From: Schmidtea polychroa | Lineage: Eukaryota | Direction: 5' to 3' | DNA: 64,000 nt | Assembly (NCBI GenBank): GCA_044892525.1 | Contig: CM097888.1 | Span: 45,818,001-45,882,000, forward strand | Shown here: piece by piece, positions 1-64,000 of the stretch | How positions within the stretch are numbered: the first letter of the stretch is position 1 | Layout of the letters: each line of letters opens with the position of its first letter | The notes under the pieces: generated by a model | What the model was told of the DNA's origin: nothing | The model's database searches: none | Seen by the model: only the letters and a program-made list of their open reading frames with translations | Translations under genes and position numbers: made by a program

Positions 1-1260
1 TTATGTCTCTCTTGCGGTTCTTTATTTTGTAGTTGACATTGTTCACATCCAGGAAGTCTTGATAGTGTATCAGCATTTGTGATTTTTACCCATTCGCTAT
101 TGAATCTCCATATGATATATTTCTAATTCTGCCTTACACATACAGAATTATGATGTATTTGGAGAATCGCATTTTAAAAAACCATTTAAGTGCCTGATGA
201 TTTGTTCATACAATAAACTTCCTGTCTAACGGATAATGTTTATATTTTAGAATAAACACATAAATTGCTAGAAGTTCCTTCCAAGTGATACAATACTTAG
301 GCTGTGATTTGTAAGACATTTCGATCCATTTCGAATCCATTTTGAAACCGAGATAGTCCAGCACTGATGCAGTCATGTGAAGCGTCAGTATCAAGAATAA
401 AAATACCATCATTGATCGGTAAAATCATAATTGGAGTTTCTGTTAATGAGTTCTTCAGTAAATAAAAACCTTCTTTACCCCGTTCATTCCATACACATCC
501 ATTTTCTTTCCTCAGCATCGTCAAAAATGGTTCTGCTTTTTCTGCGTAATCCTAAATATATTTTCTATAATACGTACACATTCAAAGAAAATTTTGTAAT
601 TCTTGAATTGTTGACGGGATATTGATATTGTTTATGGCTGTACTTTTATCCGGATCCATTTTAATACCATCTCCACGTACGATATGGCCCAAATATTTAA
701 CTTCTTTCTGAAGAAAATTACATGTATCTGGTCATGGCTCCTTTATTTTCTGATCACGTTCCTCTAATGTTTTCCAAAAAATCAACACACCGTCTAGATA
801 AATCATACAAAATTCCGAATTTTCATTTTGTAAAATTATACTCATCATGTTTTGAAATGTAGCCGGAGCTGTGCATAATCCGAAAGGCATTCTTGTAAAT
901 TCAAACTATCCCCATCCTTTACTAAACGCTGTATTCTGAATGCCAGATTCGTTTAGCGGTACCTGATAGTTTCCACTAGCCATATATAAAGTTGTAAAAT
1001 ATTTTGCATCGCCTGTGAAATCAAATATTTCAGCTTTACTAGATATCGGAATTATCGGTCGACTTGTTTTCGCATTCAAAGCTCGATAATCAACACATAT
1101 TTTTTCTTTACGACAACAATTGGAAAATTCCACGGAGATCTACTTGGTTGTATGAACTAGGATTTTCAAATAACTCTCAACATCTGGTTTGATTTCTTTT
1201 AGTATCCGTCGAGGCTTAAACGCTATAGGTTTGGATTTGTTTCTTTCCAGAATGATAATT
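1..1260 (-). mobile_element. Ty3/Gypsy pol remnant (RT + RNase H), with frameshifts and stops
   Basis: Minus-strand translations across frames: SPWNFPIVVVKK, KICVDYRALNAKT, FEFTRMPFGLCTAPATFQ, IYLDGVLIF (YxDD-like), ILDTDASHDCISAGL, RKFIV, NADTLSRLP. Confidence 0.88.
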
Positions 1261-1559
1261 TCCTTTAATATGGCCTGTTTGATTACATTGAAAACATCTA
1301 ATCTCTGTTGACGGTAGCTTCTGCCCTTTAGGTCTTTAGTCTAAATTTGTGCCCGTAATAATCGATGCAATTGTTTCATCAAATTGATTAAGGCTTTAAA
1401 TATTTCAGGGCTTCAGAAATACTTTTTAAAGCGAGCGTGACGCCATGTAAAAGATAAAATATGAATCAACTACTAATTTATTGCAATATAAATTATTTAA
1501 TAAGTATGCGAGAATTAATAATCATGTTCGTGAACTATCCTTACAAATTATGTTTAATC

Positions 1560-2228
1560 GTCCTTTGAAGCTTGGTCCTAATTATAATCATCAGCGTTTC
1601 TCGACGGAGCAACTCGTACACTTCATCGACCACCTAATAATCTGACAGACAAATGGAACCTGTATCATTAGCTGCGGTGATTTTCTTGACTTGTAATTTC
1701 TCAATATCTGCCTCATGTGCTGGTGGAGGACCACTCTGTTCAAATTGATTCATAATATTCGTTACACACTTGTCGAAACTTTGATCTGAAAATATGGTTC
1801 TGACAAATCGGATCTAAAATCCAGCGGCAGCAATCCACCAAATAAATATGATATTAGTTGGCCAAAAACACTATCTCTGTTATCAGGATCTCTTGGAGTC
1901 ATAAAAAGGAACCATCATTTTCGTTTGTAGTACTTCCAACAGGAATATGACGAATAAGATGAAAAACATTCAAGGCATCACCATCATTTTCCATTAGGTT
2001 ATGATGAATAATATGAAAAGCATTCAAGGCATCATCATCATGTTTCATTGAGTTATCACGACTAATATGAAAAGCATTCAAGGCATCATCATCATTTTCC
2101 ATTTAGTTATCAGATTCAATTCTTTCAATAAATCCATCCTTGCACGTCACACATTTACCATCCTGAGATATGTGAACGTCCCTGTTGCATTGAAGAGCAT
2201 AGTAATTAGAGTTATTAATTGAATTCAT
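1560..2228 (-). pseudogene. RNF126/RNF115-like RING-H2 E3 ligase pseudogene, no visible introns
   Basis: ATG at 2228: MNSINNSNYYALQCNRDVHISQDGKCVTCKDGFIERIE (zinc-ribbon-like); then SDQSFDKCVTNIMNQFEQSGPPPAHEADIEKLQVKKIT; then truncated RING start GSICLSDY*VVDEVYEL. In-frame stops present. Family recognised from memory. Confidence 0.7.
1945..2102 (-). repeat. 3 x 54-bp in-frame repeat (MENDDDALNAFHI-type, 18 aa)
   Basis: CATTCAAGGCATC recurs at 1967, 2021 and 2075. Confidence 0.9.
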
Positions 2229-2426
2229 TGAAGAAAATTCGAATATCAATTTTATTAAAATCAAATAGACATCAAAATCCCAAAATTCGATGTTAAACCA
2301 AATATTTTCAAAAAAGACAGGAATTCAGATCCAACAATCAATTTCTCGAAAACACCGCTCAAAATCCTTTTAAAAACAAAACTCCAACTCGAACAAAAAA
2401 ACTTAAAATAATAATACACAATTATC

Positions 2427-2485
2427 CGCGTCTGTGTGCGCACACAAAAGCCTCCAAAAACCAGTACAAAGCGCACACAGACGCG
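2427..2485. repeat. 15-bp perfect GC-rich inverted repeat, 29-nt spacer
   Basis: CGCGTCTGTGTGCGC at 2427-2441 and GCGCACACAGACGCG at 2471-2485. Confidence 0.9.
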
Positions 2486-2940
2486 AGAATCGACAATTAA
2501 TCAAATTAATTATTATAAATATGTCAAGATGTGATGTCAAGGTCAATCATATGTTTGAAATCTTATATTACAACCGTCCTATAATTCACACCAATCTTGG
2601 GTTCAATAGTTCATCTCTATTTGCTCCTACATCTTTGACTAACAAGAGACAATTTGGTGTCAAAACCGTCTATATCTTACTGTCGAAGAATTGAATTATC
2701 AATAGTCAAGCATTCAATGAGCTTTCTATTTTTATGAAAACATTATTTGGTTCTTCCTTCGAAAAATCACTTGTGGAGCCCTATTTGCTGACTTTATTAA
2801 AGATTCATAAACCCATCCAATCATATACTAGTTTAAGTATCCACCAATAATAAATTCGTAATAAATGTGCAGAGAAATCTATATCGAATTGTGAATTAAG
2901 TATTTATAACTAGATTCTAAAAATGACATATAGTGATTAA

Positions 2941-3819
2941 ATGGACTAGCTGAAGACATCTCGTTTTTATCTGCGCTTTTATGGTTCGCGCCTTAATTGG
3001 GGTAAACCACTAGTTTATGTAAATTGTTAAGGAAATTTGTGAAACATAGTTTACCTATTTTCAAGGGATATACGTTTCAATGTTAACCTTTTAGAATTTA
3101 ACGGCATCAGCAAAGGTTCTATCAATGTCTATTTGAAGGCGGATTCGTCTAACGCAACAAACTATAATTCAACCGAAGCGGGTAAATTTCTAATATGAAA
3201 TACAGATTTTATGATATGATGATTTTATATTTGTTAGAAGCAAACTTTGAAGACGAAACTAAAAAGACTTTAATCTGGTTGGGCTATTTCAATCGGAGCT
3301 TGATTTTGGGGGGTGCTTTAAACTTGGATAATTTAACCGAGATAACTGGTTGTCTACATGAATTACGAGTCAACGATAAAACGGTTGCTACAAATCAAAT
3401 TGGAAGCCATTTCACCAATACGTGTTATTATAATTACACTGAGACCGTTTGTAGGGCGGACAACTGCACGAATAGCATAAAAGAAAATCATCGCCTAAAT
3501 TGTTCAATTTCATCTTTGAATAAGGAAAGAATTTGTAATCTGGGTATGTTTTCCATTTGGAATTTTGTCATTTTATTTATATTATTATTACATCTATCCT
3601 ATTTATATTATTTATAGGTATGGTCAGTTCCAAAACAAGTGGATTCCGGGACTTAGGTAACCCTTTTCATTAGACTCTCAAGATATCGTGTCATGCAGTG
3701 TCATTTACACGTGCATAACTGTTTTTAGATTTTTTAGTAGTTACATTTTAAGAAATCATTTCCTGGTGACTGGCTTTGGCCCTCATCTTCTTTCCATTTA
3801 TAAGCCCATAGAAAAATAG
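2941..3819 (+). CDS. Partial multi-exon gene with laminin-G-like, Cys-rich EGF-like and hydrophobic segments
   Basis: Phase-compatible introns 3002-3049, 3182-3237 and 3544-3617 join ...LNWVYLFSRDIRFNVNLLEFNG...LILGGALNLDNLTEITGCLHELRVND...CRADNC...C...C. The LxLGG...GCL..LRVN motif is typical of LamG. 5' end unresolved. Confidence 0.5.
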
Positions 3820-3829
3820 AAATTTTAAA

Positions 3830-4500
3830 GTTTTATAAAACTTCTCTAATTGTAATGCTATCGAATTCAGTAATAATTCAAATCGGGTTTCTCTAATGGG
3901 CCTTAAAAGTGTGTGACTTCGACACGTTGTTTTATAATGACATCAAATTGATATCTCAACTTTTGCACGTACCCCTCAATAATTCCAAGAACTGAAAACT
4001 ATAGATTTGCATCCATAATTTTGTCATAAAATGAATTTGAAGCTCTATGAAAATGTTCAAAGACAGCCGATCAAACCTAGGCCAGGACACAACACTTCAA
4101 CTTTTCCATTTTTCAATAATTTTATTGCCTCACTTTGTCTTTCTTGTTTTTTATCAACCTTTGTAAGCATTATTTCCAATAAATTCCTATGAAACTGTTT
4201 AGGTGTTTACATAATCTGTTAACTAATTAGTATTTTTTGAAATCTTGTTTCTGTGTGCTTAATTAATTTCATGTGAGGACGCATATTTGAAACATTCAGA
4301 AATAAAAGGTTCGGTTAAAGGGTAAACTAAAACGCCCTACGTTTCTAATTTGAACTTTTCTGCTTCCATCTTTTGTGATTTATGTGACTAATTTAGACTC
4401 TCTTTTGAAAATGCCGGCCAACCGTTCATTTGTTTCATCGGAAAACACTAAGAACCAGAAAGCAATGAAGCTTATCTGGAAATTAAATGGACCTTCTAAC
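3830..4500 (-). pseudogene. Possible highly decayed DNA transposase fragment
   Basis: Stop-riddled frame containing KLIKHTETRF, reminiscent of the hAT TRW motif. Weak support. Confidence 0.2.
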
Positions 4501-5689
4501 TACTGTTTGATAGAAATTGGAACCCGGTAAACGAGTATGAGTAAAGGTTGATGCTTACCATAAAATTCAGGAATAATTCGGTTATTTTGTTATATGTGAA
4601 TAAGTTTAACAAAATATTAATGTGCATACGAAACAGTCAATCTAAGAAATGTTCTTCTCGAGATTTAGTCACGTTACCAGTCAATGAAATTTATGTAATG
4701 ACCGTTGGATACATATCCCCTAATTTGATAGTAAAGGTGAGTTATAAAGAATTTATAAACTCGGTTTTATATGAATGTGTTTTATTTTGTAGGTCAAAGA
4801 TATGTGCAATTAATAAACATTATACAGTAAAAATTCGTTTATCCGACATAATCTGGTCTGAAGGCTTTTATACAAGCGTAAATGTCAGATAAACTATCTC
4901 AACCCGAATATTAGATACATTGTATTTCTTCACCAGAATACGCTAAAAATGTTCAGATTATTTATCGATAAAATCAGTAATCAACATTTGCCTTTTTGAA
5001 CTTTATTTATTTTTCTCTGCTCTCTTTTCACACCAACGTCTTATTACTATTATGTCCATAATTTTGAACTCTTTTTGATGATACAGAGACTCGTCGAATT
5101 TTACGTAATGATTGTTTTTTTATTTTGTTGACCATCATTTGATGCAGTGGAAGTAAATTAATGTACCCCTTTTAGCGTAGGCCTATGCTTTTCCAGCCAA
5201 TGGTAGTAGTTCTTTCTAGACCTAATTATTCAGAAATGATTTTGATAAATCCACCGTTTTCTAATCTTCTTAAAGCATCGATCTTTTGTTTTATCAACAC
5301 AATTGTTTTCTTTCTTTCAATTAGCATATGAACAAGCAAAATTTAAAAAATAACAAAAAATAATTCTTTGATTTATGATATGTTGTCTATATAAATTTTC
5401 ATAATATTAAAATAATGACATGAAAGAGAAGTTCAGCAAGAAAATAATACAAACATACCATAAAAGAAGTCTCATTAAAACAAATCCAAAGAGAAGGCGA
5501 TAATAAGAAATAAAAGATAAAAATAAAGCTTTTGCAAAAAGGATTTTAAAAATAGAATGAGAAATAGAAAAATTACATTTGTTGGGTTTTATGATATCAA
5601 AGATCAACCTTTGGTTACTCTGACTCCACGTGTTCCAAAAATTAATAAACACAACTCCCAACGTATATTTGTTTTATTTAAAATTTACA

Positions 5690-6480
5690 ATTCTCGATAA
5701 ATAACGACACTTTCAGTTACCCACAATTTTCTTACAATTTCCGATCGAACTCCGCTCTGGAAGATATCGACCTTGTACGATTTAAAAAAATTGTTTCACC
5801 TTTTTGTTTGATTCCGCTCTTTGATCCGAACTCTTCCTTTCTCTTCCTTTCTGACTCTTCAATTCCTCTTATAATTCTTTTTCTTCTTTTATTTTATTCC
5901 TCGAACTCCTATCGTTTGTTTCTTTTTCCCTACCTAAGGCTACCGCCGATTATGTGAATTTGAAGTTTCCTTATATACTCCCATAATCGATGTAATTGCC
6001 CCATTTTTGAGCTAATTGGTTTTGACTTCCTTAATTATCATTCTCTAATTAGCTATTTCTGTTGACCCTCTTCGTAATTCCCCTTCTTTTGTTTACCCTC
6101 GTTTATCGGGTTGTTTGGATAATTGCCCTCTGAATTCCTCGTTTGTTTATCCTTCAAAATTGCCGTGCTCGGGTTTTCTTCATCGCTCGGGTTCTCCATT
6201 GGCTCGGGCTTCCCATTAGCCAATTAATTAATTAATTAATATTTTGCGTTTTTTCATTTTGCCTGTTTTACGACCCTTTCTAAACATTTTCTAACAATTT
6301 CTTGCTCACTGTCTTCTTCACCATCCCCTAATCTACCCCTCTCCCGTTTTCCAGCTTCAATTTCGATAACTTCTTACTTTATTCCACTTCCTCGGGTTTG
6401 CGCATTTTTCCATTTCATGTCTGATTGTACCCTTTTATAGTTCTGTTTTTATCATCTCTTTCTTTGTCATTGCTTATCTG
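5690..6480 (-). mobile_element. Possible solo-LTR-like sequence
   Basis: Strand-biased purine-rich tract with a TATATAA followed by AATAAA on the minus strand. No TSD or TG..CA ends confirmed. Confidence 0.2.
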
Positions 6481-7052
6481 CTTGACCGCCATTCAATTTC
6501 GGTTTTCCTTTTAATCTGAACTATATAATTTAATAATTGACTTTTAAAAACTCAACACATTTGTATTTAGTTAAATGATCAAAAAAGGAAGGAAATGGAT
6601 GGAAAATTGCGATATATAATATGGAATCGCGAATAATGTAAATTAATTAAATTAAAACCTTTATAAAAATATATTAGAAAAAGCAAAAAAAAATTTACAT
6701 AAGAACATTCTATCAGTGTATAAATGTATAAATAAGGTATTCAACAGACATCATCAATCAACTAGATATATTCATACAAACATTTATTAAATTTGTATTT
6801 ATTAAAAAGCTTGACTATGAATCAAAAAATATATCAAAAAAACATCGATATATTTACTGATTCATATTCAAGCTTTATAATGTCTATTGAAAAGAAATCA
6901 GTGGTGAAATTTGAAAATAGTTCTTATAATTTATTAAATGGTTATTAGTGTAATCACTTTTATTCATTTATTTCATTATATTCCCTCAAGAAAAATATAA
7001 TAAATGACGATAACATTGGTATTTTGTATAAATTCTCTGATTTCAATAATAG

Positions 7053-7706
7053 ATTTCAAATGGATCGGACGTTAAAGCCTTTATTGAAACTGTAAATGAA
7101 GATATTAAATGGGTTAATGTTGGTTTTAGCTCACGAGAGAATTTATGTGAAAGGTTTATTGAAAACATTGGTAAGAAAGTAGATTGTTACATGTATATTT
7201 GCATAATTACTTATTTTAGCATTTGTTTATGATAGGCGTCAATTTGACAGTATCGTAGAATTTGTCAACAGTACTACACAATCTACTACAATTAAGGCAA
7301 CGGCAACGTTTCACTTTAATGGAACTTCTCAGAGAGTTTGTTCATTTTTTGTTATTTGATTTAATTTATTTAGTAATTGTCCTTTGCATATATTTTGTTT
7401 TCACGTATAAATTTATGAATAGTGTGTTTATTCAAGTTGTAACTATGTTACGCATGCGTCTAACTTTAATTACTATCTTAAAAGACTCATATGAATCTGT
7501 TTCAGCAGGTTAACTTAGTTTTCAATAGTATGTTATACATAGATTACAACTTTTAGTAACTTTGCCAGAAGCGAAAGGTTTAAATAAATCAGATTTTACT
7601 GGTGTAGTTAAAAGAATTGCATAATTTTACATATTTAGCATCGTCCTCGGAATTCTTGTTTTTTATTCTATACACCTCACAAGCTTTATTGTGTCTAAAG
7701 TTTTAG
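7053..7706 (+). CDS. Unknown multi-exon protein with hydrophobic segments (partial)
   Basis: Four to five open exons separated by ~35-55 nt GT-AG introns: ISNGSDVKAFIETVNEDIKW..., AFVYDRRQFDSIVEF..., IVLCIYFVFTYKF..., SSSEFLFFILYTSQALLCLKF*. No family recognised. Confidence 0.4.
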
Positions 7707-9049
7707 TATTCCATTGAAATTACAAAGATGGAATGACATTTTATGAATAAATGAAATCCACTATTTATTACAAATTGAAATATAATTCAAGGAGATGGTC
7801 TTCATTTTCAAAAAGTCATCAAATTCACCGCTTAATCCTATATAAGCAACGACATTTAAAACAAACACTAAATAAATTTGTTGTTGATTGAATATTTATT
7901 GAAGGGGATTGTGATATAATCGGCAGTGATAGTTTCTTTGGGGCAAGTTACAATATTTTAACTGCATAGTTCAAATATTTATTTTAGGAAAATGTTTTCC
8001 AAATGAGCTTGATTTACAATATGGAGTTCAAGGGTTGTGCTTATAGTATACCAAAACGCATTAATTACGGTACGTTTAACCATAAATCTCGGTATAATAT
8101 AAGCATAATTAATTTATATTTAGAAAAAGTAAACACTTGCTTGAAATAATGAGAAAATATACGGGCATTTACTATGAAAAACAGGAAAATAATTTTGGTG
8201 GGAAAAATAAAATACAAACACTCATACACTACACACAATACCTCTATAAATAATACACAGGTGAACAAATATTATTGATAGTACTCAATTATTGCGGAAA
8301 TTTTTAATTATAAAAATATTCAATTTAAGGGGTTTTCCAGTGTTTTCTCACATTCCACCTTTCCGTGGGTAGAAGATAAGAAAAAGTAAGCAATTTAAAC
8401 TATCATTTATTTAAGTAATTCCAATTTAAAAATTTTTTATGAATTTGGAAAATGGTGATAGATTGACGGAAATTATGGGAAATATAGAAGAAAGGCATCT
8501 AAAAGCATAATTTATAATTGAAATAATACATTTATAGTTAATTATTCCTAATTACTAAGAAATTAAAATTAAAAAAGATTGATCGTAACGGGAAAAGGAA
8601 ATAACTAATGCAATCACAAAGTAAAGAATTTCCCGAAATTATTTTTAATTGAAAAAATTTATAATAGTTTCAAAAATGTATTTAAATAATAACATAATAA
8701 CATAAAAAATTAATTTATATCGAAAAAAAGATGGCCCATTTTTAATAAAAACTAGAAAACTCCAAAGAAACGAATTATATTTCAAGGACATTATCCTCAA
8801 ATATCAATATGTCATCATAATCCATGTTAATAGCTTTATACGGAAACAATAATGATTTAATGATTCTGAATTAATGAGTTAATTAAATAATCTCAATAAA
8901 TTTGTTGCTGATTTAATGCTAATTGTGGAGATTGTGATTTAATAACCAATGCCTCATATAAAATACTTTTCCATTTATTATTAAACCTTTTATATAAAAT
9001 TTTAAAAGATTTTAAGTCAGTTGTACCTTTACACATATTCATATGCTTA

Positions 9050-9900
9050 ACTATGATCCACGCCTCTTAATTCGTTATGTTCCTGAATTCATTCGTGGAG
9101 ACGTCGGAAAAACTCTTCAATCTATGTGGCATTGCGCCCAATTTTTAAAATATATGAATGGGATTCATTCCAATATAAAGTGGAAGAAGTTAATTCTTTT
9201 TCACCCTTTTTAGATTTGTTAGTGGTAAGAACGGTTTTGAACCAGAAATATATAGAAAGTCAACGGATAAAGGTCTATATAATACTTCTAGTAGGTTTAG
9301 TGGTTTTCAATATAATAAAAATATGATTAAGAGTTTGATTTTTAGATCGTGGTCATTTTCTTCTAAGTTTGAAAAATGTAGAAAATGTATGCATAAATTA
9401 GTTTTGCTTTTGAATAAAAATGGTTATTCAAAAGGTTTTGTAGAAAGATTGACTAAGGAAACCATAGATCGTCATGTTTTAGTTATTCCATATTCGGAAG
9501 GTTTTTAAATGTTTAAGTTTTCTTTCAAAAAAAAGAATTAGGCATTTCCAATTTATTTAAAATAGTATCAAAATCTTGAAAATCATTAAATATGTTTAGA
9601 AATAAATCTCAAGCCTTAATAGGTTTAGTGTCCGATCTTGTGTAAAAGTTTTCATATGAAGGGTTAATGTCACATAGATTGAAAAGAATTCCCGTCGTTT
9701 CCGCACACGAATTCAGGAACATAGCAGATTGAAATGCGTGAGTCATATAGTTGAGCATAAGAAAATGTAAATAAACAAAATTTTCAAAAGGGTTATTTGG
9801 ATGCTATGGAACGCAATAATTCTTTATTTACTTTCATTATAAGAATTTTGAGGTGAGACAAATTTACCAGCGTAACAAGATTTTCAACACAGAAATAAGT
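9050..9900 (+). mobile_element. Penelope-like element remnant (RT C-terminus + GIY-YIG)
   Basis: FQYKVEEVNSFSPFLDLLV, YRKSTDKGLY, MIKSLIFRS...LNKNGYS, then a frameshifted GIY-YIG region ending RFRTRIQEH. Confidence 0.8.
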
Positions 9901-10514
9901 TGGTGTGTTACCTATATTATAAAATTTATTGATTTTTTTAATTATAAAAAATATTATTCAATGTATCCGTAAACAAATTTTGTATGTTGCTGGTTTCAAT
10001 ACGTTATCCAGTAAATGAAAAATATAAATAAATGAATGAGGATATTGTACTAAATGGCACATATAATACATTTTATTGTTATTTTAACGCGAGTCTGTTT
10101 GTTTCGTATATTTCGTAAAAAACGTCACAATATGTAAAACTTGCTGATTTAACAATGCCTAAATTTTAACTGTTACGAAACACGACATTAAATTTTAGTA
10201 ATATTTTATATTTCTAGGTGATGACTACAGTGGACCTCGGAAATTCAACAAATATTTTTAAGATTTTTATTGTAAGCATTGAATGACTATTCAAAATATT
10301 TTATATAATTTAATAAAAAAAACTTTTTAAATGCAATATCCTACTCAACTATGATTTCTTAAGGAGCCTAGTGTTTTAAATCAAAAAAATTAAAAAGTGA
10401 CTATATAAAAGTTTTATTTATTTATATATTTGGACCTCATTTTTAGTTTATTAACTTTTGTTTTCTTTTACCATTTTTTTTCTTTACAACTATATGTCAA
10501 AGCTTTGTCTAAGG

Positions 10515-10729
10515 CAGTGTTTCTCAAACTATGGGTCGCGACCCATTTTTGGGTCGCGAAAGAATTTTTGGTGGGTCGCGATGACTAGAATAACTAGAGT
10601 TAAATAGAGTTATTCTCATTAAATAAACATTTATTTTAAAATTAATCTTTGTCATGTGGGTCGCAATAAAATTTTTGGCATGAAATGTCAAAAATTTGGG
10701 TCGTGATCAAAAAAGTTTGAGAACCACTG
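10515..10729. mobile_element. hAT (Buster/Charlie-type) MITE, 215 bp
   Basis: TIRs CAGTGTTTCTCAAAC / GTTTGAGAACCACTG; perfect 8-bp TSD GTCTAAGG (10507-10514, 10730-10737) with central TA; GGGTCGCGA subterminal repeats. Confidence 0.93.
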
Positions 10730-11338
10730 GTCTAAGGAACCCAATATATTTAAAATTATTACATTTGTATTTGTCTCATCACTTTCCATCCGTCCATATC
10801 TGTTTCCTTCAGAAAATATTATTTTTTTATTGTTTTATCTCAATAGCTCTGGTCACTTTTTTAATTTAATTTTATTTTAGATAATTGATGAACCACTTTT
10901 ACTGTCATGGCTGGCATTGATTGCATTCTTTATTATGTCATGCATTATGTTTTTATTGTTTAAATTTTATCGAAATATTAAATAAATTCTATGAAAGATA
11001 TTTTGGAGTTTCTTTTAATTTTACCGATTCATAAAACAACAAAAAAATTATATTTACATTTGACTTTTTTTGACTATTTATGAAATATAAATTGATTTAA
11101 ATTTACAGAAATAATTTTAAAAATCAAGATAACCTTTTGTGATGCTAATTTTTAGATTTAAAATTGTGAGAAATAAATAAAAATTAATAATTATTTATAA
11201 ATAAATGATGATTACTGTTTGTTGTGAAATTGTTTTAGGGAGGAAACTGTGAACGGGGATAAATTTTTATAATAAGTTAATAATTTTACACATTTAAAAC
11301 AACAACAATTTACATTCCCACAATTTACAACCAAACTA

Positions 11339-12146
11339 CCGTATTAGCCCGAATATAACACGACAATTTTTAACATTTTATTTTTATTAAATTTTGGTTT
11401 AAATTAATTAAATTTATTGTCATGAATATAACCTATGTCAGGGATATTCAAGGCCCTTTCAATATCTTGGAATATTACACATATATAAAAATATTTGGTG
11501 ATATCTGCATAAAAACGCACAGGTACTTTTTTATGTATAATATTTGGCCTTAAGGCATATTAGAATAGTGTTTTTATTGTTTTAACGGTAGAAGAAATTG
11601 GGAATTCGTGTAAATTGCGATAGTTTTGCAATAAAAAAACTTGCAAAAAACACCAAAGTATTGAAAATGTGTTTGTAAGTTTGAATAGGAAACGGGGTTT
11701 ACTTAATATTTAATAAAATTAATATGTGCTTAAGTGGCTGTGATCATTTAAATTTCTTGGAAAATGCGTCTAACACCAGAAAAATTAAAAGAAAAAATGG
11801 CAATAAAGTTATTAATTTAAAATGCGCCAGGAAAATACATAATAATATAAAAATAAATGGTAAACATTATAATACTTGGTAATAGAATAACAATCACTAA
11901 AACCAGTTTATTTTTGTTACTTTGTAATCCGCTACAAAACTAACTACTTTTTAATTGATACGGCCCTCGATTGCCGTTATAAGAAAAATTTGGCCCTTCA
12001 TAATATTTAGTTGAATACACATGACCTATGTATTACTTTTAATTACCTAACCAAACGCTTATCTGATTGAATTTCTCTTAATTTTAATTTTTTTATGAGT
12101 ATTTTTTTCTAAATTCGGGGTCGCGTTATATTCTGGCAAAATACGG
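11339..12146. mobile_element. pogo/Tigger-type non-autonomous element
   Basis: TA-flanked imperfect TIRs: CCGTATTAGCCCGAATATAACACGAC on the left; reverse complement of the right end is CCGTATTTTGCCAGAATATAACGCGAC. Confidence 0.7.
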
Positions 12147-12229
12147 TATTTAAGAGCATTCAACTCGCAAATGTTCACATTATTTTGCACAATAATTTTC
12201 GGATTGAATGAATTTATCAACAAAACATT

Positions 12230-12840
12230 TCCAATAATCATTAAAAATTTTTAAATCAGATATGCTATTTTAGTTATTAGTCGATGCCTTCTATCAATAA
12301 TGTTCACGAGCTCGAATAAAGAGATGACGGGAAGTCTTTCCAATGTATGTGGCATTACACCCATTACATGTAAACTGATAAACGAGGTAAGAGCACAAAT
12401 TTTGACTTCTTAATAAATATTTTTTGTATGATTTTAGACACAATATATTATAATTCAAATTCTCCAACTGCTTGCTTCTTTTTCTCTTATAATTTGTAAC
12501 TTCCCTAGTATGGCAATACCAACACATTCACTATTAAATTTATCTAATTCACTATCCAACTTACCCACATCAGTCATATTACAATAAGACATTCTCAAAT
12601 ATGGATTCTTAAGATTTTTAATAAATTTATCAACAGTTTCTTTAATCATTACTAATTTTGAATAGCCATTCTTCATCAACAAACTAACCAATTTATCAAC
12701 TTTTTTTACTGAATTTTCAAAATTAGAAGAGCAAGAACGATAAATCAATCCATTCACCATATCTATTTTATTGTTTCTATACTTCTTCTGGAGGTTTTAG
12801 TGATTTTAAGTATCAGTGATTTATTCGGATTGATTAATAT
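12230..12840 (-). mobile_element. Penelope-like element remnant (RT C-terminus + GIY-YIG)
   Basis: ORFs MVNGLIYRSCSS...LMKNGYSK and YLVYQFTCNGCNATYIGKTSRHLFIRAREHY. Confidence 0.85.
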
Positions 12841-13273
12841 CCATTTTTGTCCGGTACGTGACGTTTCGGCGCCGCCGTTTAGGCGCTCTTAAACATAAAC
12901 TCACATTTCAATAAAAATAAAAAAACAACTGTTTGCATAAAATGAAGTCATTATCTGCAGTTGTGTGTAAACGGACCTTGCATTCGTTCTTACATTATTT
13001 TAGATTTTATAATTTGTAATCTTAAAATTTCAAAAGCAAAAGATTAAAATAAAAAATTGAGAAAAATTTAAAATAAAATTGAATGAAAGATCAATCGGTG
13101 TTCCAAAACGTCCTGCTTCGATTTCCGTCTAATTATCAAATGCTTTTGACAGTGTGCAATTAATGTGTATGTATATGTATATGGCTTTCTACTTATAGCA
13201 GATTAAATTTAGAATTGGTCTAAATAATAATGTTCTTTTAAACCTGTTTGGGATACCTAATAATGAATAATAT

Positions 13274-14240
13274 TGTAAATAAATAAAATAACGTGGGAGA
13301 AAACCGTTAAGGGGATTGGGATAGCACTCTGGAACTTGGAAAGGAGAACGGAAGAGGAAAAAATTGAGAAATTGTAAAGGAGGAGCAAAGAAAAGAAATC
13401 AGACTACAGAGCAGGAGAAAGGTCATTAATAATTAAGAAGTGCAAGAAACAAAAAGAAATTCCAAAATGGGAAAACAAAAAAAATAAATCGGCTTCGTCG
13501 AACTTTCAGAGATAATGTGGGAGGTAGAAAAAAGTATCGAAAATCCCAGAAGCAGAATTGGAAAAAATAACAAACTATTCCGAACTATCAGGGGCAACAC
13601 GAGAATTGGGAAAAGCGTAGAAAATGCCAGAAGGAAAAATGAAAAATCGCAATTTATTCCGAGTGCCGAACGATCAGTGATAATACAGAAGCTGCAGAAA
13701 CCATGGAAAGACAAGAATGGGAAAAAATGAATTATCATGAGTGATGTGCAAGTGTGGACTATAAAAGCAAAAGTCGCATTGATGGAATCAGAATAGTTAG
13801 TGGCGGAAAATATTAATTAGTGGAGAATATTTAGTAATGAAGAATATTTAATAGCGAGGAATATTTCTAGTCGATAAAATAATTTTGAATCAAGCAATAG
13901 GGGAAATTTGAGAAATTAGAGGGAGAAATTAGAAATTGAAAAGAAAGGGAAATATTGGAACCAAACGTCAAGCAAAAGAGAATTCAATTCAATTTACCAA
14001 ATTATTGAGTCAGATCAGTGGCCGGTGATTGTTAAGTAGAACTATTCCTCACGTAGTGTTGAAATAAGCTCTGTGGAAGTACCTAATTGAGTATTTAATT
14101 GATCGTGTTGTTATAACTCGTGTTATCGATTGTGATAATCAATAAAGGTTTATATTGTTCGAGAATTATTATTTTGTGGATCAGATAAAACGTGCTTTGG
14201 AGTCAGATATTTGATTTGTAACTTAAATATAACTACCAAC
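13274..14240 (+). mobile_element. Possible solo-LTR-like sequence
   Basis: Starts TGTAAAT; strongly purine-rich + strand; AATAAA near 14141. No TSD confirmed. Confidence 0.25.
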
Positions 14241-14663
14241 CCATTAACCCAACAAACCTAATGATTGTGAAGACTTTGGTATAAATGTGTGTATGTATAG
14301 AAGTTCCATAATTGTAACTCTTCAAACTATTTTTGCAAGTTATTTTATCAAGTAAGGGTTCGAGTTATCAAAATATCATTTTTCTATCTATTTTTAGACT
14401 TATTCATTTTATTAAGATTGTTTTAACATTTTCAAATTTTTTATTAGAATCTTTATCCTCCTCCCAATGTTTTTCAAAGTTTTTGCAGATATCCTCGTGT
14501 ATTTCCTGAAACGAAATTAAAACAAATGTAAGAAGGTTTAGTACTGTTTTTCATCTAAGATTTTCTATATTTATTATTAATATTGAATTTATTATCAATT
14601 AAATTATTTTACATTTTGAAATGATCATTGTGATCAGTTTAAATAAGATCCAAATAAGGTAGA

Positions 14664-15404
14664 ATGTCATTAGCTTCGTGCTCAAAATGTAATAGGTCTT
14701 TCAATTTCGATAGTTTAAAAGTACATGAAAAGATATGTCGAGGCCAGTTTTTATCAAAACAACCATCAAAACCTTCTGGAATAACATTTGGTAGAAGTAT
14801 GGACATAGATGAAAGCATTCGTGACGACTCTGAGATAGATATTCCAAATAACTTCAAAGTTACACCGGAATCAAAATTTGTTACTTGTAAATCTTGTGGT
14901 AAAACATTTACTATTCATTCTATTACCAAGCATACTGTGGCCTGTGATTTGCGTGCAGAACGGGAACGAAAAGAGCAAGAATTACAACGAAAACATGAAG
15001 CTGGTCCACAACATATCGGTCGGTTACCAGGAGCAGTTTGCTATATATGTGGTCGAAATTTCGGCACCACGTCAATTGATATCCATGAAAAACAATGTCT
15101 AGAAAAGTTCAGAAAACAAAATGCGGAATTGCCGAAAAAAGAAAGACGAGCTGAACCAGTGAAACCACAAACGAATAAAGAAATATTAGAACAAATGGTT
15201 AAAGAACAAAAGCTTAAAGGCAATGTAACCTACAATGAGCAAGCTGCAATGAATGATGCAAAAGCCATTGCTTATAATCAAAATTTGGTTTCTTGTCCAA
15301 ATTGTTCTCGTACTTTTAATCCTGATGCCTTAAAGTTTCATGTAAAAGCTTGCACCAACAAACGACCAGCAAGAAAAATTGGTGAAGAAACTGTGCATCG
15401 TTGA
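14664..15404 (+). CDS. ZNF474: C2HC zinc-finger protein with four CxxC...H...C fingers, ZNF474-like
   Basis: Intact 246-aa ORF with CSKCNRSFNFDSLKVHEKIC, CKSCGKTF..HTVAC, CYICGRNFGTTSIDIHEKQCLEKF..LPKKERRAEPVKP and CPNCSRTFNPDALKFHVKAC. A 5' exon near 14450-14527 is possible. Confidence 0.75.
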   Translation: MSLASCSKCNRSFNFDSLKVHEKICRGQFLSKQPSKPSGITFGRSMDIDESIRDDSEIDIPNNFKVTPESKFVTCKSCGKTFTIHSITKHTVACDLRAERERKEQELQRKHEAGPQHIGRLPGAVCYICGRNFGTTSIDIHEKQCLEKFRKQNAELPKKERRAEPVKPQTNKEILEQMVKEQKLKGNVTYNEQAAMNDAKAIAYNQNLVSCPNCSRTFNPDALKFHVKACTNKRPARKIGEETVHR

Positions 15405-17492
15405 TCTACAATTTTATTATTGAATAACACCTCTTATTACCATCTTTTCATATTTTGGTAATTTAAATATTTCATTTAATAATTTCTTTTCAAATCACTT
15501 ACAATAAGTCTGACATATGATAAGAAATGGAGATATGTAAAATGACAATAACAAATCTATTTAGCTTCCAACTATAGATCAGTGTTTTCTATTTAACACA
15601 AATTTTCTGCACGGCCTTTTCCGATTATTTTTGGCTCTATACATAAAGTAACTTGATTTTAATAGGCAAACTGTTTTGTTGTTTTACTGAATTGTATTCA
15701 ATATTTGCCCTAATATTTACATTATTACCTTACGAATCCATTTACGATTTCAGAAATAATTCTTGTAAATTTTGGATTTCTTTTGCATTAATAACTTCAA
15801 TGATTTAATTTGAAAAATGTTTTCTTTGACAAACTTGAACTCCAAAATTTTATAAATGAAATTCCCACTATAATTTAGATATATATAAACTTTTTAATAT
15901 TAGATATATTTTAGTATAATAATTAAAATTTACTAACTTTATTAGCCGGCTTCACCTGGGATAAATTCAAACTCATTTTTGTTTCATCTTGTTATTACAA
16001 ATTTATTTTAATACCGCGCTTTATACAATATTTTTAGTTTATTGTTGATGATCGGCAATGATGAACAGTGCTTAAGGATTCTTCGTATAAACCAACCCAG
16101 TGACCTTGAAAAATTACCATTACAACTTATTGATCATGATTGTAAATGCAAAATTTGAAAGTTGATAATAGAACCTAGAAATACCTAGAAATAGCAGTCA
16201 GAATGACATGTACAATGACAGCTACAATTCCATAAAATTACAGGGTAAATCAAACTTGTCATCTGAGTCAAAGTAATTAATATTACACAAATCTATATCT
16301 TTTTCTACGATTACAATTTTAAATATTCACTAATTTGAAAATTTGAAAATGAACTGATTGTGAAAGATAAAAGTTATTATTTGATGTTTCAAATGACATT
16401 AAATTAAAATAAACAATTCAAATATTCAATTATATCCACAAATTTAAACAAAGCTGCTTTATTTTCAGTGTTATCTGGAGAGATCAAATGTAATTTAAAT
16501 AATTTTGAAAATAGTTGATTACTAGCGAGTCATTATTTATTTCATAATTAATATAAATATTTCAATAGCCGATTTAATTCGTAAAGATTTGTTAGATTTT
16601 GATCTTTTATTAATGATTAAATACTATCAAATTTGTCTTAAACTTCACTCATATTCTTGAGTATCAAATCAACGAATTCCCAACGAAATATAGATCAATT
16701 AATACCGAATATACATATACCCAACAATATCATACTGAACTCAGAAAATATTAATGAGTTGTAGTGAATTACAGTATCATGCCAACAAGGAGACAATGCC
16801 TATCAAATTCAACAGTGAGATGGTTCTATCAGTGGAACAATATTCACCTTTTAGTTTTTTTCATGCCTTTCGTTTATTCATAAAGCAACTACTTTCATTG
16901 TAATTTTAAATTTACTCAATTATTGGGAACTATTTTTTTGTAATTTCTTTTAAATTAGTTTGGCTGTACTAATATCTATTCAATTCGACTATGCTTTCCT
17001 CCAAGCCAGTCCATGGCTTTGGTATCAGGAAATGGTTTTTGATTTAATAACGGAATTAATTTTAATGTTTTTAAATTGGTTATGATTTTGAATTTTTGAT
17101 TTAGTTCAACAACAATTTAAAAGCACTTTTTAATAAATTTTAACCTTAAATAGGTGTTTTCTTTTCTTTTGAGTTTTTAGGGTCTTCCGGGATTGATTGT
17201 TATTATTTATGTTATTTTATTATATTATTTCTTTAAGATCCGCTCCATATGCAGGTCCCCAAAAATTATCAAAATGTGACAATGTTCAGGTTATTCTTAT
17301 TTGATTTATTTTACGTTAATGTAATAAAATTTTTGATATAAATTTTTATGTTTTTTAGCAATTAATTTTCAAGCTTTTGATTTAATAATTTTTTGAATTT
17401 CTGACGCATTTAATCACTATAAAGGTAATACATTTATTTGAGAAATTAAGTAATCTTGTTAATACTAACAAAGAAATCTTCGCGTCTCCTGC

Positions 17493-17534
17493 ATAGTACT
17501 GATGAAAGCCAAAAGCTCGAAACTAGTCTACTAT
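17493..17534 (+). ncRNA. Minimal type I hammerhead ribozyme (Penelope-type)
   Basis: ATAGTA-CTGATGA-AAGC(CAAAA)GCTC-GAAA-CTA-GTC-TACTAT. Stem I ATAGTA/TACTAT, conserved core, stem II, palindromic ACTAGT stem III; predicted cut after C17528. Confidence 0.8.
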
Positions 17535-17799
17535 TGGGATTTGCACTGGGTATCACAAAGCTTGTAATTTTTATAATACTATAACTGACTTCTGATGGTT
17601 TTTTAATTGTGTTTTTAATTTATCGAATTTTTTCTAAAAATCTTTTTAACATAAGTCAGTCTTATATGGCAAAAATACTACCAAAAGCATAAATTAACTT
17701 AAAAACATTTACATATTTGATTGTGTGGAACAATTTGTGAGGTGGAAACATCAAGAAAAATTCGAAAATATCAATTACTTCTTGCTTTTTGCCAAGTGC

Positions 17800-18180
17800 C
17801 CTTATTTATTGTCAAAATGTGTGTATTTTTTATTATTGTCATTTTGTGCACCGTGTATCTTTCTATTTATTGTCTTTATTTATTGACTTTATTTACTGTC
17901 ATTATTGTTAATGACACACACACACACACATGTGTTATTGGTTAATTTTTATATTATTGTTGCCTTTCATTTTAGTAATTTAGTTTACAATGTCCAACTG
18001 TCTTTATTCTTATTGAAATTTTGTGCACCGTGCGTGTGTATGAATTTTTTTCTCAATAATTTTTTCTATATTAAAGACTTTTTTATTGTCAAGACTTTAT
18101 TTACTTTCGTATTTATTAATGACACACACACATTTCTAATTGGTCAGTTTTTTATATTATTTATATTATTTTTTGTCATT
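17800..18180. repeat. Diverged ~190-bp tandem duplication containing (CA)n
   Basis: TTTTGTGCACCGTG, GACTTTATTTACT and AATGACACACACAC each occur twice in the same order. Confidence 0.6.
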
Positions 18181-18354
18181 TGTTGTATTACATTCCATAC
18201 GAAATTTAATTAGAAATAACCAAAGTATTTATTTGAGTGATTAAAATAAAATTTACTTAATACAAGATTAGGAAGCAAAAATTATAAAAATTCAAAATGC
18301 TTTTTAAATTCAAGTTAATTAATAACTCAAATAAATTTGAAGGTTGAAGGATCT

Positions 18355-20324
18355 TTAAGCATAGAATGTTTTACTTACAAGTGCGTTGAGGAGGTCGAAT
18401 TCCTCGTCCTCGTCGTTGCTCTCATTAGAAAGGTATTCATTATGTTTATCGAACATATTAATGATATTCCTTTTGAAATTGTTTGAGTTGTCGTTTTCTT
18501 TCATTTGGCGATGACCTAGGATTATCTGATTTGACCTTTCACTCAAATTTTCCATGAATATTTTTGTAGAAAATTGATGACGCGAATTATTTTGCATATG
18601 ACTTTTGATAAATATTTCACTATTCAGTGAACAAGATAAAGAATTTACATCCAAAATTTCTGATTTCTCCGCTGTTTCGATTTCGACTTTTCTTTGGTTA
18701 TTATACATTTGGTTGTTTTTTTCCGACCAATCATTTTCAAACAATTGGTTGTTGAATTTAATTCTTTGGCAGTTTCCATTAAAATTTGAAGAATTCGTCG
18801 GATCATTTCCGCCTTCTCCGTCATCTCCTCCTTCACCTTCGCCTTCCTGGACAACGATTTTCGGTCCTTCACCTTCTTCACCGGCATCAAGATCATTCTT
18901 TCCTAAATTCCCCTGTAAAAATCTAGTATCAACTGATACTTCTTCATAATCTTTGGCTAGGCTTGCTATGTTATATAAAGCTTCACAGAATTCACTTTCT
19001 TCTAGTCCTTCTGCAACAAACCAGTGTATAAAACTTCGTTTAGAATAGAGTCGGTGAAACTTTTGTGAAAGACGCTGCCAAACTGCACTTACTGCAGATG
19101 AATTTGTCATCATAACGACACTGCATGGTGTATCTCCAATGAAGCTTTGAGGCAAAATCAGAGGAGGCTGATCAACAATGCCAACTTTGAATCCAGTTGG
19201 ACACCAATCAACGAATCTATTATATTTACTCGACTTTATTATCGATAAGGTAGAAAAGACTTCAGAAGTGTTCACAAGACCTCTATAAACCAAAGAGCAA
19301 GTCATATATTTTCCAACGTTAGGATCACAATTGACCAACTGATGTTCTCGTTCAAAAACCGCTCTTGTAAGATCTATAATGGAATTCTTCTCGTGTTCAA
19401 TTTGTGCAACATTTCCAAGTGGCGCAAAACTAGTTAATGGAAAATGAATTCGAGGATATGGTACAAGGTTTGTCAAAACAGCATTGATATCATTAAACAT
19501 GTCGCTTTGGAATCTGGATGAAGCGGTTATGTTACTGTTGACTTGTCCCAGAATCCGATTAATGCTTGTCATAGTCGGATGTTCTATGCCCAAAATGTTG
19601 CAACAAATATCAAATAAAGCTTCATTATCTAACAAAAGACCAACATCGCATTCTTCCATGCAAAAATGTTCCCCGAGAATACTGTTATACGGTCCTACGA
19701 CACAACTGTCAAAATGAGGTGAAGGATGAATTGGAAATTCAAATTTTATAGTTTTCTTATAATCTTCTAAGAGTTCAAATATCATTGATGTTAAACCAGA
19801 TCCTGACCCCCCTGCCAGTGATCTATAAAATAGCATTGATTGCATAAAATCACATGATTCAATTTGTTTTCTCATTTTATTTTCAATTGATTTGTATATT
19901 AATCTTCCCACTGTATTGAAGGCTCTTGAAAAGTTTGAAGAACTGTCATCGCACCCGCTAATTAATTGAGAGGGGTGATATAATTTTTGATATGATCCTT
20001 TTTTTAACTGATCTAAAAATGATAAATGTGAAATATCAATTAATAAAATCGGTTACTAATGACAGTTGGTTCTAGATCTATGAACAATCCTCTGGGAACG
20101 TACTGGCCAGAATTGGATTCGAGAAAAAAAGATGCAAATGCACGGTCTGAGTCCTCCCTATCGATTGTACATTTACCATCCCGCTGGATTCCATGTTCGG
20201 CGCATAATAATTCCCATATGGAATACCCTATCTGATTGCCAGCCTGGCCGACATGAATCGAAATTATCTCCCTCTAAAGTCAAAGGCATAACAACAAATT
20301 TACTAAAATAAACAATTTTACCAT
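18355..20324 (-). CDS. TUBA: Highly divergent alpha-tubulin with long C-terminal extension (~625 aa)
   Basis: Exons 20324-20322 (ATG), 20273-20057 and 20012-18355; introns 48 and 44 nt; total 1878 nt, in frame. Motifs [85 protein letters not shown]. Exon 1 choice is inferred. Confidence 0.9.
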
Positions 20325-21479
20325 AATAATTCAAATTCTAATCAATAATCATTTTGTTATTGTAAATAAATATTTACAGATACTTACAATTTTTTGATCT
20401 ATTTTTTGAAAGATTTTGTTAATTTTCGAAGAAATCTCAGAAACTTTTCGGAAAATCTTGTTGACTGATTTCTGATTTGTTTATACTAACCAATTTTTTT
20501 GAGAAGGCAACGCGGAACGGAAAAGATTTTTGAAACGAATTCAAAAACTGAAACATAATTTTAATGAATTTAATTTAAAATTTATATCATAAATAAATTA
20601 CTTGCGTATTTCTGTTTTATCTGCCGTTTCTTGGTAAAATAACTCAACCAAATCTCACTCATCAAGTCTTCTATAGCCTACGTAGATTTTGGGTTACATA
20701 AAATTAAATATAAAATTAATTCAAATTCAAATTATGCGAAAAACAAATTTAATTTAAAACTAATATTTTTATGACGACATTAATCTTTTCATTTGGGAAA
20801 ACAAAATCATCGAGTTTAAAAGACCGGATTATAACATAATTCAGACATCAAAATTGCATTTTCTAGTAAAAAACCACTTTGACTTTCTAGGTCCAATTTT
20901 CTTCTTCGCGATGGATCAGCTGGTACTCAAACTACCCTCGGGGTTACGTATCACCACCTACTGAAATATCCACATTACACATTTGACCGGATAATTCTAA
21001 ACTTGCAATAGATCGGTGTTGTAAATTTTAAACCTTACATAAACATTCTTACTCAACTATATACTTGATGGAGAATATCATGTAGAAAGCTTCCTTCTAC
21101 ACCTGATTTGTTTGATTATCCACATAGAAATAGAAGGCGAAATAATTATTGTTTTCAATTATGTTTTATTGCTAAAAAGATTTATTTTTCTGCAAAGTTT
21201 ATTTAATATTAATTGGTCATATAGTATTTTTATATTTATCTATATTTATGATTTGTGTGACATATTTATACAAATCAGCTATTATCAGTCACTAAACAAT
21301 TTCAATAAAAACGATTTACTTATAGGTTTGTTAGTAATGCGTGTAATCCAATAATTTGTATTGATCTTAATAAAATTAATTAAACCCTCAAAATACTCTT
21401 GGTTAATGTAACGTTTCACAAGTAATACATTACCAGTAGTTTTTGAAACCCTTAACACTTTAAAATTGGAAATGTCTGT

Positions 21480-21700
21480 TTTTAATTTGTATGTCTTATT
21501 ATGCTCAATAATACTATTGTTTTCATTGGACGTGCTTTGGAGCTAGAGGTGGAAACAGACATGCAGACATGGCGGTAGTATCTCCAATATGTGGCGTTAC
21601 TCCCATTACAAATAAAACGATATATGAGATCAGAAGATGGACCAAATAGCATCAAAATTTCCTTAGTTATCTGAATAACTAATAAGTTTTATTCATTAAA
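21480..21700 (-). mobile_element. Penelope GIY-YIG fragment
   Basis: Frameshifted SDLIYRFICNGSNAT followed by a YIG-like segment, similar to the 12294-12527 ORF. Confidence 0.5.
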
Positions 21701-23529
21701 TTAGATTATAAGATCTGCACTTTGCCTTTATGTAGCTTAATTTGTAATTACCTATGGAAAAGAATGTTCACTTAATTCTTCCAAACCTTGGTTCAGTCAA
21801 ACCTAAAATTTGTTTCAACAGCTTCAACAATACTGGTAGCTTTTTCAATTCTTTGGCTCCTTTTATATGAGTCTCTCGTATCCCTTACTTTAATTTTCGA
21901 CTGAAATTTTCTAAAAAATTTCCCCTTTAACTTGACGGGCTTAATGGATCGATTGGCCTGTCAAACTAGGTCATTTTACTTTTAATTGGATTGATTAATC
22001 TATTTCAATTAATAAATATTTGAATAATTTCATCTAGGAAACCCCCCTTGATAAAAAATTATTATATTCGTATTCATTTCATAATTCCCCATCTCCTTCT
22101 ACCTGTTTCCTTCGAAATTATATTAATTTTTAATTAATTATATTATGCTTTTATTATTTGCGCAGTTCTTTGTACATTTTTGCGTGGATTTAGGCAGTCC
22201 CAACAGATTTATTTATTCTACTATATAAAGAGATTAGTTTAGGAAAACTTTATAATTTGTAGGACTTTGAAGACACGAGGACCCTTTAGTTTACTTTATC
22301 CTATCGAAATTATTAGAAAATCCAAAATTTAATTGAATTAGTTACTCATAAATTTATAGGAATAATTAAACAAGAACGTCAAAAATATGTATAAAAGTAA
22401 AAACATTTAGAAAACTAAATTCATTTGCATTGTTGGATTATAACGAGGACCCTCAGTAAATGGAGCTCCTACATTCTCCTTTTCATTGAATTAACAACCA
22501 CAAAATAATTTATTTAATATCTAATTCATGTCACTAATTTATTACTACTTCAATTTCATAATATCATTTACCACTTCAGAATTGATAAAATTAATATCAA
22601 TGAAAAGAATTTAGTACATGAATCATGTGAGGTTAAAATACCTTTGTAAGATAACGCGCTATTCGTAATAAGCATTAATATGCAATTGAATTTTATTAAA
22701 ATCTAGCCTACAATTTAAATGGAATTTGTTTGTAGACCTCAATTTCTAGTTAAAGTAAGAATTTATTTATTTAAGATAATTTTATTAAATTAATTATGTT
22801 AATGTTAATAAAATATATATTCATTAATAACACTTAAGAAATTGATTTATTCATAACACTTTATAAAGAAAACATTGTAGCCAACAAAATGTAAAAGAAA
22901 TCCAATCCCAGGCCATTATATTTGAAGAAAAGCACAATTAATTTTTAAATGAAGTTAACTAGAAAAATTTACATTAAAATAAATTAAATAATATGTATTA
23001 TTTAAACAACCTTAAATTATTTAAAAATAAACTTTTAATTTTAATTTATTTTAATACAAATTCGAATATATTTTTAAGTACTGATTAACACTTGTTCTTT
23101 AAAATTTTAAATATAAAATATTTTTAAAAATATCAATGATTATTTTAAACTTAAAAGTTTTCTTGGGTTTTAGTTTTATGTTTGCCAAGTTTCAACTAAT
23201 TTTAAATTAATTGTTTTCACAAATGGGCATATGTGTAGTTAATGCATTTTACGCATATTTGTATGCTGGAGAGATTGTAACTGCTATTTCAAGAGTAAGG
23301 TTAAATTTCAGTCATTGAATGAATGTCTAATTTCTTGATCTGCGCCAGGGGATTGAGAGGGAACCAGTGTCAAAGCATGACCGGTTGCTTTCAAAATTCT
23401 GTGAGTAGAATTCAATTATTTTAAAAATCATTTTTACTAATTGGGTAATACAAAATTCGTAAAATATAATGGAAAATTACACATTGTTAAAATCAATTAA
23501 GGAAACTAAATAAAATTCGAAAAAATTAA

Positions 23530-24140
23530 GTCAATATTTTTCGGGGAGAGTGGAGAGAGGCGCCAAATGAAATTTTGATAAAGAATAAGATAATTTAATT
23601 AATATGAGGTTCATTTAAGGGTCAGGAATAAAAAAACAAATTAATTATTGAGAATCTAGCCGAACGTCAGCTTAATGGATCGATAAATTTAAATTGGGAA
23701 AAGCATAACAAAATTTTAATAAACATCTCGAAAAGTGGGTCGTGAGCCTATTTGGAAGATACATTATTGAAGGAAGTTAAACTCAATATTGTAATGACAA
23801 CAATTGGACAGCCCTAGCTTAACCAAATAATTAATGTGGTGAAATTCGTATATATAGGAAGGTGAGTGAAGTTAAAAAGCCAGTGATTGAATAACGTAAA
23901 AATAAGAATAAATTAGTTAAGGAGCAGTAGAAAGGGAAAATAAAAAGTTAGATTGTGTATGTCTGTGTACGTATATATCGATAGTGTGTCAACCTTGAAA
24001 GAGTTAATTGTGGTATCAAGTGTACTTAGTTTTGCAAATAAAGATATTTTGTTGGGATTCCAATCTTAGCTACAGGTGGAGTTGGATTGAGAACTAATTC
24101 ATCTCGGCAAAATTATTAATATCCCAAAATTACTGACGTT
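23530..24140 (+). mobile_element. Possible solo LTR
   Basis: Imperfect terminal inverted repeats GTCAATATTTTTCGGG / CCCAAAATTACTGAC, TATA-like motif and AATAAA inside. TSD not evident. Confidence 0.3.
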
Positions 24141-24478
24141 CATAATTGTAATAAAGAAAATGAATTCAAATTCAAATTATAAAAATTGAGAAAATTGTTT
24201 CTTTTTTAATTGACATTTCTTTTGATAATTTAACTTATATATACAATTTAATATTATTGTACCTTAATATGAGTTAAACCTTTCCAAAGTCTCTTTTTAT
24301 AATAAATAAAAATGAATTTTTAATTATTTATTCCGAAAGAAATTGATAAAAGAATAAAATTAATTAATTATTAATCGAAGCTTAAAGGACGTTAAACAAA
24401 TGTTGACTTTTTAACTTATTTTACCTGATGAACTATTAATATGTTAGTATTGTTGAGATTTTATTTGGTACTTTAGAT

Positions 24479-27072
24479 CAGCGGTTCCCAAAGTGTGGGT
24501 CACGACCCACTGGTGGGTCGCGAAGCTATTTTCGGTGTGTCGCCAAAAATTTAATATTTGTATTACTGAGCATATTAATTTGCTTTTACTTAACTTGTCA
24601 CAATATTTATATATAAGTAGGTTTGCGACAAAAAATTATTGCATATTTTTAGGTGGTTTAAAAATTAAACTTCTTTTTAGCAAATCTTTGTATTTAGAAC
24701 TTGTTTTTAATAATCGCATCATAGCAACCACTTTTCTACATTTTAACCAGGCAACCAAACACAAATAACGGTTAATTAGAAATTTAGGATTACAAACTTT
24801 AAATATTCAGACAACCAGTGCAAATTTTGTTTTGGACTAAGTACGGTGTTGTGTTGTTAATAAAAAAGTTTATATATATTGTTAATAAAAGTGTTTCGTT
24901 AATAAAAAAACATAATTTAAAATCAAATGTAAGTATTTTTTAAATTTAGTGCTATAGTATTTCATGTAATAAATAAAGTTCTTAATATTCTTATTTTTAA
25001 AGAACCATTGCTGCGATGGATAAGTGGTTGAAAAAGACTCCTGGGCAAAATCAAACAATTGAAAATGAAAAAGAAAAAGAAGGTTCTGTAGCAACAAAAA
25101 CAGATAATAAGAGAAAATTTGGTGAGAATCCTTCAACAAGTTCGCAATCATCAAAACGTGGCAAAAGAAAATATGATTCTGAATATCTAAAATTTGGATT
25201 TACATGGAATAGAAAAGAAGATGATCCACGCCCACAGTGTGTTATTTGTCAAGAAATTCTGGCTAATGAAAGTATGCGACCTAACAAATTAATACGACAT
25301 TTTGAGACGAAACATTCCGATTTAAAAAATAAGCCTATTGATTATTTTAAAACCAAATTACAGGAATTAAATAATTCAAAAAATCTATTTTCTCGCTTCA
25401 TCAGCATTAATGAAAAGGCTATATTCGCCTCGTATCTCATTAGTTTGCGAATTGCACAATCCGGTAAACCGCACACTATTGGAGAGTCATTAGTACTTCC
25501 AGCTATAAAAGATGCTGTTGGAATTATGTTTGGAGAGCAGAGCTTAAAAGAAGTTGAATCAATTCCACTTTCTAATAACACAGTTGCTCGTAGAATTGAT
25601 GAAATGTCCGAATGGGTAGAAAATAAGCTTATCCATAGAATTCAAGTTAGTGGACTTTTTGCGTTGCAACTGGATGAATCAACCGATGTACAAGGTTTGT
25701 CCCAACTAATTATTTTCATACGTTTTATATGGTGCAACGAGTTCTTTGAAGACATATTATTTTGTGAACCAATCATTCGAGGAACTGGTGAAATAATTTT
25801 TGATACGCTCGACACTTATATAACATTGAAAAAACTGGATTGGAAAAACTGCGTCGGAATATGTAGCGACGGTGCAAAAGCAATGTGTGGTGCTGTGACA
25901 CGTTGTCTTCAAAAATGTCCAAATGCAACGTGGACTCACTGCACTATTCATAGAGAAGCGTTAGTATCCAAAAATATACCAAAAAGTGTAAATACTGTTT
26001 TGACCACTGCTATAAAAATTGTAAATTTTATTAAGAGCAAACCATTACAATCACGATTATTTCAAAAACTCTGCGAAGAGATGGGAAGTTTACATAAATC
26101 TCTTCTGCTGCATACAGAAGTCCGCTGGCTATCGAAAGGCAAAGTCCTGACAAGACTTGTTGAACTTCGCGAAGAAGTAGCAATATATTTACATGAACAT
26201 AAACAAGATGAGTACACATCAAATTTGCGCGATGTGAAATATGTAGTTTTGCTGACTTATTTAGCAGATATATTTTCGAAATTGAACGATTTAAATTTGC
26301 AATTACAAGGAACAAATGGAATTGATATATTTTCGGTTCATGGTAAAATAAAAGCTTTTACAAAAAAACTTATGTTGTGGAAAAATAATGTTCAAGAAAA
26401 TAAATATGACTGCTTTGATACATTCCAAACTTTTATCATTGAAAATGAAGTAACGCCCAATAACGATTTAATTTCTTTAATAATTGAGCATTTGGACAGA
26501 CTTAAAGAAAATTTTGATTTTTATTTCTATGGAGAAATGAAAAATCTAGAAAAATATACATGGGTTCAAAATCCATTTCAAAGTGGTTTAGTTACCGGTA
26601 TATCGACGATAGCGGATGAGGAATTAATTGAGCTATTCGAAGATAGTGTTGTTAAATTACATTTTGACGGTACGAAATTGTTACAGTTTTGGTTATCGGT
26701 GCAAAACACATATCCAACTTTACACACCGCAGCGTTAAAAGTATTGCTTCCTTTCACAACTTCTTATCTATGCGAGGTTGCATTTTCGTCAATGATTGCA
26801 ATAAAAAATAAATATCGCAACAAATTACAGCTATCAAACTCACTTCGCTTAATAACAACAAATATAAAAGTAAATGTCGAAGATGTTATTGCAAAAAATA
26901 GAAAGCAGGCTCATTCATCTCATTCATCCTATTAATTATTCTTAAATATGCGTGTTAAATAAATATGTAAATCAACATTTTTAGCTTTTTTCTTGTTTTA
27001 TTTACAGGTGGGTCGCGAAAACTTTGCGGTCTAAATAGTGGGTCTCGACTGGTAAAAGTTTGGGAACCCCTG
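24479..27072 (+). mobile_element. Full-length Buster-type hAT transposon (2594 bp)
   Basis: TIRs CAGCGGTTCCCAAA / TTTGGGAACCCCTG (1 mismatch); perfect 8-bp TSD CTTTAGAT (24471-24478, 27073-27080) with central TA; GGGTCGCGA subterminal motifs. Confidence 0.95.
25016..26935 (+). CDS. hAT/Buster transposase, intact 639 aa
   Basis: BED-like CVICQEILANESMRPNKLIRHFETKH; catalytic-region motifs LQLDESTD, CSDGAKAM, HCTIHREAL, EVRWLS and CEVAFS. Confidence 0.95.
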   Translation: MDKWLKKTPGQNQTIENEKEKEGSVATKTDNKRKFGENPSTSSQSSKRGKRKYDSEYLKFGFTWNRKEDDPRPQCVICQEILANESMRPNKLIRHFETKHSDLKNKPIDYFKTKLQELNNSKNLFSRFISINEKAIFASYLISLRIAQSGKPHTIGESLVLPAIKDAVGIMFGEQSLKEVESIPLSNNTVARRIDEMSEWVENKLIHRIQVSGLFALQLDESTDVQGLSQLIIFIRFIWCNEFFEDILFCEPIIRGTGEIIFDTLDTYITLKKLDWKNCVGICSDGAKAMCGAVTRCLQKCPNATWTHCTIHREALVSKNIPKSVNTVLTTAIKIVNFIKSKPLQSRLFQKLCEEMGSLHKSLLLHTEVRWLSKGKVLTRLVELREEVAIYLHEHKQDEYTSNLRDVKYVVLLTYLADIFSKLNDLNLQLQGTNGIDIFSVHGKIKAFTKKLMLWKNNVQENKYDCFDTFQTFIIENEVTPNNDLISLIIEHLDRLKENFDFYFYGEMKNLEKYTWVQNPFQSGLVTGISTIADEELIELFEDSVVKLHFDGTKLLQFWLSVQNTYPTLHTAALKVLLPFTTSYLCEVAFSSMIAIKNKYRNKLQLSNSLRLITTNIKVNVEDVIAKNRKQAHSSHSSY

Positions 27073-27482
27073 CTTTAGATGAATACTGGTAATAATTTTT
27101 ATTTGACCCTAGTGAATTAAGTTTGACCTTAAATTACATTCAATCAAAACTCAAATTTTTTTCAACATTCTAACCCAAACTCAAACCTTGATTTGTTTGT
27201 TTCTTTTTTGTACTTAGTTTGAAGTGTTTATATTTTTGAAATATATATATATATGTTTTGTTTGAAGTGTTTATCTATAATTATTCAAATATTTTCATTT
27301 AAAAATAGAAATTGATAAAACAAACTAATCAATAAATTTTAATATAAAAAGCATACCGCGCTTATCTGTGTGTTAAAAATTCACTGGCAGTTACATACAC
27401 CAATTTATTATTTCCAGATACGGTAGAAAAAATTAATTGAACATACACACGTATAGCGCAAAATTTCTGGGATAAAACAAAT

Positions 27483-27717
27483 ATGCAAACAAATGCTAAA
27501 ATCCACCTGCTATAAAAGATACGTCCTTTTCTAGGCAAATTCTTTTTTAAAATAAACTAGGAAAATATTTCCGAGAATAGTATTCCAAGTACACTTGCAT
27601 GCAAACAAATGCTAAAATGCACCTGCTGTAAAAGATACGTTCTTTTTTAAGAAAGGATTTTTTTTTAAATTAAACTAGGAAAATATTTCAGAGAATAGTA
27701 TTCCAAGTACACTTGTA
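27483..27717. repeat. 116-bp tandem duplication
   Basis: ATGCAAACAAATGCTAAAAT...GAATAGTATTCCAAGTACACTTG starts at 27483 and again at 27599. Confidence 0.85.
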
Positions 27718-28648
27718 TTTTAGATATAAAATAATAAAAAAATTCTTTTCATCCTTTTAAAAAATTCTTTCCTAAATCTTTGCTAAAAGAGGTTATTGTC
27801 ATTTGGTTTAAAAATTTTTGAAATTTTCTGTACTATTTATTTACTGATTTCATGGATTTTATATAGTTTAGAATGACTTACATATTTTTGAAATAATCTT
27901 TTTTCTATTAAAATCCACATAGATATTAAGAGAATAATTTAAAATGTGAAATTTCCAGAACTTGATAAAAAATCTTTACTATAATTTTTCTCATTTTTCT
28001 TAGTATGTAAATGCTGCCAACACATTATAAATTTATTTACTTTTGCATTGTTGGGTACTATTCAAATTTATTGAAAATGTTTTATAATCATATCATAAAT
28101 TGTAATTTGTAACTTTTAGTTTGAAGGAATTTTTGACGTTGTGGAAGCTTACGGAGTAGAAACAGTCAAGATGGCATTTAAAAATATGAAAGTATTGTTA
28201 TTATTTCAGGTATTTTAATTTCTTTTGTTGTTAAAAGGCTGAAAAGAGAAAGATGAAGAAATCTGGCTACAGAACTCCAAAATGCTTTATGATCATGACT
28301 CAAAACGAAATTAAACTGTCTAATAATAGAAATAATGTGATTAACATCCCATTAATCTCTAGTAACCATTTTATTACAGATCAGTGTTTTCCAATGCAAA
28401 ATCTCAGAAATATCTTATGTAATGAGCAGTTTGTTTGATAAATTATACATTGCCATAATTGTAACACAAAGAGAAGAAACAACACGTAGCAGTAAATGCC
28501 TTATTATCAAAGCAAAATATGGAAAATCTAAACATATTGTGTCGCATATTCGAGATTCCTTGATGGTAAGTATTTGTTATTTCATTATTAATCTTTAATA
28601 ATCCCATATACATATAATTAATAAGTTGACCGACAAAGCACCTATAGT

Positions 28649-29083
28649 CAGGCCCGTCGAGAGGAGGGTACAAATGCCCAGGGGCCCAGGTTCGATTTGT
28701 TATGTATTTAAATATAATATTACTGACACTTAAGTTGACTTAACTACAATCAGTTTAAAGTTCAAGCATCTGAATTTCATCATAATAAATTGAGCGAACA
28801 TCAACAAGTAGTTAGATCAACATCGGTATCAATATTCAAAAATAAACCAAATAAAGTTTTGAGATTTTTAATGCTGGAATTAAAAACTGTTATATTTACT
28901 AACCATGATTACTGAAACTGAAATCATGCGTATCATTTGTCTACTATAGAACACACCCACGGGCCACAGGCCACTATGTCAAATAAAACGTCATTTGCTA
29001 TTTATGCGTTTTACGATTAACAATTGTTTAGGGGCCCATGAAATGCTCTGCCTAGGGGCCCGGAATTGCTGTCGGCGGGCCTG
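28649..29083. mobile_element. hAT-type MITE (CAGGCCCG TIRs)
   Basis: Left end CAGGCCCGTCGAGAG; right end reverse complement CAGGCCCGCCGACAG; GGGGCCC subterminal motifs; TSD only 5/8. An ~85-bp internal segment is repeated at 29365-29449. Confidence 0.7.
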
Positions 29084-32000
29084 TATATATTCGAAATTAT
29101 ACTATAACCGGACGGCTATAGTAGTCATTTAGTTCATTTAACATCATGAATTTTTATATTTTGTGTAAAAATACAAACAATAAAAACAGTCATAATGGCA
29201 CAACAAATGATTTGATTTTATAATTGTGAGGAGTTAAAATTATAATGTTAAATTAAAATTATTTCATGACTAAATTTTGTAAAAGTAAAAGTGAAACTTA
29301 AATTATTTGAAATTAAAATTTATAAAAAGAAAATGTCCCAAGAATATTTGTTTATATAAGCAGCGCCCCAGGTTCGATTTGTTATGTATTTAAATATAAT
29401 ATTACTGACACTTAAGTTGACTTAACTACAATCAGTTTAAAGTACAAGCTGTACAAAGTTTATATAAGAATTAATATAACAAAAGTATTCAGAGTGCCAA
29501 AATTGAACCGACTTTGAATATTTAGTGTCCGTCAACCCTTTAATAGAGTTGCATATTTGTTTATTTATATTCCAAGTTTATTTTATATGAACTCTTTATC
29601 TAAGTCATTTCTAAAAAAGAGAGTCAATATATGTCATTTTTGACAGTTAATATATGTAAAGTTATTTTTAATATTAATAATAAAGTCTGCCATGGTTTAG
29701 ATATAATTAGTAAGTTTTCCCATGATTTTTTTCTTATTCCTAAATATAAGAATTAAATTAACCTCTTTAGTGAATTTTTACCAGTGTATTTTAATTGTTC
29801 AAATGAGTACAAAGTCAGTATAATATGACAACTCTATAATAATAATAATAATAATTTATTAAAAAGAGAGCTTGAAGACTATAAATCAGTAATATATCAA
29901 TGTTTTTTGATACTCACGAATTTTCGCCACTGCCTTTTTCAAGTGAAGTGCAGAAAAAAAGTCATCATTAGTTTGAATTTCATCGCCTTCGCTGTATTCG
30001 ATTACACTTTTCATGTCAATATTTATTTGATTGCTATCGTTTTCCAATTCTAATTGTTGTGATTCTTCACATTTTACAATTAAATAATGTAACAAGCTTC
30101 ATATTTCATCATATAATCATTATATTCTTCAAGAAATTTCTTTATAACTAATTCTATTAAAAAATTTTCGAAGTAATTGAAATAAATCATTCCAAGATTC
30201 AAAACTTTTTATTTAAACACATTTTGAAAATTGTTTCTCATAATTATGAAACGATACATTCTCCATTTTATAAATTTTTCACTCAATAATTTTTCTCACT
30301 CAATCATCTATTTAGATATTTTCCACACTATTTTATCTATTTTTAATATTTTAACACTGAAAAAAAATTTATTGAATAAATAGTTCATTTTAATTATATT
30401 TTCAATAAATTTTTCATTAAAAATCTAATATTTATTCAAAAAAATATAAAAACCGCCAAAATAAGATCGAAACGACTTTGTGAAAAAATTCAGCCAGGAT
30501 GAATAAAATTTGCGATAGTTTCACGTCAAAGCAAATCGAATAACAATTTAATTCATTAATCTCCATTTATTAATCTCCACGAAAAGTAATTTGCCCATTT
30601 CAGACAAGGCATTCACGCCTGCTCAACACGAATAAATCAAATTTGCCTTGTAACAATTGCTCGAAAATATTTGATGAGAATATTCAACTGAAAAACAGAA
30701 TTGAAGATTTAGCTAAATTAATTGTATCCGAAGATTTAGAAGAATTCATGAAAAAAAACAGAGTAAATTTTATACAATTGTATTACTATTATTATTATTG
30801 TTTTGATTTAGATAATCGATTTGACAACTTTTGAAAATGTTGAAAATATAGTTAGTTCCTNNNNNNNNNNNNNNNNNNNNNNNNNNNNNNNNNNNNNNNN
30901 NNNNNNNNNNNNNNNNNNNNNNNNNNNNNNNNNNNNNNNNNNNNNNNNNNNNNNNNNNNNNNNNNNNNNNNNNNNNNNNNNNNNNNNNNNNNNNNNNNNN
31001 NNNNNNNNNNNNNNNNNACATAAACATTTCACTGATTTAGATATTAGGAAACTCCACTCAAACATCACATTTACAATATATTTCAACAGATTTACTGTCA
31101 TCGTCAGATGGAACCGAAAAAACAATATATAGATTATAAATTGGTTATTAAAACAAAATTACAAAATATTTGAAATTCATATACTTAATAATTTTTAAAT
31201 ATTTTAAAAATATATTTTTAATAAAAATAAATTAAATATTAGTACGCTCATTCAAAATTAAACATTTAAAAATTTTTTAGTTAAACAAACGTTTTTATTA
31301 AATTTATATTCTTATATTATATCATTTTACATTCACATCATTTTGCACTTGAGTTTTCGTTATACTACTCTAAATATGGCAATACTAGAATAATACATAC
31401 TATTCCTTATTCTATTTAATCTCTAACTAATTTCATTCAATCCCTTCAGTCGACAGTGATCAAGAACTTGAGTACGGAGATGATTAGTAACCATTCTTTA
31501 TGTATGTAGCATTGCACTCATGACATTTAAATTGATAACCAAAATCTAGACACGATTTAAGTAGGATTTTTCTATTTTGTGTTTATTATTGGATTTTAAA
31601 TGTATATAGTTTTTTTCGTTTCTAACTGATGAAGACAGTGAACCTGTCCAAATATATTATATAAGTGATTTTCAAGTGTTTTTCAATAAATAAATAATAA
31701 TAATAATAACTATAATAATAAAAATATGTTTCCAGTTATTATATATCGCTTCTAAATAATGAATTATAGAATTATTACAGGATTATATTACAATTTTCTA
31801 CTATATCTGATAAAATATAATGTCATCAATTACTAACAGGACCAGTGATAAGTTCTCACCTTTCACACGTTCACGCTGACGCCGATTTTCATGCGGCGCA
31901 TCATCTAGCGGCGCAGTTTATGTTATTGACCAAAAGTTATGTTTATAATACGTTATTAATTATAATTGTAATTAAAAATAACGTTAAATTTTCTAATATA

Positions 32001-32220
32001 TGTCTAATATACGTCTAATAACACAATCAAATACGTCCAATCGGAGGTACAAACTACCAGATGGGGCAGGTTAGTGCGGGCCCCCAGAGATCCGTGTCGG
32101 CTAGAACGTGTTACGCTAATCATCAGAAGAATAAGTTGAATGACCAGTATAAACCCGTAGTTTATTCAGCCGCGGACCAGAACCGTTCATCGTCCCAACC
32201 TATGCTCAGACATTTTAGGT

Positions 32221-32223
<3 letters not shown>

Positions 32224-32300
<77 letters not shown>
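32224..32300. repeat. (TA)n microsatellite
   Basis: About 38 uninterrupted TA units, next to a GC-richer ~170-bp block. Confidence 0.97.
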
Positions 32301-32303
<3 letters not shown>

Positions 32304-34236
32304 CAAATCAATATTCTACAACTAATTAATTATAGAAAATTTCCTACTAAATTAATTTAAAATTTTAAAATGCACCTTCATGATCCTGACAACCACTGAA
32401 GGATTTTCCCCAAGTGCCAATTTATCTCTATTTTAAATCTGTTTAGCAAGTGCGATCTAAGCGGGCAGCAACAGTAGGACAAAGTGAAATTCAAAGTAGA
32501 AATCAGAGAAAAAATTCTTGCCCAAGTACAAAATTTATCAAAAATTTTCATCAGCTATAAAATTTATTCTAAATTTCAGTTACTGATCTATCCAAAGATG
32601 AAACCGATAACAACTTAATTACGCTTGGTGAGTTTGTGTTTTCTTTTTATTGTGTAGTTTTTGCNNNNNNNNNNNNNNNNNNNNNNNNNNNNNNNNNNNN
32701 NNNNNNNNNNNNNNNNNNNNNNNNNNNNNNNNNNNNNNNNNNNNNNNNNNNNNNNNNNNNNNNNNNNNNNNNNNNNNNNNNNNNNNNNNNNNNNNNNNNN
32801 NNNNNNNNNNNNNNNNNNNNNNNNNNNNNNNNNNNNNNNNNNNNNNNNNNNNNNNNNNNNNNNNNNNNNNNNNNNNNNNNNNNNNNNNNNNNNNNNNNNG
32901 GGACTGTTCTGATCCTTGGAAAGCGACAATTTAAAAGTCAATTTTATAATTTATTAAGCTTAGTTATTTTTCTGTTCAGAACCTAATAAGCCTGTTGGTT
33001 TTAAAATTTGATTTAATTGTTTCTTATTCCGGATATTTTTAATAAAAATGAAAAAATATAATAGCTTATTTAGTCTTACTGAATTTATCATTTGGTTTTT
33101 GTTTTAATTTAAAAATTTGGCCTTTATTTTTTGCAATTTATAGTAACGAATTTTAAGAAGAATGAACGAAAATTTATTGAGGAGCATTTTCCGGTTGCTN
33201 NNNNNNNNNNNNNNNNNNNNNNNNNNNNNNNNNNNNNNNNNNNNNNNNNNNNNNNNNNNNNNNNNNNNNNNNNNNNNNNNNNNNNNNNNNNNNNNNNNNN
33301 NNNNNNNNNNNNNNNNNNNNNNNNNNNNNNNNNNNNNNNNNNNNNNNNNNNNNNNNNNNNNNNNNNNNNNNNNNNNNNNNNNNNNNNNNNNNNNNNNNNN
33401 NNNNNNNNNNNNNNNNNNNNNNNNNNNNNNNNNNNNNNNNNNNNNNNNNNNNNNNNNNNNNNNNNNNNNNNNNNNNNNNNNNNNNNNNNNNNNNNNNNNN
33501 NNNNNNNNNNNNNNNNATCAAACAAAGGTTGGTTATATCGGTGAAAATTTGAAAGATTGTAATTTGTGGCAATATTAAAAATTATTGTGTTGAGTTCTTT
33601 TTCTGATTGAGAACGTGTGGAGCTAGATTTATAATTCTATTCTAACGAACAATTCAACAGTAAGAATATTTTGTTTTATATGAACATATATATATATGAA
33701 ACACTTTTATATAAATTTAATTATAATAGATATGTGAAATTAAAATGTTACCATAACTTTAATTTTTTATCGACAGCATTACATTCTTATTTCATTATTA
33801 TCTGAAAGTAAAAATTTCTATATTGAGCCATGCTTGATATATTTTTCTATATATAAATATATATTTTTCATGTATTCTATGAATTATTTAAAAAATTATG
33901 AAATTTTTTTTATATACATAACAATATTTTTTTATAAATGTCTTCAAATATTTAACTTAAAATTTAATATTTCAATTATAATCTGTTCTTTACCATGCTT
34001 TTCTTCTACATTTTTGATAATTTTAGGTAATTTACTATAATTTTCCAAATTTCTAAAAGCGTTTGGAATTTCAGTAAATAAATTATAATTTATTTTGCTC
34101 CTCTTCTACCAGTGGAATATAATAGAACATTTGAAATATCCTCAAATTGCGCCATTTCATAATTTATAGTTCTCGTAATAAATAATTGTTTTCAGCATTT
34201 TAGTTTTCTCACTAAAATAAATTTTTGTCTTCATTT

Positions 34237-34489
34237 CAGGTACGATAAGAGGGTGATGCAGGCGGTGCAAATCATTGGGGCCCGCGATATAATCATATTT
34301 GGCTTAGACAGATCAACTTTTCAGTTGTTATTAATAAATTTGCAAGTAAAAAAGCAAGAAAAGCATTTTCATATAATTAAATAATTTTAAAAATCTAAGT
34401 TTGTGATAATTTAAGTTTATATGCATAATGGAATTTCTAAAATACTGACAAATTGCATCGGGGGCCCGGCCTAGCTCTCGACGGCCCTG
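34237..34489. mobile_element. hAT-type MITE, 253 bp
   Basis: Perfect 8-bp TSD CTTCATTT (34229-34236, 34490-34497); right TIR CTCTCGACGGCCCTG related to the 28649 element; GGGGCCC motifs. Confidence 0.85.
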
Positions 34490-35955
34490 CTTCATTTTAA
34501 GTACGCATGGGTATTTTTTCCTATATATGAATAATTTATCTTAGTTAGTTGATGGTAGGTTTTTGCCAATCCTCCCGTAAATGATGTACTTTGGTTTTAT
34601 ACATATTAAAAATGAATCAAGTAATTTATCTTAAATATTTAACCCTTTGATTGTCCTGTGTATCACATATGATAAATAATTCTTATAAATTGATAGATGA
34701 AACATGCTTGTACCAGTAAAGGGTTAATAAAAGTTTATTAATTACAAAGTTTAAAAGTTATAAGTTGACCACAGTCAGTCACTGCCATCAGTTATTATGA
34801 CTAAAATTAATACTTATTATAAAAAAAATTATTAAACAGTAAAGAGTATTTACAATTAATAGTAGTATGTTTTAGAATTAATAAAGCTACAGAAAATATT
34901 TTACAGCTAATCGAAATTTTAATATTTGTCTGTTCTTAGACTTTATTTTGTATANNNNNNNNNNNNNNNNNNNNNNNNNNNNNNNNNNNNNNNNNNNNNN
35001 NNNNNNNNNNNNNNNNNNNNNNNNNNNNNNNNNNNNNNNNNNNNNNNNNNNNNNNNNNNNNNNNNNNNNNNNNNNNNNNNNNNNNNNNNNNNNNNATAGT
35101 AAGGACTCCAGGACACTTTCAAGGTCATCCCAATGTCCAGATCAAATATAGGTCAATCGAATCATTTTTTTTTTAATTAACATTTTATTTAATTACTTCT
35201 TTTTAATTTTTTTTTTTTTTTTTCATTTTAATTTTATTAATTAATTATTTTATTATGTTTTATTTTAATTTATTACATTTAATTAATTTATTAGTTTATT
35301 AATATTTTATTTTAATTACTTACGCTATTTAATTATTATTATTATTATTATTTTTTTTTTTAATTAATTTATTTATTTTTTAATTTTATTTAATTACTTC
35401 TATTTATTTTTTTTTTCTTTTTAATTTTCTTAATTAATTATTTTATTNNNNNNNNNNNNNNNNNNNNNNNNNNNNNNNNNNNNNNNNNNNNNNNNNNNNN
35501 NNNNNNNNNNNNNNNNNNNNNNNNNNNNNNNNNNNNNNNNNNNNNNNNNNNNNNNNNNNNNNNNNNNNNNNNNNNNNNNNNNNNNNNNNACAAGAGGTAA
35601 ATTATAACGATAATATTTCAATTTGAATAAAATTTTAATTAGTAATTATTCAATTTGAATAAAATTTTAATTAGAAATTATTTAATTAGTAATTATTCAA
35701 TTTGAATAAATTTTAATTAGAAATTATTTAATTTATTATAAAATAAAACGCTGAGTTAATTTTAGATAAACTGGATATTAATATTTCGGAAAAAATAAAT
35801 AAATAAATAAAATAAACACAAAAATAATATTTCTTACTTGAAACTAATTATCTAAATTAATTGGACAAATGAATAATTAAATGATAAAACACATTTTAAT
35901 TAACTAAGTCAAACAATTCACAATATATATTTTATTATTCACATAAATTTAATTG

Positions 35956-38900
35956 TTAAAGTGCTTGTTTCGATTTGCATTCATTTCTAGACATAGCAGT
36001 TGCAATATGCATTTGGCGAATCTTATAGTGACCGTAGGCATAACTTTCATTACAATTGTACCAATACCTTTTATCGTCCAAACATTGGAGAGCTCGTTTT
36101 TCTGTCATGAAAGTATACAACTGATGATTGACACTTCCTATTCTTTTTTGTGGGATGCTCACTGTTCCACCATCAGTATACACTTTTTTATAGGCTTCAT
36201 GTGTAAGATTAGAGTTTGTAAGTCTTATTCCTTTGGCTTTTAGAGTGTTTTTATCGCCTTGGAGTGAGTAGCACTTGGGTCGAAGAAACACCCATTCTTT
36301 ATATTGATTTCCTTTATTCTCATCCTTGAATTTCCCGATTACCGAACAAATTTTATCTGAGAACAATGGATCAGTCACTGGATAATTTGAAGTATCTAGG
36401 AGCCCATCGGCAATCATTTTTGGATATAGTTGTAAGCGTAAATCTACATTTTTACACTCTAAAAAGAAGGAACCTGTGTCTCCAGCAACGATATTAATTT
36501 GACAATTGAATTCGTCGCGATATTTTTGCAACTCTTCATACTGCAGCTGGTACATGCGAAGTTTGGATAAATCAAGTACGGTTTGTCCAATATACATTGG
36601 TCTATCTAAACACACAATTTCCTTATTGAGTATAACAGCAATGAGATCATCCGCAATCTTGATGCTACGACGAAACATAGGATTACTACAATAAGTTATC
36701 AATCTTTTGCTTTTGCTGCATAATCTCAAATTTATACGTTTCTTCAAGTTTTCCACAGTTTTACCGTATAAACTGTTGTTCTTTAACTTATAATAATCTC
36801 GCTGAAACGAATCTGTACTAGCTGCTCTCATTTTGGTATTGTAATCAATATAGCCTTTGAAAATAGCCACTTGCTTGAATTCTACAGCACGATTAACTTT
36901 TGTGACTTTTGCGCCGTAACTCAACCACTCTGTCAAAACTCTACCATTAACTACATAGTTTTTCTTAGGCTCATGAGTTAACAACAGCTTTTCAACTTTA
37001 CTACCAGGTGGATAACAAAGCTCAGGAGCTATAGGTAAATCATCTAGTTTATCTTGTATACTATCAGGAATGACGATGTCAACCTCTAGAACATATCCAA
37101 GATCTCCATCAAACTTATCCCCATTTGCACATCTTTCAACAATACCATTCATTTCAGTCTGATCATTTATCCATCTAAATTCACCAACAGGAAGTTTTTG
37201 CGACAGCGCCCATCCATATAAATTATTAACATCTAGGTATGACATTTGTGTTGATTCATCAGCTTCAACATGATGTTTGTTGATAAATGTCATTCCACCA
37301 CGAATACCAGCTTCAAATAAACGGTAAAGCTCTGGATCTTGAATAAGTTCTACTGGTTCAGGTAACTGTTTAATAGCTGATGCCCAACTTAATCCGGGTA
37401 TGGAAACAAACGATAGAGCCTCAAGTCCATCTTCGTCAAATGTTTTTTCTCTGAAAGCTTCAAAAACATCGGCCAACAGAAAAACATCCAACTTGAGATA
37501 TACTAGCATGTAATCTAGCAGTGTCTCACAGTTGTATTGTCGCCAGATTCGATTTGCATGTATATAATCTTCTTGACTAACTCCCTCCCAAATCGGTGGT
37601 AATTCTGTTATTGACTGTAAAACATCCATTGATGTAGCCATATCATAAGGAAATATGCCTTTACCAGTTATTAAATGCGAATTGAAAATCTTTGAAGTAA
37701 GTGGAAGACGTGGCAAGTTTTTTGATAAATTTGCCAAGCTGCTATTTAAAAATTGTAAAGAATCAATGAATCTAATTCTTCTGCCTTTCGATGTCGCTGT
37801 AAGTGTGAGAAACTTTTCTGTTGATTGAGGAATAACAATTAAATTCCAATCGGGGAATTTTCCAATTGCATATTTTAATATATGATGAATGTCATATCCA
37901 CGAAGATTATGAAATACAACAGGTAAAGACGGATTGATTCTTCTAGCCAAATTACAATCTTGACACGCTGCTCCGAGATATTGACCGGTAAAATGATCAT
38001 GATCCCGAACAGGTATATTGATAATCTTTTTACAAAGGTAGCAATGAGTTTGATTCGTAAATTCTTCCTGCTGTTCCCAAGTGAGTTCCATCATTTCCTT
38101 CGATCCATTAATTTTATACCACGGATAAACTATGTCTGTAGCTATATCATCCAATGCTTGTATAAACTGAATGATACAGTTTTTCCCAACAAATGTTTCA
38201 TTTCGAATCGGACAACCTTGATGAAGAAGCACAAATTCAGATGCAATCGGCTCATGTTTTTGGAAGTGCTTGTCATCTAGAGGTAATATTGATTCAAAGT
38301 CCGCGTAGACAACAAACTGCTGTTTTATAGTTTTACTCCAGTCTTTAAATTCGATATATTTATTCTCTGGCATTGAGTATAGAGTCGTCCGCTCCACATT
38401 CTTCCTACAAAGACCTATATGTCTTTCAAAAGCAGGACGTTTTTGAAACCCATGAAGACACGTATGACACCAATGTGATTGGATTCTGACTCCTTCTACT
38501 CTATCTCTGTAATTGAGCAGTCGATCGAGATTAGTTACAGCCAAAAAATGATAATTTAATTCTAAAATTTAGTTAATATTTTTAATGATTAAAAGAAATA
38601 TTACCTTCTTCAATCAATAAGAGATATAATTGACATCCCGTCGAAGTACTTCTATATACCAAGTCAACGAACGGATTCTTGAAAATATCATTAGTTTTTT
38701 GTTTAATTGGATCTTTATTATATTTGAGAACATTGATCGCTAGATTAGGATTCATTGCCTCAAATTGGCAAATGTTAACCAACTTCATTGGAAACCAATC
38801 TGATTTCCATTTTAACTCTAAATATATATATATATTTTTAGAATGATATAAATATATATTACCACTTAAATTATATTTCATTACTCTTTCTCTGTGGTGT

Positions 38901-39935
38901 TTTATGTCATCATAATGTAATACGGCCAGTATGCTATATAAAAAGCAGAATTGATCATTATTTTGAACATTAACTAAAGCCTGGCAGTTTTTCAGGTAAT
39001 TTGGCGTTTTAATGTAACTTGAACCTAAGTAAATATCTTGATTTATATATATAATAATGTAAATAAACTTACCAGATACATGTATTATGTCTGATAATTT
39101 AGTTAAAATCATAGTAACTTCTAATATTTTATGAATTCTCCACCCACTACTTTGTTGAGTGTATTTCTCCAACTTTTCTTTTAATTTTTCAATTCCATCA
39201 TTAATAAATGAAGATGACATTGTAATTGCTTTATTCGACAAACACCATTTTTTAATTTCACCATCCTCTTTGATAAACTCTGCACAAAGTCCAAATTGGA
39301 TTTTTACTGTACCCATTCGTTGAATATGATCTTCTATTTCTCTGATGAGACAATCTGGAACAACAATGTCAGGAGAATTAATTGCAGATACATCGCTTGT
39401 CAATTCAACACGAGAACCATTTAAGTCAGACTCCCGACGTGGACACAATTGTATGTTAGAGTCTCCATTTCCGTAAAATATTGACTTTCGTTTTGTGGTG
39501 CCAGAGTTTTGTCTAACTATATTTATAATTAATATTAAACAACTTAAATAACATAACTTGTAACATATTCTTTAATCTGCTTAGGATCGTATGATGTATT
39601 CATTTTCGATTGTACTATAAAAAATTAATAATTGTTAATAGTAGAAAGAGTATTACTTTTAGTGATCATCCTGCTCTTCGTTTCTTCGAATCTTCTAAGA
39701 TGGTGTCCGTGTTGTCGTACAAACATTAACCACCTACCTGGTGATATAATGAGACATTCCGGACATATGTAACCCGATAAGGTAGAGTCATTTATCTTGA
39801 AATATGATGATGTAACTGATTTACAGTTCTCTACATCTTCATGACTTTCGGCAATACAAAATTTATATAAACTGCATCCGTTCACTAAAAGAAAATAATC
39901 ATTAATATTAGATAGAGAATAAAAAAATATTCACT
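35956..39935 (-). CDS. Intron-containing protein-primed-type family B DNA polymerase, left-arm copy
   Basis: Mirror of 43005-46984; the three ORF translations are identical to the right-arm ORFs. Confidence 0.88.
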
Positions 39936-39959
39936 TATATAAGTTAAATTAAAAGTTTA

Positions 39960-40095
39960 AATGACAAACATTTGAAAAGTTACTGCTTATATATTACACA
40001 TGATTAAATTCTGACCAATCAAAATCAAGGAAGGGGTAGGAAAAATAAATATATTCTGACCAATCAAAATCAAGGAAGGGGTAGGAAAAATAAAT
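39960..40095 (-). promoter_or_regulatory. Putative Pol II promoter of left PolB (2x CCAAT + TATA)
   Basis: Mirror of 42845-42980: two 43-bp units TTCTGACCAATCAAAATCAAGGAAGGGGTAGG and TTATATA. Confidence 0.55.
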
Positions 40096-40199
40096 GTGTT
40101 GCAGTATTTTAAAACTTCAATATATTTTAAAACACATTTTGATGCTAAAGTTGACTTATTTAACATTTTTCATAATAATTTAATAAAAAATAATGTGAT

Positions 40200-40650
40200 G
40201 AACCCACAAAGTAATATCATTTTTCATCAAATTGCAAAACAGTAATAACGTTTTCATAAAATTGTAACAAAGTAATAACATATTTCAGATAAATTTTCAA
40301 CAGTTGTAAAATATTTAAGCAAATTGTAACAAGATTAGAAAATATTACAACAAAGTAGTAACATATTTCAGAGAATTTCAACAAAGTTGTAAAATATTTA
40401 TCAAATTGTAACTAAAATAATAAAAATATTGCAACAAAGTAATAAAATAATGATGTTAATTGGGACAAATCAATACATTATTTCGAAGACGGACAACAAA
40501 TTAAAAAGAATATTGTAATAAATTGTGAAGTCTTTCAGTAAATTACAACAAAGTAATAACATATTTCGGAAATATTTCACCAGATGTAAAATATTTAAGC
40601 AAATTGTTATAAGATTATAAAAATATTGCAACAAAGTAATAAAATAATAC
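40200..40650. repeat. Imperfect ~83-bp tandem array (left arm)
   Basis: ACAAAGTA marker at about 40267, 40351, 40434, 40548 and 40631. Confidence 0.8.
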
Positions 40651-40667
40651 AACATTTTAAACTCTAG

Positions 40668-41430
40668 ATCAATCCATTTTATAGAAAATTAAATTTTATC
40701 TCTATAATATATGAATAAATATACAAGGAAATTACGTTAACTGTATGAAAAATACAAATTTATCGTAAAAACATGTGTGTATTACACACAACACACGAGA
40801 CATAATTTTTAATCAAGCTATTTTATAGAAAATTAAATTTTATCTATATATTATATGAATAAAATCCTAAGAAAATTACGTTAACTGTATGAAAAATACA
40901 AATTTATCATAAAAAAATGTGTGTATTACACACAAAACAAGATACATAATTTCTAATCAATCCATTTTGAAGAAAATTAAATTTTATCTATATATTATAT
41001 GAATAAAATCCTAAGAAAATTACGTTAACTATATGAAAAATACAAATTTATCTTAAAAACATGTGTGTATTACACACAACATACGAGACATAATTTCTAA
41101 TCAATCCATTTTATAGAAAATTAAATTTTATCTATATATTATATGAATAAAATCCTAAGAAAATTACGTTAACTGTATGAAAAATACAAATTTATCGTAA
41201 AAACATGTGTGTATTACACACAACATACGAGACATAATTTTTAATCAAGCTATTTTATAGAAAATTAAATTTTATCTATATAATATATGAATAAAAATCC
41301 AGGAAAATTACGTTAACCGCGCGAAAAATACAAATTTATCGTAAAAACATGTGTGTATTACACACAAAGCGACAAACTAAAGTTTTAATTGAGCCATTTT
41401 GTAGAGAATTAAATTCTGCCTATACATGGT
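40668..41430. repeat. 144-bp tandem array, 5 units plus a diverged partial unit (left arm)
   Basis: TTACGTTAAC at 40732, 40876, 41020, 41164 and 41308 (period exactly 144); each unit has the palindrome TGTGTGTA-T-TACACACA. Confidence 0.95.
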
Positions 41431-41452
41431 TACACTTAAATCCCAATCGAAC

Positions 41453-41487
41453 TGTTTTTTCTCTCTCTTTTTCTCTCTTTTCTCTTT
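41453..41487. other. Non-palindromic 35-nt apex loop of the fold-back
   Basis: ...TCCCAATCGAAC [TG T6 CTCTCTC T5 CTCTC T4 CTC T3] GTTCGATTGGGA... Confidence 0.95.
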
Positions 41488-41509
41488 GTTCGATTGGGAT
41501 TTAAGTGTA

Positions 41510-42272
41510 ACCATGTATAGGCAGAATTTAATTCTCTACAAAATGGCTCAATTAAAACTTTAGTTTGTCGCTTTGTGTGTAATACACACATGTTTTTACG
41601 ATAAATTTGTATTTTTCGCGCGGTTAACGTAATTTTCCTGGATTTTTATTCATATATTATATAGATAAAATTTAATTTTCTATAAAATAGCTTGATTAAA
41701 AATTATGTCTCGTATGTTGTGTGTAATACACACATGTTTTTACGATAAATTTGTATTTTTCATACAGTTAACGTAATTTTCTTAGGATTTTATTCATATA
41801 ATATATAGATAAAATTTAATTTTCTATAAAATGGATTGATTAGAAATTATGTCTCGTATGTTGTGTGTAATACACACATGTTTTTAAGATAAATTTGTAT
41901 TTTTCATATAGTTAACGTAATTTTCTTAGGATTTTATTCATATAATATATAGATAAAATTTAATTTTCTTCAAAATGGATTGATTAGAAATTATGTATCT
42001 TGTTTTGTGTGTAATACACACATTTTTTTATGATAAATTTGTATTTTTCATACAGTTAACGTAATTTTCTTAGGATTTTATTCATATAATATATAGATAA
42101 AATTTAATTTTCTATAAAATAGCTTGATTAAAAATTATGTCTCGTGTGTTGTGTGTAATACACACATGTTTTTACGATAAATTTGTATTTTTCATACAGT
42201 TAACGTAATTTCCTTGTATATTTATTCATATATTATAGAGATAAAATTTAATTTTCTATAAAATGGATTGAT
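41510..42272. repeat. 144-bp tandem array (right arm, mirror)
   Basis: Reverse complement of 40668-41430, including the unit-specific variants checked. Confidence 0.95.
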
Positions 42273-42289
42273 CTAGAGTTTAAAATGTT

Positions 42290-42740
42290 GTATTATTTTA
42301 TTACTTTGTTGCAATATTTTTATAATCTTATAACAATTTGCTTAAATATTTTACATCTGGTGAAATATTTCCGAAATATGTTATTACTTTGTTGTAATTT
42401 ACTGAAAGACTTCACAATTTATTACAATATTCTTTTTAATTTGTTGTCCGTCTTCGAAATAATGTATTGATTTGTCCCAATTAACATCATTATTTTATTA
42501 CTTTGTTGCAATATTTTTATTATTTTAGTTACAATTTGATAAATATTTTACAACTTTGTTGAAATTCTCTGAAATATGTTACTACTTTGTTGTAATATTT
42601 TCTAATCTTGTTACAATTTGCTTAAATATTTTACAACTGTTGAAAATTTATCTGAAATATGTTATTACTTTGTTACAATTTTATGAAAACGTTATTACTG
42701 TTTTGCAATTTGATGAAAAATGATATTACTTTGTGGGTTC
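42290..42740. repeat. Imperfect ~83-bp tandem array (right arm, mirror)
   Basis: Reverse complement of 40200-40650. Confidence 0.8.
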
Positions 42741-42844
42741 ATCACATTATTTTTTATTAAATTATTATGAAAAATGTTAAATAAGTCAACTTTAGCATCA
42801 AAATGTGTTTTAAAATATATTGAAGTTTTAAAATACTGCAACAC

Positions 42845-42980
42845 ATTTATTTTTCCTACCCCTTCCTTGATTTTGATTGGTCAGAATATATTTATTTTTC
42901 CTACCCCTTCCTTGATTTTGATTGGTCAGAATTTAATCATGTGTAATATATAAGCAGTAACTTTTCAAATGTTTGTCATT
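42845..42980 (+). promoter_or_regulatory. Putative Pol II promoter of right PolB (2x CCAAT + TATA + Inr-like)
   Basis: 43-bp unit ATTTATTTTTCCTACCCCTTCCTTGATTTTGATTGGTCAGAAT at 42845 and 42890; TATATAA at 42947-42953; TCATT about 25 nt downstream. Confidence 0.55.
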
Positions 42981-43004
42981 TAAACTTTTAATTTAACTTA
43001 TATA

Positions 43005-46000
43005 AGTGAATATTTTTTTATTCTCTATCTAATATTAATGATTATTTTCTTTTAGTGAACGGATGCAGTTTATATAAATTTTGTATTGCCGAAAGTCATG
43101 AAGATGTAGAGAACTGTAAATCAGTTACATCATCATATTTCAAGATAAATGACTCTACCTTATCGGGTTACATATGTCCGGAATGTCTCATTATATCACC
43201 AGGTAGGTGGTTAATGTTTGTACGACAACACGGACACCATCTTAGAAGATTCGAAGAAACGAAGAGCAGGATGATCACTAAAAGTAATACTCTTTCTACT
43301 ATTAACAATTATTAATTTTTTATAGTACAATCGAAAATGAATACATCATACGATCCTAAGCAGATTAAAGAATATGTTACAAGTTATGTTATTTAAGTTG
43401 TTTAATATTAATTATAAATATAGTTAGACAAAACTCTGGCACCACAAAACGAAAGTCAATATTTTACGGAAATGGAGACTCTAACATACAATTGTGTCCA
43501 CGTCGGGAGTCTGACTTAAATGGTTCTCGTGTTGAATTGACAAGCGATGTATCTGCAATTAATTCTCCTGACATTGTTGTTCCAGATTGTCTCATCAGAG
43601 AAATAGAAGATCATATTCAACGAATGGGTACAGTAAAAATCCAATTTGGACTTTGTGCAGAGTTTATCAAAGAGGATGGTGAAATTAAAAAATGGTGTTT
43701 GTCGAATAAAGCAATTACAATGTCATCTTCATTTATTAATGATGGAATTGAAAAATTAAAAGAAAAGTTGGAGAAATACACTCAACAAAGTAGTGGGTGG
43801 AGAATTCATAAAATATTAGAAGTTACTATGATTTTAACTAAATTATCAGACATAATACATGTATCTGGTAAGTTTATTTACATTATTATATATATAAATC
43901 AAGATATTTACTTAGGTTCAAGTTACATTAAAACGCCAAATTACCTGAAAAACTGCCAGGCTTTAGTTAATGTTCAAAATAATGATCAATTCTGCTTTTT
44001 ATATAGCATACTGGCCGTATTACATTATGATGACATAAAACACCACAGAGAAAGAGTAATGAAATATAATTTAAGTGGTAATATATATTTATATCATTCT
44101 AAAAATATATATATATATTTAGAGTTAAAATGGAAATCAGATTGGTTTCCAATGAAGTTGGTTAACATTTGCCAATTTGAGGCAATGAATCCTAATCTAG
44201 CGATCAATGTTCTCAAATATAATAAAGATCCAATTAAACAAAAAACTAATGATATTTTCAAGAATCCGTTCGTTGACTTGGTATATAGAAGTACTTCGAC
44301 GGGATGTCAATTATATCTCTTATTGATTGAAGAAGGTAATATTTCTTTTAATCATTAAAAATATTAACTAAATTTTAGAATTAAATTATCATTTTTTGGC
44401 TGTAACTAATCTCGATCGACTGCTCAATTACAGAGATAGAGTAGAAGGAGTCAGAATCCAATCACATTGGTGTCATACGTGTCTTCATGGGTTTCAAAAA
44501 CGTCCTGCTTTTGAAAGACATATAGGTCTTTGTAGGAAGAATGTGGAGCGGACGACTCTATACTCAATGCCAGAGAATAAATATATCGAATTTAAAGACT
44601 GGAGTAAAACTATAAAACAGCAGTTTGTTGTCTACGCGGACTTTGAATCAATATTACCTCTAGATGACAAGCACTTCCAAAAACATGAGCCGATTGCATC
44701 TGAATTTGTGCTTCTTCATCAAGGTTGTCCGATTCGAAATGAAACATTTGTTGGGAAAAACTGTATCATTCAGTTTATACAAGCATTGGATGATATAGCT
44801 ACAGACATAGTTTATCCGTGGTATAAAATTAATGGATCGAAGGAAATGATGGAACTCACTTGGGAACAGCAGGAAGAATTTACGAATCAAACTCATTGCT
44901 ACCTTTGTAAAAAGATTATCAATATACCTGTTCGGGATCATGATCATTTTACCGGTCAATATCTCGGAGCAGCGTGTCAAGATTGTAATTTGGCTAGAAG
45001 AATCAATCCGTCTTTACCTGTTGTATTTCATAATCTTCGTGGATATGACATTCATCATATATTAAAATATGCAATTGGAAAATTCCCCGATTGGAATTTA
45101 ATTGTTATTCCTCAATCAACAGAAAAGTTTCTCACACTTACAGCGACATCGAAAGGCAGAAGAATTAGATTCATTGATTCTTTACAATTTTTAAATAGCA
45201 GCTTGGCAAATTTATCAAAAAACTTGCCACGTCTTCCACTTACTTCAAAGATTTTCAATTCGCATTTAATAACTGGTAAAGGCATATTTCCTTATGATAT
45301 GGCTACATCAATGGATGTTTTACAGTCAATAACAGAATTACCACCGATTTGGGAGGGAGTTAGTCAAGAAGATTATATACATGCAAATCGAATCTGGCGA
45401 CAATACAACTGTGAGACACTGCTAGATTACATGCTAGTATATCTCAAGTTGGATGTTTTTCTGTTGGCCGATGTTTTTGAAGCTTTCAGAGAAAAAACAT
45501 TTGACGAAGATGGACTTGAGGCTCTATCGTTTGTTTCCATACCCGGATTAAGTTGGGCATCAGCTATTAAACAGTTACCTGAACCAGTAGAACTTATTCA
45601 AGATCCAGAGCTTTACCGTTTATTTGAAGCTGGTATTCGTGGTGGAATGACATTTATCAACAAACATCATGTTGAAGCTGATGAATCAACACAAATGTCA
45701 TACCTAGATGTTAATAATTTATATGGATGGGCGCTGTCGCAAAAACTTCCTGTTGGTGAATTTAGATGGATAAATGATCAGACTGAAATGAATGGTATTG
45801 TTGAAAGATGTGCAAATGGGGATAAGTTTGATGGAGATCTTGGATATGTTCTAGAGGTTGACATCGTCATTCCTGATAGTATACAAGATAAACTAGATGA
45901 TTTACCTATAGCTCCTGAGCTTTGTTATCCACCTGGTAGTAAAGTTGAAAAGCTGTTGTTAACTCATGAGCCTAAGAAAAACTATGTAGTTAATGGTAGA

Positions 46001-46984
46001 GTTTTGACAGAGTGGTTGAGTTACGGCGCAAAAGTCACAAAAGTTAATCGTGCTGTAGAATTCAAGCAAGTGGCTATTTTCAAAGGCTATATTGATTACA
46101 ATACCAAAATGAGAGCAGCTAGTACAGATTCGTTTCAGCGAGATTATTATAAGTTAAAGAACAACAGTTTATACGGTAAAACTGTGGAAAACTTGAAGAA
46201 ACGTATAAATTTGAGATTATGCAGCAAAAGCAAAAGATTGATAACTTATTGTAGTAATCCTATGTTTCGTCGTAGCATCAAGATTGCGGATGATCTCATT
46301 GCTGTTATACTCAATAAGGAAATTGTGTGTTTAGATAGACCAATGTATATTGGACAAACCGTACTTGATTTATCCAAACTTCGCATGTACCAGCTGCAGT
46401 ATGAAGAGTTGCAAAAATATCGCGACGAATTCAATTGTCAAATTAATATCGTTGCTGGAGACACAGGTTCCTTCTTTTTAGAGTGTAAAAATGTAGATTT
46501 ACGCTTACAACTATATCCAAAAATGATTGCCGATGGGCTCCTAGATACTTCAAATTATCCAGTGACTGATCCATTGTTCTCAGATAAAATTTGTTCGGTA
46601 ATCGGGAAATTCAAGGATGAGAATAAAGGAAATCAATATAAAGAATGGGTGTTTCTTCGACCCAAGTGCTACTCACTCCAAGGCGATAAAAACACTCTAA
46701 AAGCCAAAGGAATAAGACTTACAAACTCTAATCTTACACATGAAGCCTATAAAAAAGTGTATACTGATGGTGGAACAGTGAGCATCCCACAAAAAAGAAT
46801 AGGAAGTGTCAATCATCAGTTGTATACTTTCATGACAGAAAAACGAGCTCTCCAATGTTTGGACGATAAAAGGTATTGGTACAATTGTAATGAAAGTTAT
46901 GCCTACGGTCACTATAAGATTCGCCAAATGCATATTGCAACTGCTATGTCTAGAAATGAATGCAAATCGAAACAAGCACTTTAA
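43005..46984 (+). CDS. Intron-containing protein-primed-type family B DNA polymerase (~1236 aa), right-arm copy; motif C reads DTGS
   Basis: Exons 43005, 43056-43283, 43326-43382, 43424-43867, 43916-44077, 44123-44335 and 44379-46984 total 3711 nt, in frame. Motifs GSSYIKTP, NNDQFCFLYSILA, YADFES, DHDHFTG, FHNLRGYD, FIDSLQFL, KGIFPY, YLKLD, GIRGG, YLDVNNLYG, KLKNNSLYGK and GDTGS. First intron/start is least certain. Confidence 0.88.
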
Positions 46985-49916
46985 CAATTAAATTTATGTG
47001 AATAATAAAATATATATTGTGAATTGTTTGACTTAGTTAATTAAAATGTGTTTTATCATTTAATTATTCATTTGTCCAATTAATTTAGATAATTAGTTTC
47101 AAGTAAGAAATATTATTTTTGTGTTTATTTTATTTATTTATTTATTTTTTCCGAAATATTAATATCCAGTTTATCTAAAATTAACTCAGCGTTTTATTTT
47201 ATAATAAATTAAATAATTTCTAATTAAAATTTATTCAAATTGAATAATTACTAATTAAATAATTTCTAATTAAAATTTTATTCAAATTGAATAATTACTA
47301 ATTAAAATTTTATTCAAATTGAAATATTATCGTTATAATTTACCTCTTGTTAGNNNNNNNNNNNNNNNNNNNNNNNNNNNNNNNNNNNNNNNNNNNNNNN
47401 NNNNNNNNNNNNNNNNNNNNNNNNNNNNNNNNNNNNNNNNNNNNNNNNNNNNNNNNNNNNNNNNNNNNNNNNNNNNNNNNNNNNNNNNNNNNNNNAATAA
47501 AATAATTAATTAAGAAAATTAAAAAGAAAAAAAAATAAATAGAAGTAATTAAATAAAATTAAAAAATAAATAAATTAATTAAAAAAAAAATAATAATAAT
47601 AATAATAATAATAATTAAATAGCGTAAGTAATTAAAATAAAATATTAATAAACTAATAAATTAATTAAATGTAATAAATTAAAATAAAACATAATAAAAT
47701 AATTAATTAATAAAATTAAAATGAAAAAAAAAAAAAAAAATTAAAAAGAAGTAATTAAATAAAATGTTAATTAAAAAAAAAAATGATTCGATTGACCTAT
47801 ATTTGATCTGGACATTGGGATGACCTTGAAAGTGTCCTGGAGTCCTTACTATTCACTACTATTGTTAACATAATCATAAACATAGAACTGATTAATATAT
47901 TAAAATAAGTAAAACCAACATCACATATACAACATATTTCTACAAGTTCATTGTCATTATTACATAAGAAAGAAAAACTATGTATATTTTAAATAGCGTA
48001 TTTAAAAAATTTTAAGAATTCATAAACCAATTAGTTATTTTTTTCTTAATTAAACAATTTAAAATTTAAGAAAATATATTTTGTTTAAAATTTTAAATGA
48101 TTTGAAATTTTAATAAATAGTGTTAAAACATTCTGGTTTATTGAATTTTATTTTATTTTACTTTTAAAAGAATTACATATTAATAAATATATTGATGATG
48201 TATGTAATGAGAATATATTGGGAACTATGTAACTAAAGTTCAGAAAGAAGTTCTTAGTGTAATTCAAATTTATGATAGTGCTTTGAATTTAAATCAAAAG
48301 GAAAAAATGCAATGTATGGGAATAATATTTGGATTTTATTCTCACATTTTTTTAACAGTTTCACAATATTATTTTTTCGATATTTCATTCAAATTATATT
48401 TCATTCATATTATAAAATATAAAAACATAAAATTATCAAACTGTAACATTTGTGTTGTTAATGCATAATTTTCAATAGAACTGGTTAATTAGAAACAATT
48501 TTGTTGTAATATTTTTTATCCATATTTTGCCGTGTATTTAGGGAAATGTACACAACAAGAAAAACCTTGTTACGTAGATATAATAAATTTTTTAACGTTC
48601 GATTTCTCCCGATCACCTTTGGCGTCCCTTCTAACTTAACACTCATGTGTTTACAGCATTTTGCATATTGATTTTCGGATCCAATGAAATCCGCTTATAT
48701 ATTTATTAGAATTTTAATTATAGTTTGATTAAATTTTTGATAGTAAAAAGGTCTTCCATGTATTTTGATTTAATAAAAATATTTCGATTACTTTATTCGA
48801 AATCGCAAATTTTTGTTAAATTTGTAGAAAAATAAATTATTTCTATTCAGAAGTCAGCTATGATATTTTTAACAAGGGGCTCGATCTTTTTTTCCTTGAG
48901 AATCGTATGAACTAGTACCCTAGTAACGTGTCACTGCGACTGACATAAAAAACAAAATAATGTTAATTAAATGGTTTATTTTACACAAAAATCGTCGCTT
49001 TACAAATGTATGTAATGAAAACGATTTCAAGATATTATATTTTGTTTTTGAAAAATTAGTTACCAAGAAGAACAGGGGCTCGCAAATCATAGAATGATTT
49101 AATAAAGGCCTCCTATAGCTCTAGCTCACCACTATTCCTATTCATATAATTATTCTAATCCGCGGACCCTCCTGTAGGCCTAACCAATTTATAATTTTAA
49201 TTTATTTTTAAATAACTACAGTATGATTGTAACTATTTATTTTAAATAAAAAAATCAATTAAATTAATAACATTGTAAATACTACATTTTTATAATTTAT
49301 AAATTGCTTAATTTCCAATAGGTTCATTTGACCTAGTTAAATACTATTGTGACCTAGTATAAATGTTGTTATAAAATTCAATATAGTCTAAATTTTTATA
49401 AGAGCATGCCATATATAATTTATTGATGAACAGTTTATGTACAAATGCAACAGTTCAGTTCAATACCTACACAAAGACAATACAGATAATACTGAAATAA
49501 TACGCCTGAAAAATTAGACCAATAGACAAATCTTCAAATAAATTAAAATAAATAATGTACAAATTTTCAAATTAAATTTTTTTTTAATCAATTTCATTAA
49601 AAATTCTTTATTGCCGATTTTTCTGGCTCAACCATTTTCAAATCACAGATTGAAAGTCAAATTTTTACGCATAATAAAAAAACTATCTGAAAAAATCGTT
49701 ATTATTGTATTAATTAAACACCCAATTTCAACATGGCAGCTTTTCATGGATTAAAATTTCATCGTTTCAATAGTAAATCTACTATTTGTACTAAAACATT
49801 AAATGAAAATTAACATGAACGAAACAGATTTCATAGTAGAAATAAATACTTCAATATCAAACAATTCATCAAATACTAATAAATTTGAGAGAAAAATAAT
49901 ACAATTAACATAATTC

Positions 49917-52900
49917 TTATTCCGACTTCATCGGAATTTCGATCTGATTAAAGCTATTGACTTGTAATTCTCTATCAAAATCTGTTGAAAAATTTGTACA
50001 TTCTATTTCGATAGTTTGGACTTTACTTTCTTCAGCTTCATTTGTATTGCCATTGTATGAAATATGGCTTGTGTCTAAACTGTTTGTTTCATCGGTTTCC
50101 ATTTCTTCATAGCTGTTGCTTTCCATTTTGATTTCCATTTGATTTACAATATTCAGAGGACATGACAAAATCACGGGTGGTTCCGTAGTGTCGATTTTCA
50201 ATTTTTGGTCATCACTTTCCATGCTGTCTTCATTTAATGAACTTGTTTCACTGCGCGATATCTCTTGGGAAATTGAAGTCATGTTACCTACAAAAATGAA
50301 AATACAATCTGATGCATTAGAAATTGCCATGCATCCGAATAATGTTGTCAAAAACTAGATTTAATAATTCGAAAATGGCTAATCCCATTTCTATTGACCC
50401 GATTAAAACACTATATTGAATGTATAATAATAACATGGACAATAAAATAATTTTTCATTACCAAATTTATTTAGATAGTATTACATAAAACATACAAATT
50501 ATTTAATGATTCAAAAATGTTTAAATATTGAAATCTATATTTATATTTATGCTAAATGATAAGCTAAAAACAATATATAGAATATCATATATAAAAAAAA
50601 TGATATTTTTAGGTCTATACTTAATTAATGGATCTGCTAGACATTAGTTCTTTCAGAAAAATATGCATAAATTTAAATTTATATTTCACTACACTTATGC
50701 ATATCACATTGGCTGCTATGAGGTATTCGGACCTTGGCGAAGGTATGGCTTGGAGGTCAGAAGGTAATCACTTGGGTAGACCACACTTTAAATAATAAAA
50801 ATATTCTAGATTATGAATGCTTAGTATCTCAGTTTCCTCTAATGGTTGGCATTCAATATGGATACATAGACAAAAGGGCGAAAACAGAAAAGTTAATTCA
50901 GAATAGACCAATTAAACTTCCCCAGCTGATATCTGGAATGTATATTATTCAGTTATTTCTGAAAATAGAAAGGCGATCGATGTTGAAGAATGAAATTCAA
51001 GATTCAGGGGGATGATACATAGTCCAAATGCAACTATTAGACGCTATAGCATTAAACTTTTCACTCATAATTCCAAAAATTATTTCATAACGTTTTAATT
51101 TTTATTAAAACAATAATTTTTGAAACAATTACTAATATATATTATAAAGGTCCAGGTCACTCACTCACTCATTCACTGATTCTGTAACGCTCAATGCTTA
51201 CTATGATTATTTAAAAAAATTATAATTATATCATTAACAATATTAAGTAGTCATTATTAGTTTATTATCTAACGTAAACCAGAATTGCCTTAATTTTCAG
51301 TTTTGATTTAAAAAGTCTGAAATTATTGAAAATCGGCACATTTCTTTGTCAAAAAGATTTCACTATATATTCGGTAAGACAAATTAAATTTTATTTCTTT
51401 CGAACCCTAAGTCTATTGATGATTTTTTAAGTCATCGACAATTACCTATCATTCCAGTATACGCAATAACGATCAACAAGAGCCAAGGACAGTCATATGA
51501 TTACGTCGACATAAGTCTTCAAACTTCAGTGTTTTCGCATGGGTAATTCTATGTCGCAACATCCCGTTTTCGAAATGCAAATGAAGTCAAGATCAAAATT
51601 GAGCCAAATCCTCAACAAAGTCATTTACTCAACGGCAATCGTATTTTCACTCGCAATATTGTGTATAGAGAAATTTTGTAATAAATAAGTCATTCTTATG
51701 AACTGAAAATTAATTACTCATTCTTTTCGAACACACTGATTCGAACGCATGCAATAAGATTCACGTAAAGGACTTGGGATTTTGTAAAATAAGGGCGCCG
51801 TAGGCTCCCGAGAAAAACCTAGTTATTTAATATCGAAAATACAAATTTCAGTCATCATAAAAACTGAATAATGTAAAACTTTTTTATTTAAAAAAATAAC
51901 TCCTATATAAATAATAAAATAATTTTAAAATTTTATGTTTTTTAAATTTTTTACCTCATAGTGATAATTTTTAAGTTTTTAGAATTTAATATCAAGTGGA
52001 CAATGAAATATTACATACTCAGTTGTAATCTGGAGATATTGTCCGCATTTGTCCAGTATCCCCCCTCCTATTAATTTTTTTATTTTCAAATTTGATCTGA
52101 CTATAAATCCTGGTTCTAGAATGTAATATTTGAATGCTCTTCTAATTTTAAATGTTAAATGTAAAACTAATTTAATATTGTATATTGTCCGGGGGGGATA
52201 CTGGACAAGTGGTAATTTGTCAGATTACATAGCGAATATTTTAAATAAATGGTCGTATAAAACTATATGTCTATGATAATATTATTTAAGTTTAAAGAAA
52301 TTTTATTATATGGTTTTAGTAATAAGGGTTTTAGTTTTAGTTTTGATATGCTCTCATTATTAATTTATTTTTATTACTATTTTATTTTTATGGACACAAA
52401 ATCATAACGGATAAAATGGCCACAATTTTGTATGTGAAAATAAAATAAAATGAACGTAATAAAAATTTTTCAAAGGCAATAAGAACAATTCATGAACATA
52501 AAAAAATTTCCAGACAAAGTTATTTTCAATTATTTTATGGGGCAGATTGAGAAACAAGAAATTCTGCTAGGAATCTATCTCCATAAATGTTATACTTCGA
52601 AATGTCTTAATTTTCATAGTATTTTTGAGAAACCATGTTATTAATGTTTTCAATTGAAACAGAACCCCGTTTAATCAAAATTCCATAATTTATGGTTTCT
52701 TGAGGTAGTGGCTTAAGATTCCCGCCTCTTATGTACAGAACACTTGTTAAAATGTTCCTCGGACTAATTAACCTTGATGCATTATCCTTAAAATCGCTAT
52801 AAATCTTAATGTGGTCATCTTGAAGATATGGAGCAAGACTTCATGAATCATAATTAGAATAAGATCAAGCGACTAAGGAGAATAAGACAAACATTTATTG

Positions 52901-55900
52901 TTCTATATTATTTATTTCTGCAATTTTTTGAGTTATGAACTATTTTTAACTTTATGGATAAATAATGTAGAGCAATTAATATTTTCCTTATTCTACGTCT
53001 TTTGACCATTTATAATAAACCCTAATTATAAATAAATTATATATGAAATTAAATGAAATAACACTATTATGAATCATAATAACACTATTAAAATTAAAGG
53101 TTATACTAATAGACAAGAAACCCCATATATCTAAACGGGGGACCGGACAAAGCCACACAGGGGAAACCCGCGCTGACATTGCCCCACGTCTTATATGACT
53201 TACATATAATCGTCAACGTTTTAATGCATGTATGTTTGCTTGATGAACTCTAAAAGTCTAGATTCTCCGATTATGTTGTTGTTTATTATTTATCTCAATG
53301 ATATACAGTGAAACCTCCCTAATAGGACCACCCTTGGTTCCGGACCAAAAGTGGTCTTTACTAGAGGTGGTCCTATTAGAGAGGATTTTATTTTTATAAA
53401 GAAAACTAGACTTAAATTGAAGATTTTATTATAAAAACTCATCTAATGTCGTTTGTCTCTTCGATTTGGCTTCACTGTTGATAATTGTGCGGTAAACACA
53501 TGTATTATATATAAATTTCCATCAACAAATCTTTCAGTTATTATTGTTACTTAAATTTATTACAAATTGTATTTATTAAAGAGCTTGACTATGGATCATT
53601 AAATACAATGTCAATGGAAAATAGATAAGTGGTGAAATTTTAAAAAAAGTTCTTATAATTATATTACAAATTAAAAAAAAACGGATAATGAACAAAATCC
53701 GACACAAATGACAGTCTACTAATATTTCCATGTGGTAATATTTGGAAGGAATAGGTTTATTAAAATAAAGTAAGTGTGGACCTACGTATATATCTATCTA
53801 TAAATTTAAACCCTATTTTCAACTCAAAACATTTATTCTTATAGAAAATGAATTGATCAAATTATAGAGAAGCATACGGTTCTCCTTTCAAAAATAATGA
53901 AATACGAGTTTTGATAAATTTTCCAAATTCAAATTTAACTTACATCCAAGAATACTATTGACAATTTTCTGGGTCTGAGCATCATTTGACATGTTATCTG
54001 ATCCTGAAAACCATGGTTGTTTACGATTTCCTTCAGGTCCTTTCCGAGCTCTCATCAAATCTTTATATTCTGAAATTCTCAATCGGCGCCCATCAACAAT
54101 GCAAGTTCGTTTAGGTCTAGGTCGATAGCGATATTCTGGATGTTGTTCCATATGTTGTCTACTAAGACGAGATTGTTCTTCATAATATGGTTGTTTATCA
54201 GCAGCTGTCATTGATTTCCATTTCTGGCCAAGAAGTTTTGATATATTGCTATTGTGCATATCCGGACAAGCCTAAATTCAAGCATTTTTATATAACTCCA
54301 TCTTTTAAATGTACTTTTAAAATTTTTCTCCTTTCTTCTCTTGCCCAAACCATGAAAGCATTCATTGGTCTTTTAATATGAGACGACGAAGACCTACTCA
54401 TATTATCACTTTTATCTGGATTTCGTTGGGATCTTACTATTCTCGCACCAAGTATTTTCCCATTAGAATTCTAAAAAATAAATAATAGTTATATGTTGTT
54501 TTTCCAAATGTGTTAATATTAAATCTCATAAAAATGTTTGAGGTTACATAAAAATAATAAAATGCAAATTAATCAAGAATGAAAAGGGTACATAGGAGGT
54601 GTCATCACGGGCGCTTTTACTAATAGGCAAACCTAGGCAAACCTAGGCAAACCTAGGCAAACCTAGAGGCGCCAACCGAAAAAGGACGCTTGCAATATAA
54701 TTTTCTTTGTAATTTTTTTTTCAAAATTTTTATATATTTATTGATAATTATAATTAAATTATGTAATAGAAAATAAGAATTAAACAAAATAATACTACAT
54801 TAAGATAATACACAAGATGATACATTAACATTATTTATAAGTAGTCCTTTGTTTTTTGTTTTACTGACGGTTTTTACTGATGGGTTTATAGAAGTTAAAA
54901 TGAATTAATGAATAAAAAATCAAAATTATAATATTTTTAGGATGGAAACTGGAAGCAGAAAGGTAATTAAAAAAATAAATGGATATAAAATATTTTCAAA
55001 TTGCATTTGATCCATAAGTGTAGATGTAAAAATACAAACTAATTAATTAATTAATCAAAAAAAATCTATTCCATTCATCATTGTCAGAAAGAAAAACAGA
55101 AATTAATTTTGACAATCATTGTAATCAAAATCGCATGTATAAAATTATAGGGTAATGCGTCGCGAAAATGAACAAGCAAAAATAAAAATTCTCCAATAAT
55201 GATTAATGGAGAAAGGGCATTTTAAAACTAACTAATTTAGAATGGAAATTGCCAATTTGGTCGTAGAGCTAATAGGAGCAAATTGAACAGAAACTCGTTA
55301 TTGATTTCAAGAATTTATGAAATTCGAATTATTCATTTAAATTGAAACAAAATGAGTCAAAAGTTATATTTATCTTACCAAATTAAATTGAAAAATCAAC
55401 AAAACGTAGGAATAAATATTAATTTTTGATATAAATTTCACTTGGACAAGATAAAAACCTCACAGTGGCCTTCTTCATGTTTTTGAGAATGATGAATTGA
55501 TATGTTTGACTGAGTACGAGGTGAAACTTATGATGAACTTAGATAATACCACAATTTGCGATCATCTCTGTAAAGTTGGAAAGGTCGAAAAGATGGAAAA
55601 TGAGTTCCTCACAAATTGATTTTAGAATATAGTTCAAAGAACTCAATTATTTACGTTGTTATTTTAAAAGAACAAATATAAGGTATTTGTTAATTGAATC
55701 ATTTATACCGATTTTCATTAAAATATTTGGTGGTCTTCGGTCGAAATTATAAATTCCAAGATATCCTGAAACGAGCGAAACCACACCGACAGAAATTCAC
55801 CCGACAAACCTTAAAAATTAGACAATGTTGAAAAGATCTTTTAGACTTCATCGAGTCATGGAAATAATATTTCTTTCAATTTCGTATCGAGAAACTGTTG

Positions 55901-57514
55901 GAAGGTTTAATCACAGTCATTGTTGCAGATCTAATCTCATTTTAAAAACAAACAATATTATTCCTTGAATAAGTGTGCATCTCAAGTTTACGTATAATTT
56001 ATATATTATCAAAACTTAATATTTGTTTATTATAATGTCCTTATTTACTGAAAGCTACTATAAACTCCAATGTAGGATTAAGTTATCATATTTAGTCCGT
56101 CACATCAGAAATCCTATTGGACGCTCACGAGTCGCCCGTTAAGTTATAAATATTGGCAGCCAATAACAATTACTTGAGAATCGTCAGTTTCTGCACACTT
56201 GACATTGGACTCGATATTTGCATTTTTATTTTCAGAATTTGACAATTTCGTTTCTAAAATCAAATATAAATTATATATATATATTTGTAGAAAATTATAG
56301 AAAAAAGAACCCATTGGGGGATTAATTTGAATAACTCCAGTAGGGCTGGTTATTTGCGGATTACTCGAAGGAATTGCCAGTCCTTGATTAATTTGATGAG
56401 CTGATAGTCTATGTTGAACAACACCGTTAATAAGAATTTCATTGATATTTGTAATTTGGGCATTTTGTTGAGATTGTTTTTGATGATGGCTAGCAGCAAG
56501 CGCATTGTTCAATGTTGAAATAATGTTACTGAGAGCTACCATTTGGTTTGACGCAAGATCTCCATTGGCACTAGAATTTGATCCAGATGAAGTTAACGGA
56601 GTGACGACAGTAGAAAGACATCCGGCAATTGAAGGAGCAGCAATAAGATGATTCAACTGAGGAGAAAGTGTGAGAATGTTCCCGTTGTTATTGTTTGCAA
56701 TACTGGACAGTATAGTGTTGCTTGTGTTTTGTGAATTTCCCGAACAATCCTTTCTTGTAAGTATTGTTAGAGGGTTGTTGATATTTGCACTGGAGGATAA
56801 CAACGCAGTTATAGCTTGTCCGGTATTCCATGTTACCGGGATTGAACCGACCAAATGGGTGATGTTTCCCGGTGTTGTGATTGGAGAAATATTATTTATT
56901 GTAATACTCGGTTTCCCGTTTGACACGACGCAAGTTGTTCCGTTTCCATTGACACGTGACTGGTGAGCAGCGGGAGGAGACTTTATGTCACTTTCAGGGG
57001 AAACAGATTCTGATGATGGTGATTTATCTATTGAAAGATTCAAACCAATTGCTTTCTAACAAAAAGTATATTATATTATACAGTAAAACAACAATTAAGA
57101 CTCACATTTTCATTTACATAGAAATTACAGATTTCCGATTTAGGCTGGGTAAGATTTAAAGGGCTGTCGTCTTCATCAGGCTAGAATTGGAAATGAAAAA
57201 CAAACTAAGATGAGAATTTCTTTTGAAAAATTAAACAATTATACTTTTTGAACGATTTCATTTTTGATGCTAGAGATTCCTGACAATAAGCCGTCGAGGA
57301 AAACTCCAATCTCATTGGGATTTATACTTGTGGAGTTACAAATCATTTTTATCAATTGAATGATATTGCTTGTTACTACCGGGATAATATTAACATGTTG
57401 TGAGCAGTTATTGTCCTGGAAATTACTGAAAAATGTTGCCAATATTGGATTTTGGGAAATTATTTTATTAAGTGAAACTACATCGAAACCATTCCCAGAA
57501 CAATTTAATAGGTT

Positions 57515-57550
<36 letters not shown>

Positions 57551-57826
57551 ATTGTTATTATTACTGATGTTGTTGTTATTGTTTAGATTTGTTACAGCAC
57601 CGTTCAGCAGATTTTGGAGATCAATATTCGCTTGGGATATTGAAATACTTTGGCCAATACCCGTGCTAGAAATCGGGCATATAGAAGGTCGCTCGTTCGC
57701 AATCATTGAGGTTTGAAAAAGAGTAATATTAGCTCCTTGAGAACTATGTGACAAATTTGCCGTTGTGATTGGTGAATAGGAAAGAATCAGTCTGCTGGGA
57801 GGATGGACTTTACGCCGAGAAGACAT
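49917..57826 (-). CDS. SoxD: SoxD-group HMG-box transcription factor (~778 aa, 7 coding exons)
   Basis: Exons 57826-57245, 57180-57106, 57055-56311, 56253-56174, 54470-54315, 54271-53944 and 50287-49917 total 2337 nt, all phase-compatible. HMG: [22 protein letters not shown]|[48 protein letters not shown]-terminus MSSRRK; PLNLT motif. Confidence 0.9.
50700..51015 (+). pseudogene. Possible Gypsy RNase H remnant in a SoxD intron
   Basis: [15 protein letters not shown] resembles the YLxGxKFxxxTDHxxL motif. Confidence 0.3.
51130..51822 (+). mobile_element. Non-autonomous Helitron retaining the helicase C-terminus
   Basis: 5' CTAATATATATTATAAAG plus (CACT)n; [44 protein letters not shown]; 3' hairpin GGGCGCCGTAGGCTCCC then CTAG|T (51819-51822). 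5' boundary approximate. Confidence 0.88.
52049..52208. repeat. 17-bp inverted repeat pair, TIR-like
   Basis: TTGTCCAGTATCCCCCC at 52049-52065 and GGGGGGATACTGGACAA at 52192-52208. Confidence 0.75.
53306..53385 (+). mobile_element. Tigger/pogo-like terminal fragment
   Basis: TA|CAGTGAAACCTC start with internal inverted repeat CTAATAGGACCACC / GGTGGTCCTATTAG. Other end not found. Confidence 0.45.
54624..54666. repeat. (TAGGCAAACC)x4, probably a MITE subterminal region
   Basis: Direct reading of the sequence. Confidence 0.85.
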
Positions 57827-57869
57827 AAAATGATCCTGAATATTAAAAATAAATTATAATTATTAGCAA

Positions 57870-58385
57870 CTAGTATAATTCCCCGTCAAGAATGATGGGA
57901 AAAGTTAAAATGATAACTAAAATAAGGTTAATTTTTTGTAAATTTTATTTTTAAAATTTTTCAAGTAACTTAAAGTTTCGTCATTGCTTCTTTGAACTTG
58001 TCGCAAACATTCAGCTTCGAATCTGGCATGATGCTCATTTTCAGTTTCAGTTCTTCTCCTTTGAGCTGGCCTCGATCATTTTTTGACTTTCTTCTTCTAT
58101 TAATTTTTTTCTCCTTTGCCTTTGTCTAGCTGCATTCGCCTGCCTTCTAGCTTCACGTTGGTTCTGTTCTTCGCACACTCACGTTCCAGCTCCTCCGGAC
58201 TAAGACTTTTTTTGTTACTTTTTTTATTCATTCCTTAAAATAGGACCAGTTTCGATTTAATCTGATACACGTACAAACAAGCAAACAAATTAATGATGGC
58301 CAATATATTTGATTGATTTGATTGATCTGACATATGTATAAACAAACAAACAAACAAATTTATGACGGCTATTATATTATTAATT
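57870..58385 (-). mobile_element. Non-autonomous Helitron retaining a RepHel N-terminal-like fragment
   Basis: Minus strand: 5' region with (GTTT)n; frameshifted EQNQREARRQANAARQRQRRKK..ETENEHHARFEAECLRQ; 3' hairpin CCCATCA-TTCT-TGACGGG then CTAG|T at 57873-57870. Confidence 0.75.
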
Positions 58386-58892
58386 ATTAATAAATAGTGT
58401 TAGTATAATCTTTAATTATTATAATTATAATATTTTATTTCTCTTAGTGCACTTTTATGACGCTTGCATAGCTTTTCCCTTTTGAAATGGACCCTTAACA
58501 GGGAACAAGCTTTAAACAATAAACATAAAAAAATATTTAAAAAAATTAATTTAAAAATTTAATTTTAATTTAATTTCGAATACTGTAAACTATATCAAAA
58601 ATAATTTGTAATCATTTTGAGTTTATAAAATTATATTTTGCTGCTCGAATTGCTGACAGGTAGCATTAAAACATTTATAGTAACGTGCCAACTAACTATT
58701 AAATATTATGAAGTGATGGAGCCCATAGAAAATAAAGTGAAAAGAGAAACAAATATATCATATTAATTGAGAGAAAGTAGAGATGAATTTTATAAATAAC
58801 AATTTGAAATATTTTTGCTTTTGAAGTTTATTGTAAACTTCTAGATGGTTAGGGTTAGGGATTGAGTACTAGAGTATTACCATGTTGATATA

Positions 58893-59134
58893 CCGTATAT
58901 ACCACCGTATAAGTCGAGTATAATTTCAGGCTTGAAATATCTGTTTTTTTTGGACATACTATCAGCATTATTCCCTGTCAAGAACATTCCAGGAACATGT
59001 TTCCTGTTCGAAATATTGACTTAAAGTATTTTTACAAAATAAGCCTTTACAAATTCAGTGACGATACTTTTCATCGTTTATTCAGCTCTGAAAGTACTGG
59101 AAATACTTATAGAAGGCACAGTCGGTATATACAG
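58893..59134. mobile_element. pogo/Tigger-type MITE
   Basis: TA|CCGTATATACC ... GGTATATACAG|TA. Confidence 0.6.
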
Positions 59135-59967
59135 TAAGTGATATTATTTTAAGGTTTACTCCTATTAATAATAACGTATTATTATATTAAAGTGTGTTGG
59201 GATATTCAATGCAGTGACAGCTTAATTTCGAGTATTTTTGACTCTGATATAAACTATGGAAAAAAACTCGATCTCATCCTGGATAAAACCATATATCTTT
59301 CAATTAGATCCGAAAACTTACTTAAATACTATAACACTAGGTCACACCGAATATATAAATGCATTTCACATTTTTCAAATTACATTTACTTTTCGACTTA
59401 AAGGGAATTGTAAATTAAAGAAGATAATAGACGAAAAAGATAAATACTTTTTCTGATATCTTTCAAACTAACCGTATAAAAAGATCTTATCTTTGTGTCA
59501 TAAATTGGTATAAACACAATAAAAGTTTGCAGTTGTGATATTCTATGAGGTCTACTGGCCTCGTTGTAAAGTATTCAGTATTTATTACAAGAGGACTTTA
59601 ATCTATTCCCAATGGGATCGAGTTTTTTACATGGCACAAATGAAATTCGCATAAGAAATTGCATCCAATAACCGCACACTTTATTTGCATTAAGTTAGTT
59701 ATCCTACAACCATTGATTTCATNNNNNNNNNNNNNNNNNNNNNNNNNNNNNNNNNNNNNNNNNNNNNNNNNNNNNNNNNNNNNNNNNNNNNNNNNNNNNN
59801 NNNNNNNNNNNNNNNNNNNNNNNNNNNNNNNNNNNNNNNNNNNNNNNNNNNNNNNNNNNNNNNNNNNNNNNNNNNNNNNNNNNNNNNNNNNNTAAGCCTT
59901 TTGCTGCAAATAATGTATTTAATGAAAGAATTTTCGACTATACGATAGTCCTTGTCAATCTCCCCTA

Positions 59968-60009
<42 letters not shown>

Positions 60010-63000
60010 CCTTCTTTTACAAAATAAATTTTATTATTAATATATATATATATATATATATATGATTTAAAAATATAATAGACGAAAAACAATAGCTGTG
60101 TCAATGTCATAATAATTATCATTATATTCCCAGCAGCCTGTAACATTTTTGTTTAAATCCAGAAATAGCGCGCTATTTCTATAGTACTGTATAAATATTT
60201 CACCAAACTCATTCATCGGACAAATTGCTGCCATTCATTTGCTAATCATACATCAGATCCCCCCTTCCCCAATACTACCTGTTGCAATAAAAAACGACAT
60301 ATAAAAAAAATATTATTCTAAAAAGACTAATAAAACATTGTTGACGACACTATCGAATTCAAATGAACTAGTATTCTTCAAATCGACGGAGCAGCAGCAG
60401 AAATCTCCTATAAAACGGCAGTATAAAAAGTGGATTAAACATGCTTATTGCTAGTGAGAACACATTATATACGCATACAGTTTCCATAAAATTCCTAGAA
60501 CAATGCTTATGGAAAATATGTAGCGAGCAAATGAGCTCTTTCTAAAGAACAAGTAGACTCAGGAGAATAAGCTCAATTTCCTTAAACAAAGAAAGTGATA
60601 ATAACAATAATGCACCATTCTATTGTTTTTTTACGTCGCAAAAAATATGTCAATGAGATTTGTCAAATGAACGCTTGCTCACAGATACGCTGCCGTCCTA
60701 CAGTTGATAATGAGTATTTTCAGTGGAATGGGAAAATAATTTTTTTCATTCAAATTTTTCATGTGATCCAAAGGTTCTCAAACAATTACTTGTTATCATG
60801 GGTATTAATAAATAATTCTTCACAAAGTTATTAATTATGAGTTATTTAAGATTTATTAATTACGAGTTTTCTTCGAACGAAAAATCTCTATTAAAAGCTA
60901 AAGAAAATTAATAAATAATTATGAAATGTTTTTTATGTATTTATAGCCTTCTTTTTCTCGCGTAAAAAGTAGAATTNNNNNNNNNNNNNNNNNNNNNNNN
61001 NNNNNNNNNNNNNNNNNNNNNNNNNNNNNNNNNNNNNNNNNNNNNNNNNNNNNNNNNNNNNNNNNNNNNNNNNNNNNNNNNNNNNNNNNNNNNNNNNNNN
61101 NNNNNNNNGAGTTACGTACAAAGAAAAATTTTACAATTATTTTAACATAAATTCTGTACATCAAAATTAACATCATATATAAATATTTAATTATAGATAA
61201 TATTTATATGTATCTTAAGCATTAAATAATCCATCAAAACAAAAAAAAATTAACAAAAGCACTAACTCGTTTGAAATCATGACTGTCATGCTCCAACAAA
61301 AGCCACCAAAAGAATGTCAGTTTAAAACAAAAAAAAATCAACAATAATTTGAGCTGTTTAATTGTATAAATTTTGTCAGCTATTAAAGGCTAGGGTACGA
61401 AGGCAATTGTTTATTGTCATTATCAATGATTGTGCAAATATATCTCCCATGCCCAACTCATATGGGAACATAAAAACACAAAGCAGACAAGTCATGAAAT
61501 TATTGTTTCGAGATTTACATTGAATAATCGCAAATGACTATTGTTGGCACACTGGGCTCCCTCCTAACAAAAGAAGCTAAAAAAAAGAAACTCGTCAAAT
61601 CAGCTTTATAGGGAAAAATGCACAACAGCTTAAACATACAATAACTGTTCCCTTTTGCAACCGAGGGAGAAGTTAGATTGATTGCGTGCGATTTATTGAT
61701 TGGATTCAATGANNNNNNNNNNNNNNNNNNNNNNNNNNNNNNNNNNNNNNNNNNNNNNNNNNNNNNNNNNNNNNNNNNNNNNNNNNNNNNNNNNNNNNNN
61801 NNNNNNNNNNNNNNNNNNNNNNNNNNNNNNNNNNNNNNNNNNNNNNNNNNNNNNNNNNNNNNNNNNCGATTACTTAATTACCTGATATTTGATTAGATTT
61901 TATATTAATATGTTTTATACTTTTTTTTAAATTTATTGACAAGGTAAGGACTCGGGTTAAGGTTTTATTTTTGGGATTTTAAATTAGTAGAGAGCGTCAT
62001 AAATAACAGCAATTCTGGTTTTAATATTTTTGAATATTGAATAAAGAAATATGAATCATTTAAAAGCGAAATCTCAAACATTTTCAAAATTTAAAAAGCC
62101 GTTAAAATTTTATGCTTAAGTGCTGTTAACACAACTTCGATGTGTTTGTGTTTGTGTGTATGTGTGTGTGTATGAGCTGGACACCAAAATTTAATAAAAC
62201 GCATTATCATTGACAATGAGTGTATTCGCCAAGTTTCAGCTCGAAAGTTGGTTAATTAACCTTCGCAAGATTTTCGTGCTACTTACTTTCAATGTCGGTG
62301 AAATTAATATAAAGTTAATAATTAATATGAAGTTAATAAAAAATAAAATAATGTAAAACTTCTCAACTAAGTTCAAACCATTATTGACTCAATATTACGT
62401 AGATATTAAAATTCAATTTTTATGAGCTGCCCTGGTTTAAGGAACTCGTAAAATACTTAACCAAAAACTTAACAAGTCATTGAATAATATTCAAATAATA
62501 ATCAAATTTTAAATAATATTAAAAACGTTCAAACCTTTAAAAAGGTTTTAATTTTTCTGGGAGATAAATTGTTTGTTCTAATATTTCATATTAATTCGTG
62601 AAATTTTATTTAATTTTAGTATTCCGAAACTTTATAAACATTCAATATTTTGTGAGGATGACTATTTAGTAATTTAATTCTTTTATTATAATTTATTTGG
62701 ATATCAGAGGTGTAACAATGGAACCGTAAAAGCAAGCAATACTTTAAACCCAAGGGCACCAATTTACTAATAAAATTACTTTTTAATTATCAAATGTTTA
62801 AAGCACAATTACAGTAAAGGATGAAAAGCTGACCGAAACTCAAATCACATTGCAAAATAAATTGTTATCAAACGTTTAACACTATTTGCATATTCTTTTT
62901 TCATTACATCAAAAACTGTTTCAGGAATCCAATACAAATTGCAAAAATACTTGGAATATATTTTTTTACCCCTTGAGTACTGACACTTTTTACATTATAC

Positions 63001-64000
63001 GTCAATGCTTTAGGGTTCATGTTCTTGTAAAATAATTGTTAAATTTTATTGAAATAAAAGTTATTTAATTTGCGCGATTACATTTCTCCTTTAACAATAG
63101 TAATAATATTGCATATAAATTTATAAAAATCCATCTTTAATAATTCTATTATCATAAAGCTTCCCATATATATATAGGATTATAACTTCCGAGGGTTTCA
63201 TTGACAAATAAAAAAATTCCTCTCAACATTTCATCTTCAAATACTGTTTACTTATCCAACAATTCTATTTCTGTTTCAATAATGTTTTCTTTTACATCGG
63301 TTCAATTTAAATATAAATAAAAATATTCATTACTGTTGATCAAATTTTTCAGATCTCGGATTTATATCAAAAATTTGATTTCAGGTATTTTAATTTTTTA
63401 TTTTATTCGAAAGATCATTTATCAAATTGGATCAAGGTTTTTCAANNNNNNNNNNNNNNNNNNNNNNNNNNNNNNNNNNNNNNNNNNNNNNNNNNNNNNN
63501 NNNNNNNNNNNNNNNNNNNNNNNNNNNNNNNNNNNNNNNNNNNNNNNNNNNNNNNNNNNNNNNNNNNNNNNNNNNNNNNNNNNNNNNNNNNNNNNNNNNN
63601 NNNNNNNNNNNNAACAATTGACAGTTTTTTGTTGTAAATATTATTCAAAGAAAATTTTTGATTATATAATAATACTTTTCAATTTAAAAAAAATAGCTTA
63701 CAATTCGTTTAAAATNNNNNNNNNNNNNNNNNNNNNNNNNNNNNNNNNNNNNNNNNNNNNNNNNNNNNNNNNNNNNNNNNNNNNNNNNNNNNNNNNNNNN
63801 NNNNNNNNNNNNNNNNNNNNNNNNNNNNNNNNNNNNNNNNNNNTATTATAAAACAATGAAATAATAAAAATTATCATTTCTACTAAAATTATTGTAGATC
63901 CGGATGTTTAAATAGAGAAAAGAACAATCAACAAGGACAATCAACGTCTCAAGAGATGAGACACAAATACAGGAAGTCTTCATAGAATAAATTTCAATCC

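Follow-up and report, generated by a model that had tools for sequence, protein, structure and literature searches.

Asp251 and Glu254 in T7/H8 form the catalytic pair of alpha-tubulin, and Glu254 is the residue that makes microtubules dynamic. Human TUBA1B tubulin carrying the engineered change E254A has no GTPase activity, nucleates strongly and gives microtubules that are stable all day, and with E254D hydrolysis is slowed and catastrophes almost disappear (PMC7018511). Sequence analysis of Toxoplasma and other coccidians has revealed a natural isotype, the long-tailed alpha3-tubulin, without the GTPase-activating residues (PMC10056924). For planarians, 62 alpha- and 8 beta-tubulin genes have been counted in Schmidtea mediterranea (PMC12579930). 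One of these 62 published alpha-tubulins, SMEST050487001.1 ('alpha.18' in Table S1), is the orthologue of the gene described here and was entered only as 'tubulin alpha chain-like', with residue 254 unremarked (PMC12579930). We find that this gene of Schmidtea polychroa is alpha-derived, though not a canonical alpha-tubulin, with Asp251 present and Glu254 lost.

The window analysed is a stretch of 64,000 nucleotides from chromosome 4 of S. polychroa at 45.8 Mb (assembly schPol2), and the tubulin gene lies on its minus strand at 18355-20324, with three exons encoding 625 amino acids. Exon 2 (20057-20273), which encodes the N-terminal part of the GTPase domain and ends in LEPTVI, is defined by its translation, a match to PF00091 (E 3.9e-16) and RNA contigs. 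It is followed by intron 2 (20013-20056; 44 nt, GT..AG, phase 1), which is absent from RNA contigs and occupies the same position in an orthologue from a third planarian (L071, listed as P0034 among the proteins; Logan run SRR33002330). Exon 3 (18355-20012) encodes the remaining tubulin domain and a C-terminal extension and closes with the stop TAA (18357-18355), as judged from its open frame, its Pfam Tubulin and Tubulin_C matches and RNA contigs. In two of these contigs (X1 record 7 and X2 record 14) 20012 is joined to 20057 with the 44-nt intron spliced out, and a contig from another study (X3 record 20) ends at 20012. The RNA contigs run unbroken from 20012 to 18343, so the whole 1.66-kb last exon, including the extension and the TAA, is in the mRNA. 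A frame running on by way of GTAAGT near 18378 as a donor was considered and rejected because the contigs are continuous to 18343.

At the 5' end, the initiating ATG (20322-20324), which closes exon 1 and has GTAAAA directly after it, was placed by inference. Intron 1 (20274-20321; 48 nt, GT..AG) separates codon 1 (Met) from codon 2 (Arg); its acceptor comes from RNA contigs and its donor was likewise deduced. The matches of X1 record 7 and X2 record 14 end at the AG acceptor (20274/20273) and are followed by 11 and 19 nt more; the depth of 0.97 in the bin 20312-20495 is exactly what the 19 nt would give. A layout of ATG/GT, an intron of 46-50 nt and AG/AGA or AG/AGG GAR is also found in two paralogues of the same genome, the canonical alpha gene L017 (46 nt) and L005 (50 nt), and an intron right after the ATG would be a feature that the window gene shares with this genome's canonical alpha genes. 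Since the layout matches that of L017 and L005 and the 19 extra nucleotides fit the bin depth, the ATG at 20324-20322 with the 48-nt intron 1 is the favoured first exon; ATG/GT at 20324-20320 would then yield the N-terminus MREIIS. An upstream exon ending at 20388 (ATT/GTAAGT) was rejected as a coding start, as it has no ATG and its frame is closed by TAA at 20483-20481. The segment 20388-20480 of the minus strand is similar to the S. mediterranea 5' exon and may be an alternative non-coding 5' exon. In this respect the orthologues differ: the alpha.18 transcript has another 5' exon, giving an N-terminal extension (MDISINH...VVDL), whereas the matching window segment (20480-20388) is without an ATG.

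The C-terminal extension (18358-18936), 193 amino acids after DYEEV, is contained in mRNA contigs. It begins with an acidic Gly-rich stretch and continues as Asn/Ser/Glu-rich sequence, two islands of which are conserved in L071, and no Pfam domain was found in it. The first-pass annotation had taken the gene to be intact, and its open 625-codon frame, correct splicing and spliced transcripts in two studies agree with this.

The rest of the window contains several further features. Two identical sets of open reading frames (862 and 288 aa) form an inverted pair at 35956-39448 (minus strand) and 43492-46984 (plus strand). With its match to PF03175 (protein-primed DNA polymerase B; E 3e-31), the 862-aa frame points to two copies of a Polinton/Maverick-like element. 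A 639-aa frame at 25016-26935 (plus strand) with a hAT-family dimerisation domain (PF05699) is probably a hAT transposase, and a 246-aa frame at 14664-15404 (plus strand) encodes three C2HC zinc fingers (PF13913, E 4.7e-32). The segment 17472-17575 is of very high copy number: its word depth exceeds one million in the genome run and reaches thousands in RNA. Reads that run into it from the left contain ATACTTACCTGGC, a sequence resembling the 5' end of U1 snRNA; an Rfam scan of the whole 64-kb window gave no family at its gathering score. A truncated copy of a U1-like sequence or a repeat could account for this segment.

To place the encoded protein, we compared it with tubulins of known class. 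The best 60 PDB matches (phmmer) are all alpha-tubulin chains, at E ~1e-112, and Pfam assigns PF00091 Tubulin to two exon products (E 2.7e-29 and 3.9e-16) and PF03953 Tubulin_C (E 1.4e-37). The protein is 45% identical to canonical alpha and 30% identical to beta of the same genome, and in trees that left out gamma, delta and epsilon tubulins and apicomplexan sequences it falls in an alpha-like group that stands apart from beta at a support of 100/100; its phylogenetic position is thus with the alpha-tubulins. With canonical TUBA1A and TUBA1B it shares the same Pfam folds, about 44-46% identity over residues 75-440, the motifs GQAG, DLEPTV and DYEEV, Asp251, a further motif of 22 residues, and the alpha-specific S9-S10 insert, which aligns without gaps to alpha chains through residues 357-371 with 27% of the insert sequence canonical. 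It differs from them in Ala254, in a T7 loop with 2 of 8 residues canonical, in N101S, E183G and Y224M, and in its T4 'tubulin signature' (19795-19815, minus strand), which reads AGGSGSG instead of GGGTGSG and is AGGAGSG in L071. Helix H12 is also less acidic (R422L, E423Y, D424N, E429A), and the short acidic tail is replaced by the 193-aa extension. We take the following positions of the N-site to touch the subunit's own GTP. Among these, N101S, A99S, A100S, T145S, E183G and Y224M are changed, and Q11, D69, E71, D98, S140, N206 and N228 are kept. The six changes are conserved in L071 and absent from the rest of the clade described below. Because these changes lie at own-GTP contact positions, normal GTP binding by this subunit is uncertain.

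The 32-residue segment that had first drawn attention to this gene lies at 19536-19441 on the minus strand. Alignment by phmmer to PDB chains runs without gaps through the stretch, as had been claimed, with a 17-residue segment of the window protein opposite RFDGALNVDLTEFQTNL. Within canonical residues 245-256, Asp251 is present and Glu254 is replaced by Ala, encoded by GCT at 19480-19482 (minus strand); in the window protein's own numbering the residue is Ala251, since the H1-S2 loop is two residues shorter. The T7 loop (19489-19512, minus strand) reads FQSDMFND for canonical FDGALNVD, and the degenerate change from GALNVD to SDMFND reported in the first-pass annotation is therefore real, as is the Glu254 substitution. 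Genome-run contigs (X4) show zero differing letters over the gene, and the Ala codon is unchanged in the RNA contigs X1 record 2 (18422-19640) and X2 record 13 (19187-19969), so that DNA and transcripts agree at this codon. Ala254 and the motif DINAVLTNL recur in S. mediterranea alpha.18 and in the third planarian, where the codon is again GCT. Ala254 is neither a sequencing error nor a product of chance.

Trees placed the window protein within a clade in which a small or hydrophobic residue stands in place of Glu254. In a quick tree of 99 rows it lies inside a 30-row clade (SH-aLRT 96) in which residue 254 is Val in 23 rows, Ile in 4 and Ala in 3. A careful IQ-TREE analysis without columns 244-256 recovered a 23-row clade at 94/92, the pairing of the window protein with P0034 at 100/100 and a 6-row sub-clade at 100/99. 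Single proteins from flukes (Fasciolopsis, Calicophoron, Clonorchis and Paragonimus), tapeworms (Echinococcus, Hymenolepis and Schistocephalus) and the monogenean Protopolystoma belong to the clade, together with several planarian paralogues. A profile search with the clade alignment returned mostly canonical alpha-tubulins, the sole additions being P0290, P0299 and P0303. Non-canonical residues fixed in the clade are Y103F, H139R, F141L, T191E, T382S, M398L, R422L, D424N and E429V/A, and the window protein has F103, R139, L141, E191, S382, L398, L422, N424 and A429 at these positions. Such fixed residues mark an old, constrained subfamily and not decay, and the Ala254 gene is one member of a flatworm-wide group and no singular oddity. 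Four parasite proteins (P0082, P0083, P0098 and P0103) stop 6-12 residues past DYEE(A/V), lacking an acidic C-terminal tail; these fluke and tapeworm proteins would be without the usual glutamylation and tyrosination sites.

Conservation is unevenly spread over the clade, using region boundaries that we assume. The most conserved regions are T4 (0.27 bits), T3 (0.50) and the H11-H12 loop (0.56), with S9 also among them. The most variable are the M-loop (2.17 bits), H3 (1.77), T7 (1.59) and H10 (1.57), and the S9-S10 insert too; in canonical alpha-tubulins, by comparison, the M-loop, H3, T7 and H10 are nearly invariant. This pattern suggests that nucleotide binding and beta pairing are retained and that lattice contacts are free to change.

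Our preferred reading, to which we give a probability of roughly 0.5, is that the protein would be a beta-pairing alpha isotype that cannot set off GTP hydrolysis, with a stabilising effect on any lattice it joins. It would pair with beta-tubulin, since the clade is most conserved in T3 and T4 of the N-site and in the H11-H12 loop, parts that we take to form the face meeting beta within the dimer. Its T7/H8 face, seated on the beta of the next dimer, would then fail to activate GTP hydrolysis by that beta, and the interface would stay GTP-like and stabilise the polymer, in the manner of the engineered human E254A tubulin. Such polymers may also have different binding partners, owing to the long C-terminal extension and the changed surface of H12. 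The engineered TUBA1B E254A and E254D tubulins (PMC7018511; PMC8764682, PMC11893814) have the same residue replaced, by Ala in E254A, and this shared change is the ground for predicting that GTPase activation is lost and that lattices are stable and of the GTP type. They are, however, single-site mutants of a canonical tubulin, whereas in flatworms the substitution arose naturally and long ago, and the window protein also departs from canonical alpha at about 55% of its other residues, lattice-contact loops included.

The coccidian alpha3-tubulin resembles the flatworm protein in the loss of Glu254 and in an unusually long C-terminal tail, and there too polymer stabilisation has been predicted from sequence only (PMC10056924). 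In alpha3, D251 is changed to Thr and E254 to Gln or His; the flatworm clade, by contrast, retains D251 and carries Val, Ile or Ala in the place of E254. The N-terminus is MPREI in alpha3 and most likely MREI in the window gene. Common descent of the two seems unlikely, because every named near relative of the window gene is a flatworm protein.

Because the M-loop, H3, T7 and H10 vary within the clade, ordinary incorporation into a lattice is not assured. A less likely alternative, but one to be taken seriously, starts from the contrast between these regions, the clade's most variable, and the conserved T3, T4 and H11-H12 loop: the protein would pair with beta, and its altered T7/H8/H10 face would make no normal longitudinal contact, so that it would serve as a minus-end cap, a lattice terminator, a sink for beta-tubulin or part of a non-microtubule polymer. 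The first-pass annotation had likewise named capping and non-polymerising tubulins as options, and the N-site changes of this lineage, together with the variable lattice-contact loops of the clade, speak for keeping them in view; the blocking of hydrolysis and the use in sperm or cilia that it also suggested would follow by analogy with engineered E254A tubulin. The roughly 60 alpha-like loci of this genome and the excess of alphas over betas in S. mediterranea (62 versus 8; PMC12579930) leave room for alphas outside the lattice, and the parasite members without an acidic C-terminal tail also fit. Yet His283 and Glu284 of the M-loop, strands S7-S9 and an 11-residue stretch of H8 are retained, and engineered E254A tubulin polymerises well (PMC7018511).

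It is improbable, in our view, that hydrolysis has instead been re-wired, with Asp251 and an acidic residue at 247 (in SDMFND) partly replacing Glu254 to make a slow GTPase activator. Asp251 is present in nearly all clade members, but human E254A retains Asp251 as well and is nonetheless GTPase-deficient (PMC7018511). Asp or Glu occupies position 247 in the window gene, P0034, L002, L003, P0065 and P0066, whereas most of the clade, including all parasite proteins, has Val, Ile or Thr there. A shifted acidic residue has likewise been remarked on for Toxoplasma alpha3 (PMC10056924), and human E254D indicates that partial activity is possible (PMC7018511).

To assess whether the gene is maintained, we compared its transcripts and orthologues. 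Between the RNA contigs and the assembly there are 12 SNPs, of which 10 are synonymous and 2 non-synonymous, the latter both within the C-terminal extension; with 378 synonymous and 1494 non-synonymous sites, pN/pS is about 0.05. For S. mediterranea the comparison covers the first 273 coding bases and the ~355 residues printed in Table S1 of PMC12579930. The aligned ~355 residues show 14 differences, and the 22-residue and TMTSINR motifs are the same in the two proteins. A hand count against the transcript gave ~20 synonymous and 5 non-synonymous differences in the 273 nt, and dN/dS is thus about 0.05, not near 1, the value that would have counted against the first-pass reading. The third planarian is more distant: in the tubulin domain pS is 0.84 (saturated) and pN 0.136, and L071 is 79% identical to the window protein, with the same two intron positions. 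It shares the odd residues Ala254, Gly183 and Met224, and its C-terminal extension is 30% identical to that of the window gene, with conserved islands. The window gene is under strong purifying selection. The idea of a decaying duplicate without a function of its own, a pseudogene in the making, might draw on the very large family (at least 68 alpha-like loci) and on the lack of a dd_Smed_v6 transcript id for the S. mediterranea orthologue in Table S1, a hint of little or no expression in asexual animals, but it is effectively refuted by the open 625-codon frame with correct splicing, by 10 synonymous against 2 non-synonymous SNPs, by the dN/dS against S. mediterranea and by the identity and odd residues kept in L071 across saturated synonymous divergence.

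The wider repertoire of this genome was also surveyed. We took 68 alpha-like loci from it, with 61 unique sequences, and residue 254 is Glu in 30 of the 68 loci, leaving 38 without Glu (Gln in 18, Val in 10, Asp in 4, His in 2, and Ala, Ile, Ser and Leu in one each). A second large planarian alpha-like clade has Gln254 and comprises the 18 loci, among L031-L063 and others (for example G000:C2:126617995-126619083). Five canonical alpha genes (L017-L026) occur twice, at G000:C3:106.36-106.45 Mb and 106.92-107.01 Mb, with identical scores and a constant offset of ~563.5 kb; the two sets represent either a large segmental duplication or a haplotype that was not collapsed.

In the open-access literature we found no paper on the flatworm clade or on the share of planarian alpha genes without Glu254, and a search for tissue expression in open-access paper text did not find SMEST050487001 or the dd_Smed ids of the sister paralogues. 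A 2011 paper on reproductive markers mentions only an antibody to delta2-tubulin. Fasciola isotypes described in 2008 reach down to 72% identity, and the Glu254-less flatworm clade is therefore not among them.

A broader proposal is that flatworms set microtubule stability by gene, with dedicated hydrolysis-incompetent alpha isotypes from which particular cell types would build non-dynamic, GTP-locked lattices or caps; we put this forward tentatively, as a possibility we would not count on. It would treat Val/Ile/Ala254 as one old clade and Gln254 as another, together making up more than half of the planarian alpha repertoire, and it would look to sites such as sperm cortical microtubules, muscle or epidermal arrays. 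Dozens of Glu254-less alpha genes exist in a natural animal lineage under purifying selection, from planarians to flukes and tapeworms, and they amount to a natural experiment on the use of GTP-state lattices by cells. Such isotypes could explain the very large planarian alpha family (62 alpha versus 8 beta genes), and the clade points to a parasite-specific tubulin class.

Follow-up and report, generated by a model that had tools for sequence, protein, structure and literature searches.

The window analysed here, a stretch of 64,000 nucleotides from Schmidtea polychroa (GCA_044892525.1, contig CM097888.1, positions 45,818,001 to 45,882,000), raises the question of what kind of element a 12.8-kb palindrome with a polymerase gene in each arm may be. 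A sequence-only reading had taken it for the unfolded, integrated form of a linear replicon with one protein-primed and one closed hairpin end, a polymerase-only satellite or new subtype inserted by a helper Maverick, and had named a simple fold-back deletion as the alternative and an artefact as a possible refutation. According to the present analysis, the palindrome belongs to a family, P, which is probably a replication-competent, integration-dependent satellite of Mavericks, with terminal repeats making up about 95% of its length and displaced strands that would snap back.

Self-comparison confirmed the two mirror arms and the 35-nt loop: positions 35590-41452 are the exact reverse complement of 41488-47350 (5,863 bp, 0 substitutions), and the mirror ORFs of 870, 329 and 101 codons share the coordinate sum of 82940. 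In the outer visible 352 bp (35096-35447 versus 47496-47852), three small gaps in simple-sequence tracts are the sole differences. From outside in, each arm runs in the order claimed before, i.e., end, AT tract, pPolB, promoter-like repeat, 83-bp array, 144-bp array and apex (Table 1). The right end closes with the ACTACT already reported and is adjoined by ATTGTT (47861-47866), the expected target duplication, whose left partner is hidden under N together with the left terminal eight bases and the left flank (34955-35095).

Table 1. Features of the palindromic element, in positions of the window
Feature	Position	Strand	Remarks
Whole visible element, family P, 12.8-kb palindrome	35096..47860	.	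self-comparison and family evidence
Left arm	35096..41452	-	N stretch 35448-35589 inside
Right arm	41488..47860	+	N stretch 47354-47495 inside
Loop, 35 nt, pyrimidine-rich	41453..41487	.	putative remnant of a copy-specific centre deletion
144-bp array, 5.2 copies	41525..42272	+	mirror 40668-41415
197-bp higher-order repeat	42298..42709	+	83-bp array 42491-42679 inside; 83-bp mirror 40266-40449
Predicted promoter: 45-bp direct repeat x2, CCAAT-type word, TATA-like word 42946-42952	42845..42952	+	mirror 39988-40095; function inferred
pPolB gene, right arm, about 1,236 aa	43005..46984	+	predicted exon chain
pPolB gene, left arm	35956..39935	-	exact mirror
Predicted pPolB coding exons	43005 (one base), 43056-43283, 43326-43382, 43424-43867, 43916-44077, 44123-44335, 44379-46984	+	
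Predicted terminal-protein (priming) domain	43477..43866	+	predicted fold, pLDDT 93.9
Long open frame	44372..46984	+	vOTU His, exonuclease I-III, endonuclease VII-like insert, polymerase motifs A/B intact
AT-rich low-complexity subterminal tract	47040..47790	+	mirror about 35160-35900
Right terminal 75 bp	47786..47860	+	closing with ACTACT (47855-47860)

The reported absence of integrase, ATPase and capsid genes was borne out by tblastn with eight core proteins of two Maverick families, including two integrases, two ATPases and two capsid-type ORFs of this genome, which gave no match in the element beyond a single one at E 0.71. Within the palindrome, no space remains in which an integrase could be encoded; the sole unassigned ORF of at least 100 codons in the arms is an antisense 117-codon frame inside polB.

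By prediction, the three ORFs of each arm belong together as parts of a single gene with introns, assigned to the pPolB family (PF03175, E 3e-31). Its six predicted GT-AG introns of 41-50 nt are all of phase 1, the first one splitting the start codon, and the prediction draws on the open exon chain, conserved boundaries and gaps in homologue alignments. A splice check of four public runs on 42800-47250 gave no GT-AG joint, with all run types being guesses and three runs guessed to be RNA. Listed contigs of X8, X17 and X19 cross the predicted introns unspliced, which is no evidence either way since the run types are guessed, and a single replaced joint (44335-44384, near intron 6) comes from X19, a run whose type is likewise a guess. 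The terminal-protein domain is modelled as a four-to-five-strand sheet with two helices, in which the loop preceding the last strand holds an invariant Ser with Gly as the next residue. It resembles adintovirus and MELD pPolB (E 6e-6 and 8e-4), and its exon gave no usable match in ESM Atlas. Motif C of the window copy has a private missense (near 46467, mirror near 36473) that alters a conserved catalytic position, motif C being canonical in 71 of 71 other frames; because this change sits on both arms, the window copy is probably inactive on its own.

The search for other copies found many of them in the genome, with 497 matches to the terminal motif, 290 to the apex flank and 395 to the centre joint against 0 for the reversed-pattern controls. 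The family numbers roughly 150-250 copies. Family P is young and comprises several subfamilies; its arms are 5.7-6.7 kb long, and 22 of 35 paired copies measure 12.3-13.8 kb, the helpers 14.2-16.2 kb. An exact 6-bp target duplication flanks 27 of the 30 other copies read at both ends, i.e., 21 of 24 on contig C1, where the control gave 1 of 552 mismatched pairs, and all six on C3, C4 and C21. Likewise, termini of the AGTAGT..ACTACT or AG-repeat type are present at both ends in 22 of the 24 other copies on C1. These numbers bear on the suspicion of an assembly, amplification or read fold-back artefact, for which the zero arm substitutions of the window copy and the lack of a public contig across its apex might speak. 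Its probability is nevertheless negligible in view of the target duplications and unmirrored flanks in 27 of 30 copies, the arm differences in array number and indels, the one-arm nested insertions and a joint recovered in an independent run. For the family, an artefact is refuted; the 35-nt apex of the window copy alone is unconfirmed, as the four public runs hold no bridging contig at 41405-41530, where a hole proves nothing.

Besides, polymerase-less mini copies of 4.4-4.8 kb also spread, and the own polymerase is therefore not required in cis. One 4.2-kb deletion junction accounts for 22 of 40 matches, 14 of which form 7 mirrored pairs. Tandem copies on C21 were considered as a concatemer and rejected, representing a segmental duplication with the same flank. 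As a side observation, 6 of 58 P insertion sites fall inside other Mavericks, a count that includes two sites chosen for unusual size and has no genome-wide background.

The centre of the palindrome differs from what the window copy suggests. Its 35-nt apex has a single match in the genome, its own copy, whereas 30 of 33 distinct centre modules are 215-458 bp long, asymmetric and variable. The listed H-type modules align with the helper end at 90-100% over its first 61-68 bases, and over less in three that carry deletions. Maverick ends of three different types occupy the same centre joint, and the arm-to-module joint was also found in an independent sequencing run. The typical centre (215-460 bp) derives from a terminal piece of an autonomous Maverick in this genome. 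The 35-nt loop appears to be a unique deletion of that centre, by which the module from the helper-Maverick end would have been lost together with one inner arm segment of 35 bp, leaving a joint with 2-base microhomology. Other module-less copies each break off at a different place, as expected from post-insertion deletions. The centre was also considered as a free-standing MITE and this was rejected, all 13 short paired matches fetched being bordered by P-arm sequence on one side or both; the search pattern held the arm's five inner bases, so that free copies are not detectable by it.

A strict hairpin replicon, a linear molecule of 6.4 kb that is protein-primed at one end and covalently closed by a 35-nt hairpin at the other, like the hairpin forms of yeast killer plasmids, and of which the 12.8-kb form would be the unfolded dimer, could draw on the perfect arms and short loop of the window copy, on a polymerase with a predicted terminal-protein fold and on the precedent of a yeast hairpin plasmid. 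Still, the 35-nt apex occurring once among centres of usually hundreds of bases, the differing endpoints of module-less copies and an element without resolvase or nicking gene make it very unlikely. Of the earlier satellite reading, the integrated polymerase-only Maverick-type family with its 6-bp duplications holds, and the closed 35-nt hairpin end as a design finds no support.

The element's missing functions direct attention to the full Mavericks with intact integrases, which are abundant in this genome. Helper Mavericks measure 15.3-15.5 kb and feature AGTAGG ends, 6-bp duplications, integrase, ATPase, a capsid-type ORF and pPolB. The integrase of 113 of 113 scored helper candidates matches at 94-100% identity, and the same integrase type (about 90%) was found with two further end types. 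The 6-bp duplication is the footprint of an integrase, and P was likely integrated by that of a full-size Maverick. A full Maverick sharing the terminal 75 bp of P, for which the earlier reading had proposed a search, was not found among the loci fetched; only 10-16 of the first 24 bases of the outer ends match autonomous ends, the first five bases being common to all families. Likewise, 20 further loci gave no full element with integrase, ATPase or capsid behind the P terminal motif, and no full-size parent was found among the fetched loci and the best 98 matches. In the closest full relatives, from this genome and from metagenome locus L130, ORFs for an integrase, an ATPase, a capsid-type protein and a TBP-like protein are present. 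A metagenome scan yielded three loci with relatives, one of them a full Maverick-like element, and a scan of viral contigs found no relatives.

Descent from an autonomous Maverick by a simple, recent fold-back deletion, without independent life, does describe the unique palindrome R of this genome. R is 13 kb long, represents a different Maverick in folded-back form, has a 6-bp duplication of its own and contains capsid, integrase and ATPase and no polymerase. The same explanation also fits, by polymerase sequence, the second polymerase-only family Q, in which the promoter block of P is present and whose polymerase shares 80-87% identity with the one in an autonomous copy. For P, however, this explanation is highly improbable. 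The P polymerase has no more than 55-56% identity with its counterparts in the fetched autonomous elements of this genome and groups with metagenomic pPolBs (60-63% identity; FastTree support 0.88), and it carries five predicted coding introns which the polymerases of the autonomous elements lack. Moreover, the long exon was compared in 60 copies, drawn from 42 elements: variants that at least two elements have in common show a pN/pS of 0.25 versus 0.63-0.74 for private ones, by which measure the P polymerase is under purifying selection; a frameshift or stop occurs in 31 of the 60. A one-off event, the alternative named in the sequence-only reading, does not explain a many-copy family with several subfamilies. 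The 6-bp duplication of R shows that a fold-back molecule can enter the genome as a whole. As the second segment of a bipartite system R was rejected, its apex occurring once among 41 matches.

The comparison of the arms informs about the replication of P. Within elements, arm divergence amounts to 0-5 substitutions per 4.45 kb in 12 of 13 elements, between-element medians being 32-118, and in the tree the two arms of most elements group as sisters. Larger arm differences occur in L005/L006 (85 substitutions) and L033/L034 (26). In the long exon of the window copy, six private changes are present on both arms and 0 on one arm only; none of the other 98 best-scoring frames matches it exactly, so that no parent with these changes was found among them; both-arm private variants are near neutral (pN/pS 0.66). 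In addition, array number and indels differ between the arms in most copies, the number of 144-bp units is unequal in several other copies, and one-arm-only changes include a hAT in L020, a 13-kb insert in L017-L019 and array differences of 45 to 579 bp.

Gene conversion in long palindromes is known in animals. P could be an ordinary non-autonomous TIR element with very long repeats, its duplex being moved by a helper's integrase and polymerase, its arms matched by chromosomal arm-to-arm conversion and its own polymerase marginal, all without a hairpin. This would suit the both-arm private changes with their near-neutral pN/pS and missing parent, and the spread of polymerase-less and gene-less palindromes. 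Nevertheless, we regard it as rather unlikely: the shared variants show that the polymerase is under purifying selection, insertions and changes in array number that came later remain one-armed, so that conversion is not continuous, and the unique fold-back R was integrated whole with a target duplication.

Replication of P likely passes through a hairpin that forms by snap-back. This hairpin is better understood as a displaced strand folded onto itself around a single-stranded loop, in effect a giant panhandle. In this cycle, the fused terminal protein would prime strand-displacement synthesis at the outer end, and the displaced strand, self-complementary over about 6.3 kb, would fold to a hairpin, leaving a few hundred bases in the loop, by which folding the duplex origin would be rebuilt. 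Such a fold-back would correspond to the adenovirus/Polinton panhandle stretched over some 95% of the genome. Synthesis across the loop would yield the full duplex palindrome, repair or fold-back extension within the hairpin would transfer changes from one arm to the other, and the helper integrase would insert the duplex. In the chromosome, the palindrome would then tend toward loss of its centre, as may have led to the 35-nt loop of the window copy.

A more far-reaching and tentative proposal, which we consider doubtful, is that P represents a satellite virus of Mavericks. The doubled 6.3-kb polymerase-only arm would make displaced strands double-stranded and bring the genome to helper capsid size, and the centre would be an exchangeable helper-end cassette (three helper types, same joint) setting which Maverick replicates, packages or integrates P; the same centre-plus-promoter block would have converted a second Maverick polymerase, that of family Q, into a like element. 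Capsid size as a requirement is weakened because the mini copies also spread.

Regarding known systems, the available text of two sources gives Mavericks/Polintons AGTAGT..ACTACT ends, 6-bp target duplications and inverted repeats of 46-1,500 bp, and describes intact ones as intronless (PMC8097293; bioRxiv 10.1101/2023.08.22.554363); predicted terminal-protein and vOTU domains are given for their protein-primed PolB in the accessible part of a third (PMC11071308). P shares the ends, the duplication, the size of about 13 kb and the protein-primed PolB, but its repeats span about 6.3 kb with the polymerase gene inside and thus present twice, integrase, ATPase and capsid are missing, as a protease apparently is, spliceosomal introns are predicted, and the centre is another Maverick's end. 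Hairpin or palindromic derivatives of the yeast cytoplasmic linear plasmid pGKL1, reportedly described by Kikuchi and colleagues in 1985 as non-integrating laboratory forms, are likewise protein-primed linear replicons cut down to a mirror-armed fold-back; P, in contrast, is nuclear, integrating and many-copy, has an evolutionary history of its own, and its loop is long and asymmetric. MITEs and Foldback elements feature mirror arms and internal arrays and depend on a helper transposase in trans. P has such arms and arrays as well, as do the gene-less palindromic Maverick satellites, but unlike all of these it encodes a full replicative polymerase. Four gene-less palindromic satellites of this genome show Maverick ends and 6-bp duplications, and the arms of P have almost no sequence in common with the gene-less palindromic family, at best a single promoter-like segment of 120 bp. 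AAV snap-back genomes and copy-back defective viral genomes, in the available text of PMC8235507, are self-complementary, helper-dependent subgenomes, similar to P in retaining one end twice and obtaining missing functions from a helper. As far as that source goes, AAV snap-back genomes are transient and follow the rolling-hairpin mechanism of parvoviruses, whereas P combines protein priming, a selected polymerase of its own and germline integration.

What is new here is the polymerase-only anatomy together with the swapped centre. No description of a palindromic polymerase-only Polinton was found in the literature searched, and Repbase reports or older and subscription literature could hold one. 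The self-synthesis model of Mavericks, with strand displacement and a panhandle or racket intermediate, is said to go back to Kapitonov and Jurka in 2006 and rests largely on sequence inference. The mirrored arm mutations in 150-250 young copies offer a natural readout of the panhandle intermediate, P predicts a size-distinct snap-back form, and it shows replication and integration split onto separate elements. Surveys, in their available text, require integrase plus polymerase, or five core proteins (PMC8097293; bioRxiv 10.1101/2023.08.22.554363). Such surveys would miss P, short-read assemblies would collapse it, and P-like elements may be overlooked elsewhere.

The mirrored structure which a sequence-only reading had proposed here is real: the 12.8-kb inverted repeat in the window consists of two arms that are exact reverse complements over 5,863 bp without any substitution and are linked by a 35-nt loop, and the outer visible 352 bases of the arms differ by three small gaps. 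The arrays, the promoter-like repeat, the polymerase frame and the right end ACTACT were all found where that reading had placed them, and integrase, ATPase and capsid genes are missing from the element, as had been claimed. The left end and left flank are covered by N, so that the target duplication of this copy is unreadable. The interpretation attached to the palindrome, an integrated linear replicon with one closed hairpin end, is partly supported.

The element belongs to a many-copy family, termed P. Pattern searches of the 781-Mb genome yielded 497 matches to its terminal 25-mer, 290 to the motif adjoining the apex and 395 to the joint between arm and centre, with 0 matches for the reversed patterns that served as controls. 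These counts correspond to roughly 150–250 loci; the further copies which had been suggested as a search target thus form a family. On contig C1, both ends were retrieved for 24 copies picked to cover a range of sizes, and 21 of these are flanked by an exact 6-bp target duplication (control 1/552), the three misses being a 5-of-6-like case, a truncated end and a microsatellite end; on C3, C4 and C21 it was found in 6/6 further copies. The distance between paired ends on C1 is 12.3–13.8 kb in 22 of 35 cases. As array number or indels often distinguish the two arms of a copy, and insertions are present on one arm alone, a mirror artefact is excluded for P. In a mini subfamily of 4.4–4.8 kb, the centre is retained and the polymerase is gone through one deletion that is present in mirror image on either arm.

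Typical copies feature a module between the arms instead of the loop, with a length of 215–458 bp (median 365) in 30 of the 33 distinct modules, and each module edge represents the first ~24 bases of a Maverick terminus. The apex of the window copy has no second match in the genome, and the end points of other module-less copies vary; accordingly, the loop is a deletion scar, and its earlier reading as the design of the element does not hold for the family. The common module is the terminus of an autonomous Maverick family of the same genome, H. In the H-type modules listed, the first 61–68 bases match the H end at 90–100% (in two deleted modules, 45–50 bases do so), and a similarity of 75–90% extends over as many as 350 bases. 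The arm-to-H-module joint is also present in an independent public run. Modules edged by a second Maverick end type occur in L011/L012 and L015/L016, and a third type was found in L146, a copy of the second polymerase-only palindrome family Q, all three types joining after identical five inner arm bases. Since the arm tree places both second-type copies within the first-type ones, the centre was exchanged, and the exchange point may lie within the array, as the innermost arm sequence of these copies differs as well. The inner arm end (L001:7581-7625 and equivalents) is an AG-repeat ladder with A runs between, closing in a doubled AGTAG; this ladder resembles repeated Maverick terminal words. 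Some centres contain captured DNA, namely a 2-kb helper stretch that includes a polymerase fragment, a 2.7-kb piece of the P polymerase gene, or the module in duplicate, so that template switching seems to be frequent at this site.

The three mirrored ORFs per arm are predicted to represent one gene. Intronless metagenomic homologues (60–63% identical) align over 43079-46924 in three frames, and six predicted GT-AG introns of 41–50 nt, all of phase 1, would leave an open exon chain of ~1,236 codons. The first would split the start codon, one equals an exact 16-residue alignment gap against the homologues, and a second is less clean; the exon boundaries are kept in 57–71 of 60–71 copies each. 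Exon 4 is predicted to fold into a sheet and two helices (pLDDT 93.9), with adintovirus and MELD proteins as best fold matches, and features an invariant Ser, then Gly, in the loop preceding the last strand, the position at which the priming residue is described for the terminal-protein domains of Polintons (PMC11071308). The vOTU Cys and His, the exonuclease motifs and polymerase motifs A and B are all present. In motif C, the two arms of the window copy share a missense change that affects a conserved catalytic position; this motif is canonical in 71/71 other frames. Related polymerase sequence was also detected in runs X15 and X19, which bear a second species label (organism B), over 27/30 bins of window 42800-47250.

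Full Mavericks are numerous in the genome. Those of family H measure 15.3–15.5 kb, feature 6-bp duplications and contain integrase, ATPase, capsid-type and TBP-like ORFs, and 113 scored integrase candidates match at 94–100%. The same integrase type occurs with two other end types and therefore seems tolerant of end sequence. The P polymerase is only 55–56% identical to helper polymerases; a FastTree phylogeny of 88 proteins, distantly rooted and used for local groupings alone, places it with metagenomic proteins. Moreover, no full Maverick was found behind the P-type end among 20 further loci with this end. Thus, P is no fresh deletion of any helper fetched, and the simple fold-back deletion, previously named as the alternative, is improbable for these helpers. 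The TBP-like protein of helper Mavericks is short (L052:2763-3227; PF00352, E 5e-15), and a metagenomic relative shows a similar ORF by eye (L130:11330-11779).

Further palindromes and loci are compiled in the table. Family Q (12–13.7 kb) has ends unlike those of P, is built on P-type centre, arrays and promoter, and its polymerase is 80–87% identical to that of an autonomous Maverick (L090/L091); its end motif (169 matches) is common to autonomous elements too. The unique 13-kb palindrome R, from a distant Maverick family, carries capsid, integrase and ATPase genes twice and no polymerase, with arms 99.5–99.9% alike, and its host site is a P copy nested within a Maverick. The end type of the gene-less palindromes (868 matches) is likewise used by autonomous elements (L139/L140).

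Table. Positions of palindromes, related loci and other features
Feature	Position or loci	Strand	Remarks
Arms of the window copy	window 35590-41452, 41488-47350
Mini P copies	L097, L108, L020, L102		plus 22 deletion-junction matches
P centres with captured DNA	L069/L095, L093/L094, L039/L040, L067/L068
Q copies	G000:C1:67951519-67965254 (L089/L092), L143/L144, L145/L146, L151/L152		6-bp duplication in 4/4
Fifth Q-ended locus	L149/L150		one-armed, without duplication
R	G000:C1:259304713-259317770 (L017-L019)
Gene-less palindromes	L133/L134, L135/L136, L137/L138, L141/L142		14.5-15.4 kb; Maverick ends; 6-bp duplications in 4/4
Two distant-family Mavericks, head to head	G000:C3:134882000-134912000 (L056-L058)		71-95% identity; rough 26-kb inverted arrangement
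hAT transposase-like ORF, 644 codons	window 25001-26935	+	PF05699
Tubulin-family ORF, presumably host gene	window 18355-20052	-	PF00091, PF03953
zf-C2HC repeat ORF, presumably host gene	window 14658-15404	+	PF13913
Two ORFs, 303 and 204 codons	window 56144-57055, 57239-57853	-	no Pfam match

The arms of one element differ at 0–5 of ~4,450 bases in 12/13 elements, compared with medians of 32–118 between elements; L005/L006 is a recombinant. Additionally, seven pairs show one and the same 4.2-kb deletion in mirror image on either arm, and the fold-back R was inserted in full length, flanked by a 6-bp duplication of its own. These observations fit hairpin copying before integration. Arm identity would also be explained by arm-to-arm conversion in place, for which it speaks that all six private long-exon changes of the window copy lie on both arms, with no parent carrying them among the 98 best frames; the data do not separate the two processes.

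P resembles a Maverick in its ends and probable replication mode and differs from autonomous ones by the lack of integrase and packaging genes and by the length of its repeats, which is at least fourfold the published maximum. According to the respective sources, terminal repeats of Mavericks/Polintons measure 46–1,447 bp (PMC8097293) or 100–1,500 bp (bioRxiv 10.1101/2023.08.22.554363), nine Polintons are known without capsid, protease and ATPase (PMC4028283), nematodes feature polymerase-end remnants without integrase (bioRxiv 10.1101/2024.01.15.575659), snap-back subgenomes are known for AAV (PMC8235507), and a yeast hairpin plasmid appears by title in a reference list (PMC4443254). Passages of three further articles (PMC6431247, PMC8532177, PMC10680173) make no mention of palindromic forms, and no description of a palindromic polymerase-only family was found in the literature searched.

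Hairpin copying before integration would be one part of a probable cycle, in which a terminal protein would prime synthesis at the outer end of P, strand displacement would follow, and the displaced strand would snap back on itself to form a 6.3-kb stem closed by a loop. After re-initiation, synthesis would proceed through the loop, a helper integrase would insert the product, and the centre would be lost later, in the chromosome. Such a cycle would correspond to the panhandle route of adenovirus and to the racket model for Polintons, except that in P the handle would be stretched to nearly the whole genome. That P is a satellite which is packaged and whose centre serves as an interchangeable helper cassette is a rather doubtful extension, suggested by the three centre types, the reuse of the block by family Q and the element size, with a need for this size being argued against by the mini copies, which spread too. 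Among 60 polymerase copies from 42 elements, 31 of the 60 are broken now; pN/pS amounts to 0.25 for variants common to several elements and 0.63–0.74 for private variants, and thus the polymerase was useful during the spread of the family.
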